Source of the DNA: Waddliaceae bacterium
GTDB lineage: Bacteria; Chlamydiota; Chlamydiia; Chlamydiales; SLFE01
NCBI GenBank assembly: GCA_963771045.1
Contig: CAVYRW010000004.1
Span: 1,824,001 to 1,888,000 of the forward strand
DNA: 64,000 nt
Direction of reading: 5' to 3'
Program-made: the position numbers and the translations under genes
The notes under the pieces: model-generated
Database searches by the model: none
What the model saw: only the letters and a program-made list of their open reading frames with translations
Told to the model about the DNA's origin: nothing
Shown: positions 1 through 64,000 of the stretch, in pieces
Layout: each line of letters begins with the position of its first letter
Position numbering within the stretch: position 1 is the first letter of the stretch

Positions 1-326
1 TTAAGCACACTGCGGTCCAAGTTCTTTAAATTGGGTATGCGGGCGGGGTCGATTTTTTCAAGCATCCCCTGTTTGGAGAGGATTTGTTCGTAGTAGTAAG
101 TGGGAAAAATGAGGTCGTACCCTTTCGCTCCGGATCTTAGCTTCGAATAAAGCATTTCATTCGAATCATAGCTGTCGATCACCACGCGGCAATGGCATTT
201 TCCTTCGAACTCTTTGATCACACCCGGGTCGAACATATCGGCCCAGCTGTATATATGAAGCTCTTTTTTCCCGTTATCGCAGGAGGCCAGACACAAAAGA
301 AGCCATAAACAGAGCCAAAGACGCAT
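1..326 (-). CDS. potD: Spermidine/putrescine ABC transporter substrate-binding lipoprotein (5' part; runs off window)
   Basis: Manual translation from ATG 326: MRLWLCLWLLLCLASCDNGKKELHIYSWADMFDP...YDSNEMLYSKL...GYDLIFPT; lipobox LASC; TGATG overlap with potC. Confidence 0.9.
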   Translation of the reverse strand, partial: MRLWLCLWLLLCLASCDNGKKELHIYSWADMFDPGVIKEFEGKCHCRVVIDSYDSNEMLYSKLRSGAKGYDLIFPTYYYEQILSKQGMLEKIDPARIPNLKNLDRSVL

Positions 327-1099
327 CACGCCAAACTCTCCTTAGTTAAAAGCTGAGTGATCAAAGCCAATATAAAAGTAACAGATAAAACGATCGTCGA
401 CAAGGCGTTGATGACCGGCGTCGCTCCGAACTTGATCATTCCGTAGACGTGAATCGGCAAAGTGCTCGTTCCGGGGCCGGCGACGAACGAGGTGACGATA
501 TAGTCGTCGATCGATATCGTGAACGCCAATAGGGCGCCGGAAATGATGCCGGGAGCGAGCATCGGGAGTATGATCCTCGTTAAGGCAGACCAAAGCCCCG
601 CTCCTAAGTCCTGAGCAGCTTCGACAACAGCGTAGTCGAAGTTATCAAGCTTGGCCAATACAACCATAGCCACATAGCTAATGCAAAATGTCGTGTGGGC
701 AATGATAATGGTGACAAGGCCGAGATTGATCGAAAGGGAGATAAACAAAAGAAGCAGGCTCATACCCATCAAAATGTCGGGAACGACAAGCGGTGCATAA
801 ACAAGCCCGTAATGGATGCGCTGCAACGCCGTCTGATAACGGTATAGAGCAAAGGCGCCCAAAGTCCCCATAAAACAGGAAGCAAAGGTGGCCGCCGATC
901 CGATGATCAGAGTATTTCTGACCGCGGCCCAGATGTCGCGGTCCTGAAAGAGGCGAATATACCATTTAAGGGAAAAGCCGCTCCATTCATGGCCGAACCT
1001 CGATTCGTTAAACGAAGTTGCCATCAGGATAATGATCGGCAGATACAAAAACAAAATGACAAGAAAAGTGACAATTTTCGGAAACGTTCCCGTCTTCAT
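326..1099 (-). CDS. potC: Polyamine ABC transporter permease
   Basis: FLYLPI, EAAQDLGA (EAA loop), FTISIDDY, TLPIHVY; position in potABCD; ATG 1099 overlaps potB stop. Confidence 0.93.
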   Translation of the reverse strand: MKTGTFPKIVTFLVILFLYLPIIILMATSFNESRFGHEWSGFSLKWYIRLFQDRDIWAAVRNTLIIGSAATFASCFMGTLGAFALYRYQTALQRIHYGLVYAPLVVPDILMGMSLLLLFISLSINLGLVTIIIAHTTFCISYVAMVVLAKLDNFDYAVVEAAQDLGAGLWSALTRIILPMLAPGIISGALLAFTISIDDYIVTSFVAGPGTSTLPIHVYGMIKFGATPVINALSTIVLSVTFILALITQLLTKESLA

Positions 1100-1968
1100 C
1101 AATGCCCCCTTTTCACACTATGGGATTTGCCGGCCCGGCCCTGAAGGACCGCCGCAATAACCAAAGGAACTAAAATAGACAGCGACAGAAAAGCCGACAA
1201 TGCGCTGGCAAGAGGGATATTCCTCTCGACAAATGTTTTTTGAACAATCTTATTACCGATCATTTCAGCATTCGTCCCCCCCACGATATCGGGAATGATA
1301 TAGGCGCCGAGCGCAGGGATGAATACCAAAAGAGTTGCCGCCATAATGCCCCGCCGGATCGAGGGGAGGAAAACCTTGAAAAAAGCCTTGAACCTGGTCA
1401 TTCCCAAATCCATGGCCGCTTCAAACAGATGATCGTCAAACTTGGAGGCCGCCGCGTAGATCGGCAGAATGGCAAAAGGAATATAACTGTAGACCATCAC
1501 AAGGATGACCGTCCAGGGATGGTAGAGAAGGATGGCGTTGCTCTTGACAATATGCAAGAAGACAAGGGCCTGTTTGAGAAATCCCTCCGGATGGAGCAAT
1601 ACTTTCCAGGCATAAATGCGAATGATAAAACTGCTCCAAAAAGGGAGGACGATGAGGAGAAGGAGCAGGTGCTTCCACTTGCTTTTCATCCTGGCAACGG
1701 CGAAACCGACAGGAAGGGCGAGCAGAAGGCAGAAGCTCGTAGCGATAAAGCTGATGAGAAACGAGCGGTAAATGATAATGAGGTTGCCGAAGCTGAAAAG
1801 GCTTTTAATCGTCTCCCATGTCCAGCCCGTACCGACGCCTCCATAGATCTCGGCCGGTTTGAAGGCAAATGCGTATACAATCAGAGTAGGGATCAAAAAA
1901 AACAGAGTCAGCCAAATAAAGGGAATAGCTGTAATGGAGCACTCGGATGATTTTGCCTTAACCCGCAT
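1099..1968 (-). CDS. potB: Polyamine ABC transporter permease
   Basis: LPFWSSFIIRIYAW, EAAMDLG, FIPALGAYIIPDIVGG; ATG 1968 preceded by GGGGAGGGG; start lies inside the palindromic element. Confidence 0.92.
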   Translation of the reverse strand: MRVKAKSSECSITAIPFIWLTLFFLIPTLIVYAFAFKPAEIYGGVGTGWTWETIKSLFSFGNLIIIYRSFLISFIATSFCLLLALPVGFAVARMKSKWKHLLLLLIVLPFWSSFIIRIYAWKVLLHPEGFLKQALVFLHIVKSNAILLYHPWTVILVMVYSYIPFAILPIYAAASKFDDHLFEAAMDLGMTRFKAFFKVFLPSIRRGIMAATLLVFIPALGAYIIPDIVGGTNAEMIGNKIVQKTFVERNIPLASALSAFLSLSILVPLVIAAVLQGRAGKSHSVKRGH

Positions 1969-2115
1969 TTCTCGCCCCTCCCCGTGAAAGTTGCGCAAGC
2001 TGCTTGCCTTGTTTGCAAAAACTCGAAGAGCGGCCCAGTTGCAAAACTAAACCGGCGAGAGTTTTATGCAAAATCGGCAAAGAAGTTGTGCCACTTTGTG
2101 AGAAATACGGGTTAA
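1958..2115. mobile_element. Non-autonomous palindromic element (MITE/RPE-like, family A) flanked by duplicated TTAA
   Basis: TTAACCCGCATTTCTC (1958-1973) vs GAGAAATACGGGTTAA (2100-2115) are 15/16 inverted; further nested arms (aaagttgcgcaa/ttgtgccacttt, ttgcc/ggcaa, tttgca/tgcaaa, aaaactc/gagtttt); excision restores a normal potA-potB overlap. Confidence 0.8.
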
Positions 2116-3290
2116 CCATCTCCCTCCTCCGATTCGTCGGTTTCCCCGACAGTTTCCCAGGGAAGCTCGGTCATTGACATATCCTCTTCGCTATACCTTT
2201 CAAGCATATAACCGTCATCGGCATGCCACCAGAGCCATACTTTTTCCTCCCAGGTTATCGGCTTGCCATCGAGGAGAAAGCGGCTGTTTGACTGCAATAT
2301 CGCGAAACGATAATCCTCGACCCTCACCCAATATTTCGTGTGGTCCCCTTTATAGACGATATCTTCGACCTCGCCCTGAAACACATTGTGCAGAGCATGG
2401 TTTTCGGGTTGTTTTCTAGAAATATGAATCTTTTCCGGACGGATGCTCATGTGGACAAGCTCGCCGATCTTCAGTTTCTTATCATTAAAGCAGGTCACGG
2501 TATGCGACAGCCCCTCCAGACTGATTTCGCTGTAGTCCTCGGAGCTTTTCTCGACCACTTTCCCGTCAAGGAAGTTTGTGTCGCCGATAAACGCCGCGAC
2601 AAAGCTGCTTTTGGGAGCCTCATAGAGCTCCATCGGAGAGCCGATCTGCTCGATCTTCCCCCAGTTCATGACAGCGATCCGGTCGCTGACAGCCATTGCC
2701 TCAGTCTGGTCGTGAGTCACGAATAAAAAGATAATGCCTACCTCGTCATGAATCAGGTCGATCTCCATTAGCATCTTCTGCCTCAGCTTGAGGTCGAGCG
2801 CAGAAAGCGGCTCGTCCAGAAGGAGAAGATTCGGCTGATTGATGAGGGCCCTTGCAATGGCGACCCTCTGTTTTTGGCCGCCCGAAATTTCAGCGGGTTT
2901 TTTGCTCCAGAAATCTTCCATTTGAATGAGGGAGAGCATTTTGTCCACTTCGCGATGAATCTCCTCAGAGCTTCGCCCCTTGACCCTCAGACCGAAAGCA
3001 ATGTTTTCCCAAACAGACAAATGCGGAAACAAAGCGTAGTTTTGAAAGACAGTATTGACAGGCCGCTTATTGGGAGGGAGGTAGGTGATATCTTGTCCAT
3101 TGAGAATGACCCTTCCCGAATCGGGCATCTCCAGGCCGGCGGCAATCCTAAGAAGCGTCGTTTTCCCGCATCCGCTGGAGCCGAGAAGGGAAAAAAACTC
3201 CCCGTCTTTGATTGTAAAGCTAACATTGTCAACAGCGGCAACATCTCCAAACTTTTTGGAAATATTCTGAAACTCCAGGATATTCGCCAT
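2112..3290 (-). CDS. potA: Polyamine ABC transporter ATP-binding subunit
   Basis: Walker A GSSGCGKTT, VNTVFQNYALFPH, ISGGQKQR, LLLDEP, TOBE-like C-terminus; ATG 3290 with GAGGG upstream. Confidence 0.95.
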   Translation of the reverse strand: MANILEFQNISKKFGDVAAVDNVSFTIKDGEFFSLLGSSGCGKTTLLRIAAGLEMPDSGRVILNGQDITYLPPNKRPVNTVFQNYALFPHLSVWENIAFGLRVKGRSSEEIHREVDKMLSLIQMEDFWSKKPAEISGGQKQRVAIARALINQPNLLLLDEPLSALDLKLRQKMLMEIDLIHDEVGIIFLFVTHDQTEAMAVSDRIAVMNWGKIEQIGSPMELYEAPKSSFVAAFIGDTNFLDGKVVEKSSEDYSEISLEGLSHTVTCFNDKKLKIGELVHMSIRPEKIHISRKQPENHALHNVFQGEVEDIVYKGDHTKYWVRVEDYRFAILQSNSRFLLDGKPITWEEKVWLWWHADDGYMLERYSEEDMSMTELPWETVGETDESEEGDG

Positions 3291-3318
3291 ATATTTTCTC
3301 CCTCGAAAACAGCAGATA

Positions 3319-3347
3319 ATCATAGCTGAAATTCATTAGATATGCAA
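3319..3347 (-). promoter_or_regulatory. Putative sigma70/sigma66 promoter of pot operon
   Basis: TTGCAT-N17-TATGAT on the minus strand, 28 nt upstream of the potA ATG. Confidence 0.5.
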
Positions 3348-3447
3348 CCCGATTTTGAAATGTTTATTAGTAAAAATAAACTCTATTTTTGAACCTGGGA
3401 TTTTATTCTTTTTTTTAATAGTCTCCTTGTAAACAAGGGAGGTCGTC

Positions 3448-5475
3448 ATGATTTCAGGATTAAGGAAAACCTTCAGCCAGCAGCAAGATCAAGTCAAAAC
3501 GATTCAAGATGTTAACAATCGAGGTTTGTTCGTCTGTCACAAAGCAGCCCTTTTCAAAAAACGGGATTACTGGGAGAAGGAAACCTGGTGGGATTGTATT
3601 GGTCATATTGCAGAAGGGAGGATAAAAAAGAAACGAATTTCCCAACAAGATCTTTTGCTCTGTTATCTATTTGCGATTGCCATTGATCCTAAACGAAGCA
3701 CAGAAGACAAACAATCCCTTTTCTCAAAATGTCAGAAAAAAGAAGACTCTTACTATGCTTTGGGCAAAAAGCTTCCCGCTGTTATGAGCACGCATATTCT
3801 GCGCTATTGCACATCTGATGTATGGGAAGGTTCGTGTAAGCAGATTCTGAAATATCGTGATATTTCAAATTACGAAAAATTTTTTATCAAATGGATCAAA
3901 CAAACAGTTGTTAATAAGTGGACTCAAAAGGAAAAGGAGGCATTTTTAGATAGACTCTTCTCTTTTCTCCCATCTAAAACAAGCGATGAAATCCTTTATT
4001 ATTCTCTGATGTATCTTTCTGCAGATCTGCAAAAACAGCTCTCTGAATGCTGTCCGCATTTACTGGCAGAGCGGATTGAAAACTTAAAAAAAGAGGTGGC
4101 TCAATTTGGCCAGTTTACTCTTTTGGGGTTAGAATCAAAAAAGGAGCCTGTTCAAATTCCCTTCAGCGGGAATCAAAGGCAATATTTTCTTAACTGGTTT
4201 TACAATAACGCCCTCGACCAAAATGATGCAACGTTTGTCGCCATAGATTTTAATAAACAGGACTGGAAATCTTTCCCCCCTTCCATATGCCCTTACGCTA
4301 TGAAATGGATGACGGCGGCAGCTAATTCCCCGAGCTGCTCCCCACAATTTTGGCTATTCTTTCACTGTGCCTCTCATGCGATTGAAAAGGAAGACGGATG
4401 GAAAAAAATTTCTTCTAAGGCCTATCAAGAATTTTTCAAAGCTTTAACTGGAAAGATTCTGGCTAAATTCTTTAATGCGTTTCCTGATGCATTGCAAAAT
4501 AAGATTGTTGAGAACTTAACAATTGAACCAAAAAGTTGGCTTCAAAACATTCTAGAAAATTCAAAAGATGATTTTGATTCCGTTACCTTCTCGATATCAA
4601 GAATTTTCACTTTGATTTCAAAAAAAAGATCGTCTCAAGCAGCTATTGCTGCCATATTCGACATAAAACAAAACAACAACGCTTTTATGCTAACGACTTT
4701 CTGTTCATTGAGCATGGACCACCGCGAAGAAATTCTCAGGCATATTCTGTTTGATCGTGCTGCGGGAATCGAGACGCTAAGTCGGTGGGTTGAACTTTGG
4801 CTTCAAAAGGGAGGGCCCCTAAGACCCTATACAAAAGAGATACTCGCAAAAGATTTCTATACTCTTTTACAAAAAGTCGACCCTACAGTGGCAAGCGAAC
4901 TAAAAGACGCCCTGGCATCTACTAACGACCAGGAAATGATCAACTCACTTCTCCCTGTCGGCATCGATTTCGCGGATCCACTCGTACGTCAATCAAAAGC
5001 TATCAAAAACCTGAAACACCATTTCCTCGCAACTCAAATATCAGATCGAAATAGAGAGAATTTTGTTAGAAGTTTGCGGAAAGACTTAGAAGGAGAAGAG
5101 GAAGCTTCTCTCTGGCTTCCAAAATTGTTTAAACAACTTCCCAAGCAAACCTGGCCTCTTATTTTTGTCTATTTTGCAAAAGAGCTTCGGGCGTCGAGCT
5201 GGATGCCCGATAGGAAGGAATGGGTCAGTATTGCCCAGGAAACGCTGCCTCAGATGATTGATAATCCTTGTTTGGAAAACCAAAGACGCGCCCTTACTTG
5301 CCTTCCTGACGATGCAATGGAGAGTCTTTATCAAGTTGCCAATGACACTCAAAGCATCAAGGCGGTGATTCAGAAATTCATTGAGAAAGCGCCGCCTGCA
5401 CAAGTTATCCCAGTCATGAATCTCCTGGGACGAAACAATTTCTGGGTGATACGGATGGATTTAATCAACTCATGA
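3448..5475 (+). CDS. Hypothetical protein (helical, AT-rich, orphan-like)
   Basis: 675-aa ORF with GGGAGG RBS; no recognised motif. Confidence 0.75.
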   Translation: MISGLRKTFSQQQDQVKTIQDVNNRGLFVCHKAALFKKRDYWEKETWWDCIGHIAEGRIKKKRISQQDLLLCYLFAIAIDPKRSTEDKQSLFSKCQKKEDSYYALGKKLPAVMSTHILRYCTSDVWEGSCKQILKYRDISNYEKFFIKWIKQTVVNKWTQKEKEAFLDRLFSFLPSKTSDEILYYSLMYLSADLQKQLSECCPHLLAERIENLKKEVAQFGQFTLLGLESKKEPVQIPFSGNQRQYFLNWFYNNALDQNDATFVAIDFNKQDWKSFPPSICPYAMKWMTAAANSPSCSPQFWLFFHCASHAIEKEDGWKKISSKAYQEFFKALTGKILAKFFNAFPDALQNKIVENLTIEPKSWLQNILENSKDDFDSVTFSISRIFTLISKKRSSQAAIAAIFDIKQNNNAFMLTTFCSLSMDHREEILRHILFDRAAGIETLSRWVELWLQKGGPLRPYTKEILAKDFYTLLQKVDPTVASELKDALASTNDQEMINSLLPVGIDFADPLVRQSKAIKNLKHHFLATQISDRNRENFVRSLRKDLEGEEEASLWLPKLFKQLPKQTWPLIFVYFAKELRASSWMPDRKEWVSIAQETLPQMIDNPCLENQRRALTCLPDDAMESLYQVANDTQSIKAVIQKFIEKAPPAQVIPVMNLLGRNNFWVIRMDLINS

Positions 5476-6491
5476 TATCCGCCCTCGAAAAAATAAAAGC
5501 CGGCAAAAAGGCCTTCATAGCCAAGTGTTTGATGGAAAAAGGGGCCGATATAACAAGCCCTATTGACTTAGAAGTCCTCTTTTGGAAAAAGCCCTACCTT
5601 AAAAATGACAAGGAAAGAAGCGCGCTCGCCAAAACCCTCATCCAGGAGATGGATATTAAGTTCCTGAATTATTTTTACAATTCAAGAGTCCCAATAACAA
5701 GTATTGTTAAAAGCCTTAAGATTACCGAACAAGCCTATACTGAACAAATGTTCTTTAAATGGATAAATTCGCTTTGCGAAGCAAATGACCGCATAGACAT
5801 TAGATTCACGATTTTTCAAAAGATTTGCTCCTCATATTCCAAAGCAGGTATGGACATATTCAAACTGCTAAAACATAAAAATCTACAGAAGTCATTGCCA
5901 ACAATTCAAAATTGGTTTGCCCGGTCCTGCCTCATCGACAATCATCTCTTTATAAAAAAAACGGAGGGCCTGACTCTCTTAAAAGCTTTTAATGAACAAG
6001 AATTGTATCCCGCTGTATTTCGTAAAATCGAGGCAATCGTCAATGATTTATGCGTTTCATTTTATGATTTGGAGGTTCTCTTCACTTCTCTTGAGAAATT
6101 AAGATGCAAAGATGAATGTCTCCGTCAACTTTTCGAAAAACAAAAAGACGTTGCCGCAGCATTGAAAACCTGTTTCGAAAAGCATTTGCTTAAGTGTTTT
6201 TTTCTTCATAACATTCCTCAGGTTATTCGTTTAGTTTGCCAATTGATTCCTACTTGGAAGAAGTCCCTGATCGCCTGGACCAAGGATCAGATCAAAGTAG
6301 ACAAAGAGGTGTCGATACATTATGGCAGAGAACCTCGGCATGATGATATCATCGCCCTTTTCAAATCGCTTAATGAAGTCAACTTGTTGGACGCTTTCAT
6401 GAGCTTGCTCAAGTCGGATGCTTCGGAGGAATTGGCTCGCGATATCAATGTTGTTTACAGTCAATTTTCCAAAAAAAAGAATAAAAAATAG
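5472..6491 (+). CDS. Hypothetical protein, possible paralog of upstream gene
   Basis: 339-aa ORF, ATGA overlap with the previous ORF; shares spaced motifs (MIS start, FFxKWI-like, NWF). Confidence 0.72.
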   Translation: MISALEKIKAGKKAFIAKCLMEKGADITSPIDLEVLFWKKPYLKNDKERSALAKTLIQEMDIKFLNYFYNSRVPITSIVKSLKITEQAYTEQMFFKWINSLCEANDRIDIRFTIFQKICSSYSKAGMDIFKLLKHKNLQKSLPTIQNWFARSCLIDNHLFIKKTEGLTLLKAFNEQELYPAVFRKIEAIVNDLCVSFYDLEVLFTSLEKLRCKDECLRQLFEKQKDVAAALKTCFEKHLLKCFFLHNIPQVIRLVCQLIPTWKKSLIAWTKDQIKVDKEVSIHYGREPRHDDIIALFKSLNEVNLLDAFMSLLKSDASEELARDINVVYSQFSKKKNKK

Positions 6492-6647
6492 CAAAAACAG
6501 TTTAAAAAACGTCTTTTTTTGTCTTCTTCTTTCTATTTTTTAAAAAATTTACTATCAATAATTAATCCCATTTTTACCCAAAATTAATAATAATTTAACA
6601 TTAAAATGCTTAAATAGAGATGAATTAAAAACAAAAGGATAGAAGAA

Positions 6648-8180
6648 ATGGCTCTTAAAGTAGGAATATCAGTTAAAACCGCAGATTTCTTAACCCCTGC
6701 AGCAAAGCAATTTTCATCTTACACGGTAAATGTGGACGCCTCGGATAAATTATTTACCCCTGTTGCGATGCAATCTTCGTCTGAAATCAAAAATATCGAC
6801 GTTTCAAAGGCTAAGAGCACTGCCTCCAAAGCTAAGAAGGTTGCAGAGAAAACTTTCTTAAAATTCCCCTCTTTTGTTGGAAGTTCCTTGTTGAAATTCT
6901 TTTTAAAAGGAAAAAATATCTACTCTGTCGGCGGAAAAGCCGCGAAAGTCGGAAAAAGAGCCTGCAATATCTTCGAAAAAGCCACTCCCGGCAGAAGGCT
7001 AGGAGTCGCCGCAGGGAAAACCGGCAACCATTTCAAAATCCTCAACGCGCTTGAAATTCCCTTCAATATTTTCGATGCTGTCAAAGAAGTCATCTCCATC
7101 CCCTCTAAGATCAAAATTAAGGACTTGGAAGGGCTCGGACTGTCCGCAGCTTCAATCGGCCTGCTCGTCGGCGATACTTTCGACGCTGTGGCGACTATGG
7201 CCGACTATATCATCACTGGTTTTGTCGGGTCCAACCCGGTTCTCTCTATTGTGAGCCAAACCTTGCTTCCCCTGGGGATGGTTTTGGTCACCGGATCTTC
7301 CGCCTTAAAAGTGTATAAACTCGGAATTACGGCATTCGAGCTTCACCGCGTGAATAGGGCTCTTAGGAAAAAAGACCTTAATAAGATGCAAACACATCTC
7401 GACAAATTGGCAGGAATGACAAAGAAAGAAAGAAAGAAAATTTTAAATAAAGCAGAGAGAAAAACTCATTCTAAAATTGAAAAAAAAGTCAAATCCGAGT
7501 TGAAAAAGCAAGGATTAAAGAAAGAAACAGATGAATATACCGAGCAATTTGCAATAGAATTTCAAAAAGAACATGACGCTCACTTTGCAATATTAACTAA
7601 CGTTCGATTCCATAAAGAAGCAGCCAAGCTGAAAAAGCTTAAGACCAACCGATTGCAGCGAAGAACCAACGGAAAAGTCGCAAAAATCCTGACAGAAATT
7701 GTCAATGACCCTGAAAAAATAAACGATCCCGAGGAATTGCAAAAAGCCCTTAAGATGCTGAAAAAAAGCCTCATCAAGACCACTTGCGTCCACTCTGCCA
7801 ATATATTGACAAACATGATCATCCTAGCCGGCCTGGCTCTCTTCTTCGCTCCGGTTCCCCCGATTGCCCCCTTCGTGTTACTGGGAGTCGGCGCTCTCTT
7901 GAAACTGGGCATTACTGTCGGCGAAGAGTATGTGATCAGCGACAATCGCTTGATCCCAAAAGAGTATCGCAATGAATACTTAAAGAAGAAAGGATCGAAA
8001 AAATCCAGCTCCTTCGGGTTATTGGGCTTGATGGCAAAATGCGCAAAATCCGCAAGAGAATGCTTCGGCCTTCGTCACAAGGCAAAGTCTAATGCAAAAG
8101 AATATGTAAAACAGAAGCTATCTGAAAGAAGCCTCCAGCTGCAAAGAAGGCAATCCCTTTTACAGTCAGAATTCGCTTAA
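6648..8180 (+). CDS. Putative inclusion-membrane (Inc-like) / type III-secreted membrane protein
   Basis: No Sec signal; S/T/K-rich N-terminus; bilobed hydrophobic hairpin ILTNMIILAGLALFFAPVPPIAPFVLLGVGALLKLGITVG plus a second hydrophobic region; Lys-rich coiled coil. Confidence 0.55.
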   Translation: MALKVGISVKTADFLTPAAKQFSSYTVNVDASDKLFTPVAMQSSSEIKNIDVSKAKSTASKAKKVAEKTFLKFPSFVGSSLLKFFLKGKNIYSVGGKAAKVGKRACNIFEKATPGRRLGVAAGKTGNHFKILNALEIPFNIFDAVKEVISIPSKIKIKDLEGLGLSAASIGLLVGDTFDAVATMADYIITGFVGSNPVLSIVSQTLLPLGMVLVTGSSALKVYKLGITAFELHRVNRALRKKDLNKMQTHLDKLAGMTKKERKKILNKAERKTHSKIEKKVKSELKKQGLKKETDEYTEQFAIEFQKEHDAHFAILTNVRFHKEAAKLKKLKTNRLQRRTNGKVAKILTEIVNDPEKINDPEELQKALKMLKKSLIKTTCVHSANILTNMIILAGLALFFAPVPPIAPFVLLGVGALLKLGITVGEEYVISDNRLIPKEYRNEYLKKKGSKKSSSFGLLGLMAKCAKSARECFGLRHKAKSNAKEYVKQKLSERSLQLQRRQSLLQSEFA

Positions 8181-8182
8181 AG

Positions 8183-8216
8183 CCGTGATTGTGACCTAAT
8201 CTGAGGCCAATCACGG
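8183..8216. repeat. Collapsed copy of palindromic element family B
   Basis: CCGTGATTGTGACCTAATCTGAGGC followed by CAATCACGG; the first 25 nt are the exact reverse complement of 19841-19865 and 37755-37779. Confidence 0.9.
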
Positions 8217-8290
8217 ATAAAAATCCCAAATTTAGTGGAATGCATTCCACTATTCGTAAGAAAAGCGGACTTGAATTAGTATCAGGGTCA

Positions 8291-9658
8291 ATGGACAAGG
8301 CCCAAGCGCACAGTCAAGCCGTCTCCCATATTCAGGCCATTTTGCGGGATAGGCACCCGGTTTTAGGGCATGCTCAAGAAAAGCGCCATTCCAATATGAC
8401 CCAAAAAAAAGCCTCTAAAACAAGGCAGCTTGGCCTAAACTCTCTAAAAAACGTGCTGAAAATCAACCCCGATAAAAAAACCGTAGTAGCAGAGCCGGCA
8501 GTCACTATGGAAGAACTTGCCGCAGCGACTCTGCCCCTTGGACTCATTCCGCCCGTTATTCCCGAATTTAAAGGGATTACAATAGGCGGCGCAATCAATG
8601 GAGGAGCCCTTGAAAGCAGCTCGCATCGCTACGGACAATTCAACGATACCTGCCTCTCCTACGAAATCATGCTCGGCAATGGAGAAATTATCACCGCCTC
8701 TCCAAAAAACAATGCCGACCTTTACTGCGGAATGCCCGGCTCTTACGGAACACTCGGTTTTCTACTGTCAGCTGAAATTCAACTGATACCTGCCGCAGGG
8801 TGTATCGAATTAAATTGCCGCAAATTCTCATCCATCCATGAAACCGTTTCGTTTTTAAGAAATAATTCATTCGATTGGATGGAAGCGATCATTTTAAGCG
8901 GGGACAAATCTTTGGTGATTTGGGGATCGCAAACCGCTGATAAAACACCCTCTCTCAAGTTCTCCTCGTATCGGGATCCGTGGTTTTACTCTTATTGCGG
9001 CCTGAAGGAAAATTTTTGTGAAACGATCGCCTTTCAAGATTATTTTTTTCGGCATGATAGGGGAGCCTTTTGGATGGGAGGCTACGCCTTAAATCCCTCA
9101 TTTTTTTCCCGCTACTTTCTGCATAAAGCCGGCATTCCCAGCCGCCCGCCTCACTCGCTGCCGAAGAATCCCGGCCCACTTTTCCGGTCACTATTCGGAA
9201 GGATGTTCAGCAGCCAATCGCTCTATAGCAGGCTCCATGCCGACAATGATTGGTTTGAAACACAATTTGTGATTCAGGATTTTACCCTCCCTGAAGAAAA
9301 AGCGGCAGACTTCATCGATTACGTTATCAAACGATGGAAAATAAAACCCCTTTGGCTTTGCCCGATAAAATCAACAACCGCTCCGCAAATTTTCTCCGCG
9401 CACAAGCAGAGTAAAGAAGGCTTAGTATTCAATGTCGGCGTCTACGGAATGCCGTTTGGCGCCAAAGGGCCGGAGGCCGTGCGCGAGTTGGAGCAGCTAG
9501 CCTTTGAGCTCGGCGGTAAAAAACTGCTCTACAGTCTTAACTGCATGTCCGAAAATGAATTTTGGTCTCTATATCCTAAGGAAGCCTATTGCCGGCTTAG
9601 AGAAAAGCATCATTTTAACGGAGCTAGCCCAACAATAATTGACAAATTAATCTCTTGA
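8291..9658 (+). CDS. FAD-binding oxidoreductase, Delta(24)-sterol reductase (DHCR24)-like
   Basis: PVIPEFKGITIGGAINGGALESSSHRYGQF, GSYGTLG, DYFFRHDRGAFW, PLWLCP, NVGVYG, GGKKLLY match the DHCR24-like pattern; start at 8291 is a judgement (ORF opens at 8240). Confidence 0.75.
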   Translation: MDKAQAHSQAVSHIQAILRDRHPVLGHAQEKRHSNMTQKKASKTRQLGLNSLKNVLKINPDKKTVVAEPAVTMEELAAATLPLGLIPPVIPEFKGITIGGAINGGALESSSHRYGQFNDTCLSYEIMLGNGEIITASPKNNADLYCGMPGSYGTLGFLLSAEIQLIPAAGCIELNCRKFSSIHETVSFLRNNSFDWMEAIILSGDKSLVIWGSQTADKTPSLKFSSYRDPWFYSYCGLKENFCETIAFQDYFFRHDRGAFWMGGYALNPSFFSRYFLHKAGIPSRPPHSLPKNPGPLFRSLFGRMFSSQSLYSRLHADNDWFETQFVIQDFTLPEEKAADFIDYVIKRWKIKPLWLCPIKSTTAPQIFSAHKQSKEGLVFNVGVYGMPFGAKGPEAVRELEQLAFELGGKKLLYSLNCMSENEFWSLYPKEAYCRLREKHHFNGASPTIIDKLIS

Positions 9659-9666
9659 TGTACAAT
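9639..9666 (+). promoter_or_regulatory. Putative sigma70/sigma66 promoter of RND efflux operon
   Basis: TTGACA-N16-TACAAT, 26 nt upstream of ATG 9693. Confidence 0.6.
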
Positions 9667-9692
9667 TCAATTGAATACAGCTGAAAACTCAA

Positions 9693-11114
9693 ATGAAACT
9701 TAGTATTATCTTTATAGCATTGCTTTTTATATTAAGCAGCTGTAATCCAAGGGCCGCTATCGATCCCTGGAGCTACGCTCCTCCGTGCTACGATCGGAAC
9801 TGGAATCCGGCCCCCTGCCAGAAAGACGAGATCCCCAAGTGCCTTCTGATGGAATCGGCCGAGTGCGATGAGGGCTGCGTGGAAAACAATACCACTCTGT
9901 GCGACCTTATCGATTTGGCTCTAAGAAAAAGCCCCGCCACAAAAATCACCTGGGCCAAGGCAAGAATCGCCGCCTCCGAGTATGGAATCGGACAATCCCC
10001 TTTTTATCCCGAACTGGACTTCGACACGTTTTGGCTGGCAATTAAAACGCCGGGATTTTTTGGAGGCAGTGAATTTAGCGTCAACACGTTTCAGGAGTAT
10101 GCCCCCTATCTTAGCCTCAGTTATCTGGTTTGGGATTTTGGAACGACAAGAGCGCAAAGCCAAGCCCTCTACCAAAGCCTGCTGGCTGCCAATTGGAGCC
10201 ATAATCAGGAAATTCAAAGGCTCATGACCGACGTCACTCTCGACTATTATACATACATCACCGATCAGGAAAAACTCCTGGCAGGCGTGGCGAACCTGCA
10301 TGATGCCGAAACGACATTAAACGCGACCGAAGCCAAGCACGGACGGGGAATTACCAATATCACAGATGTTCTGACAGCAAAAACGGAATTGGCCAAGCAG
10401 ACCATTCAGCTCATTACGGATGAACAGGCTGTTGCCGATTCTCTGGCGATGCTTTTAGCTGAAACCGGCCTTCCTGCAAATGCCTGCATCCATGTGGAAA
10501 GCTTCGCCGATTGCATTGACGAAGATGAGTTTCTCACGTCGGTGGACAACTTCATTTGCCTTGCCTACGAAGCGAGGCCGGACCTCTACTCGGCCTATGC
10601 GAGGGTCTTGTCCGACGAGGCCAACCTGAAAGCCGCCCAAAGGCAGCAGCTTCCCCAAGTGACTTTCAATGGAGATGTCGGAGAATACTTTTTCAATCCA
10701 GGAAACTTAAGCGATTATGGATACAATGCCACGTTTTCTTTAAATTTTCCCATTTTCCAGGGATGGTATTACAAAAACCAGATCCGGGAAGCCAAGGCCG
10801 AACTGCAGCTTTCGCAAGCAGAGCTAAGAGCCGTTGAAGTGCAGATGGTCAAAGACGTTGTGACTAGTTATCAGGACTTTTATTTCGCAACCGATCTTGT
10901 AAAAGTCAATAAAGAATATGTCTGCCTCGCAGAAGAAACATTCAACGCCAACCTCGCAGAATATAAAATGGGAACGATTGACATAACAACTTTGGTCAAT
11001 TCCCAAACGAACCTGGCCGATGCCCGGTATTCCCTGGCAGACGCCAAAAAACAGTGGTATGACGCCCTGGCCAATCTCACATTTGCAACAGGAACCGTCA
11101 CAAGATGCAGGTAG
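9693..11114 (+). CDS. TolC-family outer-membrane efflux lipoprotein
   Basis: Lipobox LSSC, LIDLALRKSP, RPDL, SLNFPIF; upstream of MFP and RND genes. Confidence 0.88.
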   Translation: MKLSIIFIALLFILSSCNPRAAIDPWSYAPPCYDRNWNPAPCQKDEIPKCLLMESAECDEGCVENNTTLCDLIDLALRKSPATKITWAKARIAASEYGIGQSPFYPELDFDTFWLAIKTPGFFGGSEFSVNTFQEYAPYLSLSYLVWDFGTTRAQSQALYQSLLAANWSHNQEIQRLMTDVTLDYYTYITDQEKLLAGVANLHDAETTLNATEAKHGRGITNITDVLTAKTELAKQTIQLITDEQAVADSLAMLLAETGLPANACIHVESFADCIDEDEFLTSVDNFICLAYEARPDLYSAYARVLSDEANLKAAQRQQLPQVTFNGDVGEYFFNPGNLSDYGYNATFSLNFPIFQGWYYKNQIREAKAELQLSQAELRAVEVQMVKDVVTSYQDFYFATDLVKVNKEYVCLAEETFNANLAEYKMGTIDITTLVNSQTNLADARYSLADAKKQWYDALANLTFATGTVTRCR

Positions 11115-11118
11115 AAAT

Positions 11119-12225
11119 ATGAAAAAAATCCTCAGTCTCATTCTGCTTATCGCCGTTTTTTCGGCTTGCGAGAAAACTGAGACGAAAACAAAACCAATCC
11201 CTTATGTCGAGCTCGGAGACGCCGTTTCCAAAACCGTCCCCTACATGATCGACACCATCGGCAATACTGCCGCCTACCAATCGGTCGACATACAGCCCCA
11301 GGTAAGCGGCGAGCTCATCGGATACTTTTTCGCCGACGGCCAGGACGTCGAAGGGGGAGACCTGCTCTTCACAATCGATCCCAACCTCTACGAAGCCGAG
11401 CTGGAAGAGGCCAAAGGGCAGTACATCCAGTCGAAGGCCCAGCTCAGATACAATGAAGACAAGGTCGCCAGATACACTCCGCTCACTGCCGAAGATTACG
11501 TCTCGGCGCTCGATTACGACGAGTATGTCTCCAATGTCAAAGAAGCTAAAGGAATGGTCATTCAATCCAAAGGCGCCGTCGATAAAGCCAATGTCAATTT
11601 GGGCTACTGCACAATCGCTGCGCCGTTTAGCGGAAGATGCGGCAGGCATTTGATCGATCCGGGAAATATCGTCCATCCCGAAGATGGAATGCCGCTTTTG
11701 ACAATCAACATGATCTCTCCGATCTACGCCATGATCTCCATTCCCGAAAAGTATTTTTTCGATATGATGAAGTACAACAAAAAAGCCGAAGAAGGACTCA
11801 AAGTGACCATCTCTGTCATCGGTAATGAAAGTGTCAAACACCGCGGACGCCTCGACTTTGTCAACAATACAGTCGATTCCAAATCGGGCACTTTGACAGT
11901 CAGGGCCGTATTTCCCAATAAAGACAAATCCCTCTGGCCCGGGCAGTTTCTGCACGCTAATATCGAGCTATATGAAATTCCAAATGCCGTTTTGGTTCCC
12001 GAAGAGGCCGTCGGCCTTGACACAAAAGGAAACTATATCTTTGTCGCCGACGAAAAAAATAAAACCGTTCAAAAGAGATCGGTCACCCTGGGACAAAATA
12101 TAAGCCGGATGCGGGTGATCTCAAAAGGAGTCAAAGCGGGAGAAAAGGTAGTGATAAACGGTCAGCTTGGCTTAAACGACGGCTCAAAATACCAGCTGAA
12201 GCAAGAGGAGAAAACCTCTACATGA
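11119..12225 (+). CDS. RND efflux periplasmic adaptor (MdtA/AcrA-like lipoprotein)
   Basis: Lipobox FSAC, IQPQVSGEL, GQDVEGGDLLFTIDP, TIAAPFSG, LWPGQF. Confidence 0.92.
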   Translation: MKKILSLILLIAVFSACEKTETKTKPIPYVELGDAVSKTVPYMIDTIGNTAAYQSVDIQPQVSGELIGYFFADGQDVEGGDLLFTIDPNLYEAELEEAKGQYIQSKAQLRYNEDKVARYTPLTAEDYVSALDYDEYVSNVKEAKGMVIQSKGAVDKANVNLGYCTIAAPFSGRCGRHLIDPGNIVHPEDGMPLLTINMISPIYAMISIPEKYFFDMMKYNKKAEEGLKVTISVIGNESVKHRGRLDFVNNTVDSKSGTLTVRAVFPNKDKSLWPGQFLHANIELYEIPNAVLVPEEAVGLDTKGNYIFVADEKNKTVQKRSVTLGQNISRMRVISKGVKAGEKVVINGQLGLNDGSKYQLKQEEKTST

Positions 12226-15200
12226 ACCTGTCGGAACCCTTCATACGCCGCCCTGTAATGACGACTCTGGTGATGTCGGGACTTCTCATCTTCGGCATCA
12301 TGGCGTATTTCAAACTGCCGATCAGCGACCTTCCCAGCATCGCCTATCCCACAATCCTCGTGAATGCCTCGAATCCGGGCATGGACCCTGAAACAATGGC
12401 CTCGAATGTCGCCACCCCTTTAGAACAGCAGCTCATGCAAATTGAAGGAATCCAGTCGATTTTGTCCACATCAAACAACGGTCAAACGAAAATCATTCTC
12501 CTGTTTGATCTCAGCAAAGATATCGACGAAGCCTCGACCGATGTCAGCGCGGCGCTGACCAGGGCTCAAGGAAACCTCCCTCCGGAAATGCCCAATCCGC
12601 CGACCTATAGGAAAACCAATCCGTCGGACGCTCCTGTGCTGTACATTTCCGTCTCCTCTGAAACCGCAACCCTCGGGGATCTGTACGATTACGCCAACAA
12701 CGGGGTGGCCCAAAGGGCTTCCATGATATCGGGAGTCTCCCAGGTACAGGTATACGGAAGCCCCAGGGCTACCAGAGTCAAAGTCAATCCCGACAAACTC
12801 GCCGCCATGAACCTCGGCTTAAACGAAGTGACTCAAGCTGTCGTCAATGCCAATCAATCGCTTCCCTCAGGAACCGTCTATGACAAGTACCTCTCGTATA
12901 CATTGAATCCCTTAGGACAAGTGCTGAGCGGCCCCGATTACAACGATGTCATCGTCGCCCAAAGAAACGGCAATCCTATTTATATCAAGGACATCGGCGA
13001 AGGGATCGACAGTACAGCCAACGAGTATTATTACTTCCGCTACTGGAACAGGGAAGCTGGAGAAAAGCCCGCCAACGTCGTTGCCATCACAAAGCAAAGC
13101 GGCTTCAACACTGTTAAACTCTGCGACACAATCCGGGGTATGCTCCCCGAATTCGAGGCTTCGCTACCCGCTTCGGTCAATCTGGACGTCCTCTACGACG
13201 CCTCGATCGCCATCAATGAGTCGATCAATGATGTGAAATTTACGCTGCTTTTAGCGTTCATACTGGTTGTTTTGGTCATTTTTCTTTTTCTCGGCAACAT
13301 GTCCACAACCATTATTCCGAGCGTTGCCCTTCCCATGGCGATCATCGGCACATTTGCCGTCATGCTGATCAACGGCTACAGCATCGATATTCTTTCCATG
13401 ATGGGACTCACGCTTGTCGTCGGATTTTTAGTCGACGATGCCATCGTGGTTTTAGAAAATATCGTCCGCCATATGGACATGGGAAAACCTCCTTTTGAAG
13501 CAGCTCTTGACGGCTCAAAGCAAATCAGCAGCACCGTTCTTTCCATGACCCTGTCGCTGAGCGCGGTTTTTATCCCCGTGATTTTTATGCCGGGCATCAT
13601 TGGCCGGCTGTTTCACGAGTTCGGCATGGTCGTTGTCATCGCCGTTCTCTTTTCGGGAATGATATCGCTCACGCTGACGCCGATGCTCTGCTCGCGGTTT
13701 TTAAGGCCCTCGCAAGACTCGAGAATTCAAAAATTTGCAAATAAAGTCATGAATACCATGATCGGATGGTATTCACCGGCGCTCAAGTGGGTTTTGAAAC
13801 ACCCCCTCGTTCCCTTGGTTGCCGCAGCGGCTTCCTTCCTTGTCGCCCTCTGGCTTTTTACAGTTATCCCCCAGGACTTTCTCCCCGCCGGCGACACCGG
13901 AGCCATCAGGGGGCTGACTGTCGCTCCCCAAAATGTGAGCCTCCATTCCATGGCGGCTTTGCAAAACAACCTCACCAACCAGCTCAAACAAAACCCTTAT
14001 ATTGAAAACATCATCTCCGTTGCCAATCTCCCCGAAGTCGAGCCGGCAAATCAGGGAATCATCTTCGTATCGCTTGTCGACAGCAGCAAAAGACCCGGAA
14101 TTCAAACGGTCATGCAGCAGATCAATACGCTCATCCATAAAGTTGTTGGAATCGACGCCTTCCTCACACCCATCCCGCAAATCAACTTAAGCGTCGGAAC
14201 AGGCGTCCAGCAGGGCAATTACTCCTATGCCCTCTCCACTTTACTGGATCCTCAGGAACTTTATGAATCGGCCTTCAAGTTGACCCAAAAGCTCAAAGAA
14301 TATCCCGAGCTGGCAAGCGTCAGCAGCGATATGCAAATCATGAGCCCGCAACTCAATGTCACAATGCAAAGAGACCAGGCCTCGAATTTCGGCATCAGCA
14401 TTAAAGATATTGAAACGGCTTTTGCCGAAGGCTACAGCGGCATGAGGGTCTCAACCTACAACACTCCGCTCAATATCTACAACATTGTTGTGGAAATGGA
14501 AGACGACTACAAACTGGATCCGCAAGCGCTGAAAAAAATCCGGCTGAAATCAACTGACCCTAATGCCGAACTTGTCCCTTTGGAATCTGTCGCCGACTGG
14601 AAGGTCGTAACAGGCCCCATTTCCGTCAATCACACCGACCAGGCCACATCAGCTACGATCTTTTTCAATCTCGCACCGAACGCTGCTCTGGGAACTGTGA
14701 TCCAAAAAATCGAAAAAAACGCGAAAGAAATTTTACCCGAAACGATACTGCGCAGCTTTCAAGGCGAGGCAAGCATTTTCAAGGGAACAATGGGATCGAT
14801 GAGCGTCCTTCTTGTTATCGGAGTCTTGGTTATTTATCTTCTCCTCGGAAGCTTATACGAGAGCTTTATCCACCCCATCACGATTCTCTCGACTCTTCCC
14901 GGAGCTCTCTTTGGGGGATTGATCACGCTTCTTGTTTTCGGGGCGACGCTTTCGCTCTATGCGTATGTCGGGATGATCGTGCTGATCGGGATCGTGATGA
15001 AAAACGGGATCATGATGATCGAGTTTGCCATCGAGGAAATCGAGCATGGGAAAACTCCGGAAGAGGCGGCCGTTTCTGCCGCGGAAGTCAGGTTCCGTCC
15101 CATCCTTATGACAACTGTCGCCGCCGCCATGGGCGCCGTCCCTATAGCCCTTGGCTTCGGCGCCGACGCCGCGTCCCGAAGACCCCTCGGCCTTGTCATA

Positions 15201-15308
15201 CTCGGAGGCCTTATATTTGCTCAGTTCATCACTTACTTCTTCACTCCTGTCGTCTATATCTACCTGGAAAAACTTCAGGAAAAACTCAAAAAGAAAAAGA
15301 ACTCTTAA
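12222..15308 (+). CDS. RND efflux permease (MdtB/MdtC-like, AcrB family)
   Basis: MNLSEPFIRRPV, VATPLE, GFLVDDAIVVLENI, KNGIMMIEFA, RFRPILMTT. Confidence 0.95.
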   Translation: MNLSEPFIRRPVMTTLVMSGLLIFGIMAYFKLPISDLPSIAYPTILVNASNPGMDPETMASNVATPLEQQLMQIEGIQSILSTSNNGQTKIILLFDLSKDIDEASTDVSAALTRAQGNLPPEMPNPPTYRKTNPSDAPVLYISVSSETATLGDLYDYANNGVAQRASMISGVSQVQVYGSPRATRVKVNPDKLAAMNLGLNEVTQAVVNANQSLPSGTVYDKYLSYTLNPLGQVLSGPDYNDVIVAQRNGNPIYIKDIGEGIDSTANEYYYFRYWNREAGEKPANVVAITKQSGFNTVKLCDTIRGMLPEFEASLPASVNLDVLYDASIAINESINDVKFTLLLAFILVVLVIFLFLGNMSTTIIPSVALPMAIIGTFAVMLINGYSIDILSMMGLTLVVGFLVDDAIVVLENIVRHMDMGKPPFEAALDGSKQISSTVLSMTLSLSAVFIPVIFMPGIIGRLFHEFGMVVVIAVLFSGMISLTLTPMLCSRFLRPSQDSRIQKFANKVMNTMIGWYSPALKWVLKHPLVPLVAAAASFLVALWLFTVIPQDFLPAGDTGAIRGLTVAPQNVSLHSMAALQNNLTNQLKQNPYIENIISVANLPEVEPANQGIIFVSLVDSSKRPGIQTVMQQINTLIHKVVGIDAFLTPIPQINLSVGTGVQQGNYSYALSTLLDPQELYESAFKLTQKLKEYPELASVSSDMQIMSPQLNVTMQRDQASNFGISIKDIETAFAEGYSGMRVSTYNTPLNIYNIVVEMEDDYKLDPQALKKIRLKSTDPNAELVPLESVADWKVVTGPISVNHTDQATSATIFFNLAPNAALGTVIQKIEKNAKEILPETILRSFQGEASIFKGTMGSMSVLLVIGVLVIYLLLGSLYESFIHPITILSTLPGALFGGLITLLVFGATLSLYAYVGMIVLIGIVMKNGIMMIEFAIEEIEHGKTPEEAAVSAAEVRFRPILMTTVAAAMGAVPIALGFGADAASRRPLGLVILGGLIFAQFITYFFTPVVYIYLEKLQEKLKKKKNS

Positions 15309-15360
15309 CATAAAAAAACTTTTTTTTTAATATGATTTCGAAGATTTTTTCGGGATTGTC

Positions 15361-16203
15361 ATGCGAAGCTGGTTTTTAATATTTGTTTTTTTGTTCTCAT
15401 ATCTTGATGCGAAATCCTACCAATTAACAAACGATCCTATCGATATCGTGATTCCCTGCTGCGGCAAAGATATCGAAGTGCTTGATCTTTGCATTGAAGG
15501 CGCCAAAGAGAATGTAGCCAATTTTCGGCGTATCATTGTCGTCTCTGCCGAAAAATACACAGATAACGCCGAATGGTTCGATGAAAATGACTACCCCTTT
15601 TCACTTCGCGATGTCGCGCATGAATTGATTGACAACGACAATAAAGCCGAAAAATATTTAAAGTACGGAGGCCGCGTCGGATGGTATTTCCAACAGCTTC
15701 TGAAACTTTATGCGCACCTTGTCATTCCTGGACTTTCTGCGAACGTCCTGATCCTTGACGCGGACACGATCTTTTTAAAGCCGGTCTCTTTTTTAAATGA
15801 GCAAAACGGAGGATTGTACGCAACCGCTAGCAGTATGCACCCCCCATATTTCAAACATATGAAAAAGCTGATTCCCGATTTCGGCCCAGTTTATGAAAAC
15901 GTATCCGGCATTGCTCATCATATGCTCTTTCAAAAAGCCATTATCCTGGACCTGTTGCAAACCATCGAAGGGATCCACCAAATCGAAGCGTGGAAGATCC
16001 TTTGCCGCCTGGTTGACAACAAAAGTTTGTACTACTCGGGATTTTCGGAATACGAAATTTACTTTAACTTCGTCTTTTCTCAAACCGACCAGATAGAAAT
16101 CCGCCCGTTAAACTTCCGGGATATTGCCCGATTAAAAGATATTCCCTACTGGAAAAAACAAGGATACGATTTTGTGTCATGTCATTCATATATGAGAGAA
16201 TAA
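15361..16203 (+). CDS. Exported glycosyltransferase-like protein (GT-A; DUF6492-like)
   Basis: Signal peptide; IDIVIP, GWYFQQLLKL, LILDADT (DxD), FSEYEIY. Confidence 0.6.
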   Translation: MRSWFLIFVFLFSYLDAKSYQLTNDPIDIVIPCCGKDIEVLDLCIEGAKENVANFRRIIVVSAEKYTDNAEWFDENDYPFSLRDVAHELIDNDNKAEKYLKYGGRVGWYFQQLLKLYAHLVIPGLSANVLILDADTIFLKPVSFLNEQNGGLYATASSMHPPYFKHMKKLIPDFGPVYENVSGIAHHMLFQKAIILDLLQTIEGIHQIEAWKILCRLVDNKSLYYSGFSEYEIYFNFVFSQTDQIEIRPLNFRDIARLKDIPYWKKQGYDFVSCHSYMRE

Positions 16204-17156
16204 ATAAATTTTTTTTCCTTATTGCCTGCCTTTGTTCCCTTCTCTTTGGCGAGGAGTTTTGCATTGTCTATGTTCATATCGGCGATACCATTCCCGAGTA
16301 TGCCCATGATGCCATTTCCCAGGCGGCATTATTCAATCCCGAGTGCCCCGTTTACATGCTGGCATCTCAAGAGGCGCTAGGCAAATTTGACGATCCCATA
16401 GCGATCGGCATCCCCCTTGAAGAGCTGGAAATGTCCGAGCACCATAAAGGCTTTTTAAACGACTATCCCATTAAAGACGGACTCTTCCTTTTTTCTCTCG
16501 AGAGGTTCTTTTATCTCGAAGAATTTATGAGTCAGTTCAATCAAAACCACGTCTTTCACTTTGAATACGACAACATGCTTTATGCCGACTTAAACGAGCT
16601 CCTCCCTATTTTTCAGCAGTGCTATCCTCAGGCCGCGGTTCCATTCGATAATGACGAAAGAGCCATACCCGGAATTGTCTATATCTCTTCGCCGAAGTCC
16701 ATGACATGCCTGGCAGCCTTCATCTCGGATTACGCCTCCAAACGCTTTTATGACATGTACATGCTCGGGTATTATAAAAATGTGACGGAAAAGACAGGAA
16801 TCGATCACCTGCCGATCATTCACAAAAGCTACACCGAAGAAAACGCACTTATCAGTCCACGTAAACACATAGCAAAAAAACCCGAGGATTACAGCCGCAA
16901 CATAGAAAAGTTCAACTCAATTTTTGACGCCGCTGCCATCGGCCAATATCTTGGCGGGATTGATCCGAGTTATAATAAAAACTCAGAGCCCGGCTTTATT
17001 AACGAAAGCTGCGTTTTCAACCCATCGAAACTGATATATATTTGGGAAGAAGATGCCCTTGGGAGAAAAGTCCCCTACGCAATTTACAAAAAAGAGAAAA
17101 GACGAATCAACAACATTCATGTTCACTGTAAAAATTTGAAAAAATTTGCCTCATGA
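16179..17156 (+). CDS. Exported conserved hypothetical protein, glycosyltransferase-like
   Basis: Signal-like N-terminus; ERFFYL, HFEYDNMLY (ExD), FDAAAIGQYLGG, NIHVHCK; exact start uncertain. Confidence 0.5.
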   Translation: MSFIYERINKFFFLIACLCSLLFGEEFCIVYVHIGDTIPEYAHDAISQAALFNPECPVYMLASQEALGKFDDPIAIGIPLEELEMSEHHKGFLNDYPIKDGLFLFSLERFFYLEEFMSQFNQNHVFHFEYDNMLYADLNELLPIFQQCYPQAAVPFDNDERAIPGIVYISSPKSMTCLAAFISDYASKRFYDMYMLGYYKNVTEKTGIDHLPIIHKSYTEENALISPRKHIAKKPEDYSRNIEKFNSIFDAAAIGQYLGGIDPSYNKNSEPGFINESCVFNPSKLIYIWEEDALGRKVPYAIYKKEKRRINNIHVHCKNLKKFAS

Positions 17157-17947
17157 AACACGTAATTGGAATACTCTTGCTTTTTTTGCCATTAGACGCA
17201 AGTGCCGCATCAGATGTCATTACAGGCAACAAGTTTAAATCTTTATGCAAGTACTGCTTTGACGAGCATGGATTTAAAGTGAATGATTCAGCAAACAACA
17301 ACCTATGGTTTGTCAAAACAGATATGCTGCCGCAGTTTTTTCAAAATTTCATGCCCGCTGAGGACTATATTCTGGTGTCCCACAACGCCGACCATGGAGT
17401 TACCAATGACTTTCACCCCTATCTCGATATGCCGAACCTCATCCATTGGTATGGACAGAATATTGAAACGCGCCATCCGAAACTCACCTCAATCCCTATC
17501 GGCCTTTGCAATTTTGCCAATCACAAATTGATGAAAAAGGCTCAGGAAGCCAATTATCCCAAAAAAACACTGGTTTATGCCAACTATTCGACCTCGACAA
17601 ATTCAGAGGAAAGGAATAGGTGTCTTGAAAAGACGGGGGTTCCCCTTGCAAGAAGAAAAAATTTTAAGAAATTTTTAAAAGAAATGGCCATGTCTTATTT
17701 TGTCATCTCTCCTAACGGCAATGGCGTCGACTGCCACCGAACCTGGGAAGCCCTCTACCTCAAAGCCATACCCATTGTGACAAGGAGCATCAATTCCGAA
17801 TTCTACGCCGGCTTGCCGATCATCATTTTAGATAGCTGGGAAGATTTTAAAAATCTGGAGCTTAGCGAAGAACTCTATTATGAACTTTGGGGGGATTTCG
17901 ATCCCGACAGTTTGACGGTGGACTCTTATATAACCGATATAAAATAA
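17153..17947 (+). CDS. Exported exostosin (GT47)-like protein
   Basis: Signal peptide; FVISPNGNGVDCHRTWEALYLKAIPIV; ATGA overlap with the previous gene. Confidence 0.6.
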   Translation: MKHVIGILLLFLPLDASAASDVITGNKFKSLCKYCFDEHGFKVNDSANNNLWFVKTDMLPQFFQNFMPAEDYILVSHNADHGVTNDFHPYLDMPNLIHWYGQNIETRHPKLTSIPIGLCNFANHKLMKKAQEANYPKKTLVYANYSTSTNSEERNRCLEKTGVPLARRKNFKKFLKEMAMSYFVISPNGNGVDCHRTWEALYLKAIPIVTRSINSEFYAGLPIIILDSWEDFKNLELSEELYYELWGDFDPDSLTVDSYITDIK

Positions 17948-18054
17948 ACAACTTATGGTTGAAAATCAACCAGCTAATGGTTAATATTCAAAAGCTATTC
18001 TTGCTGTATCAAGTGAGCGCTGGCAGATACCCCTGTAGTATTCCCAAAGAACTG

Positions 18055-19632
18055 CTACTTCTTTCGTTTTTCCAAGATAACCTCGAGCGGCCTGTCAAGT
18101 TCCTGGATAGGCACTCCCACACTCTTTATCATTTTAACTTCTTCAATATCATAGGCAAAAATTTCGGCGTCGCGTATCAGCTTCACAAGCGCCGCCTTGA
18201 TAGTCCCGGTCAGGGCAAGTTGTTTTCCGCAGCAAAAATGCGGTCCTGCATTGAATGTTTTCATCAGATTTTTGAGCTTTTTGCCATTCTCACTCTGAAA
18301 TCTATCGGGATTGAATTTATCCGGTTCATCGAAATGCTTGGGATCCCTTTGTGCAAGACGATGGATAAAGAAAATAATTGTTCCCGGGGGAATTTTTTTC
18401 CCTTCAAAGGTTAACTCTACCAGAGTCTTTCTCACTTCAACCGGTATCGGAGGATCAAGCCTCAAAGTTTCAATGACAAAACAGTCCAGCAGTTTTAAGT
18501 CATTAACTTGTTTATGGTCGATCTTATCGCCGCTTAAATTTTCTTTAATTTCTCGGTATAATTTTTTCTGCCACTCGGGATATAAAATCAGGTTCTTTAC
18601 GCAAGAAGCAATAGTAAATGCCGTTGTCCTCTGGCCGATCACTAAAATAAGCCTCACCATATCTTTAATCTCTTTCTCCGAAAAATTTTCCGAATCGAGC
18701 ATCTCTTCGATGATTCCCTTGATATCCTTGCCGCGGATCTGCTCAGAAGCGATATCAGAATGGCGGGCTTTTTCTGAAGCTTCATAGATTTTGTCTACAG
18801 CGCGGCTGAGAATCGCGCTGCTTTTTTGATATTCGGATTGGAAAAACAATTTGGGAACAAAAATGTCTGCCGCACGAGTAGCGTAATAATTAGGATGATA
18901 AAGCACAGAATAGCTGACAAATTGACCTGCCCCATTGACAGCATCGGGAACCTCATCCCAATCCGAGTTCGGAGTGCCGTCTTCATCGAAAACAAGCTTC
19001 CGAATTTCAGGGCTTGCTTTAGTCCCCGAGGGACCGCATAAGGCGACAACATTGGCTCGTGAGATATACTGCTCAATTTTTTCAGACAGATTGATCCTGA
19101 TCGGAGCCTTATCTGAAAAGCATTCGGCGTTAAAATAATCTTCGGCCGCCTGCCAAATATCCTTGAAATTCTTTTGAACGCTGTGGAGGCCAAAAGTATT
19201 TCCAGTACTAAGCTTTTTTAATTTGCGGTGCTGATAGGGGTCATCAGCCGTTAAAGGCCCAATGCCGATAGCGTGATCTCTGAAATCATCAAGTCCGGGA
19301 CCGCCTAAAAGTTCTTCCCCTTTCTTCCGGCTAAACAGATGCCAATACTTATATCTGGTAAACCCATAGGCCCCGAGCTGGTCTGCCATCGACAGTTTTT
19401 TCCAGGGAATCAATTCTTTTTCTTTATCATCCCAGAATTTTTCGACAAAGAAGTCAATTCCTCCGCTCTTCTGAGCGGCACTGAAAAAACAAATCGTATT
19501 CTCCCCCCAATCTATCGCCGGGGCCGCAAATTGCCATACTGTTTGGATGACTCGGTCCAATATGCCAGTTTGATTTTGCTCTCCACTCGCAAAAGGACAT
19601 CGCATGCCGCCTCTAACGGACTTCGGCTCCAT
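18055..19632 (-). CDS. Cytochrome P450
   Basis: ETLR (ExxR), FNPDRF (PERF), heme motif FNAGPHFCCG; ATG 19632 with GGAGG RBS. Confidence 0.9.
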   Translation of the reverse strand: MEPKSVRGGMRCPFASGEQNQTGILDRVIQTVWQFAAPAIDWGENTICFFSAAQKSGGIDFFVEKFWDDKEKELIPWKKLSMADQLGAYGFTRYKYWHLFSRKKGEELLGGPGLDDFRDHAIGIGPLTADDPYQHRKLKKLSTGNTFGLHSVQKNFKDIWQAAEDYFNAECFSDKAPIRINLSEKIEQYISRANVVALCGPSGTKASPEIRKLVFDEDGTPNSDWDEVPDAVNGAGQFVSYSVLYHPNYYATRAADIFVPKLFFQSEYQKSSAILSRAVDKIYEASEKARHSDIASEQIRGKDIKGIIEEMLDSENFSEKEIKDMVRLILVIGQRTTAFTIASCVKNLILYPEWQKKLYREIKENLSGDKIDHKQVNDLKLLDCFVIETLRLDPPIPVEVRKTLVELTFEGKKIPPGTIIFFIHRLAQRDPKHFDEPDKFNPDRFQSENGKKLKNLMKTFNAGPHFCCGKQLALTGTIKAALVKLIRDAEIFAYDIEEVKMIKSVGVPIQELDRPLEVILEKRKK

Positions 19633-19831
19633 AAAAACCTCCGTTTTGGATACATTAATAATGGATACCCCTATATAAAACAATAGATATTTTTCTTTTT
19701 AACAAAAAAAATTTAAAGTTTTTTTGTTAAAAAAAAACGATTCAACCCTTAGAAAGACTTTAATGTAAAATAGTTGAATATTTGAATGAGGAAAGGATTT
19801 AATGTATCTGAAAAATTAGCCTTCCTGCCCT

Positions 19832-19865
19832 TAGCGTCCAGCCTCAGATTAGGTCACAATCACGG
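19832..19865. repeat. Single arm of palindromic element family B
   Basis: TAGCGTCCAGCCTCAGATTAGGTCACAATCACGG is 33/34 identical to 37746-37779. Confidence 0.9.
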
Positions 19866-19947
19866 ATTTCACCCAGAATTTCTGCGGCAGGGAAATCTTT
19901 ATTGTTTCTAAATAATCATAATACTAGAATGGAATGAACTTAAATCA

Positions 19948-20922
19948 ATGCATTGGAGTATTATGATGAACATAAAAAGTCTGTTTATTACCTTTTTCGT
20001 AAGTGCTTTTTCTTTAACTGCCATGGCGGCAGCCGAATCCTCGATTGATCTGACTCCAAAATTCATCCAAGGCAACAACTACCTCTATGAAGGCAATGCC
20101 GACATACATGTCGTTCAAAAAATGCCTGAACCTCAAACCTGCGATATCAATTACCGGGGCACTATCAAAACCCGGCTCAATTATAGTATCGGCAAAGTTT
20201 ATTTGGACGGCGCAGCCGAGATCACTGCAACTTTAATCGATCCCACAATCAAGTTTTCTGTCGCATGCGAGGGCAAAGAAAGCCCTATGAACTTTCAGTT
20301 CAATTTTGATTCTTCGAAAAAATCGGACAACGAAATGAAAGAAGTTCAAGCGGGAAAAACAGCTCTGGACTGCTTAAACAATACCCCTTTTGTTTTTAAA
20401 GTATCTCCCCAAGGAAAAGTTCTGAGTGTGAACGGCGTGGATTCTTTCGCGGAAAAAATGCATCAAAAACTGACAGGCAGCAAGCTTCTCCTCGAAGATA
20501 CAAGCAAAGATCTTTGCACCATGATCACCCCCGGGGCACTGGAATTTTTTATGGGCCTGATCACTCAATTCCTTCCAGACCACCCCGTCAATGTCGGAGA
20601 CTCATGGGAAAAGCAAACTCAGCTTGGCAATATGAACATCAATCAAAATTGGACGCTTGACTCCGCTGGCGAAAAGGCCCTTGTCATCAAAGAAAAGACA
20701 ACGATCACCTTAAGTCAAGAGCAAAAATCTATGATTCCTTATGACTCTTTAAGCGGCGAAGAAACAGCAACGATCACTCTTGATCCCAAGGATAACTGGG
20801 TGCAATCGGGCGGCTCGCAAACCGAGTTTCAAGGCAAACAGTCGTTCAGCCTTCCCTCGGCTGATAAATCGCTTGAGATCGAAACGACAGTCACAGCCGA
20901 TGTGACTCTGAAGCGTTTGTGA
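19948..20922 (+). CDS. Secreted hypothetical protein (DUF6263-like, beta-rich)
   Basis: Signal peptide ending AMA; FKVSPQGKV and LPDHPVNVGDSW motifs; true start probably a few codons in. Confidence 0.55.
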   Translation: MHWSIMMNIKSLFITFFVSAFSLTAMAAAESSIDLTPKFIQGNNYLYEGNADIHVVQKMPEPQTCDINYRGTIKTRLNYSIGKVYLDGAAEITATLIDPTIKFSVACEGKESPMNFQFNFDSSKKSDNEMKEVQAGKTALDCLNNTPFVFKVSPQGKVLSVNGVDSFAEKMHQKLTGSKLLLEDTSKDLCTMITPGALEFFMGLITQFLPDHPVNVGDSWEKQTQLGNMNINQNWTLDSAGEKALVIKEKTTITLSQEQKSMIPYDSLSGEETATITLDPKDNWVQSGGSQTEFQGKQSFSLPSADKSLEIETTVTADVTLKRL

Positions 20923-20952
20923 AGAAAGTAGGAATCGAGTAAAAAGCGGGGT

Positions 20953-22369
20953 ATGTATGACCCCGCCCATTCGCACATCATCATTCATTACTTCCCTCAG
21001 CTTTTAGGCGTCGTGTACCTCTTTTTATTCTGGCCTTTCCTCTTCCAGATGAAAGGACTGTTTGGAAGAGAAGGCATCCTTCCGATCGCCGTCTATCTTG
21101 AAAATATCGGATACAGGCTAGGGAAAAAAGCCTTTTATTACTTGCCGACACTCTTTTGGTTTCACGCAGGCGATGCCGCCATCGCTGCTGTGCCTATCAT
21201 CGGGACCATCCTCTCAGTCCTTTTGATTTTCGGCATCGTCCCTGTAGTTCTACTTCCGATTCTGATGATCCTCCACCTCTCCATAATCGCGGCGGGACAG
21301 GAATTTTTGAGCTTCGGGTGGGAATCGTTTTTTATGGAGATCAGCTTTTACACTTTTTTGCTCATTTTAACTCCGTGCGCCAAATCTGATCGTCTGGTGG
21401 TGTCTCAATTTGCTCTTATTCCGCTTTCATTTCGAAGGGGGCATAAGCAAATTACTTTCAAGAGACGCCAACTGGCGCAATCTTACCGCTCTTAATTACC
21501 ACTACTTCACTCAGCCCATTCCCAATGCCGCGGCATGGTTTTTTCATAAACTCCCCATGGGGTTGCAAAAGCTGTCCTGCCTGATGATGTTTGTCATCCA
21601 AATCGGGGTAGCCTTCGTAATTTTCGGTACCGAAGAGATGCGGCTGGCCGCTTTTTTTGCCCTCTTCGGCCTGCAGCTTTTCATTTGGCTGACAGGAAAT
21701 TTCTCCTACCTCAACCACATGACCGCTCTTTTTTGCACTATCTTATTAAGCGACACCTATTTCAGGGCCATTTTAGGACAGGTCCCCTCTCCCTCCGAGA
21801 CCCCCTGGCCGGTCGATATTTTTTTCACAGCCTTGGGGGTTGTTCTGATCGCAGGACAGATTCTTCGCCTCTGGACCCACTTCTATTATGTCCCCGCAGT
21901 CAATAACCTTCTAAGAAAAGCAGCTCCGCTGCATATTCTCAACCGCTATGGCATATTCGCTGTGATGACCACCAAGAGGTATGAGATCACTATAGAGGGA
22001 AGCTATGATGGAGAAGAGTGGAAGGAATACAGCTTCAAATGGAAGCCTTCGGAAGTGGACCGCCGCCCAAGAAGGGTGTCGCCCTACCAGCCGCGTCTCG
22101 ACTGGCAGGTGTGGTTTCTTCCCTTTACGATGTTCGAGGCCGAACCTTGGTTCAAACAGTTTCTCTACCGGCTGCTGCAAGGCTCGCCGGCAGTTTTAAA
22201 ACTCCTCCGGCACAACCCCTTCCCCGATACCCCGCCGAAATATATTCGGACGGCCCTCTATGATTATGAATTCACATCCTGGAAAGAGTGGAGGGAAACC
22301 GGCAATTGGTGGAAGCGCACATTCTCCAGCTCTTACTCTCCCACATTTCATTTGGAAAAAAGGGATTAA
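20953..22369 (+). CDS. Lipase maturation factor (LMF1) family membrane protein, one frameshift
   Basis: GQEFLSFGWE, HYFTQPIPN, TGNFSYLN, YGIFAVMT, PYQPRLDWQVW; +1 shift near 21375 joins the two ORFs. Confidence 0.88.
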
Positions 22370-22403
22370 CTATGTTATGTGTTGAAGAAATTAAGGGGAA
22401 TTT

Positions 22404-24002
22404 ATGACTAAATCACTGGCAAAAGGTGTTGAAGTTAAGGGAAAACTCACTCCGGAATACGAGCAAATACTTACCAATGAGGCCCTTGCCTTTCTTGCCA
22501 AACTACACCATCGGTTCAATAAGCGGCGGCTCTCTTTGCTCGATGAACGGGTAGACAGGCAGCTACAGCTCAATCAGGGGGCAAAGCCCTCTTTTCTGCC
22601 GGAAACCGAGCATATCCGCAAGAATGCCAACTGGGTCGTGGCCGAAACTCCTCAGGACCTTCAAAGACGGCGGGTAGAGATCACGGGCCCTACTGAAAGG
22701 AAGATGCTGATCAACGCTTTAAACTCCGGCGCCGATGTGTTTATGGCCGACTGCGAAGATGCCAACTCCCCAACCTGGGACAATATGGTGCAGGGACAAA
22801 TCAATCTGCGCGATGCAGTAAATGAAACTGTTTCTTTCACAAACCCTGAAGGAAAACAATATACATTAAACAAAGACCATGCCGTACTCCTTCTCAGACC
22901 AAGGGGGTGGCATCTAAACGAAAAGCATGTACTGATCGACGGCAAAGAAATTTCGGGATCGCTTTTCGACTTCGGCCTCTATTTCTTCCACAACGCGGAA
23001 AATCTGATCAAAAAGGGCTCGGGCCCCTACTTTTACCTCCCTAAACTTGAGAGCCACCTCGAAGCCCGCCTCTGGAACGATGTCTTTGTCTTTGCCCAGG
23101 AAGAATTGGAAATTTCTCACGGGACAATCCGCGCCACCGTGCTTGTCGAAACAATACTTGCCGTCTTCGAGATGGAAGAGATCCTCTACGAACTCCGCCA
23201 CCACAGCGCGGGGTTGAACGCGGGACGGTGGGACTACATTTTCAGCGTCATTAAAAAATTCCGCAGGCAAAGCTTCTGCCTGCCCAACCGCGATCAGATC
23301 ACTATGACCGTTCCATTTATGCGAGCCTACACGGAACTTCTCGTCAAATCCTGCCACAAACGCGCCGCGCACGCCATGGGCGGCATGGCGGCCTTTATCC
23401 CCAACAGAAAAGATCCGGAAGTGACTGAAAAAGCTTTGAGAAAAGTACACGAAGACAAGCTGCTAGAAGCAAAAGACGGCTTCGACGGCACCTGGGTCGC
23501 CCATCCCGACCTCGTCGCTGTCGCCATGGAAATTTTTGATGAATGTCTCGGGAAAAAACCCCATCAAAAAGAGCGCCTCCGAGACGATGTGAAAGTGGCC
23601 GCGGACGATCTGCTCAATTTCGATGTTCCCGGAGGGACTATCACCGAAGAGGGCTTAAGGCACAATATCAATGTCGGCCTTCAATACATTGCCTCATGGC
23701 TAAGAGGCACCGGCGCTGCCGCTATTTACAACCTGATGGAAGATGCCGCCACCGCTGAAATTTCCCGTGCGCAGGTATGGCAATGGCTAGTGAATGAAGC
23801 CAAACTCGAAAGCGGCTCAACAGTCACTAAAGATCTGGTCAAAAAACTCATTATCGAAGAGCTGGAAAAAATCAAATCACTCTACGGCAAACATTTTGAC
23901 CAAAACAACTTCAATCGGGCCAAAGAAGTTTTTGAGAAACTTGTCTTTGCAGAAAAATTTATCGAGTTTCTCACTTTGACCGCCTATAAGGAGTTATCTT
24001 AA
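22404..24002 (+). CDS. aceB: Malate synthase A
   Basis: [60 protein letters not shown]. Confidence 0.97.
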
Positions 24003-24003
24003 G

Positions 24004-25284
24004 ATGTATAATGAAGAAGATGTCAAAAAGCTTGCAAAGGAGTGGAAGACCAATTCTCGATGGGACGGCATCCATCGTCCCTATGGGGCCGAAAAGGTGG
24101 TCAAACTGAGAGGGTCGCTTCTCATCGATTATCCCCTAGCCCGCATGGGAGCCGAAAAACTCTGGAAGCTCCTGAAAAAAGAACCGTTTATCCGGTCGCT
24201 TGGAGCTATGACAGGCCTTCAGGCTGTCCAGCAGGTGCAGGCGGGCCTTAAGGCAATTTATGTGAGCGGCTGGCAGATAGCCGCCGATGCCAACGACGCG
24301 ATGCAGACCTACCCTGATCAAAGCCTTTATCCCACACTAAGCGCCCCCCATCTCATTTACCGCATTACAAACGCCCTCCGCCGCGCCGACCAGATTCAGC
24401 ACATAGAAAATAATACCCACATCGACTGGTTCGTCCCCATCGTCGCCGACGCCGAAGCCGGATTCGGAGGCCCCCTCAATACTTTCGAGCTGATCAAGGC
24501 CATGATTGAAGCCGGCGCCGCCGCCATCCATCTCGAAGACCAACTTTCTTCCCTCAAGAAATGCGGCCACATGGGCGGCAAAGTTCTTGTCCCTTTAAAC
24601 GACTGGATCGAAAAGCTGGCCACCGCCAGGCTTGCTGCAGACGTGATGGGCATCCCGACCCTGATTATAGCCAGAACCGACGCGCACTCCGCCCACCTTA
24701 TCCGCTCGGGATTTGACGAAGGCGACAAGCGTTTTTTGACAGGCGAGCGCTCCCCGGAAGGGCACTGGTTTATCAAAGGGGGCGTTCCTTTTGCTGTCGA
24801 ACGAGGCCTTGCCGCCGCCCCCTACTCCGATGTTATCTGGTGTGAAACCCCGACCCCGGACCTTGGCGAGGCCAAAGAGTTCGCCGAAGGAATTCATGAA
24901 AAGTATCCCGGAAAATGGCTCGCCTATAACTGCTCGCCGTCATTCAACTGGAAAGCCAACTTAGACGACAATCAAATCGCAACTTTTCAGGAAAAGCTCG
25001 GCGAGATGGGCTACAAATACCAATTTGTCACCCTTGCCGGCTTCCACACGCTCAACGCAAGCATGTTCGACCTTGCCCATAGCTACGCCAAAAAGGGAAT
25101 GGCCGCCTACTCCAAGTTTCAACAGCATGAGTTTAAGCTGCAGAGCGAAGCGGGTTTTTCCGCCATCAAACACCAACAGTTTGTCGGCACCGGCTACTAC
25201 GACGAAGTGCAAAACACCATCGCCGGCCATAAAGTCTCCACTGCAGCCCTCACCGGCTCCACAGAAGAGCAGCAGTTTAAGTGA
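24004..25284 (+). CDS. aceA: Isocitrate lyase
   Basis: KKCGHMGGK active-site motif, [32 protein letters not shown]. Confidence 0.97.
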
Positions 25285-25300
25285 TCAATTAAAGATCGAT

Positions 25301-26569
25301 TTACTTTTTCCTGAAAAACTTTCGGTAGATAAATTCTATGATAACGGAAAGAGCGATCATGACCGCAAGAATGAGAAGTTTTAAAGGATGAGTGCCAAAG
25401 GCATACCAGCATAGCGTCCCCAACGCTCCGAGGCATACTACAGCTCCCAGTCCCGACAGCCATCCGAGGGATTTGGTATTTTTGTGCAGCTTCATGTTCG
25501 CCGCATTCACTGCGGCAAAAATAATCAGGAAGCCTGAGCTTCCCATCATCGAAATGCTTTGAAGGTCGAAAAGATTGACAACCAAAAGCGATAGACCTGT
25601 AGTCAACAGAAGGCCTTCGATAGGCCTGTTCCAGACTTTGTGTTCCAAAAATTCCGGAAGCTCCCCTTCTGCGGCAATGGTGTAACTAATGCGGGCAGTC
25701 CCATAGAGGGTGGCATTGATAGCCGATCCTGTCGAAAGCAGAGCGGCTATTGTGATCAGAAAAAAACCGGCACTTCCAAAAAAGGGCTTGGCGCTTTCGG
25801 CAAGGGCGTAATCCCTGGCTGAAACGATTTTCTCAACCGAAAGGTTGCCGACTGCCACTGCCGAAATTCCGACATAGAGAAGAATGACAAACAGGACGCA
25901 GGTTAAAAATGCCGGCGGCAAAATTCTTTTAGGGTCGGAAACGTCTTGAGCAGTATTGGCTATCAGCTCAAAACCCTCATAGGCCAGAAAAATAATCATC
26001 CCTCCCGACACTAGTCTGGCAGGCGAGGTCCACTCCGAAGGCGCCAAATTACCGAGCTTGACGCTGGCTATGCCTGCGGCAATGAACAGCAGGAGAATGA
26101 CGAGCTTCAATCCCACAATCCACTCTTCAGCCTCCCCCACAACTTTTGCCTCCCCGATGTTCAGAAGAGTAAAGAGGACGATCACCAGATTCATGAGGAG
26201 GTATTTGCCGGCAGTATGCCAGCTATCGGGCAGCCAGCTTGCCCCGTAGCTGCCGAAAGCATAAGCATAAAGAGCGATCATAATGATGTAACTGAGCCAC
26301 AAAAGGATATTTAGGCTGCCTGTAACCATATTAGCCTCAAAAGCCCGGTTAAGATAGTCGACTGTGCCGCCTCGGCTCGGATAGCGAACGGATAGCCGTG
26401 CATAGGAATAAGATGTGAGGAGAGCGACAAGCCCCGCAATGAGAAAGGCGATGGGTGTTCCTCCATGCGCGAGTTCAACGGCTAGGCCAAGCACCGCAAA
26501 GATACCACCGCCCACCATCCCTCCAATACCGATAGAGACAACTTCAAAAAAACCGATTTTTCGACTCAT
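25301..26569 (-). CDS. APC-family amino acid permease
   Basis: GGMVGGGIF, FLAYEGFE, about 12 hydrophobic segments. Confidence 0.88.
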   Translation of the reverse strand: MSRKIGFFEVVSIGIGGMVGGGIFAVLGLAVELAHGGTPIAFLIAGLVALLTSYSYARLSVRYPSRGGTVDYLNRAFEANMVTGSLNILLWLSYIIMIALYAYAFGSYGASWLPDSWHTAGKYLLMNLVIVLFTLLNIGEAKVVGEAEEWIVGLKLVILLLFIAAGIASVKLGNLAPSEWTSPARLVSGGMIIFLAYEGFELIANTAQDVSDPKRILPPAFLTCVLFVILLYVGISAVAVGNLSVEKIVSARDYALAESAKPFFGSAGFFLITIAALLSTGSAINATLYGTARISYTIAAEGELPEFLEHKVWNRPIEGLLLTTGLSLLVVNLFDLQSISMMGSSGFLIIFAAVNAANMKLHKNTKSLGWLSGLGAVVCLGALGTLCWYAFGTHPLKLLILAVMIALSVIIEFIYRKFFRKK

Positions 26570-26636
26570 AAACCATAGAATCCTAACTTATCCATTTAGT
26601 TGCAATTTCAAATCCCCTTGTGATAGAAAAAGTTTT

Positions 26637-28073
26637 ATGCCATTAAAAAAACTCTTGCCGATTCTCGGAATCTTTTTTAGCTTGCAGTGCCTTCATGCCG
26701 GGGGCTGCACTCTGCTTGACCTGGCAATGCGCGATGCCGAGAGCATCGCCATGGAAAATAATAACGATATCAAAACCCTCCAGCAGCTTGTCGGGAAGGC
26801 GCGGGAAGGGCGCCTCGAGGCGATATCCAAATGGTTTCCCCAAGTCTATCTGATCAGCTCAGGCTACAAGACAGAAAAACGGCAGATGTTCACAGGCGTC
26901 CACAGCGCTTTCTTAAGCCAGTTTTATATTTCTCAGGCCCTTTTTTCTACCGAAAGATATTTCAACTTGCGTATATCTGCTCTTGTCGTTCAGCAACTTA
27001 AACTTCTTTTAGAAGCGATGATCATCGATGTTCTCTTCGAAGTGAGAGCCGCGTATTACCAGGTTGTCCTCGACTATCTCAATATCGAAACGGCCAAGAT
27101 CAACATCGACCTGTTTGTCGATCTGTCGGAAAAGCAGGAAAGCAAATATCAAATCGGCACCTCTATCTTGCTCAATGTCAATCAAAGCCTTGTGAATGTC
27201 GCCAATGCAACGAAAGCCTATTACGATGCTTCCAAGCGGCTCAAAGTCGATCTCGACTACCTCGTGCAGGTTCTCGGTTATAACCCCGGAACCGTCGACA
27301 TCACCATCGGAGAGAAGGAAATTCCGATTATGAAGATTCAAGAGATTGCCTCAAAAATCGACAGGGTCGATAAGGTCTTCACCAAAAGCGACGATGGAGG
27401 GCTGATTTTCAACAAGGGATTTCCCGAAACGCAGCAGATTCTGATGAACCGCCTCTTCACACAAAATGAAGTCTCCTGCTGGGAAAACCTTGCGCTGATG
27501 TACCGGCCCACGCTGCGCTCCCAAGCCACAGAGGTCAGCATCGCCTCGGAATATATCAGTAAGAGACGGGGGGAATTCCTCCCTGAAGTCAGCCTTGAGG
27601 CGAACTATGGAGGAACACCGACGCAAATGCTCGACAATCCTTCGGGAAGTTTTCTCAATCAAAAGTTCGATTGGGGCATCGGCTACCGCATCAACTGGCT
27701 GATCTGGGACAGCCTGGGGCGCGACCACCGCATTCGCGAAGCGATGTATGAAAAATCCGCAAAACAGTATGAATACTGCAAAGGGGTGCAGGTCGCCTAC
27801 GCCGACGTCAGGCGCCAGATCTTCGAAATCGAAGATTCTGTTGCCAACTATGTCACCTCGGTATCCAGTGTAAAGCTGGCGGAGGAGACGGTGCAGCTGG
27901 CAAAAAACTCCCTGAATATCGGCTATATCAATGTCTTCGACTATCAAATTGTAGTCGACGGATTGATCCAGGCGCTGTATACAAGAGACGAGTCGAAGTT
28001 TGATTTAATCAAAGGCTACTTCGGACTGATACACGCGTCTGGTGCCGACCTTATTTGCGAGCGTGGAAACTGA
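26637..28073 (+). CDS. TolC-family outer-membrane efflux protein
   Basis: Signal peptide from ATG 26637; OEP-like repeats (AMENNNDI, EVRAAYY, EFLPEVSL); coupled to an EmrA-like gene. Confidence 0.82.
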   Translation: MPLKKLLPILGIFFSLQCLHAGGCTLLDLAMRDAESIAMENNNDIKTLQQLVGKAREGRLEAISKWFPQVYLISSGYKTEKRQMFTGVHSAFLSQFYISQALFSTERYFNLRISALVVQQLKLLLEAMIIDVLFEVRAAYYQVVLDYLNIETAKINIDLFVDLSEKQESKYQIGTSILLNVNQSLVNVANATKAYYDASKRLKVDLDYLVQVLGYNPGTVDITIGEKEIPIMKIQEIASKIDRVDKVFTKSDDGGLIFNKGFPETQQILMNRLFTQNEVSCWENLALMYRPTLRSQATEVSIASEYISKRRGEFLPEVSLEANYGGTPTQMLDNPSGSFLNQKFDWGIGYRINWLIWDSLGRDHRIREAMYEKSAKQYEYCKGVQVAYADVRRQIFEIEDSVANYVTSVSSVKLAEETVQLAKNSLNIGYINVFDYQIVVDGLIQALYTRDESKFDLIKGYFGLIHASGADLICERGN

Positions 28074-29005
28074 TGGAAGAGGCGATAAAAAAACAAAACT
28101 ACACAATTCATTTCGTGATGACGCTGGGGTTTATTGCCCTAAGCGTTTTGATTGTGGCCTTCCTTTTCTGGTTTTTCTCCTGGCGGTATTATGTTTGGAC
28201 CAATGACGCCAACATCGAGGCCTATGGCAGCGACCTTGGCGCCAACGTCACCGAACGGGTCGTCGGCGTTTACGCAGACGAGGGCGACATGGTGCAGGAG
28301 GGAGAGCTTCTCGTCCAGCTGGAAAACAACGTCCCCCTTGCGCAAAAAGCCGAAGTTGAAGCGGAAATCGTCTCTCTGGAGCAGCAGATTATGGTCAGAG
28401 ACGCCTACTATCAAAAAATTAGAAACGATTATATCCGCGCCGAAGAAGGAATTGCCGATCTGGTGATCTCCGCGCAGGAATTCGACCACAAGCAAAAAGA
28501 CTTTGAAATGGCGGACGCCGAACTCAAACTTGCCCTGGCGAATCTGGAGCTTTCCAAAAAGAAACTCGAGGTCATTAATGCTAAGCTCACTCACTATTCC
28601 GTTCACGCTCCGGGCAATGGCATGGTGTCGAAGAGGTGGATCTGGTATGGAGACGTCACCTCACCGGGACAGAGCATGTTCACCATTTACGATCTCGACA
28701 ATGTCTGGGTACTTGCGAGGCTCGAAGAGGAAAAAATCGAAAATGTCAGACTAGGCGCCGAGGTCGAAATCACTGTCGACAGCTACCCGGGATGGCTCTT
28801 CAAAGGAGAGGTTTTCTCGATCAACGGAGCGGCGGCCTCGAATTTTTCGCTCGTTCCCCAAAACAACGCTACAGGAAACTACACAAAGGTCGCCCAGAGA
28901 ATTCCCATCAAAATTTCCATCCGGCGGCCGGAAAATTTTCCCAAAGACCAGCCACTCTATTTATTCCCCGGAATGCAAGTTGAAGTATGGATAAGAAAAC
29001 CATAA
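28073..29005 (+). CDS. emrA: EmrA/HlyD-family membrane fusion protein
   Basis: TNDANI, FSLVPQNNATGNYTKVAQRIPIKI, LFPGM. Confidence 0.88.
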   Translation: MEEAIKKQNYTIHFVMTLGFIALSVLIVAFLFWFFSWRYYVWTNDANIEAYGSDLGANVTERVVGVYADEGDMVQEGELLVQLENNVPLAQKAEVEAEIVSLEQQIMVRDAYYQKIRNDYIRAEEGIADLVISAQEFDHKQKDFEMADAELKLALANLELSKKKLEVINAKLTHYSVHAPGNGMVSKRWIWYGDVTSPGQSMFTIYDLDNVWVLARLEEEKIENVRLGAEVEITVDSYPGWLFKGEVFSINGAAASNFSLVPQNNATGNYTKVAQRIPIKISIRRPENFPKDQPLYLFPGMQVEVWIRKP

Positions 29006-30618
29006 AAAACTTTTTCCGCTGGCATCCAGCTTATTGTTTTCATCCGGACAGCACATTTTGGAAATGTTTTGTCATCGCCAACGTGACTTACGGAGGCATG
29101 CTTGTCTTAATCGACCTATTGGGGTCAGTGATGGTCATGAGGCAGTATCAGGGTTTTTTATCGGTTGATTACGACAAGCTTATCTGGACGGCAAGATGCA
29201 TTCTTTTTACTTTGGCGATGAGTCCCCTGATCGCCCTTCGCCTGGGCAGAACCTTCGGGTTTAAGAAAATCTTCTTTTCCGGAGCGTTGCTTTTTTTGAC
29301 CGGCTCCATCCTAACATCTATAGCTCCCGAATACTACTCATTTCTTGTCTGCAGAGTCATTACTGCGCTTGGAGGAGGATTTATGCTCAGCCTGGGCATT
29401 CCAATTATCAACCATATCATCCCGGAGCAGGAAAAGAGGCAGCCGGTTGTCGTTGCTTATTCCTCGATTTCTTTCGGACTGGGAATTGCTCTTGGAATGC
29501 TGATCGGCGGTTATTACGGTCAGCAGCAGCAGTGGCGCATGGTCTTTCTTGCTAACTGTTATTTTGTTGCTCCCATATTGGTGGCGACCTATCTTTGCCA
29601 TGCCGAACTCAAAAGAGAAGGGCAGCGGCCCTACGATATCGCAAGCTTCGTCTTCATCACCTGTTTTTTCCTGAGCCTTTTGTTCATCGTCACCCAGGCC
29701 AAAGCCGAATGGAATACTCTCGGCTGGAATTCGGTCTTCATTTATTCCTGCGAGGCTATAGCCGCAGCCTCGTTTATCGCTTTTATCACAAACAGCTTTT
29801 TGCATCCCCATCCGCTTATCGACCTTCGCATTTTCCTCTATCGCCCTTTTGTTATCGGATGCTGCCTCATGCTTTTTGTGGGATTCATGGTCTTCGGGGT
29901 GACAATGGCCACACTCGGAATCCTTCAGCAGTATTATGGCTACGAATGGATCCGCCTGGGAGAGTTCATGAGTCTTGTCGGCTTCACTTACTTCATTGTC
30001 GGAGCTATCCCCCCTCTCTTTTCCCGCTATGTGAACTTTCGCATTTTTGCCTTCATTGGCCTGAGCCTCGTTATCGCCAGCTGTTTTTTATCGCAATCTA
30101 TCACTATCCAAAGCGATATGTATCAAATCGGGACTATTGTCTTTCTCCGCTCCTCCGGTGTTGCCCTCTCGCTCGGCCCGATCACAGTCATCGCGCTCTC
30201 TCCATTCGGTCAAGATCTCTATGCCAAAGCCTCAACCGTCGTCAACCTCGTGCGGATGCTGGGCGGAGTCTTCGGCAGCGCGGTCATACAGCTCATCACC
30301 GCCTACAGAGCCCCCTACCATGCGCTAAGGTTCGGCGAGATGGTCAATACCGAATCGGCCGAGTACAGGCAGTACTTTGCCGCCTACAGGGAAACGCTGG
30401 AAAATTTTCGCGGCACAAGTCCCGGACTTGCCGCCAGGCAGACACGCCAGATCATCATCGACTGGATCAACGCTCAGGCAGAGATTGCCGGCATACTCGA
30501 CGCCGAATACATCATTGGCTGGATCCTGCTCATCAGTTTGATTGTCCTTTCAATCGGCGTCTGCTTTCATTTTTGGGGAGGCAAAATTACCCGCGCTTTC
30601 CACAGGGTATTTCAATGA
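28987..30618 (+). CDS. emrB: EmrB/QacA (DHA2) MFS efflux transporter
   Basis: 14-TM pattern, WRMVFLAN, HPLIDLRIF, NLVRMLGG; follows emrA. Confidence 0.85.
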   Translation: MDKKTIKNFFRWHPAYCFHPDSTFWKCFVIANVTYGGMLVLIDLLGSVMVMRQYQGFLSVDYDKLIWTARCILFTLAMSPLIALRLGRTFGFKKIFFSGALLFLTGSILTSIAPEYYSFLVCRVITALGGGFMLSLGIPIINHIIPEQEKRQPVVVAYSSISFGLGIALGMLIGGYYGQQQQWRMVFLANCYFVAPILVATYLCHAELKREGQRPYDIASFVFITCFFLSLLFIVTQAKAEWNTLGWNSVFIYSCEAIAAASFIAFITNSFLHPHPLIDLRIFLYRPFVIGCCLMLFVGFMVFGVTMATLGILQQYYGYEWIRLGEFMSLVGFTYFIVGAIPPLFSRYVNFRIFAFIGLSLVIASCFLSQSITIQSDMYQIGTIVFLRSSGVALSLGPITVIALSPFGQDLYAKASTVVNLVRMLGGVFGSAVIQLITAYRAPYHALRFGEMVNTESAEYRQYFAAYRETLENFRGTSPGLAARQTRQIIIDWINAQAEIAGILDAEYIIGWILLISLIVLSIGVCFHFWGGKITRAFHRVFQ

Positions 30619-31492
30619 CTTTAGAGACTCCTGCCTGAATCCCCTTGGCCAAAGGCTCCATCTTTTCAAGATCATCCATAATGCACCAAAAAAATCGCAG
30701 GATCTCTTTACTCATCAACTTATCCTCGACGTCGGCTTTTCCATGCACTTTCTTGGCCGCAAGGGAGACAAACGAAAGATAATCGGAAATATGCTGGGAA
30801 TTATACAAGAACTTGTCAACTGTATGATAAATGGCATCCGCAAGTCGCCGGGCCGGCTCCTGCAGTGCGGTATCTTTTCCATCATCGATCACAATCCTCA
30901 TGAATTTATGGATGCTCTTGAAAATCTTTTTCTTTACACTGCCGGGAGCCAGACGGTAGTTTTGACAAGCCAACTGCAGAATCGGCTTCCACAAAGGGTT
31001 GGTGATAAATCCACTGATTTTCTTAAATGAGGTGGCCAGATAAAGCGCCATAGGGTTCTCTTCAGTGCTTTTTCCTTCAGAAACCAGGCTCCGAGCCAAG
31101 GTAAGATCCTCAATCAACCAATTCGCAAAAAGCGGCCAGGCAGAGCCCTGCTTTTTTATTCGAGCCTTCGCAAGAGGAAAAGCAAAAACGGATGCCTTAG
31201 GGCCTTCTCCTTTTGCTAGGGCTTGGCAAAACTTCTTAAAGCTTTCATCCTTCGTTATGGGATAGCGGGCGGAAAATCGCTTGGGCAACGTCCCAACCTT
31301 CTGAAAAAGAGGTACTTTGTTAATCGCTGATTCCAGTTTGCGGCAAACCTCTTCAAGTTCCCGTGTTTCTTCATAATAAGTTGCGTAAAAGGCCGGAAAC
31401 GTCGGAAAAAGAGCCGACGCAGGACTATTTTCTATAGAAAGGGCCAAACGATCTAAAAAATCCTGTGGAGACGACACTCTATCGATATTCAT
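30587..31492 (-). CDS. Hypothetical protein
   Basis: 301-aa ORF filling the gap between emrB and ackA; no motif recognised. Confidence 0.65.
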   Translation of the reverse strand: MNIDRVSSPQDFLDRLALSIENSPASALFPTFPAFYATYYEETRELEEVCRKLESAINKVPLFQKVGTLPKRFSARYPITKDESFKKFCQALAKGEGPKASVFAFPLAKARIKKQGSAWPLFANWLIEDLTLARSLVSEGKSTEENPMALYLATSFKKISGFITNPLWKPILQLACQNYRLAPGSVKKKIFKSIHKFMRIVIDDGKDTALQEPARRLADAIYHTVDKFLYNSQHISDYLSFVSLAAKKVHGKADVEDKLMSKEILRFFWCIMDDLEKMEPLAKGIQAGVSKVIEIPCGKRG

Positions 31493-31643
31493 AACCTTAT
31501 GAGGCTAAAAAATGGCGTATCTTGTCAAGGGAGAATGTTTTTTTGCAGAAAAATCCCTTAGGTGATTACAAAGAAGAGTGAAGCAATACCTCCTCTTATT
31601 CCTGTAACTTACTTAACTTCTTAAAAATCTTAGGCTTGATTTA

Positions 31644-32837
31644 ATGGCTTTAACAATATTAACAATCAATGCCGGCTCTTCGAGCATCAAGGTGTCCCTT
31701 TTTCGTTTCAACCAGGGCGAGACGATGCTGGCGATTGGCCAGATCGACCGTATAGGACTCAAGAGCAGCAGCTTTGAGCTTGCCGACGGGAATGGCAACT
31801 GGCTCGTCAATGAAAAAGCCGCACTTGCCAATCACGATGAGGCCTACAAGAAGCTTTTCGGCTGGCTCGCTGAAAGCGGGTACGATCTCGACGGCGTCGG
31901 CCACAGAATTGTCCATGGCGGGCCGAACTACCGGTCGCATCAGCCCATCACGCCTGATCTTTTAGAGGAGCTCCATCGCGTTGTCTCTTACAGCCCCTTG
32001 CACCTGCCCCCTGAAATACTGGGAATCGAATATGTCGAGAAATTCTTTCCGAATGCGCCGCAAGTAGCGTGCTTTGATACAGCGTTTCATCAGATGCTGC
32101 CTAATGTCGCCAAATACTACGCCATTCCAAGGCGTTTTTCTGAAGAGGGAATTTTCAGGTACGGCTTCCACGGCATTTCCTATGAGTACATCATGGAAGA
32201 ACTTCAAGAAATCAGAAAAGGGAAAACAATTATCTGCCATCTCGGCAACGGCGCCAGCATGGCTGCCATCAAAAACAGCAGGTGCATTGACACAACCATG
32301 GGTTTTACTCCTGCCGAAGGGCTCGTTATGGGAACAAGGTCCGGCGATGTCGATCCGGGGCTGATCATCTTTTTAGCAGCCCACAAAAAAATGAATGCCG
32401 ACGACCTCAGAAATATGATCAACCATGAAAGCGGACTTAAAGGTCTTTCGGAACTGGGTTCCGATGTCCAAGATCTTTTGGAAGCGGAAGCCTCCAATAA
32501 CAAAGCCAAAGAGGCTTTGGATATTTTCTGCTACCGCGCAAAAAAATATATTGGAGCCCTTGCCGCCGCCCTTGGCGGCTTGAACACTTTGGTCTTTACC
32601 GCAGGAATCGGGGAAAACTCCCCTGAAATCCGGCAGCGCATTTGCAAAGGACTCGAATTTCTCGGCATCGAACTCGACAAAAAGGCCAACCGGGAAAACC
32701 GGGAAAAAATTTCAAAAAAATCCGGCCCTGTCAATGTGCAGGTGCTGCAAACAAACGAAGAATTAATGATCGCCCGCCACACGATGAATATCGTCGTTTA
32801 CGGGCAGGGAGCTTCCTACGAGTTAAGGAGAAAATAA
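31644..32837 (+). CDS. ackA: Acetate kinase
   Basis: [48 protein letters not shown]. Confidence 0.96.
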
Positions 32838-32838
32838 T

Positions 32839-35259
32839 ATGGCGTCAACTCAGATTCAAACAAAAGTCTTAAGCGACGAAGAACTGGATAAAATCGACCG
32901 CTACTTTCAGGCGGCGAATTATTTATCTGTCGGGCAAATTTATTTGCAAAGCAATCCTTTGCTGCGCGAGCCGCTGAAAGCCGAGGATATCAAGCCGAGG
33001 CTGCTCGGACACTTTGGGACATCGCCGGGCCTCAACCTGATCTATGCCCATCTCAATCACATTATCAACAAATACGACGCCAATATGATCTACATCACCG
33101 GCCCGGGGCATGGAGGCCCCGCACTGATCTCCAATGTATATATGGAAGGAACCTACTCCGAAGTTTATCCGCAGATTCCCGAAAACATCCACGGCATTGA
33201 TAAACTCTTCAGGCAATTTTCTACTCCGGGAGGCATCCCCAGCCACGTGAGCCCCGAAACTCCCGGATCGATTCACGAAGGGGGCGAGCTCGGCTACAGC
33301 CTTCTGCATGCTTTCGGCGCCGTTTTCGACAACCCCGACCTGATCGCCGCCTGCGTTGTGGGCGACGGTGAAGCGGAGACAGGGCCCTGCGAAGGAAGCT
33401 GGAAGGGGGTCAAGTTCTTAAATCCCTTAGCAGACGGGGCAGTCCTCCCCATCCTCCACTTAAACGGCTACAAAATCTCGGGACCGACAGTTTTGGCCCG
33501 CATCCCAGACGAAGAGCTCATCGACTATTTCAAAGGGCACGGCTACGAGCCTTGCATCGTTGAGGGCGACGATCCCAAAATTGTCCATCAAACATTTGCC
33601 GCCATTTTGGACAAATGCTACCAAGATATCCGGGCCATACAAAAAGATGTCAGGGAAAACGGGTTTTCCACCTGCCCCATTTGGCCGATGATAATTCTCC
33701 GCACACCGAAAGGATGGACAGGCCCGAAAGTCGTGGACGGCCTTCCCATTGAAGGAACCTTCCGCTCCCACCAGGTTCCCCTGGCTGGAGTCAAGGAAAA
33801 TCCCCAGCACTTAAAAATGCTCGAAGAATGGATGCTCTCCTACCATCCCGAGCAGCATTTCGACCAAGACGGCAGGTTGATTCAGGAGCTCAGAGACCTC
33901 GCCCCGAAAGGAGACCGCCGCATGGGCGCCAATCCGGTTGCCAACGGAGGAAAGCTTCTCGTTGATCTCGAGCTTCCCAACTGGGATGATTTTGCCATCG
34001 ACGTACCCGCTCCAGGACAAGTGAAACACGAAGCCACCCGCGTTCTGGGAGAATATCTTAGGGATGTTTTTCAGCTCAACGGAGACGAGAAGAACTTCCG
34101 CCTCTTTTGCCCCGATGAAACCAACTCCAACCGCCTCGGCGCTGTCTTCGACGTCACAGGCCGATGCTCGGCGGCAGAAATCATCGAAATCGACGACCAT
34201 GTCGCCCATGACGGGCGCGTGATGGAAGTGCTGAGCGAGCACTGCTGCCAGGGATGGCTTGAAGGCTACCTGCTGACAGGCCGCCACGGCATCTTCCCCA
34301 CTTACGAGGCGTTTGCCATGGTGATCGACTCAATGCTCAACCAACATGCCAAATGGCTCAAAACATGCCGCGAGATTCCTTGGCGCCACCCCATCGCCTC
34401 GCTCAACTATCTTCTGACCAGCCACGCCTGGAGAAACGATCACAACGGCTACAGCCACCAGGGACCCGGTTTTATCGATACCGTGATGAGCAAGAAAAGC
34501 TACGTCACAAGAATCTACCTTCCCCCCGATGCCAACTGCCTGCTCAGCGTTGCCGACCACTGCTTCAGAAGCCGCGATTATGTCAACGTGATCGTGGCGG
34601 GAAAACAGCCCCAATTTCAGTGGCTTGGCAAGGAAGAGGCGCGCGAGCACTGCTCAAGAGGCGCGTCCGTTTGGGAATTTGCCAGCAACGATCAGGGCAA
34701 TCCCGATGTGGTGATGGCCTCTGCCGGTGATGTGCCGACGCTTGAAGTGATGGCGGCCGTGTCCCTGCTAAGAGAACATCTGCCCGACATCCGCATCCGC
34801 GTCGTGAATGTCGTCGATCTGATGGTCCTTAAAAAACACAAGGAACATCCGCACGGCATGGACGAACTCTCCTTCAACGATCTGTTCACAAAAGACAAAC
34901 CTGTTGTTTTCGCATTCCACGGGTATCCGAGAGTGATCCACGACATTGTCCACGGAAGAGGCGTCCACGAACAATTCCATGTGCGCGGCTATATAGAAGA
35001 GGGAACGACAACGACCCCTTTCGATATGGTCGTCTTGAATGAGATGAGCCGCTTTCACCTGGCCATCGAAGCTCTGCACCGCATCCCGAGGCTTCAAGCG
35101 CAGGCAGGAGATGTTATCGAACTCTTCGAGACCAAGCTCTTTGAACACAGGGAATACATCACCCGCCACCTGCAGGACATGCCCGAAATCAGGAACTGGA
35201 GCTGGTCAGGAGAAAAAAGAGAACACAAAGAAAAGTGGGAAGTGGGACAGACAGATTAA
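32839..35259 (+). CDS. xfp: Phosphoketolase (X5P/F6P)
   Basis: [59 protein letters not shown]. Confidence 0.96.
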
Positions 35260-35819
35260 AACTGTAATTTATGGCCGCCGCCCCCGGCGCCCCCTTTGCG
35301 CATGTTGAGGCAGATATTTTCCTTGGCGACTTTCTGCCGATAGGCCTCTTCGGTGGGGCCAAGCAAAGGAAGTGGGACGAAAGCAACGACTGTGGCGCTA
35401 ACCTTCCCACCGTTCTGAGCCTCTTTGCGCATAGCTTTATGAACATCCAGCTGGCTTCCCTTAGTGGCACTATTTTTGTGAGCCTTTAGCCTTTTGCGCG
35501 GGCTAAACTTTGTCAGACCAATATAACGACTTTTACCCTCTCCCTGAAGCTTGGTGTCGAGTTGATTGATGTGTTTTTTGAGATCCGATGCCGTCTTAAA
35601 CCTGTTGACATCGGAGGGCGAGAGCTGAAGGATTTTCCTTTTTTTTGGATTTGCAGGCTTTTTTTCCGATGTTCCGATAGAAATGGCGTAAATATAGCCC
35701 ATCCCATTTTTCCTCCTGAGTTTGGAGCTTGCGGGACTGACATGAAGCTTTCCAACCCGTCCTTTAGTCTGAGGCTTGGTGGGAGATTCGCAGGAAAATG
35801 TGTAAATATTTGGAATCAT
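35256..35819 (-). CDS. GIY-YIG-like nuclease with basic insertion
   Basis: GYIYAI ... RYIGLT ... R110, H114 ... E157/158 ... LNMRKGG; 54-residue spacer containing PKKRK. Confidence 0.6.
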
Positions 35820-35827
35820 ATAAAAAA

Positions 35828-35856
35828 ATTATAACATATAAACTATTCACTGTCAA
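35828..35856 (-). promoter_or_regulatory. Perfect-consensus sigma70/sigma66 promoter
   Basis: TTGACA(35856-35851)-N17-TATAAT(35833-35828); ATG follows 8 nt later. Confidence 0.8.
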
Positions 35857-35859
35857 GGT

Positions 35860-37460
35860 TTATAGGACGTAGGCCGCCATAAACCTTTCAAGCACCTGAT
35901 CAATTGTAGGACGTTTTTTCAGGATCCCAGTGGCACATATCCCTGACTAACTCTCCCATAGACAAGACTTCCAGCTTCTGATCTTCGTCGAGATCATCGA
36001 AGAGTTGATAACCTTCCGGTAAAAAATCCTGCCCAGGATCAAATTTTTCGTACCACGCTTTTACATCCTCAATATGACTGGGCAAAGCATAATCGTTTCG
36101 TGAATCGTGAAGCTTATTTTCAACTTTCTTAATTTTCAAATAAGAGCCCTGTTTCCCGTTTTTGGGATCAATATAATCGACAATTTTTCCGGTATCAGGA
36201 TCTTTTATCACCGTTTCTTCATAAAAATTGAAATCCGGGATATTTCCTGTAAACATTTCATGCAATACTATGCCTAAAGAAAATATATCGCGGGGTTTTG
36301 AAGATAAAAGTTTTAAAGGAACCAAATCTGTCAATATTTTTTTTATTTTTACCGCATTTTCACCTGTTATCTTCTTTTCTTTTAAGAGTTTCATTGCAAA
36401 AACAGCGCTTGATTTACCCTTTGGACATGTCTTCTTTTCTTTAGCAAAAATCTGAGTTAACTTGTCTTCTAGTAAAATAGATTCTAGTGTTTCAGGTGAA
36501 ATGTATTCAAAGGTTCCGCAATTTGTATCTCCAAAAGGCGGTTTATCTTCTATAACAGATCCAAAGTCGCAGATCCTAAGTTCATATTCCTTGTCTGCTG
36601 AAGCTTTGAAAACTAATATATTTTCGGTCTTAACATCTCTATGAATAAGCCCTTTTTTATGCAAATATTGAATGCCTAAGAGAATATCTTCTGCAAATGC
36701 GAAAAAAACAGATCCAATATTTTTATCCTGAAGTAATTGAAAAAGATCCTCAAACGCCTGATCCATGATCATAGCAATCTTTTTTTGGTCATTCCGCCCT
36801 TTCACAGGATAAAGGAGGGTGCCGCCCCAAACTTTATAAACGAGTCCTCTCGGTTTATCTTTGCTGAACTGTTTGATGAGTTCAATTTCCTTCTTAAGGT
36901 TTTTCACATCCCGATTTGCACGAGATTTTGCTTTAGAATTCTTCCTAGTTCTTTTAGGTGTTCCCTTAATTAAATCCGAAACACCCCTACCAGAACGAAT
37001 AGGGAAAGAAACCGTAAGCTGGCCGGATAATTTTCTCACCCCCTAGAATCGGCTTGCTTTCATTATCAAAAATAACAACAGAAATATCCCGCTTGTTTTT
37101 GCCCGGAATAATCCTGAGTGCATTCTTCAGCCCGGATTGTTCCTTCCGAATATGCCGCTCCTCTTTAACAGGCAATTGACGCATAACGAATCGGTAAGCT
37201 TTTTCCATCTCATTTGCACTGAGTCCGCCACTCTCTTCAGCCTCTTGAAAAGCCTGCTGCATTTCTTTGGGAATAGGGGCCAATTCTTTTTTTAGGAAAG
37301 ACAGAGTCTTTTGATATTCATCTATACTTATTTCATTGTTATTCAATTGGTTAATTACTTTTTGAATCAGCTCATCGACACGCGACTGACTCTTCTCCCC
37401 TTCCTTTTGAAAGGAATGGGGGGCCTTGGATGGTTGGTTAATTGGATCAGAACTATTCAT
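35860..37460 (-). CDS. Eukaryote-like Ser/Thr protein kinase (putative effector), two frameshifts
   Basis: LHKKGLIHRDVKTENIL, ICDFG, CGTFEYISPE, DIFSLG; shifts near 37015-37040 and 35915 (restores DPEKRPTIDQVL, stop 35860). Confidence 0.85.
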
Positions 37461-37630
37461 AATATTACTTTAGTTATCAAACTATTAATTTTGTTTCATT
37501 ATAATAGATAGTTTATTTAATTTAAACAAAAAAATTAATTAAATTATTATAAACGTTTCTAAGGCGCAAAGTTTCAATTATTTACGTATTAACAGTTTGA
37601 GCAAGCGAGGTGATCGGGGGTTTAAATTTA

Positions 37631-37779
37631 TGACCTAATCTGAGGCTGGGTGCTACAGATAGAGGTTAGATTTCGAAAATTTTGAAAAAAAGCATGTCTT
37701 GAGACATGCCGGAGGAAAAATTGATTCAAAGATGACCTTCAGCTGTAGCGCCCAGCCTCAGATTAGGTCACAATCACGG
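37631..37779. mobile_element. Near-complete palindromic element family B (MITE/RPE-like)
   Basis: Arms 37631-37658 and 37743-37770 are 27/28 inverted; central GCATGTCT-tg-AGACATGC hairpin; partial copies at 8183 and 19832. Confidence 0.85.
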
Positions 37780-37781
37780 GA

Positions 37782-38786
37782 TTATACGGTTAGGGCTGTC
37801 AGAATGCGCCTGGGGCCGGTAAAAGGGGCCCTTCCATGCTGAGCCAGGATATTGTCGCACACCATCATATCTCCCCGCTGCCAGGGGAAAAAGACCGAAT
37901 GCTTATCCAGTACGTCCATCACATGATACATGTCGTTTCGGGAAATTTTGGAACCATCGGCGTATGTCGCTTCATGAACCAGCGTATTTTTGCGGCAGTA
38001 AAACATTTTCACGCCCATATAACGCCAAAAGCCGATAAATCTCGGATTGTAGTCATACAGGTGGATCTGGTTGAACCACACCTTTTCTTTCGTTTCGGGG
38101 TGGGCAATCCAGGTCGGCCCCACCTGGCTGATTTCCAGCCAGTCGTTGCTGTGCCATTTGAAATCGAAGTTTTTCTGCCGGCACCGCTTTTCGACTTCAG
38201 TCTTACTGTCCGTTTCGAAAACATCAATCCACGTCTTGTGCCCCTTTTGCACGCGGTTCATCATATCCATGACCATGCTTTTGTAGTAGTAGCGGGAGAT
38301 GTATTTCAGCCCTTTCTTTTCAAAACGCTCGCGCACCCCGCTGTCGACATCATTGTAAATTTTCCTCGCGTCGCCGATAAAGGTCTCCCCCCCTGTTTTG
38401 GGAGGAATATCGCAATAAAAACAAATATGTTTCGGGTAGTTTTCTTTGAGGAAGCTCATCTCGTTATGTAAAGGAATCGGAATTGCGGGCGGGGCTTCTG
38501 TCGATGTGTAGACTCTCCCTTTGACTTTAGTTCTGGGGCTGTCGCCGCCGACGTAATTGACTTTTTCTCCTAAGCCTAAATGATCGACAGTGCTGTTGAA
38601 TTCTTCGAGGCCGTCTATGGGACAATTTCGAAAAAGAACGCAGCCGTATTTTTTCAGACAATCGCGTATGAAAGGATTTTCTTCCTTGACTAGCTCCTCG
38701 AACTCTTCGCGCTTCAAGTTTTTGGAGGGCTCGAGAACAATGGGCATCTCGTGGTTTGTGATGAACCTGGTCTTGAATTCTGACAT
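37782..38786 (-). CDS. TauD/TfdA-family Fe(II)/2-oxoglutarate dioxygenase (SyrP-like)
   Basis: GCVLFR, VYTSTE, IPLHNEMS, HPETKEKVWFNQ, WQRGD...DN...HGRAPF; ATG 38786 with AGGAG RBS. Confidence 0.88.
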   Translation of the reverse strand: MSEFKTRFITNHEMPIVLEPSKNLKREEFEELVKEENPFIRDCLKKYGCVLFRNCPIDGLEEFNSTVDHLGLGEKVNYVGGDSPRTKVKGRVYTSTEAPPAIPIPLHNEMSFLKENYPKHICFYCDIPPKTGGETFIGDARKIYNDVDSGVRERFEKKGLKYISRYYYKSMVMDMMNRVQKGHKTWIDVFETDSKTEVEKRCRQKNFDFKWHSNDWLEISQVGPTWIAHPETKEKVWFNQIHLYDYNPRFIGFWRYMGVKMFYCRKNTLVHEATYADGSKISRNDMYHVMDVLDKHSVFFPWQRGDMMVCDNILAQHGRAPFTGPRRILTALTV

Positions 38787-38813
38787 AAGTTGACTCCTGT
38801 TTTGGATCACACA

Positions 38814-40180
38814 TTAATCCAAGACGCAAGAGATTTCAACTGCTTTTTTAAAATCGTTTGTCGAACGGATCAAAGAAAGTTCATAAGGGGTTTTTCCGTT
38901 CCGAATAAAATGAATCAAGACCTTGGCCCTCTCTCGAAATTTAGTCTCCTGGTAGGGGCTGGCAATCAGCTTTTTCCTGTAGAATGCTTCGATGATTGGT
39001 TCAATCCCGGCCTCCAGCGTACCTGCAACCTCCTTGGCATAATCGGTGAAAGGAATCTCAGCATGCGGCAAGAGCCTCCAGATGTACTGGTTCAATCTGG
39101 TGAGTAATCTGTCGGAGTGTTTATGCGGCATGGAAGCTCCGTTGTCGATAAGATAAATCAACTCCTCTTTTACAAGCCAGTTGTCCGGATGGCGGTCAAG
39201 CTGGGCGATGAGGAAATCGAGAATGACCATCCGCTTCGAAAATTTCCTGTGGAATCTTTTCTAATAACTCAGGGTTTCTCTCAAGATTTTTTCGTCCACG
39301 AGAAGGATAAAAACACCAGAATCGTTTGATCTCCAATGCTTTTGCAGCGCTTTCGGCATCAGGGACATACAGTTGCAGCGAACCGATTTTGCTCTTTCCT
39401 AAACGAAAGCCAAAACTTTTTAACGTTTCCATTTTGGTGATCGGCACATTATCCAGCCTGAAGACTTCTGCTGACAATGCTGGCCATGCACTCGGATTTA
39501 CATCCATTGCCTCCCTGCAGAAAAATTAGAGTGGGAAATAAAGGAAATTTTTTCGACAGAGTTCTAAGCCTCCTAATGCCGCTCGTGGAATTTTCTGAAA
39601 GAACCTCCTCATCGCAAGGTTTAAAGACACCCAGTATTTCTCCTTCCAGCCCTTTGAGCAAATAGGTTCCGCTAACCCCTTTTTTCACCGGCTCAGGCCG
39701 GATTCCAAGCTTTAAAGCGATCTTAATCACTTTAACAACGGTTCGGTAATAACTATTGTCGGCTGTTACTGCGTCGGATGTAAATTTTCCCTATACGATT
39801 TGAGTTTTTTCAGAGATCCGGCTTTTTTAGGAAAAAGAGCCTTTAATAAAGAGTGGCTAATTTTTGTGCGGTCAAATACCGCTTCGCTAAGATTGGCAAA
39901 ACGATTGAAAAAGACTTTTTTGTAAAACTTTTTGACAGGTTCGCTTTTATCCGACTGTTTAAAATCCTGATTGAGACATTTGAGGATCTTTTGAATGATG
40001 CATCCGCACTCTATCGTTTGAGTCTGCTATCTGCTCTTTTGCCGGATAAAGTCGATTTTTTCGTCAGCCAAAAGACTCTTGGGGTGTTTTAAGCCTCATG
40101 AGAAACTGAAAGTTTTGTAAATGAGTCTCTAAAGTCAAATGCGGAATAAATTGAGAGTCTAGGGTTTTAGGACAATCCAT
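38814..40180 (-). CDS. Type II phosphatidylinositol 4-kinase-like protein, multiple frameshifts
   Basis: GVSGTY..GVFKPCDEE, KIGSLQLYV, ILDFLIAQLDRHPDNWLV, LIDNGASMP, WRLLPHAEIPF occur in order across three ORFs; 5' end (ATG 40180, GAGG RBS) reconstructed. Confidence 0.75.
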
Positions 40181-40226
40181 AAGCACCTCTCTGATCTCTA
40201 TATAGCAGAGCGGACAGAATTCGCCA

Positions 40227-41043
40227 TCAAATATAAAAGTCTTTTTGCAACTCAGTGCCCGGGTTCGACGCTATACAACTCAAAATCAGAGACTCCTGCG
40301 CTTTTCAGAACATCTTCATCAATAAAAAAGTTGCCGGTGCATGTTCCGCTGTCCTTGGCAAGAATCGCCAAGGCCGCATCGGCAACGATCTCCTCTTTTC
40401 TCGATTGGGGAATCAGATCGGGGAAAAAAGTTCGGATAGCGCTTGTGGCGATCGTTGTCTTCGGCCATAAGGAATTGACCGCCACGCCCTCTTCGGCAAA
40501 CTCTGCCGACATCCCCAAAGTACACATGCTCATGCCATATTTCGACATGGTATAGGCAAGCATGTCTTTAAACCACTTGGGATCCATATTGAGGGGAGGT
40601 GATAAGATTCAGGATATGGGGATTTTTTCCCTTGATTAGATGGGGAAGGCATGCTCTGCAGCAGGCAAAAGTTCCCCGGACATTGCAACCGAACATCAGA
40701 TCAAACCGCTTCATAGGAGTTTCGAGTGTTGGTCTGGGAAAGATCGCACTGGCGTTGTTGACAAGGATATCAATGGATCCGAAAGTTTCGACTGCCTTGA
40801 AGGCAGCTTCTTCAATCTGGTCTTCAAAGCGGATATCGGCTTTTAACGGAAGGGCTTTTGCCCCCCGCTTTTCAATCTCTTCGCAAACAGTATGAATTGT
40901 CCCCGGCAGCTTTGGATGAGGGGTGTCGGTTTTCGCCAGGACAGCAATGGAGCTCCCTCTTCGGCAAGACGAAGGGCGATCGCCCGTCCGATACCTCGGC
41001 TTGCCCCTGTAATCAAAGCGGTTTTATTTTTCAATAAACTCAA
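40227..41043 (-). CDS. Short-chain dehydrogenase, HSDL2/AtuG-like, frameshifted
   Basis: [66 protein letters not shown]. Confidence 0.85.
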
Positions 41044-42632
41044 AACTTTTCCACCTTTATTTTGCGGCGCCTCTCGACGAGTTCATTTATTTTAACATCG
41101 CTGGAAAGGAGTTTTCGAACATACTGGATAGCAATATCGACACTTGGCCTGAGTTTCGTGTCAGGATTCGACATATTCCAAATCAGACGATCTATAGAAG
41201 GACTTGACGGTTTGAAGTCATAAATTTTGGATTCGGTAGCTTTTTCAATGATGATACCGTCAAAGATAGTTTGGTTGGTCAAACAAATGAGCCAGTCTGT
41301 TTTTTTTTGGTAAAAAAGATAGTAAAGGACATGGCCCACCATCCAGATATCCAAAGCTTTGTTATAGACCGATTTATTTTCGCAGTCTCTGGCCGCCTCT
41401 AGCCCGAAAATCTTTGCAGAGATTTTAGTGCCCGCTTTACCTCCAAGATTTTCCTCAACCAGGAAAATATTTTCCGGTTTGAAATTCAGATGAACGATTC
41501 CCTTATCATGCATGATTTTAAGGCCTTGTAAAATATCCAAAGTGATTTGATATTTTTGCCAGTTAGTCAAGTCCCCTTTCTCAATAGTTTGATTCAACGA
41601 AAACATTGACTCTTCTTTCAGGATGAATGACTGTTTGGACTGATTTTTGGAATAATATGTGAAAGCGTGTTCAATCGTAACGAATTCCCTGTCACTTTTA
41701 AATTCTTTTAAATATTTGAGCTCATTGCGGGATCCTTTAGCCAATTTTCTTTTTACATACAACAAAACTTTTTTATCGCTGGAACGAAGAATTTGACTGA
41801 TGCCGGGGAAGGAACTCGGCTGCTTAAGATGCAGATAAAACTCATCGATTGAAATATAGTGAACCGATGCGGGTAAGGTCGCAGTCTCCTTTTTTAGAAA
41901 AATGGCATTATAGTCAGGATTTCGTTTAAGTTGCTTTTCTTTCATTTTATTAAAGATCGCGGCATTCTCTGTCAAATATCCTCGAATGTCTAAAATGTCT
42001 GCATCAGTCATGTTATCGGGAAGAGGTGAAAACAGGGCATAGTTTCCATCCTTTCCACCGGCTTTGAGAACTCTTTTTTGGAGATTATTTCCTCTATGTT
42101 GTTCGATATTTTGGGAAACTCTCTTGCAATGCCCTTGCAAGGCGGCTATCAGACCCGCGTAAGCATCTTTAATACCGGAGAAGACATTTCTTTTTTCCTT
42201 CTCCTGTTCATAGGTCTTTTTGAGTACGTCAATCTTTTTCTCCGCCATTTTCGCCCAGCGCAAAATATCGATTAGGTCTTGCTTAAGAGCTTCTTTAACT
42301 TCTATTTTAATCAAAGTATGACCGGCAACACTTGAAATTGTTGAGGCTAATAATTCCGCTTTATTCTTCAGTTTAAGAATATTGGCCGCTAACGTCTCGT
42401 GACTCTCATTAGATCCTAAAACGACATTATTGAAAGTTCTTGTCCCTGCCTGCGTCCATGAGGAAAACCATCCTTGGCCAGCCCATTCAACCACAGGCCC
42501 CCCTGATGGATAAAACGTCAAGTTTTTCTCATTGCAGCTATACTTGATTCCTTCCTTGACCGCTGCCAAGGATTGAAAACTTTGCAGTAAGCTAGGCACT
42601 CCATTGAGGATAACATTTAGATTGACATCCAT
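41040..42632 (-). CDS. Ser/Thr kinase-fold protein, probable pseudokinase
   Basis: [42 protein letters not shown]; long N-terminal helical region. Confidence 0.75.
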
Positions 42633-42677
42633 AGATCACTTCCGTTGTTATACCTTTAGGAAGGTACGGAAATCTAA

Positions 42678-43625
42678 TCATCTGTCAAGAAATTTTTTAA
42701 TTCTCTTTAGCGAGTTTTGCAAAAAATCCTCCCCCCACTCTTCGTAAGGGCATTCAAGAGGAGAGGTTTCAGCTTGGAGAAGGCACCACAAATACCAGCG
42801 CACATCGGCAAGGATCGTCATTTGATAAAAATGGGAATACATTTCCATAGCGTCATTGCCCAAATAACCGCAAAAAAACCTTTTGAGGCCGCCATCGTCC
42901 AAAAATGCAGTGGAAGCAAGCGTTCCAAGATCGAAAAAAGGATCGCAATTGGCTGAATATTCCCAGTCGATCACCCAAATCCTTTTTCCGTCATTTAGCA
43001 GATTTTGCGGACTCAAATCCAGATGGCAGGGAACCGATTGGCACCTTTCATAACAACTACGCTTCATCTCTTCGAGAGCGGGTACGACCACCGCATTCCA
43101 TTTTTCGGGAAATTCACAGCCATAATATGCGGCCTTGCCGGAAAGATCGTCTATCAGGTCGAAAGGATTGACCGACTGGGGAAACGGGACCGGCAATTCG
43201 TGAATGCTTTTAATGACAGCAAGGCACCTTTCAAGAATTTCAGGATCATTGACATCAACTTCATTTTTTTTGTTCCGAATAAGGCGGCTCACAATAATCC
43301 CCATTTCCGGAAATGAGAGGATAATTTCCGGGGCGATATCATAGTCCGCCGCGATTGCCTGGCACAAAATTTCATTTTCGATATTAGATGACGCTGTTTC
43401 CCTGTTGTCTGCTTGTATGCGGATGAAATAACGGTGTTTGAAGCCAGAGTTGCCTTTATACTTCACGATATAGCCGTAATTCGTCGCCCCTTGAGCTGCC
43501 TGCTCAACTTTCGCGCCCTCGGCGCCCCATTCGGGAAGCCTCTCCAGAGCGAAGGCCAGTTTCTCCTCAACGGCGCCGAATAAACATTGGCAGCAAAATA
43601 AAAATAAGACAAAAAACTTTTGCAT
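42678..43625 (-). CDS. Choline/ethanolamine kinase (APH-like) family protein with signal peptide
   Basis: GATN, VPCHLDLSPQNLL, VIDWEYS, DPFFDLG; N-terminal MQKFFVLFLFCCQCLFG. Confidence 0.8.
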   Translation of the reverse strand: MQKFFVLFLFCCQCLFGAVEEKLAFALERLPEWGAEGAKVEQAAQGATNYGYIVKYKGNSGFKHRYFIRIQADNRETASSNIENEILCQAIAADYDIAPEIILSFPEMGIIVSRLIRNKKNEVDVNDPEILERCLAVIKSIHELPVPFPQSVNPFDLIDDLSGKAAYYGCEFPEKWNAVVVPALEEMKRSCYERCQSVPCHLDLSPQNLLNDGKRIWVIDWEYSANCDPFFDLGTLASTAFLDDGGLKRFFCGYLGNDAMEMYSHFYQMTILADVRWYLWCLLQAETSPLECPYEEWGEDFLQNSLKRIKKFLDR

Positions 43626-43628
43626 AGG

Positions 43629-44063
43629 CTAAAGAACTAATGGGAAATGCTTTCGTATTTTTTCCGGCTGCTGATGAGTTAGATCCTTATCCACAGCTTC
43701 CTTGAGGGAAGCTTTGACGGTGCCGTGCATCTTGCTGGTTAAAATTCCCAAAAATTCCGGGCTGGCAGCAACATAGAGATTTTTTAACTTGCCGTCGCTT
43801 ACCAGTTTTTCGAGTACCGTGCATAATTGGCCGGCAAATACTTCGGCCTCGTGCTTTTTTGCTTCAACTTCGACAACAGCTCTTCGGGAAGGGCCGATCC
43901 GGCTCGATTGCTGTCCGGGCGCGTCTGTGACAATCTCTGCTTCTTTGATCCGGCTGTCGGGATGGGTCAGTGTGAGATCGGCTTTCAGTTTGTCATTGGT
44001 TTCGGCAATATAGAACCTGGCTACGGCGCTATTGGCAGTCAAAATCCACGTCTTATCAATCAT
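43629..44063 (-). CDS. Host-attachment family protein (baeRF-like)
   Basis: TWILTANSAVARF, TDAPG, AASPEFLG, KDLT. Confidence 0.85.
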   Translation of the reverse strand: MIDKTWILTANSAVARFYIAETNDKLKADLTLTHPDSRIKEAEIVTDAPGQQSSRIGPSRRAVVEVEAKKHEAEVFAGQLCTVLEKLVSDGKLKNLYVAASPEFLGILTSKMHGTVKASLKEAVDKDLTHQQPEKIRKHFPLVL

Positions 44064-44202
44064 TCATTTCCTCCTTCAGCGAATGCTTACATACTGCAAA
44101 ATAAAAGAAATTAATGCAATTGCAGGGTTTTTTAAAATACTGATTTCCACTATATACATAGGATTAAGTCTTTAAAAGAATTTTCAAATCTGGGAAGGTC
44201 AA

Positions 44203-47200
44203 ATGACATCCGGCTCCTCTAAATCACACATCCCTGAAATTCAGCAAGATGTGGCAAAATACAACCTGATTATTCTGCTCAATCTTCAGGTTCAGCAATT
44301 TTTAAAAGTCGATTCCGACACACTATCGACTGGAGATCGACCGCAATTATTTGTTTTCAACTTCAAAGCCGGAGGATGTCACCCAAGCAATCCGGGCCTC
44401 TTTAGACATGGCCAAAAATCAGGAAGAGAGGGAATGGGGCGAACTTTTCAAAAAAGCCCGCTCACAGCTTGAAATTCTTCAATACAACACAAAAAACCGC
44501 CGCGGGTATCCCGAATTGATCCAGGAATTGATCGATCGGTACGCCCCGCAAAAAGAAAAACGTTTTCAGCAACATAATCAATCTTTACAGGAGAGTAGCA
44601 ATTTCATGGGAAACTCACAAAATACTAGCAGCAATAACACCCGTTACCTTCTCATAGGCGCCGTTGCCGCCTTTATTCTCATTGTCACTTTATATACCCG
44701 ATATGAGACATCGATCAGCTTTGAAAAACGGGGGCAATCTTCCGAAGAGATCGCCTATGGGGACGATTCCCCGCGAAGACAAAAGCATATTTGGTCAAAA
44801 GAGGCCCCCTCTCCAAGAGAAGTCAAAACCAAAGAAAAGCTATTGAATCTTCAATCTCTTCTGGAAGACCAAAACAACCAGCTGCACTCGATTGCCCGTG
44901 AAAAAGACGACAGGGAAATAGAACTGCAAGCTCTCAAAGAAGGCAATCATACTCTTCAAAATTCTTTGGCGGGCCTGATGCAAGAAGTGCAGTTTTTCCG
45001 TTCTCAAGAGGAAAAAGAGAATAAAGAAGATCAGAGAAGCGATGAACTGGGAAGGGAACTTGCAGAAGTTTATCGGAAACTCGAAAAATCGCAGCTCGAC
45101 AATGAAGTCGCTCAAGAAAAAATCGGCCAACTTAAAAATCAAATCGACAATTATGCAAACGCTTATGAAAAAGATGATTCCAAAGAGAGCATGATAGGAC
45201 AAATCAGCGAACTGGAAGCAAAAAACCTCGAACTCTCCAAAAACCTGACTTCCCTCCAAAATGAAAATCAAAATCTTCAGGAAATAGAAGAAAATTACCG
45301 CTCTTCACTAAATAGAATCGAAATGCTGCAAACTCAGGAAAGAAATACAAGAAGCGAGCTCAAAAACCTCGCAGACGACTACAAAGCGCAATCAAGTGAT
45401 TACTACACCTTAAAAAATGAACTGGCCGACACCTTTGCTTTTTTAAGCAACAGGGAATCAGGGGCGAAGGAACTAGCCTCCCTTCAGGAAACCCTTGCGA
45501 TGCAGGCAGCGTATATCGCCGAAGTCTCGTCTGCAAACAATGACTCTCATGATCTGGAAACCCTGGCAGCCGAATATGAAACGCTGCTGACTGAAAAAGA
45601 CCACCTCGAACTGGCGCTAGAGGATCGAGAGCAAACCATTCAGGATTTGAATCATGCCCTCGCCGCTGATTCGGAACTTGAAGAATACGAGAAGCTAAAA
45701 ACTGCTTATCAACAAAAAGAAGAAGAGCATCAAAACATCGTCATTCAATATGAAGAGATGTCTCAAGACTATGCCCAAATTAAACATCAGTTGAATCAAA
45801 AAATCGAAGATAGCGAGAAAATTGCTTCCGCTCTCAGAAGCAAACTGCAGGAGCAGGTTGAAGATTTTCAAGCTCAGCTCAAAAATCAGGAAACAATTCG
45901 AGAGGAGCTCGCGCAAAAAAACAAAAATTTGATCGAACTGAAAAAAGAAGTTAACTCAAAAAATCAAGATTTTTCCGCGATGGAAGAGATGATTCTGTTT
46001 ATGAAAGAGCAGAAAAGGGACTTGCAGCATCGGTTAGATGAAAAACTCGCAGATTTTAAGCTGCTGGAAGACGAAAAACAACAGCTGAGCAACAGGGTTG
46101 ACCAGTTAGCTCAGCACAGCGCAGACGATGAAGACAGCGCCGCCGGCCTCGCTGTCCTGGTCGATCTGCAACAAAACAAGTTGATGATGTCTGAACAAGC
46201 CATTTCTGCAATGGAAGAGCAAATAGCCGTTCTTGAGGGCGTTCTTGAAGAAAAAGATCAGAGCATGCTCGCTGCTCAGGAAGACTTTGATAACCTTATC
46301 AAGCAGATTGCAGACAAAGATGCTGCACTTGTCCAACTGAATGAACAGTTTCAAGCTTTTGAAGAAGAAAAGGAAAATCTGGGACATGAACTTGCCTTTC
46401 TCCAAACAAATCTCGATGAAAAAGAGCATGAGCTCGCCGCAGCCAAAAATGAACAAACCAGACTGCTGAACTTTATTGAAGACAGCAAACCGATCACAAT
46501 GAGTTTAAACGAGAAAATCCACGAGCAGCAGCAGGCAATTACCGAGTTCCAGACAACCCTCGAAGAGTACGAGCTAGCAGTCGCCGCAAACGATGAAGAG
46601 AAAAGCCGACTGATGCAGATCATCGAAGACAATAAAGCCATCGCCTCAAACCTCTCGGAGAAAATCTTCGAACTGCAGGATGAAAAGCAGGCCATGGCAG
46701 GCCAAGTCGCCGCTCTTGAAAATTCCCTAGAGCAACGCGAGCTAGCAGTCGCCGCAAACGATGAAGAGAAAAGCCGACTGATGCAGATCATCGAGGACAA
46801 TAAAGCTATCGCCTCAAACCTCTCGGAGAAAATCTTCGAACTGCAGGATGAAAAACAGGCTATGGCAGGCCAAGTCGCCGCTCTATGAAAATTCCCTAGA
46901 GCAACGCGAGCTAGCAGTCGCCGCAAACGATGAAGAGAAAAGCCGACTGATGCAGATCATCGAGGACAATAAAGCTATTGCCTCAAACCTCTCGGAGAAA
47001 ATCTTCGAACTGCAGGATGAAAAGCAGGCTATGGCAGGCCAAGGCCGCTGCAAACGATGAAGAGAAAAGCCGACTGATGCAGATCATCGAGGACAATAAA
47101 GTCATCGCCTCAAACCTCTCGGAGAAAATCTTCGAACTGCAGGATGAAAAGCAGGCTATAGCAGGCCAAGTCGCCGCTCTTGAAAACTCGCTAGAGCAAC

Positions 47201-48912
47201 GCGAGCTAGCAGTCGCTGCAAACGACGAAGAAAAAAGCCGACTGATGCAGATCATCGAGGACAATAAAGCCATCGCCTCAAACCTCACAGAAAAAATTAT
47301 CGAGCTGCAGGATGAAAAGCAGGCCGTGGCAAGCCAAGCCGCCGCTCTTGAAAACTCGCTAGAGCAACGCGAGCTAGCAGTCGCTGCAAACGATGAAGAA
47401 AAAAGCCGACTGATGCAGATCATCGAGGACAATAAAGTCATCGCCTCAAACCTCTCGGAGAAAATCCTCGAGCTGCAGGATGAAAAGCAGGCCATGGCAA
47501 GCCAAGCCGCCGCTCTTGAAAACTCGCTAGAGCAACGCGAGCAAGCAGTCGCTGCAAACGATGAAGAAAAAAGCCGACTGATGCAGATCATCGAGGACAA
47601 TAAAGTCATCGCCTCAAACCTCTCGGAGAAAATCCTCGAGCTGCAGGATGAAAAGCAGGCCATGGCAAGCCAAGCCGCCGCTCTTGAAAATTCCCTAAAG
47701 CAACACGAGCAAGCAGTCGCTGCAAACGATGAAGAAAAAAACCGACTGATGCAGATCATCGAGGACAATAAAGCCATCTCTGCCAACTTAAGCGAAAGAA
47801 TCCGTGAGCAGGAAAATGAAAAGCAGCAATTGAATCAAGAAATGGCATTGCTTAAAAACGAACTCGATGAAAAGGAGAAAACCTTGATTTCAACAGATGA
47901 AGAGTACAATAGACTCAGGCAAATTATGGAAGACAATAGAGCAATTATTCTAGGTCTAAATAAGAAAATTCAAGAACAGGAACTCGAAAAACAGGATTTA
48001 AGCTTTCAATTATCCTCTTTTGAACAAACCCTCTCGGAGAATCAGAAAAATTTTTCGTCTTATGACGAATCAATTCAGAAGATGAGCAAGGAAATCGCTT
48101 CTTTACAACAAATCGAGAGAGAATACGAACATTTTAAAAATGAAGCCATGAATCAGCAGAGCGAGCTGGCAAAATCATTTGAAAGCGCTAAATCAGGTAT
48201 AGCTTCTCTCGAAAATAAGAATGACCAACTGATGTCATCACTGGATGAAAAACAGCAAGCTTTGACATACTCTGCGTCAGAACTTCAGCAATTGCGCCAA
48301 TTGCTAGAAGATATCAAAGAAGACGACCAAATCAAATCGACCCAATTGGTTCAAGTGGAAGATGAACTGGCCAACACGCAAAAATTGCTCAAACAGCTGC
48401 GTAAATCGCATGAAACCAAGATCGCAGATTATCAGGACGATTTTCAAAAACTAGGCGAAGAACTGACAGCAAAAGAGAGTGAAAATAACGCCATGGTGAA
48501 AACTCTCAACAGACTCGCCCTCGACTATGAGCGCCTTAATTCCGAATTGGAAGAGCAGAAAAACCTAAGTGACTCTCTGGCTCAAAATCAAACCGGAAAA
48601 ATCAAGAACTATGAGGAGAAAATACAAACGTTAAATGACAAAATTAACGCCCTCACAGACCAGCTTGCTTCGTTATCAGACTCCCGTAGTGATATAGAGT
48701 CGTCAATGAAACAGACCATCGAGGAGTTAAGCGAGGAGAAAAGCGAGATAAGGGAGAAACTGAAGAGAGTTGCTTTCCAATTCAAGAATGTAAATGACAA
48801 ATTCAATCAGCAGAAGAAAATCTGGCAGAAAAAGGAAATGCTTATCAAGAAAATGAAAAAAAGCACATCAATGAACAGCGCGAAGCTAATTCATGACAGA
48901 AAAGGACTATAA
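44203..48912 (+). CDS. Very large membrane-anchored coiled-coil protein, frameshifted (may be two genes, second starting at ATG 44606)
   Basis: One TM (YLLIGAVAAFILIVTL) then about 1300 aa of E/Q/K/L heptads; shifts near 44350, 46885, 47044 and probably 48800 (alternative frame ends TGA 48896, overlapping the next ATG). Confidence 0.75.
46571..47790 (+). repeat. Intragenic tandem array, 168-bp (56-aa) unit, about 7.5 copies
   Basis: Unit starts at 46571, 46739, 46908, (47035), 47203, 47371, 47539, 47707; consensus ELAVAANDEEKSRLMQIIEDNKAIASNLSEKIFELQDEKQAMAGQVAALENSLEQR. Confidence 0.97.
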
Positions 48913-49550
48913 GAGCCTTTTGTGGCTTAATATACTGACAGCAATCGGTATGGCGACTTGCGTGATCACAGGGCAGATAAAAATTTCTCTCGAAATTTTT
49001 TCACTGCGCCTTCAATTTCCCGCTTCAAATCTCTTTTTTGCTTTCTTGACGTTCCCTGTTACAGACATCATTGCCGATATTTATGGAAAGAAAGAGGCCA
49101 ACCGAACGGTGTGGATTGGCTTTGCCAGCCAAATCATCGCTATCATGATTATCGAAATATGCATGCTCTTTCCTGGTGACTGCTCAAAGCTTGTCCCATT
49201 TCATATAGGAGGCTGGACAGTTCTGGTACGGATCGGCAATCGCTTACCTTGCGGCCCAATTTTGGGATGTCGCTTTCTTTCACTGGATTAAGGAGAACGT
49301 CACAGGCGATAAGCACCTTTGGATCAGAAACAATCTTTCGACCTGTTCTAGTCAGCTAATCAATAGCGCCCTATTCATTGCCATTGTCTTCGGGCTCGAA
49401 TCTTTGCCGATTATGCTGGCGTCATCAATCTTGGTAAAATGGGCTATCGCTCTTCTAGACACTCCCTTTGTCTACCTCGGGAAATATCTTCTTACAAGAG
49501 GGACTCCTATTCTCGAGTCATGCGCAATAACATTTGTTATTTGGTCTTAG
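48893..49550 (+). CDS. yhhQ: Queuosine-precursor transporter (YhhQ/VUT family), frameshifted
   Basis: FPVTDIIADIYGKKEA, shifted frame SAIAYLAAQFWD, HLWIRNNLSTCSSQLINS, LDTPFVY; 3' end approximate. Confidence 0.85.
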
Positions 49551-51724
49551 CCATTTTATTGAGGGATCTCAGATCGAGCTTTCCACTGCTAAGCAATGGG
49601 AGCTTGTCAATGGCATGGAATTGATCTTTTTTAGGGATAAACAGGTTGGGAAGCCCCTGACAGGAAAGTTTTTTAATCAGGTCTTGAATGTGCTTTTGAT
49701 CATAGGTGTGGAAAACCAAGATCTTCTCCCCCTTCTTTCTGTCGGGAGCGGAAGCGACGGCAAAAACTTGCGGCTCGATACCGGCTGCTGCGTGAAGAGC
49801 TTCCTCAATCTGCCAATGAGGGATCATTTCCCCACCGATTTTACTGAAGCGGGACAAGCGATCGGTAATGTGCAGATAGCCATCCTGATCAACAAAACCG
49901 ATATCCCCTGTCACATACCACCCCTCGTGTATCACTTCGCAGGTTAAATCTTCGCGGTTCAAATACCCTTTCATAACATTTGGCCCCTTAACTAAAACAA
50001 GGCCGGGAATTTCATAAGGGAGATCGCCTAGGGTTTCGGGATCGACCGCTTTGACGAACACCCCGGGAAGAGGAGGACCGACCGTACCAGGTATAAAACC
50101 GCTAGGGCAGGTCCTATTGCTGCGGCAATCCAAGATATTCGTCGAGACGACAGGGCTGCACTCTGATGTGCCAAATCCTTCAATGGGAATAATATTAAAT
50201 TTTTCCTGAAAAGCATCGGCCAAAATCCGCGGCATCCGTTCAGCTCCAGTGAGAACGCAGCGGACGAAACGAAATTTCGAGGGCGGGTATTTTTTTCATG
50301 TAGCCTCTTAGAAAAGTCGGCGTGCTGATGACGATGCTAATTTTCCACCGCTCAAGAAGATCGCCGATTTTCGCATAATCGAGAGGGTTGGGATGTAAGA
50401 ATCATCGTCAAGTCATAGTTAAGTCCCAGCCAAAGAAGCATGTAGCCGAAAGCATGGAAAAAGGGAAGGATGGCCAAAGCGGAGAGACGGCAGCCATCGG
50501 TTAGGATCACCTGCGAGATAGCGTCGGCATTGGAGCCAACATTAAAGTGGCTTAAGACCACGCCTTTCGGCTCGCCCGTCGATCCGCTGGTAAAAATGAC
50601 TGTCAGTGTATCCTCTGAGGTGATTTTCCGTTTTGCTCCGCACATTTTCTCTATAAGTCTTATCGGAGCAAAAAGCGCCAAAAGCAAAGCTATTATTCGG
50701 TCTTTCGAAACTGATTGTTTTCCGAATGTCTTCAAGATAAAGTATTGTCACATGATCGGGCAAGGCGAGGTTCATCTTTGCCAGAAATTGCCGGCTTGTC
50801 ACCAATGTTTTAATATCCGCTTGTTTGATGGCCGAAACAATGCCCTCATAACCTGTCGAGAAATTCAAATTGATGACGGCCCTTCCGGAAAATGTGACTG
50901 CCGCGTTAGCTAGAACTGAGCCGCAGCACTGGGGCAAAAGAACACCGACATAATCTTGATCCTTCCAATAGGGATTTAATTTGCAGGCAAGGGCAATGCT
51001 CCCGATCAGAGTTTTCAGATAGGAAACTTTCGGCGATGTTTCGTCTCCCATGATTTTTCTGAATGCTTTGCTGCGGGCATTGTGGACAAATCCATGATGA
51101 ACGGGCCTGGCAGCTGCCCTTCTCCCCATCCAAATTTCAAAGCCCAGCTTCTGGATCTCTTCGACAATTTCAGCAGGATACATCCTACCGCAGGCAGGCT
51201 TGCCAAAAGAGATGGTCACGGGATGGGGAAATTTTTTTGCGACCAGCCGTCCGAGCTTTTCGTCAAAGAGACCTCCCCACAAATTGTCCACATAAAGCGG
51301 AATGACCGGACAGTCCCGCCCTTTCATTATGAGCTCCAGGCTGCGCCGAAATGAAAGCATGAAGCCCAAATTCCCTTCGGTCTCTTCAGGATAGAGGCAA
51401 ACGACTTTTCCCTCGTCAAGCAGAGCGGCCCCGGCCTGAAGCTCCTTGAGCAAAATAGCGGGATGTTCGGTCGTCGTCACAGGGAATAGCGTTTAGAAGC
51501 TCGGCAAAAGGACGCATCCACCATTTTCTGCAAAGATGCCGGGGTATGAGAATATAAACTTCGCGGCCGATTTTTTGAACAAGAAAAAGCATGTCAATCA
51601 AAGAAAGGCGGTTGGCCGCAAGAAGCGCTGCACCCTTTTTTGGGATATGGTGTTCTCCGAAAACCCTGACACGGTAAATCGTTCGGGATAAAATAAAAAA
51701 TAGAATACCGAATAATCTTTTCAT
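49537..51724 (-). CDS. aas: Aas-like protein (PlsC-like domain + acyl-ACP synthetase), frameshifted
   Basis: VIFTSGSTGEPKGV, LPFFHAFG, EGFGTSECSP, WYVTGD, DRLSRFSKIGGEM, SGK; N-terminal GAALLAANRLSLID. Confidence 0.88.
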
Positions 51725-51784
51725 AGCTCCATTATCTACAAAAATGGAATAATTATGGACATAAATCGCTAAAATAGGAATATT

Positions 51785-52674
51785 GTGACAGAGTATGCGA
51801 ATACCACCAACTTTATGCGGAGTACTGGCTTTATTCTTTTGGTCCTTAACGGCCACAGTACAGTAGAGCTCTATGAAATACCCACTTTCCAAATGCTTTT
51901 TTTTAATTTTTCCGCAGGGTTTGCCATCTCCTGTATTTGGGCGACTTTTCTGAAGCAGTGGACAAGTATTCTCAATCTGCCGTTTAGCGTTTGGGCTGTA
52001 GGAATCCTCGGCCTCTTTTGCAATGTATCGGCCTATACAACAGCCTTTAAACTGGCTCCTGCCGCCCAGGTGGACCTCATCTACTATCTTTGGCCTCTTT
52101 TTACAATCTGCCTAACGCAAATACTTCAGCCGCTATTTTCCGGAAGTTATATCGCCGGCGCTCTTTTAGGGTTTGCAGGAGTTTTTTTTCTGATATTCAA
52201 CGAACCAAAGACAAGCAACTCTTTCAGGAAAGCCTTATGGGCTATGGCTATGCGATTTTTGCCGCTCTCAGCTGGACCGGCTATATTATCTTTTCCAGAA
52301 GGCATCCCAATGCTCCCCCGTATACAATTGGGCTTTGCTGCGGAATCGCCGCCATTTTATCGCTGATTTGCCACCGCAATTTCGAATCCTCCGTGTCAAT
52401 GAATCCGAGCCACTGGGGACTCTTATTATTTTTAGGAAGCTGCATTACAGGAACGTCCTTCGCTCTTTGGGATTATGGCGTCAAAAAGGGAAATGTCCGT
52501 TTGCTCGGCGTTCTCTCTTATTTTACCCCAATCTGGTCGATCCTTTTCCTTGTGATGAGAAACCGCGCGGAATTTTCTCTCTACCTTATCGTTTCCACTT
52601 TGCTTGTCGTGATTGGAAGCTCATTTACCCTTATTTACGAATATAAAAGATCTTGGAAAAGGCTCAAAATATGA
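51785..52674 (+). CDS. EamA/DMT-family transporter, frameshifted
   Basis: LAPAAQVDLIYYLWP, FALWDYGVKKGN, LSYFTP; shift near 52210; stop overlaps eutD start (ATGA). Confidence 0.82.
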
Positions 52675-53831
52675 TCAGTTTAAGGAATCTAACTTTCACA
52701 CCGCAGGAATATGAACGAAGAGTCGAATCGCTCAGGCGCAGAATGGCTAAAAGAAATTTGGACGCTGTCATGCTGAGCGATCCGGCAAACATCGCCTATT
52801 TAACAGGATATTTCACCACCGGCTACGGAACTTTTCAGTCTTTAATCATTACCTCTCAGCGCGCCTGGATGGTGACCCGTCTTTTGGAGGAGTCCAATGT
52901 CATCACCAGAACCTGGATCGACCTCACCCGCCCCTATCTCGATACCGAAGATCCTCTTGAAGTGGTGAAAAAATCATTCAAAGAATTTAATTTTCAAGGA
53001 AAAACTCTCGGCATTGAATCCCAATGTTTTTTCCTTCCCATGCATTTTCAGGAAAAAATAAAGGATTGCCTAAGACGAATATACGATTGAAGACTGCACA
53101 GGTATTGTAGAAGAAGGGGAGGATTATCAAATCCGAACAGGAAATCGGTTTGATGGAGGAAATCGCCGAGATTACGGAAAAGTCTATGCTCGCAGGACTA
53201 AAAGCGGTCAAAGCCGGCGTCAATGAAAACGATATTTCGGCCGCTATCCACCACGCTATGTACAGTTCGGGAGGCGAGTTTCCCGCTGTGGCACCTTACA
53301 TAACATCAGGTCCAAGAACTCTGATCGGCCATGCCACATGGGAGGGAAGAAGCATAAAAAAGGGCGACTGCGTTTTCATCGAGCTGGCGGGATGCAAAAA
53401 ACGGTATCACACCGCCATGATGCGCACCCTTTTTATCGGGGATCCGCCAAAAGAATTACTCGAAGCCGAAAAGATGGTCAAGAGGGCGCTAAACGAGTGC
53501 AAAAAAGCGATGAAACCCGGGGTCCCCATCGAAAATATTGACTCGATTAGCCGGGACATTATCGCCGACAATACAATCGGCGCCACGCAGATCACACGGT
53601 CGGGCTATTCAATCGGCATCGCATTCGCCCCGAGCTGGGATGAGGGGCATATCCTGAGTTTCAAGCAAGGGGAAAAGACTCCGATTCAGGAAAATATGAC
53701 ATTCCACCTAATCCCCTGGCTGCAGCTTCCGAAACTCTTTATGGTGATGGGCCTTTCCGAAACCGTCCATGTAACCCCTGAAGGAGCCAAAAGCTTTTTC
53801 AATCTGGAGCCCGGGTCTGATAATCAAATAG
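52671..53831 (+). CDS. eutD: Ectoine hydrolase (EutD/DoeA, M24 fold), frameshifted
   Basis: FTPQEYERR, DPANIAYLTGY, HATW, ELAGCKKRYH, RSGYSIG..PSW, MTFHL; neighbours eutB/C/E; shifts near 53075 and 53815. Confidence 0.78.
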
Positions 53832-54805
53832 TTTTTCCCAACCTTTTCCCGCGGGCTTTTTTATAAGCAAGATTGGCGATCGCCGTATCCTGGGCCCCTG
53901 TTCCCGTCAAATCGCAAAGGGTCATATCTTTAGGATTTCTCTTCAGTTACGCCGTTTACCAGAAATGATCTCCCCGATTTCCCGGATAGGAGTTGAATCA
54001 TTGATGATATTTTGCCGATAAGCGTGATGCAATTCTCCAAGCCGAAGGCTTTGAGTCTTGCCTATCGCAGACGATATGTTGAACTTTGCTGAAGACTTCG
54101 GTATGAAGCTCCTGCTTATCTTCGGCGTCCGCTCCCATTGATGTGATATGCAGGCCGGGCCGGATCCATTCCGATTTGATATAGGGTTTTTTCGAAGGGG
54201 TCGAGGTAATGAGAATATCCGAAGTTTCGACCAATTTCCGAAGATCGTCCTCTCTTTGTCCTTTAACCCCCAGCTCTTCGGACATCTTGTGCGCAAATTT
54301 TTCCGAATGCTCGGGCTCTAGGCTGTAAACATATAACCTATCGAAGGGACGGACCAGCTTCAAAGCGCGCAATTGATACCCTGCCTGCTTGCCGGCTCCA
54401 ACGATCCCTACGGTTTTCGCTTCAGAATTTGCCAGGTACTTTGATGCGACTGCCCCCGCGATTCCCGTTCTGATATCTGTCAGGTAGCCATTGTCGAGAA
54501 GAAGAGCTTCGGGCATGCCGGTTTTTGAGTTGAAAAGAACCATGAGGCCGCTGCCGCTGTCAAGGCCGATTTTCGGATTGTCGAAAAATCCTGTCGACAT
54601 TTTAACGGCAAAATAGTCAAACCCTTTGATATAGGCCGATTTGACATCGATCTCTCCGTTGTTTTCCCGTCACATCAAGCCGCTGCACAGGCGGCATGAC
54701 CACTTCATCTTGCGCCAAAGAGGAAAACGCATTTTCAATTTCTTTCAGCTCCTCTTCCCCAATAAAGACGCATTCTTTCAAGTCTTTTTCCGTCAATATC
54801 AACAT
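53824..54805 (-). CDS. eutC: Ectoine utilization protein EutC (ornithine cyclodeaminase/mu-crystallin family), frameshifted
   Basis: STGFFDNPKIGL, LLDNGYLTDIRT, GAGKQA, MGADAEDKQE, CDLTGTGAQDTAIA; TAATG coupling to eutB. Confidence 0.88.
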
Positions 54806-55772
54806 TATCTTACCACCTCCTGAAATGATTTCATATCTACATTCCGTCCGCTTAAAATAAAGGCTGCAGGACCTGCAGCAGCGGGGAGCTTGCCCGCAAG
54901 CTGGGCAGCAATGCCGACGGCTGCCGCTCCTTCCAAAACGAAACGGAGATGTAAATAGACAAACTTCAAAGCCTGCCTGATTTCCGCTTCCGACACTAAG
55001 ATCAGATCGTCGACATATTTTTTTGTCAGCCGAAACGTGTGCCGATTATCCAGACCCGATCCCCCCTTTCAAACTGTCGGCCAAAGTCTTGAGTTCATCA
55101 ACCTCTACCGGGCGGCCCTTTTTTCAAACTTTCATACATGGCGGCCCCGCTTTCCATTGACACGCCGATAACGCGAATATTGCGGATTGCTTTCTTTGAG
55201 CGCCAGGGCGATGCCCGCTATCAGTCCCGCCTCCTGAAACAGGGACGATCACAGAACCGATTTCAGGGCACTCTTTTAGAATCTCCAGGCCGATCGTCCC
55301 CTGCCCGCTGATCACAAAAGGATCGTCGAAGGGAGGAACCAAAACCCTGTTTTCCTCTTCAACCGTCCGGAGGGCAGCGGCATATGCTTCATCGTATGAG
55401 TTCCCAGTAATGCTCAGTTCCGCGCCAAGGTCGCGAATAGCCTCCACTTTATTTTCAGGCACATTCTTCGATAAAAATACCCGGCAGGAAATGCCCAGTT
55501 TTTTCGCTAGCAAAAGAAACAGCCCTGCCATGATTGCCTGTCGAGACAGCGACGACGCCCCGCTTCTTTTCCTCTGCAGTCATGTTCAGCAGGCGGCTGG
55601 CGGCTCCCCGAACCTTGAAAGAACCTGTTTGCTGGCAGACCTCCAGTTTTAAAAGCGCCTGTTTCCCGATTATTTTGGATAAAGGAGCCGATTCGACAAG
55701 CGGCGTCCTTTGAGCTAAAGAATAGATGCTTTCCCCGGCGGCCTGGATATCCGAAAGAGCCATGTCTTGCAT
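54805..55772 (-). CDS. eutB: Hydroxyectoine utilization dehydratase EutB (PLP, threonine dehydratase family), frameshifted
   Basis: KLEVCQQTGSFKVRGA, VSTGNHGRAV, PPFDDPFVISGQGT, EGAAAVG, LSGRNVD. Confidence 0.87.
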
Positions 55773-55853
55773 TTCTTTTTCCTTTAAGGTTGTTAAAAAT
55801 TCCCATTCTAAACATGATGAAAGCTTTATATCAATGCATGAAGGAGAAAAAAA

Positions 55854-57064
55854 ATGAGCGGCCGGCATCATCCCAAAAAAGGAACGCTTTCGATCTGGGG
55901 AGGCGAACATCGAAAAACGGAAAATTGGCAAAGGGCCACTCAAGTTCCCATCGTTAACAGTGTATCGTTCGGATATGACGATCTGGACAACTGGCTTGAC
56001 GTGGCTTTGGGAAAAGCCGAGGGGCACATCTACAGCCGCAACACAAATCCGACTGTCCACGTCTTTGAAGAGAAGGTGCGCGAGCTGGAAAATGGCGAAG
56101 CCGCGACAAGCTTCTCGACCGGGATGGCCGCTATCAGCAACACCCTCTACACCCTCCTTTCCCCGGGAGACCGCATCGTCTCTGTCAAGGATACCTATGG
56201 AGGGACAAATAAAATCTTCAGCGAGTTTCTCCCAAAAATCCATGTCGATGTCGTCTTTGTGTGACACAACCGATCATGAGAAAATCGAAAAAGAGACCGC
56301 TCGCGGGTGCAAAGTCCTCTATATGGAAAGTCCCTACAAACCCGACACTCAAAGTCATGGACTTGAAAAGATTAATCGAAGCCGGCAAGAAAGCCGGCGC
56401 AACCACCATAGTCGACAACACCTTCGCCACTCCGATTAACCAAAATCCCCTCTCTTTGGGCGCCGACCTTGTGCTTCACAGCGCCACCAAATTTCTCGGC
56501 GGCCATGCCGATGCCCTCGGCGGAGTCGTTTGCGGCCCGAAACAACTTATCCATCAAATCTATCATTACCGCGAAATCAACGGCGCGACGCTCGATCCCC
56601 ACGCCGCCTATCTCTTGCTGCGGGGAATGAAAACACTGCATTTGAGAATCCGGCAGCAAAACGAAAGCGCTTTGGCAATTGCCGAATTTCTGGAAAACCA
56701 TAAAGCCGTTGAGAGGGTATTCTATCCCGGCCTAAAGAGCCACCCCGGCCATGAGATCGCCAAAAAGCAGATGTCGGGCTTCGGTGGAATGCTCAGCTTC
56801 CAACTGAAAGGAGGATTCGATTCCGTGAAGAGATTCATCCTCAAGCTGAAATATTGCCACGCCGCCGCCAATCTTGGCGCCGTAGAAACCGTCGTAGGTC
56901 CTCCAAGAACGACCAGCCATGTCGAGTGCACCGCGGAAGAGAGAAAGGCGCTGGGAATTCCCGAAAGCCTGATACGCTATTCAACAGGCATCGAAGATCT
57001 CGAAGATCTGATCGCCGATCTCAAACAGGCTCTTATGTCGATACAAGAAGAGGCAGTGATTTAG
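55854..57064 (+). CDS. Cystathionine gamma-lyase/synthase family PLP enzyme, frameshifted
   Basis: YSRNTNPT, FSTGMAAI, TYGGT, VDNTFATP, HSATKFLGGH, ANLGAVET, IRYSTGIE; shifts near 56255 and 56333. Confidence 0.9.
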
Positions 57065-57065
57065 A

Positions 57066-58080
57066 ATGACGATAACGCAAGATATTTCAACTCCTGTGTG
57101 GACCGACTGGGATCCGCAGTTAGAAGGCAAGCAGCTCACTTATTTAAAAATCCCTTATTCTCGGGACAATTCCGCCTGGGGCTCCATTTGGATTCCTCTT
57201 GTTCAATTCAAAAGAGGAAAAGGGACAACCGTGCTCATGACCGGAGGCATCCACGGAGGAGAGTACGAAGGACCGATCTCTTTGATGAGACTGGTTCGCG
57301 AACTTGATATCGATGATGTGGCAGGGCGTGTCATCATCCTTCCCTGCCTCAATTTGCCGGCGGTCCAGGCCGGAACAAGGGTGTCCCCTGTCGACGGTAG
57401 AGACTTAAATCGCTGCTTCCCGGGACGAAATAACGGTACCGTGACAGAAGTGATCGCCCACTACATTCATGATGTGATTCTCCCCGAAGCCGATGCTATC
57501 ATCGACCTGCATGCAGGGGGCCAGTCGCTCAGCCTTGTTCCCTACATCAGCATGCATTATTTGGAAAACGAAATGCAATCCAGGCAAACCCATAAAGCTT
57601 TGTCTGCTTTCAATGCGCCCTATCAGGTGATTATGAAAGAGTTCAGCGGCGACGGCCTCATCGATTACGCCGCCGAAAAGATGGGGAAAATATTTCCTCT
57701 GCGCCGAACTGGGAGGTGCGGGAATCATTTCCCCGTATAATGTGGCCATTACCGATCAGGGCATTCGAAATATCCTGAAACATTTCCAAGTGATTCCCGG
57801 CAAGATCGAAAAATTGTCCGTGCCTTCCGTGCAGCTTTATGTCGATTCCCAGGATCAATACATTTATTCACACGATTCCGGTATTTTCGAGCCCTTCAAA
57901 CTTCTTGGCGACACCATTGAGAAAGGTGAAATCGTTGGGCAGATTCACGACATTCAGGATATCGGCAAAACACCTATACCTTACTCCTCGTCTTGCGACG
58001 GCATCCTGATGGGCATGCGCGCTCCCGGGCTGACTGACAGAGGGGATTGCCTGAGCCTCATCGCAAAGAAAGAGGAATGA
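57066..58080 (+). CDS. eutE: N-alpha-acetyl-L-2,4-diaminobutyrate deacetylase (EutE/DoeB), frameshifted
   Basis: SRDNSAWGSIWIP, GGIHGGEYEGP, TRVSPVDGRDLNRCFPG, DLHAGG; shift near 57690. Confidence 0.88.
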
Positions 58081-59007
58081 ACATGTCGATAAAAACTGCC
58101 GCCGCATTTGCCCCCGCCACTGTTGCGAATCTCGCCTGCGGCTTCGATGTTCTGGGGTTGGCTTTGGAGTCGATCGGCGACATCGTAAAAGTAAAAACAA
58201 AAGACACTGCCGGCATCTCCATAAAAAACATCGAAGGAGATGGCGGAAAGCTGCCCCGGGAGGCGGAAAAAAATACAGCCGGGATTGCGGCAGGCGAATA
58301 TCTGAAGAAATTGAATAAAGAAATCGGAATTGAAATCGAGATCCAAAAAGGCATTCCCCTCTGCAGCGGCCTGGGATCCAGCGCCGCCAGCGCGGCGGCG
58401 GCCGTCTATGCTGCAAATGAACTTTTCGGCTCCTCCTTGCCGAAAGAAGAACTTCTCGTCTTCGCTCTGGAGGCGGAAAAAACAGTGGCAGGAGCCCCTC
58501 ATGCCGACAATGCCGCTCCTTGCCTTATTCGGCGGGGTGACTCTGATCCGCGGCAGTGAAATTTTAAGCCTTCCCTTTCCCGAAAACCTGATCGTCATCA
58601 TTGCCCATCCCGAATATGAGCTCAATACAAGAGACAGCAGAAACGTTCTCCCGGAAAACATCCCTCTTCAAGACGCTGCAAAACAATGGAGCCACCTGGG
58701 AAGTTTAATCGTCGGCTTCTGCATGCAAAACACCGCATTGATTGGCCGCTCTCTAAAAGATCATATTATCGAGACCCATAGGGGCCCCCTGATCCCGGGA
58801 TTCGACGCTGTTAAAAATGCTGCTCTCGACGCCGGAGCCCTTGGATGCTCCATAGCGGGAGCGGGCCCCTCGCTCTTTGCCATGTCCGACTCCCCTCAAA
58901 CCGCTCGAAAAGTCGGCGAAGCGATGAGGAGCGCCTTTAAAACAAAGGGATACCCTTGCAATATCATACAATCTAAAATCAGCAAAACAGGATGCAGGCC
59001 GCTATGA
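58077..59007 (+). CDS. thrB: Homoserine kinase, frameshifted
   Basis: APATVANLACGFDVLG, GIPLCSGLGSSAASA, HADNAAP, SIAGAGPS; ATGA overlap with eutE. Confidence 0.93.
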
Positions 59008-60295
59008 AGTTTTTCAGCACAAACGATGCTTCGAACCGGATTTCTCTCAAAGAAGCTGTGCTGCATGCCTATCCCGAAGATAAGGGACTCTATCTGCCGA
59101 CCGAAATTCCCCGCCTGCCGAAAGAATTTTTTGACAATATCTCCAATCTTTCCTTACAGGAAATTTCGTTCCAGGCAGCCAAAGCCCTGATCGGGGAAGC
59201 CCTTGCCAAGCAGCAATTGGAAGAGATGATCAACGAGGCCATCAATTTCGATGCGCCTTTGATTCCCCTAACGGATTGCGCATTCGATTTTGGAACTGTT
59301 CCATGGCCCCACCCTGGCCTTCAAGGATTTTGGAGCCCGCTTCATGGCCCGCCTCATGAGCGCCTATACTCGGGAAGACAAGGAGAAGCTCACCATCCTT
59401 GTCGCTACTTCGGGAGATACCGGCAGCGCTGTCGCCCAAGGCTTTTATCAGGTGCCCGGCATCGAGGTGATGGTCTTTTATCCACAGGGACAAGTGAGTG
59501 AAATTCAAGAAAAGCAGTTCACAACATTGGGAAAAAATATCACCGCATTCGAGGTGAAAGGGACTTTCGACGACTGCCAGGCGCTCGTTAAGGAAGCCTT
59601 CTTAAACCTTGAGCTCAACAAACTCAGAGGTCTCACTTCCGCCAACTCGATAAACATCGCCAGGCTGATTCCTCAGACATTTTATTATTTTTACGCCTAC
59701 GCCAGGCTCAAGAAAAAAACGATGTCGTCTTTTCCATTCCTAGCGGAAATTTCGGCAACTTAACCGCCGGCCTGATCGCGAAAAAGATGGGACTGCCTGT
59801 CTCGAAATTTATCGCTGCCACAAATATCAATGATGTCGTCCCCAAGTACTTGAAAACAGGCCAATTCGAACCCGGGCTGTCCAAGCATACCCTCTCCAAT
59901 GCCATGGATGTAGGCAATCCCAGCAACTTCGCCCGCATGAAAAGCCTCTACCGCTCCCACAATATGTCAGGCGACATCTATGGAGCCTCGTTTACCGATG
60001 AGCAAACGCGCGAGTGCATCAAAAAAGTCTACGGCGAAACCGGATACATTCTCGATCCTCACGGCGCCATCGGATACCTCGGTTTGCAGCAGTATCAAAA
60101 ATCCCATCCATGCTCCGGCATTGTCCTCGAAACCGCCCACCCCGCCAAGTTCCTCGATATCGTCGAACCCATCATCCACGAAAAAATCCCCATCCCCGAG
60201 CGCCTTGCAGAAACTATGACCCAAGAAAAAAAACCGTCATAATCGACCCCTCCATCGAAGCCATTTTAAGCTGGCTCGGAGCCCCCCAATCCTGA
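59004..60295 (+). CDS. thrC: Threonine synthase, frameshifted
   Basis: ELFHGPTLAFKDFG, ATSGDTGSAV, SANSINIARL, PSGNFGN, NAMDVGNPSN, ETAHPAKF; ATGA overlap with thrB. Confidence 0.94.
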
Positions 60296-60353
60296 ATCGT
60301 CTTTATTAAATCTTAATAAGATTTTGATAAAATTACGAAAAAAGGTATTTTAA

Positions 60354-60842
60354 ATGAAATTAGAAAACGAAAAATATCTTGAAAAAAACTTTAAATTACT
60401 ACAGAATGATAATATAAGAGTTGCGTACACATTCTGGGGCAACAGGGTCATTAAAACAAATGTTGATGGAAAGTCCATTCCAATCGATAAACTTTCTCAT
60501 GAATTGTTTCTCTTTGCCTCCAAGAATTGTGCAGAAGCCGACCCTAATGTTAGATTATCCGGAATTAAGATCACTCAAAAAATCCAGGAATTTTACTCGG
60601 AAAGTGATAAGTTAATTTTTAAAACTAATCCTATCACAATTATTTTTATTCTTTTTCGTCAAATTTTCATGTCTTATCATAGAAAACAGATCATGAACGG
60701 CACAGTGCACGATTATTTTTGCGCATACAGTCAAAATGAATATATAAAAACATTTAATAGAATTCCGAGTCATGAAAATATAATCGGCAATCCCACTCGT
60801 ATTGTTGTTTCAAAACAAGACATTGAAAAGACTCCAAAATAG
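60354..60842 (+). CDS. Hypothetical protein (AT-rich orphan)
   Basis: 162-aa ORF, AAGG upstream. Confidence 0.6.
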   Translation: MKLENEKYLEKNFKLLQNDNIRVAYTFWGNRVIKTNVDGKSIPIDKLSHELFLFASKNCAEADPNVRLSGIKITQKIQEFYSESDKLIFKTNPITIIFILFRQIFMSYHRKQIMNGTVHDYFCAYSQNEYIKTFNRIPSHENIIGNPTRIVVSKQDIEKTPK

Positions 60843-60852
60843 TACTTCTTAG

Positions 60853-62581
60853 ATGGAAATAAAATCGTCAAATTTTGCAGCTTATATCAATCCCGGCGAA
60901 TATCAAAAGCTAGGACGGCATATCAATAGAAAGCACATCAATGAGAAGTCTTGGCTTGGCGCTCTCATCCAAAGCTGGGATCCGAAACATTTCCCCTACC
61001 GTTTATCCAACAAAAAATATGGTCCGATGGAAAATCGAACAACGTCCCCCAAATCTCAGAACTTCCTGCTCCCCTCCTGCAGAGGAAAGCGGCCGCTTTA
61101 TCTCATCAATATGCCTTTTGTCCCTCCCCAATCAAGAGATTATGCCTCGTTCAACCGCGCCGCAAACAAAATCTGCGATGAAAGCTTCGGAAAAACCGCG
61201 AAATTTTCAAGAAGAATCATCGAAAGGCGCGCCGCTCTTGTTGTCGGCATGAACCGCTATAAATCTCTGGATGAAGCTGAAAACCGCCGTTTTTGCAGAT
61301 ACGTCAGAGAACTTCCCAAAAAAAATGACCTCCCGTTAAGAGTGATTGGGAAATTGTGGGTTCCGGTGTGGACCCAGGATTCGGAATCCAAAAATAATAT
61401 TTACTGCCCTTGGAAATCTTTTAAATTGTTAAAAGTTTTAAAGCCACAGCCTTGCAGACAAAGTCAAAAGAATTTACGAAAAGTCATCGCCTTATCTCAG
61501 AAAACAAATTCCCTATCAAGCGATTCGCAATTGGATCCTTCATTCCAAAGCCACAGCAAATCTGGCTTCCCATATGCTGAATTTAGGAAAGGGAAGACCT
61601 GTTTACCTCAAACTCTCCGACGACGATACAGTCACACTCAGAGGCGGCGGCAAGGGTAGCCCTTTCAATCTATGATAACATTGTGATAAATGCGCCGGCA
61701 GTGCCAAGACTGCTCACGACAGGATATCGTCTCAAAAGCGATGAAAAGCCTTTGCTTCGTCTAGGTGTCGTACTGGACATGGCGGTAAGAGAAGCGACAG
61801 CCTCAGTGATCCCTTTAGGCCCCTATTTTCCCGAGCCCAATTTACTATTTCTGCTCAATGATAAGAACCTCGAAGAATTTTCTTTTGAAGGAAATTCAAA
61901 TGCACTCGAATCGCGCCGCTTAATTGCTTCAAACCGTGATTATTTCACCTCAGGACCTGTTATTTTTAAACAGCGACCTCATTTGTCACAGCAACACCTG
62001 AAAGAATGAAATCAAAATACAATCAAACGATTGATGTTCTTAATAAAACGACTCTGGGACAAAAAAAGAATCTTCAGGCTCTTCGAGGCATCAGCCAAAG
62101 CCACGCGATGCCGAGGCAATGGGCCAACAATATCTATGCCGCCCTGCCGCTAAAGATTTGCCGCGTGACGGATATCACAAAAGAGATAATGGCAATCTTC
62201 AAAGTTTTTGATCCTATTTCCTTATCTTTTTGTTTGTTTCCCGAATATAATCAGAGCCATTTTGACAGCATGCTCAAAAATTACGATTCTTACATTGCGT
62301 TTTTGACAAAAGCCCTCAAAAAAAAGTCAGATGAATCTGTGAGTCAGCGATCTTTCGCCCAGCTCTTTCATCCGAATAAAAAAGAGACAATCCATTTGGA
62401 GGCCTTTTTTTCCATGCAGGTTAAAACTATGCGAAAAAGCTTTAGAAATTTAAGGAAACTCGGCCTTGAACGGCAGTGGAGATATAAGGTGATCAAATCA
62501 GCCAAACTTTCGGGTAAGGCGATGTGGAAGATCTTCAACAACAAATTCTTAAGTCAATGTATTATAGGAAAAAAAACTTGA
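60853..62581 (+). CDS. Hypothetical protein, possible GT-A fold, frameshifted into 3-4 pieces
   Basis: Contiguous ORFs 60853-61659, 61683-62009, 62006-62581; alternative frame gives IPYQAIRNWIL...VYLKLSDDD. Confidence 0.5.
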
Positions 62582-63965
62582 AGGTCGGTGGCATTGCCCC
62601 CTTTGGCCTGTACAGCTGCCTTAACTCTCTGAATGGGCTTGTTCTCCCTGATTTCTTCTTCTTCAAGCTGGTCAACGCCGCTGCTGCACAGGCGAAGCAG
62701 ACCTCCCCTTCTTGAAGCGTGGCAACGGAGATCTCAGGCCGGCGGCTAATACCCGGAACATTTAAATCCCCAAAACCTCCCCCCGCCTCCAATTTTCCAA
62801 AAATTTTATCATCAATAATGACAACGCCTCTTTTCATCAGTTCCGGGTCATTCGGCTTCTGATCGCGAGTGAGCTGTAGAACCTGACCATTTTTTCTGAG
62901 CAATTGGGCCTGGCTGTCGCCAAGGTGTGCAGTAAACAATCTGTTTCCGATACGAATGGAGACCGTCGCTGTGGTGCCGCTTTCTGTGCCAATTGGATTA
63001 TTTCCGGTGTTTTCGAATGCTCTTTCTATTGCTTTTTGCACCTCTTTTTCATCCCGAATATCGACTTTCTGCAGCTGTTTTTCAAGATGGAGAGGAAGAG
63101 CTTTGGACACAAAGTCAACCCACTTGCCGCCTCCATGCCCGTCAAAGACGCCGACCAAGTCGACAGTCTGATTTGGATCAAGCCTTATAGCCTTATACTC
63201 AAAACGATCTTCTTGAGTGTCTTCAAATCCCGGCGAACTGCAAAAATCAACTCTTGTTCCGGTAGTCAATGTTGTCGATCCTTTCTTAAACTCGACAGTC
63301 TTGCTTGGCTTGCGCTCCTGATTTATCGGTGTTGATTTAGGAAATCCTTTCTCCAGCTCATCTTCTTGCCGCAGCGGCCGGCCGGCAAAATAATCGCTCC
63401 AAAAGGCATAGGCGCTTTGGAAAGCTGTAATCGAATTCTTATTTTCCTTTCCATAGACATTTTTCAAAAATACATGATAATCTTGATAAGCTCGTCCTTG
63501 ATTTATAAGAGTCTCTCTCTTCTCTTTTTTCCAGGCCATCTTTTTAACTTCATTGGAAAACCAATCGAGTTTTTTGGAAGATATTCGACTAAAATCGACA
63601 TACTTGAAGTTCTCTTTAGTTTCTATCCTCATGTTTTTCGCGATTTCTTTCAAAAGAGAGTTGAGAAGCGTTTGACGCGTTGTCATTCTCCACCTGATTA
63701 ATTGACTGTAAACAGACACGGCAACCTTGCTTAACTCCCCTTTAAAAGTCGGTTTATCGCTTTCATCGGAAATGATCCGTCCGGACAGGGTGAGGCTTCC
63801 CGTAGCTTCTGAAAAGATTTTAGACGCCCGAGAAGCGAAATTTCCCGATGCCTGAGGGAGAATATCTTGGACTGCTTTTGAAATCGCATCTTGCTCAGTC
63901 TTAATATTTACTTTTATTAATGGCTGCTGACCGGCCTTAACTGGTTGTATTCCAGGAGTGTCCAT
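62554..63965 (-). CDS. PP2C-family Ser/Thr phosphatase-like protein (putative effector)
   Basis: QEDRF, GVFDGHGG, SGTTA, AHLGDS, LTRDQKP, GFGD; about 240-aa N-terminal extension; probable shift near 62705. Confidence 0.82.
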
Positions 63966-64000
63966 AAAAACGCCTCCTTTTTTATTAATTACATAATTAT

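Follow-up and report, generated by a model that had tools for sequence, protein, structure and literature searches.

How does an operon gene keep its start when a palindromic element lands across its first codons? The question is posed by a 64,000-nt stretch of a Waddliaceae genome (the window), in which potA and potB, neighbours on the minus strand of an intact potABCD-type operon, meet at a 158-nt element (1958-2115) with TTAA at each end. The features needed for an answer are the following.

2112..3293, minus strand: potA, polyamine ABC transporter ATPase, 393 aa (TIGR01187, 377.6 bits; cut-off 355.6)
2114-2112, minus strand: potA stop codon TAA, inside the left TTAA target copy
2120..2130, minus strand: old potB Shine-Dalgarno (SD) sequence, within the 3′ end of potA (predicted pairing to the 16S 3′ end of this genome, −11.2 kcal/mol)
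1958..2119, minus strand: leader of 53 codons, from the old potB ATG 2119 to TAA 1960-1958; no NCBIfam match
2112..2115, no strand: left copy of the TTAA target duplication, matching the right-hand copy
2098..2111, minus strand: left terminal repeat, ATA variant, with the 11-nt family segment absent between 2098 and 2097 (arm comparison and copy alignment)
1962..2111, no strand: MITE core of 150 nt, a long imperfect hairpin with IS1380-family ends (folding, shared ends and copy alignment)
2047..2049, minus strand: TAG in the potB frame within the element, a barrier to in-frame fusion and, were the 11 nt restored, a stop for the leader
1975..1983, minus strand: new SD-like sequence GGGGAGGGG, 6 nt before ATG 1968 (−11.3 kcal/mol, versus −3.2 on the other arm)
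1962..1974, minus strand: right terminal repeat with the new potB start ATG 1968-1966, a triplet that is the family consensus
1958..1961, no strand: right TTAA target copy, containing the leader stop (flank comparison and frame reading)
1099..1968, minus strand: potB permease, 289 aa, intact (best NCBIfam matches PotH/PotB, both below cut-off; 63–68% identity to three family relatives)
326..1102, minus strand: potC permease (NF007047, E = 3e-78, below cut-off)
3..329, minus strand: start of a binding protein, a 340-codon open frame running off the window, putatively potD-like from its operon position

Two long ORFs adjoin the operon, at window positions 3448-5475 (675 aa, without a match in an NCBIfam scan) and 5472-6491 (339 aa). 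The genome also yields a weak Chlam_OMP6 match (E = 1e-6, below cut-off, against 0 of 14 controls), in keeping with a chlamydia-like host.

The insert measures 154 nt (3n + 1). Its terminal arms (1958-1973 and 2100-2115) are identical at 15 of 16 positions, the sole mismatch being ATG versus ATA, and its inner arms (1987-2021/2063-2097, 35 nt) are 71% complementary; the folding z-score is −3.81, with none of 200 shuffles folding equally well. Being short, bounded by terminal inverted repeats and devoid of a transposase, the element has the anatomy of a MITE. An Rfam covariance-model search returned only a 15.1-bit chance match, outside the element. When the element and one TTAA are removed in silico, the junction reads MVKAKSSE in the potB frame and overlaps the potA stop; with the element present, ATG 1968 reads MRVKAKSSE, and this in-frame ATG in the terminal repeat is what keeps potB intact. 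From the old ATG 2119 runs a stop-free frame that overlaps the new start by 11 nt. In these respects (the arm mismatch, the reconstructed reading frame and the 53-codon leader) our analysis reproduces the original prediction.

The insertion, with its TTAA duplication, is one of many. In the source genome (G000), BLAST, pattern and profile scans located about 10 paired and about 15 single ends, and the end pattern with at most two mismatches matched 35 times, versus 4 times in the reversed genome; at three mismatches the set becomes noisy (96 real versus 70 control matches). Element DNA was matched in G001, which with G002 represents the same genus (88% and 82% complete), a sequence search found no match in the other four family genomes, and of 301 genomes from the order, 20 contain the end pattern. 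One of these, G207, carries 288 ends in a 2.2-Mb assembly, and many of its contig breaks fall at ends. From 14 related genomes we collected 81 complete elements, a convenience sample of fetched loci rather than a census, with lengths of 37–228 nt (168 nt in 29); the methyltransferase and G000 nqrC copies discussed below lie outside this set, their ends being too decayed for the filter, and were treated by hand. In 53 of the 81 copies the two 4-nt flanks agree, and in 20 of those the match is informative because the sequence is not a palindrome; the remaining 28 copies have unlike flanks. A 2-bp TA duplication, which fits several G000 copies, was dropped as the main model given the 20 non-palindromic 4-nt matches, and may still apply to some copies, as 28 flank pairs differ. 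Dispersed copies and empty orthologous sites thus identify the family as MITEs, the empty site of potB itself being imperfect. The family is undescribed in the open full-text literature searched (main texts, with few subscription papers and no supplements), and the consulted portion of the Waddlia genome paper mentions many repeats and does not describe this family.

Its ends point to an origin. A viral-contig scan turned up a 1,712-nt element (L304) that matches at both ends and carries a gene for an IS1380 transposase (NF033539, 408.7 bits; cut-off 180), and a second locus (L301) has one matching end and an IS1380 transposase scoring 414 bits. Because it shares its ends with L304 and lacks a transposase of its own, the potB element is an IS1380-type MITE, and it would have been mobilised in trans by an IS1380 transposase. 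A cognate transposase was not found in the same genome: none exceeded the cut-off in G000 (90.6% complete), a search with a single protein query detected none in G001, G219 had none either, and G207 and G267 hold fragments only. At another locus (L257), an IS1634-like ORF lies near an element end, an association by proximity alone.

The family also recasts the two adaptations that had been proposed for this site, a change of ATA to ATG and the gain of an 11-nt SD-bearing segment. Among 126 outward terminal triplets, ATG is the commonest (63, followed by ATC, 26; ATA, 17; and AAG, 11), and an ATA arm is paired with an ATG arm in 23 of the 81 copies; judged from these copies, the mismatch at potB is inherited. 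The 11-nt segment (1976-1986) is indeed unique within the potB copy, but in the family it is standard and present in both arms. When eight orientation-matched copies were aligned, six of the seven others spanned the 11-nt columns in the left arm, the proV copy having a longer gap, and aligning the potB copy with the 165-nt nqrC copy opens just one gap, of 11 nt, in the left arm. This single gap indicates that the left arm lost the segment rather than that the right arm gained it, and 165 minus 11 gives the 3n + 1 phase. Site-specific gain of both features is therefore scarcely credible, even though SDs are stronger at start-like ends (median −7.95, n = 10, versus −4.3, n = 174; p = 0.003, in the noisy three-mismatch set) and gene-feeding arms carry GGG(A/G)AGG-type sequence at the SD position, which makes some SD sharpening plausible. 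Of the idea of a domesticated MITE, the MITE remains and the ATG and the 11-nt gain fall away as adaptations; other forms of adaptation are probable. The likely candidate at potB is the 11-nt loss from the left arm, probably accompanied by a sharper SD. Eight identical BLAST matches to the G-rich stretch (1975-1983) were rejected as a chance resemblance to another, unrelated multicopy IS, whose left end lies on C4 of G000 at 546384, 793369, 913939, 1100757, 1122962, 1519179, 1665554 and 1703005, with a variant at 259643.

The same comparison bears on a second suggestion of the original prediction, that one spurious base in the assembly masks an RPE-style in-frame insertion in PotB. Deleting any one of 86 bases in 1961-2048 would yield a fused frame, in-frame copies do occur in the family, and stray single bases split two essential genes of G000 relative to G001 (dnaE, C4:1947081-1951000; rpoD, C1:45766-47180), so that caution about assembly indels is warranted. 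Yet 1961-2048 contains no extra base when compared with the nqrC copy or with a copy from another assembly (G001), the 11-nt loss from 165 nt already accounts for the phase, all 13 known fusions use another target phase and G001 has a twin 3n + 1 case (L035). As it stands, the potB insert is 154 nt long with TAG 2049-2047 in the potB frame, and we consider an assembly error highly improbable.

Why such insertions are tolerated becomes clearer from the target phase. The element end reads ...GTGAGAAATGCGGG and is followed by a YTAR target, a combination with a survivable outcome in each of three phases. First, in phase NNY|TAR the target is itself a stop codon, and 19 of the 81 copies follow a long frame ending there. 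Second, phase YTA|R leaves both ends open and gives in-frame inserts (LARISH...CEKCGL); all 13 fusions among the 81 copies lie in this phase, so that RPE-like insertion (3n, with an open fused frame) is found at the family level. Inserts of 53 aa interrupt a YidD-like protein (G000 C4:212238-212400) and folE, encoding GTP cyclohydrolase I (C4:1406102-1406264), and are absent from G001 and G002. Third, phase NYT|AR brings the terminal ATG into the reading frame of the gene, as at potB.

Several further insertions were noted. A copy at the rpoD stop is shared by G000 (C1:47171-47341) and G001 (L037/L331), and dinG appears to start at an ATG inside it; the G001 copy has a 9-nt deletion downstream of the dinG ATG and a 26-nt deletion upstream. 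A single element end is read in frame (CEKCGL) at G000 C4:510684-510720, within a putatively Maf-like ORF without a Pfam match. The yidD-like gene of G001 (L222) carries a different palindromic insert of about 140 nt near its start.

Rescue by the terminal ATG recurs at seven insertion sites with a visible old start in three genomes: potB, nadC, a methyltransferase and nqrC in G000, a desaturase and UvrD in G001, and AtuA in G075. Empty orthologues confirm the changed start at nadC, the methyltransferase, nqrC and UvrD; an orthologue of the desaturase without the element differs in its first codons. At all seven sites the old start reads stop-free to the far end of the element, and the leader stops close to the new ATG (+8 at potB, nadC, the methyltransferase and the desaturase, −6 at nqrC, and +13 at UvrD and AtuA). 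In the shortened nqrC allele of G001 the stop lies at +1, giving a 4-nt overlap. The SD is stronger on the gene-feeding arm in six of the seven copies. The in-frame ATG with its strong SD and the recurrent leader geometry accord with the original prediction.

These cases must be read with care. Control readings of other copies were open to the far end in 36 of 150 instances (24%), or 17 of 122 for copies of at least 140 nt, and the sister cases are not independent, being mostly drawn from a single subfamily in an orientation that natively reads open. The +13 stops at UvrD and AtuA fall outside the initially set window of −6 to +8, which counts against coupled rescue. ATG ends were enriched at long ORFs in G000 (5/16 versus 0/19, p = 0.013, including one false and one uncertain case), and no enrichment was found at long ORFs elsewhere (3/46 versus 2/48, p = 0.67). 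A counter-case is proV, inserted in another phase, where the frame from the old start ends after 15 codons: on its sequence, proV needs and, like dinG, appears to use an ATG inside the element. That copy, at the lpxD/proV overlap (G000 C4:719416-719607), has an extra 40-nt internal hairpin and severs proV from its old start. The copies at the AI-2E transporter and tag, with degenerate left ends, were excluded from the leader count, and three start calls (C4:1433615, L249 and L363) were dropped because the real start lies downstream.

What did the potA/potB junction look like before the insertion? Among 11 related junctions none has a spacer, in agreement with the original prediction, and five, among them those of each of the three family members with the operon, show the 8-nt overlap of the reconstructed site. 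Because potA and potB were not found in G001 and G002, and scans of metagenomes and genomes returned no relative above 67% identity, a clean empty site for potB is lacking. Four runs were compared as contigs, of which X1–X3 have no depth in bins 1937-2137. The fourth, X4 (about 90% identical, depth 2.9), leaves out 1969-2115, still matches at 1968 and carries two additional letters, making its junction 9 nt longer than a simple empty site; this junction seems to retain the terminal ATG. With a close relative differing in this way, the reconstructed sequence is a candidate for the ancestral junction. Two readings of the X4 junction are available: an element left it behind as a scar when it was lost, or the host site resembled an element end from the outset. 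At the end of dnaE the same motif is shared by G000 and G001 alone, next to a repeat remnant, and the G002 end differs, which favours a scar at X4 without proving it.

The second of these options would mean that the host already encoded the MRVK start, the element having landed on an end-like site and duplicated an existing start. The longer X4 junction is consistent with this, as are a distant relative (L051) that natively ends potA and starts potB around GGGTTAAGG, the ability of IS1380 transposases to use IR-like sites, described in the available text of one report (PMC9330008), and the 10 of 126 outer flanks that terminate in GGG or CGG. We nevertheless find it unlikely, as the 8-nt overlap of the simple empty site recurs in 5 of 11 junctions and in every family operon, the dnaE motif is tied to a repeat remnant, X4 may be a deletion scar, and the empty sites of nadC, the methyltransferase and nqrC begin differently.

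We think it probable that potB was saved by coupled rescue, the element end supplying the start and the leader from the old start handing ribosomes to it. A transposase-less, IS1380-ended element sits in TTAA two codons into potB. In a copy of the subfamily length, 165 nt, the leader would have ended 81 nt too soon and the new SD would have been paired; loss of 11 nt from the left arm would then have put the leader in an open frame and freed the SD. Ribosomes leaving potA would restart at the old ATG 2119, melt the hairpin as they translate the leader and terminate on the new start, with potB beginning at ATG 1968.

Several observations are consistent with this course of events. The potB copy is oriented opposite to most sister cases, and in this orientation the 165-nt form has a TAG in the gene frame: restoring the 11-mer of a sister copy in the model ends the leader at −81 and raises the predicted cost of opening the RBS from 23.7 kcal/mol in the native sequence to 47.9. 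With the leader held single-stranded the cost is 14.5 kcal/mol, within the range of 18 ordinary starts (5.0–15.9, median 10.6). Against the reading, a ribosome modelled mid-leader (codons 10–45) did not lower the opening cost (20.5–30.1). Prior work tempers the picture. According to the sections of a recent review that we drew on (PMC12548453), both unfolding and reinitiation models of coupling are current, the question is unsettled, and coupling in E. coli is best at −4 to +3 nt, its efficiency dropping with overlaps beyond 4 nt; the 11-nt overlap at potB therefore weighs against tight coupling. Also counting against the reading, an SD precedes only about 30% of overlapping genes in Chlamydiae, as stated in the available part of PMC6728339.

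The same data bear on a simpler account, in which the element survived neutrally: it provides the start, ribosomes initiate potB independently, and both leader and 11-nt deletion arose incidentally. The new SD is about equal to the old one (−11.3 versus −11.2 kcal/mol), indels are frequent in the family, as the range of copy lengths attests, and roughly a quarter of control readings are open by chance. We hold this account to be unlikely, given that ATG 1968 is predicted to be fully paired in naked RNA (probability unpaired 0.00), with the native opening cost far above the median of ordinary starts, and that leaders are open at every one of the start sites.

The hairpin could alternatively act mainly on the mRNA, through RNase III cleavage or pausing that lowers potBCD relative to potA, or potB could be undergoing silencing. 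The long stem is stable, and RNA processing occurs at Neisseria and Yersinia repeats. Against these possibilities, the potB, potC and potD-like frames are intact, and positions 1900-2400 of the window contain no promoter or same-strand terminator consensus. We judge them very unlikely, and coupled rescue at potB remains the reading we prefer.

A broader proposal can be made only tentatively: IS1380-type ends may be translation-neutral in all three target phases, allowing a single MITE family to colonise starts, stops and interiors of genes across gene-dense genomes of chlamydiae, with selection then rebuilding coupling copy by copy and a donated start perhaps outlasting the element. If so, the 11-nt loss at potB, the ATGA overlap at G001 nqrC and a convergent sharpening of SDs would be instances of rebuilt coupling, and starts that outlast their element, as the X4 junction and the dnaE end might exemplify, would rewrite gene starts and leave little trace. 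Coupled rescue would explain how a selfish element can settle where operon genes overlap (potAB, nqrBC) in a compact genome and leave the junctions intact. The empty, full and deleted states would form a natural series for discriminating RNA-unfolding from reinitiation models of coupling. For annotation, the warning is that N-termini such as MRVK, MQAN and MRAK in these genomes can derive from transposons.

Other repeats share parts of this behaviour; the comparisons that follow draw on the available portions of the cited papers. Rickettsia palindromic elements (RPEs; PMC10969869, PMC3184786) are hairpins of about 150 nt lying in frame within housekeeping genes, as do 13 of the 81 copies of the present family; the potB copy differs in being out of frame, and the likeness drawn here is one of size, fold and placement. 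Neisseria REP2 and Borrelia IR-A (PMC3184786) resemble it in carrying an RBS and ATG for a downstream gene; REP2, however, lacks terminal inverted repeats, carries a promoter and lies upstream of genes without displacing an existing start.

With the IS1380 family the element shares terminal repeats identical to those of L304 and a short target duplication; it differs in lacking a transposase, in its length of about 165 nt and in a duplication of mostly 4 bp (YTAR). By comparison, IS1247, an IS1380-family member, has 1,672 bp, IR 16/13 and DR 5 (PMC3281130). The effects described for the family are outward promoters (PMC9330008), unlike the translation start supplied at potB; in the portions consulted, the IS1380 papers mention promoters and gene capture and do not mention start codons (PMC3281130, PMC4133298, PMC9330008).

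Another parallel is with mycobacterial interspersed repetitive units (MIRUs), in which the element's own ORF is coupled to the gene at −4 nt (PMC12548453). Both are small mobile repeats at start codons, and in both a short frame ends on the gene start, likely preserving expression by coupling. The −4 spacing is not seen at potB, where the overlap is 11 nt and the leader begins at the host ATG; a 4-nt overlap is found only in the G001 nqrC derivative. Unlike MIRUs, the potB element inserted downstream of the start, so that the host's old start drives the leader; potB-type elements supply a new SD and ATG, at spacings of −11, +3, −4 or −16, and have IS1380-type terminal repeats and a target duplication. 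The potB element is thus a real insertion that works like the MIRUs yet is distinct from them.

Follow-up and report, generated by a model that had tools for sequence, protein, structure and literature searches.

The reactions of EutD and EutE, like those of ThrB and ThrC, are known biochemistry. Catabolism of ectoine and hydroxyectoine has been described for the DoeABCD system of Halomonas elongata and for EutABCDE-Ssd-Atf of Ruegeria pomeroyi and Sinorhizobium meliloti (PMC3187862, PMC5924519). H. elongata lacking doeD still grows on ectoine (PMC3187862). Hence, other transaminases can substitute, which counts against the route favoured below. A putative Bacillales cluster has the order pucR-eutBCD-'atf'-abgB-thrA-adh (PMC13188858, 2026). 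Canavanine gamma-lyase, from Pseudomonas canavaninivorans and rhizobia, couples gamma-elimination to addition of water and so yields homoserine, which passes to HD and ALDH; a figure legend includes threonine synthase among the neighbours of this enzyme (PMC9533460). Finally, Trypanosoma brucei keeps HSK and threonine synthase alone and salvages homoserine (PMC4460637).

The cluster described here occupies positions 51785..60295 of a 64,000 nt stretch of DNA (the window). The organism is an environmental chlamydia, and we refer to its genome as G000 (completeness 90.6%; absences in G000 are read against that figure). The sister genome G001 is 94% identical and served as the frameshift reference for G000. 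A further genome, G002, is 82% complete and in 280 contigs. The features are as follows.

51795..52674, plus strand: EamA/YddG-type DMT transporter, candidate importer (NF050091 209.5 bits, cut-off 300; 2 frameshifts; 290 aa, intact in G001)
52671..53831, plus strand: eutD/doeA ectoine hydrolase homologue, methylotroph DoeA_2 type (3 frameshifts; 385 aa, intact in G001 and G002)
53824..54805, minus strand: eutC cyclodeaminase/imine-reductase homologue (4 frameshifts; 325 aa in G001)
54805..55772, minus strand: eutB hydroxyectoine-utilisation dehydratase (5 frameshifts; ~320 aa in G001)
55773..55853, no strand: divergent intergenic region of 81 bp, between eutB and the lyase
55854..57064, plus strand: PLP gamma-lyase, PRK08249 clade (2 frameshifts; 402 aa in G001)
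57066..58080, plus strand: eutE/doeB N-alpha-acetyl-DABA deacetylase homologue (1 frameshift; 337 aa in G001)
58077..59007, plus strand: thrB homoserine kinase (NF002288 367 bits, cut-off 194; 1 frameshift; intact in G001)
59004..60295, plus strand: thrC threonine synthase (TIGR00260 296 bits, cut-off 167; 3 frameshifts; intact in G001)

Genes within the cluster are tightly joined. Read from the sequence, ATGA overlaps connect eamA to eutD (52671-52674), eutE to thrB (58077-58080, with a further in-frame ATG at 58083) and thrB to thrC (59004-59007). On the minus strand, eutB and eutC overlap by TAATG (54807-54803). The lyase stop codon, TAG at 57062-57064, is followed by a 1-base gap and then the eutE ATG at 57066. 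The divergent starts of eutB and the lyase (55772 and 55854) are 81 bp apart, and the 3′ ends of eutC and eutD overlap by 8 bp. An earlier sequence-only reading had described the overlaps, the 1-nt gap and the divergent unit in just this form. The ATGA and 1-nt couplings are kept between G000 and G001 despite 94% identity. Promoter and terminator scans of the cluster gave matches at chance level; one sigma-70-like match (10/12, a consensus match only) faces eutB in the 81 bp region of G001. We suppose that the genes of the cluster are co-transcribed.

All eight window genes are broken, with 21 net frameshift sites relative to G001 (17 extra bases, 4 missing), and all eight are intact in G001. 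One explanation is that the window copy is a decaying pseudogene cluster, so that only the copy in the sister genome could function. The spread of 21 sites over eight genes fits decay, but 17 of them are single extra bases, and the neighbouring aas gene and a distant omcB-like gene are split likewise in G000. Furthermore, codon changes between G000 and G001 are chiefly synonymous (250, against 114 non-synonymous), and at 8 of 8 such sites among the matches listed, contigs built from short reads (2-4 runs) are without the extra base. We regard decay as very improbable. Because the G001 genes are intact, and the extra bases are missing from the short-read contigs at these 8 sites, the 21 frameshifts are most likely assembly errors. 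The family identities hold for the window fragments and for the intact G001 copies.

The cluster shares homologues of EutB and EutC with the Doe/Eut systems, and its EutD and EutE homologues are candidate counterparts of those enzymes. The proposed first two steps, leading to 2,4-diaminobutyrate (DABA), would also be the same (PMC3187862, PMC5924519). Conversely, the cluster has a PRK08249 lyase and thrB-thrC, and no Atf/DoeD, EutA, EnuR or Ehu binding protein was found. The predicted end product is threonine, rather than aspartate, and the phylum is Chlamydiae. EutD scored 489 bits against NF038259 (cut-off 575) and 192 bits against TIGR02993 (cut-off 613). It matches PDB 6TWK (E 9e-38), and H220, E237, R244-Y245-H246, R309 and H345 are invariant with other EutD homologues; the N-terminal loop is unlike that of H. 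elongata-type rows. The single family match of EutE was TIGR02994 (335.7 bits, cut-off 402.7), and it matches PDB 6TWM (E 1e-79). EutB exceeded its cut-off (NF005680, 434.7 bits against 413). For EutC, the score was above the cut-off of NF006141 (427.6 against 408) and below that of TIGR02992 (385 against 472). The nearest EutD and EutE relatives (43-52%) adjoin EhuB-like proteins (loci L023 and L148).

In G000, tblastn found no match for EhuB, EhuD, BCCT, EnuR or EutA. Neither was a DoeD/Atf orthologue found; the two class III aminotransferases of G000 are HemL and an ArgD/AstC-like protein, 24% to Atf. G001 and G002 gave no Atf match at E<=1e-90. DoeC/Ssd is absent from the cluster, and an unlinked SSADH-like gene in G000 shares 40% identity with S. 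meliloti Ssd. A search for EctC, run without a positive control, gave 0/15. The metagenome scan with EutE returned nine loci, three of them EutE-like, with thrB, thrC and the lyase in none. The sequencing runs used come from salt-marsh and soil metagenomes, and none of the runs listed as containing the sequence was RNA.

The lyase passed the cut-off of NF006097 (711.7 bits against 600; PRK08249 cystathionine gamma-synthase family protein) and fell inside a 60-row clade in a quick tree (SH-aLRT 99). The PRK08249 clade is an uncharacterised family. The PLP residues Y60, R62, Y115, D187, K212 and R374 are invariant. Methionine gamma-lyase mutants at C115/C116 are named in PDB titles. We rejected assignment as a methionine gamma-lyase (TIGR01328 382, cut-off 549.7; the motif is YGGT, not YGCT, and the active-site Cys is absent). 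Assignment as MetB/CGL was also rejected. In 59 of the 60 clade rows, A338 stands where MetB-type rows have a Glu before the SLG motif; in CGS/CGL-type rows this Glu binds the distal amine. A distinct MetB/CGL-type gene occurs elsewhere in G000, at C4:1728861. The AlphaFold model of the lyase has a methionine gamma-lyase fold (pLDDT 74.5, with residues 336-357 poor), and its quality is too low for an analysis of the pocket.

The Cys/Met PLP fold is common to the lyase and canavanine gamma-lyase. However, identity to the putative rhizobial enzyme, recognised by the Gdx, HD and ABC genes around it, is 35%, and the PRK08249 lyase is on a separate long branch without Gdx-HD-ALDH-ABC neighbours. 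Hence, orthology was rejected. The leaving group of canavanine gamma-lyase is hydroxyguanidine, and Gdx and HD are absent from the chlamydial cluster. The lyase probably works like canavanine gamma-lyase, judged from its gene context.

We surveyed the neighbourhoods of 67 PRK08249 loci and of 13 loci encoding more distant family members. Ectoine-catabolic genes were present at 25 of the 67 and 0 of the 13. None of the 25 had an Atf orthologue (best 26%), and the best genome-wide Atf match was <=43% in 24 of the 25 such genomes tested; by comparison, Atf matches of 60-100% accounted for 257 of 338 plasmid matches. Of the 42 lyase genomes that lack eut genes nearby, 37 gave no EutD match (37/67 overall; many are incomplete MAGs), so the clade is not ectoine-specific. 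At 10 of the 67 loci, all from a single lineage, the Bacillota, Hom lies <=2 kb downstream of the lyase and is followed by an aldehyde dehydrogenase; a Priestia plasmid has the same order. By gene order, Hom would be a second, independent homoserine-consuming partner. At three loci, all Chloroflexota, PanB and an aminotransferase accompany the lyase, a hint that it may yield a 2-oxo acid.

The Bacillales cluster resembles the chlamydial one in having eutB, eutC and eutD and a homoserine-using enzyme downstream. A PRK08249 lyase (66-70%) takes the 'atf' position by gene order on the Priestia plasmid and at nine genome loci. We infer that the 'atf' of that cluster (PMC13188858) is a PRK08249 lyase. 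The Bacillales cluster has an M20 amidohydrolase instead of EutE, and homoserine would be oxidised via Hom and ALDH to aspartate. In the chlamydial cluster EutE is retained, and ThrB would phosphorylate the homoserine on its way to threonine.

Homoserine dehydrogenase was sought with PF00742 (positive control 14/14), which had no match in G000-G005. In tblastn of G000 with E. coli and chlamydial ThrA, only the kinase domain matched. A weak PF03447 match, considered as a hidden Hom, proved to be DXR on sequence inspection. Both lysC and asd are present in G000, outside the cluster. The sequence-only reading had noted that thrA and DoeD/Atf are absent from the window, and had called for a genome search; that search found lysC, asd and the SSADH-like gene 40% identical to Ssd, and found neither thrA/hom nor doeD. 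Of the thrABC set, ThrB and ThrC pass their cut-offs and Hom (thrA, metL or hom) was not found.

Twelve of 150 scored genomes from the same order carry thrB. All 10 outside the genus encode Hom as a thrA-length frame in the order thrA-(asd)-thrB-thrC (nine on a single contig, one across two contigs). The genes thrBC normally follow thrA. G000 and G001 are the thrB-bearing genomes without Hom. Their ThrB (42-49%) and ThrC (54-59%) are related to those of the other environmental chlamydiae, with the same gene order, but those operons have thrA where the cluster has lyase-eutE. Since the 10 other genomes all have thrA, lyase-eutE occupies the thrA slot. MetA, MetX, IlvC, IlvD, IlvE and LtaE were not found in G000; therefore, ThrB is its sole recognised homoserine user. 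In a quick tree, the ThrB of the genus does not fall within any of the other chlamydial ThrB groups, so that loss of thrA in place is one candidate history. Two further ThrB relatives are 73% and 69% identical. The link between lyase and thrBC is confined to one genus, with two full copies and one fragmented. In G002, eamA-eutD and the 3′ parts of eutC and thrC are at or near contig ends, and the lyase, eutE and thrB were not found in this incomplete assembly.

Taken together, these gene contents suggest that the cluster probably salvages ectoine and hydroxyectoine to threonine, for ectoine via N-acetyl-DABA, DABA and homoserine. EutD would open the ectoine ring and EutE would release DABA. 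The lyase would then exchange the gamma-amino group of DABA for water, giving homoserine, and ThrB followed by ThrC would complete the conversion. N-gamma-acetyl-DABA may also be a lyase substrate, with loss of acetamide; N-alpha-acetyl-DABA cannot bind PLP. In the hydroxyectoine series, EutB and EutC may remove the hydroxyl group. EamA is the putative importer, with a putative transport direction, and the host would be the source of ectoine or hydroxyectoine. Threonine could enter protein or, since G000 has tdh-kbl, pass via Tdh-Kbl to glycine and acetyl-CoA. The sequence-only reading had taken the C4 skeleton of ectoine to threonine through homoserine. Slot replacement, the searches without Hom or DoeD, the Bacillota Hom coupling and the canavanine precedent strengthen that idea, and its chemistry is still a prediction. 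The proposal that gamma-lyase and eutE replace thrA holds for position; homoserine formation would depend on the lyase alone, with EutE supplying DABA. An endosymbiotic lifestyle is reasonable for a chlamydia. Beyond relieving auxotrophy, threonine may be an intermediate towards glycine and acetyl-CoA.

The lyase could instead be an ordinary gamma-eliminase, converting DABA to 2-oxobutanoate and two ammonia for carbon and nitrogen, with thrB-thrC separately salvaging host homoserine after an insertion displaced thrA. Indeed, 2-oxobutanoate is the usual family product, and canavanine gamma-lyase forms it as a by-product (<5%; PMC9533460). The 3/67 panB-aminotransferase loci and the 37/67 lyase genomes without EutD agree with this explanation. 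ThrB and ThrC could salvage host homoserine as in T. brucei, which, like this chlamydia, is host-associated and has just the final two steps of threonine synthesis (PMC4460637). T. brucei, however, uses free homoserine or acyl-homoserine lactones and has no linked ectoine genes. Simple elimination leaves the 10/67 hom-ALDH loci unexplained, IlvC/D/E were not found in G000 to turn 2-oxobutanoate into isoleucine, and the ATGA and 1-nt couplings are kept at 94% identity. We consider this explanation unlikely.

Alternatively, the homoserine-to-threonine logic may be right and the compound taken up from the host something other than ectoine: a cyclic amidine resembling it, an N-acyl-DABA or a different 2-aminobutyrate substituted at the gamma position. 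The EutD (489 against 575) and EutE (336 against 403) scores, the divergent EutD loop, the frequent occurrence of the lyase without EutD, and the searches of G000 without an ectoine-specific binding protein or EnuR would all be accommodated. Set against this are four eut genes together, EutB above its family cut-off, EutC passing PRK08291, the EhuB-like neighbours of the nearest EutD/EutE relatives (43-52%; L023, L148) and the salt-marsh and soil origin of the runs. A substrate other than ectoine seems to us distinctly improbable. For the favoured ectoine-to-threonine route, the sub-threshold EutD and EutE scores and the 37/67 lyase genomes without EutD count against it, as does ammonia, a putative leaving group for the PRK08249 family. 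So do the restriction of Hom-linked loci to Bacillota and of the thrBC link to one genus, the three PanB loci, the 35% identity to canavanine gamma-lyase, the searches of G000 without an Ehu-type binding protein or BCCT, and the possible salvage of host homoserine by ThrB and ThrC.

More broadly, we lean slightly towards the PRK08249 clade being a DABA gamma-deaminase that adds water to form homoserine. It would define a second, transaminase-free lower ectoine route in many phyla, rewired in one chlamydial genus into a host-osmolyte-fed threonine pathway independent of de novo synthesis, the first ectoine use in Chlamydiae. The literature searched contained no thrBC-coupled chlamydial ectoine-to-threonine route, and no ectoine or diaminobutyrate passage was found in GapMind 2026. 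The proposed homoserine branch of ectoine use is not peculiar to this locus and also occurs in Bacillota loci; its coupling to thrB-thrC is new. If correct, a reaction would be assigned to a widespread unannotated PLP family, and the label 'atf' in ectoine clusters of Gram-positive bacteria would be put right. Aspartate-family amino acids would gain an entry bypassing aspartate kinase, Asd and Hom. Ectoine catabolism would reach an intracellular phylum, and the nutrition of chlamydiae would be linked to the osmoadaptation of their hosts; certain halophilic protists produce or import ectoine (PMC5924519).

The lyase family also occurs on Klebsiella and Priestia plasmids. In a random sample of 300 scored Gammaproteobacteria the lyase was present in three, a sample too small to assess mutual exclusion of lyase and DoeD.

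The cluster comprises eight genes, encoding among others a PLP gamma-lyase of the uncharacterised PRK08249/NF006097 clade (the lyase). Sequence reading and family searches confirmed every gene, and every junction, at the positions described in the sequence-only reading.

Window 51795-60295, the cluster:
plus strand, eamA-eutD
minus strand, eutB-eutC, converging on eutD
plus strand, lyase-eutE-thrB-thrC, beginning 81 bp from the eutB start; its junctions are one single-base gap and two ATGA overlaps

All eight genes are broken in the window copy. In G001, a genome of the same genus, the whole stretch is present at 94% identity with eight intact frames; our protein analyses are based on the G001 proteins. 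Comparison with G001 gives 21 net frameshift sites, of which 17 are extra bases and 4 are missing ones. In short-read contigs of four public runs, drawn from three studies and labelled soil and salt marsh, the extra base was missing at 8 of 8 such sites among the matches listed. Single contigs spanned eutB-lyase, lyase-eutE and eutE-thrB. The adjacent aas gene (window 49537-51892) and a distant omcB-like gene (L167, C4:512390-515602 of G000, the genome holding the window) are likewise split by frameshifts. Base quality in the G000 assembly is poor in places. Because of these splits, the short reads and the mostly synonymous substitutions (250 versus 114 codons), the frameshifts are most likely assembly errors. 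Decay of this copy to a pseudogene, the other reading of the broken frames, is highly improbable.

Synonymous changes between the window and G001 affect 3-8% of codons in eamA, eutD, eutC, eutB and lyase, 11% in eutE and 15-20% in thrC and thrB. The cluster flanks are 87-90% identical. This uneven divergence suggests that the eut half may have been exchanged recently between lineages. A separate coiled-coil ORF (window 46978-48912) consists of near-identical tandem units of ~42 aa; it has several repeat matches in G001, suggesting a different copy number.

The best PyrH matches that carry a name come from Chlamydiae, and an OmcB-like match falls under the family cut-off. From the phylum, the organism is presumably intracellular. 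Of 400 genomes scored across the phylum, 2 have EutD (G000 and G001); it is also present in G002, a third genome of the genus. The lyase clade occurs in 2 of 151 genomes of the order. Within the genomes searched, the cluster is restricted to one genus; the cluster itself is real, and its context strongly suggests a genus-restricted variant of ectoine catabolism.

The proposal that lyase and eutE replace thrA started from genes missing from the window. Genome-wide, the absence of homoserine dehydrogenase (Hom) and of an orthologue of the diaminobutyrate (DABA) transaminase DoeD/Atf held. PF00742 (Hom) had no match in G000, which is 90.6% complete, nor in any of five family members; the same search recovered 14 of 14 controls. 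In G000, ThrA queries aligned solely with the kinase domain of a free-standing LysC. As class III aminotransferases G000 has HemL and an ArgD/AstC-like protein; the latter shares 24% identity with S. meliloti Atf. The absence did not extend to lysC and asd, which are present. An SSADH-like gene not linked to the cluster, with 40% identity to the dehydrogenase Ssd, is a possible DoeC. Searches of G000 for MetA, MetX, MetH, IlvC, IlvD, IlvE and LtaE found none. Elsewhere in G000, loci L001, L006 and L010 hold a short 257-aa aspartate kinase, the ArgD/AstC-like aminotransferase and AstD.

Synteny agreed with the proposal. Of the 150 genomes scored within the order (one further genome was unscored), 12 have thrB and 11 have Hom. 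All ten thrB genomes outside the genus carry Hom, as thrA-thrB-thrC in 4 and as thrA-asd-thrB-thrC in 6, one of which is divided between two contigs, whereas lyase-eutE precedes thrB only in this genus. In a quick tree, ThrB of this genus falls outside other chlamydial groups.

The lyase scores above the NF006097/PRK08249 cut-off (711.7 versus 600 bits) and lies inside a 60-row clade (SH-aLRT 99; quick tree built from 76 rows without the short or partial ORFs). Among solved structures, methionine gamma-lyases (MGL, ~40%) come closest. The lyase retains the PLP residues and lacks both the MGL cysteine and the MetB/CGL glutamate. Clade-specific invariant residues include W47, R239, E240 and E357.

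We examined the best 80 lyase loci from GTDB genomes (14 of 64 parts scanned), of which 67 are clade members; related genomes among them are not independent, so the counts are descriptive. Ectoine-catabolic genes accompany 25 of 67 clade loci and 0 of the 13 remaining, more distant ones. None of these 25 contains an Atf orthologue, and in the 24 of the 25 genomes that were searched as a whole the best Atf match is 43% or less (in G733, a match at 43% is some 22 kb away from the lyase). Hom and aldehyde dehydrogenase follow the lyase in 10 of 67 clade loci, all Bacillota; an annotated Priestia plasmid has the same order. Klebsiella variicola plasmid NZ_CP078147 (L103) carries ehuABCD, an EnuR-like regulator gene (enuR), doeA, doeB and a lyase at 63%, with doeC and doeD absent from the 17-kb stretch. 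The lyase occurs at 60-80% in 35 plasmid records, Klebsiella predominating among the matches listed. Gene order thus places the lyase in the position of DoeD, and two unrelated lineages set different homoserine-using enzymes behind it.

We hold it reasonably probable that ectoine is converted through N-acetyl-DABA, DABA and homoserine to threonine by way of the lyase, ThrB and ThrC. EutD would open ectoine to N-acetyl-DABA and EutE would remove the alpha-acetyl group, steps known for orthologues (PMC3187862, PMC7192451, PMC5924519, as far as consulted). EutD here best matches methylotroph-type DoeA, reported to yield the alpha isomer only (parts consulted of PMC7192451). In the lyase, DABA may bind PLP as an aldimine, lose its gamma-amine to leave a vinylglycine ketimine and take up water to give homoserine, as described for canavanine gamma-lyase in the portion seen of PMC9533460. 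Because a rhizobial canavanine gamma-lyase, recognised by its gene neighbours, is only 35% identical, the likeness is one of proposed working and not of family membership. N-gamma-acetyl-DABA is a possible second substrate. This would fit five loci (L031, L038, L041, L052, L087) where the lyase adjoins eutD and nothing in the locus matches four deacetylase queries. Four others (L030, L034, L039, L042) pair the lyase with an ArgE/DapE-type deacylase and have no eutD; in L030 and L034 Hom lies six genes away.

ThrB and ThrC would complete threonine, destined for protein or Tdh-Kbl. The tdh-kbl genes (G000 C4:532335-534540) are 58% and 64% identical to those of E. coli, and tdh is present in 4 of 5 family members, so threonine breakdown is older than the cluster. 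EutB and EutC may handle hydroxyectoine, a role proposed in the parts consulted of PMC13188858 and PMC5924519. The EamA protein may serve import; a C. trachomatis EamA-domain protein importing SAM is a precedent (PMC3104491, seen in part). Malate synthase, isocitrate lyase, acetate kinase and phosphoketolase (window 22404-25284 and 31644-35259) would offer a way to use acetate released by EutE. Elsewhere, the window encodes a cytochrome P450 (18055-19683), a TauD-type dioxygenase (37782-38810) and a choline kinase-like protein (42678-43625).

Some loci count against the lyase replacing DoeD. Among the 42 genomes in which the lyase locus lacks eut genes, only 5 have EutD elsewhere (0 of 13 controls), and in three Chloroflexota loci (L033, L037, L053) the lyase appears to share an operon with panB and an aminotransferase of class I. 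L037 additionally has thrB and a ThrC-like gene at a distance of 3-4 genes, without forming a co-oriented unit. That the cluster acts on another substrate is quite doubtful, given the eut genes beside the lyase. A lyase yielding 2-oxobutanoate, with homoserine salvaged separately as in the comparison with T. brucei (PMC4460637, in the part seen), is a little less so but still unlikely.

For the favoured route to homoserine, gene context strongly suggests that the lyase likely catalyses a new reaction. A literature search, mostly of open papers, found no DABA-to-homoserine lyase and no ectoine genes joined to thrBC. In the main text of a 2026 survey (PMC13188858), 'Chlamydi', 'lyase', 'threonine' and 'cystathionine' never occur; its figures or supplements may name the gene differently. 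The portion consulted describes, as a prediction, a Bacillales cluster of pucR-eutBCD-atf and abgB-thrA-adh.
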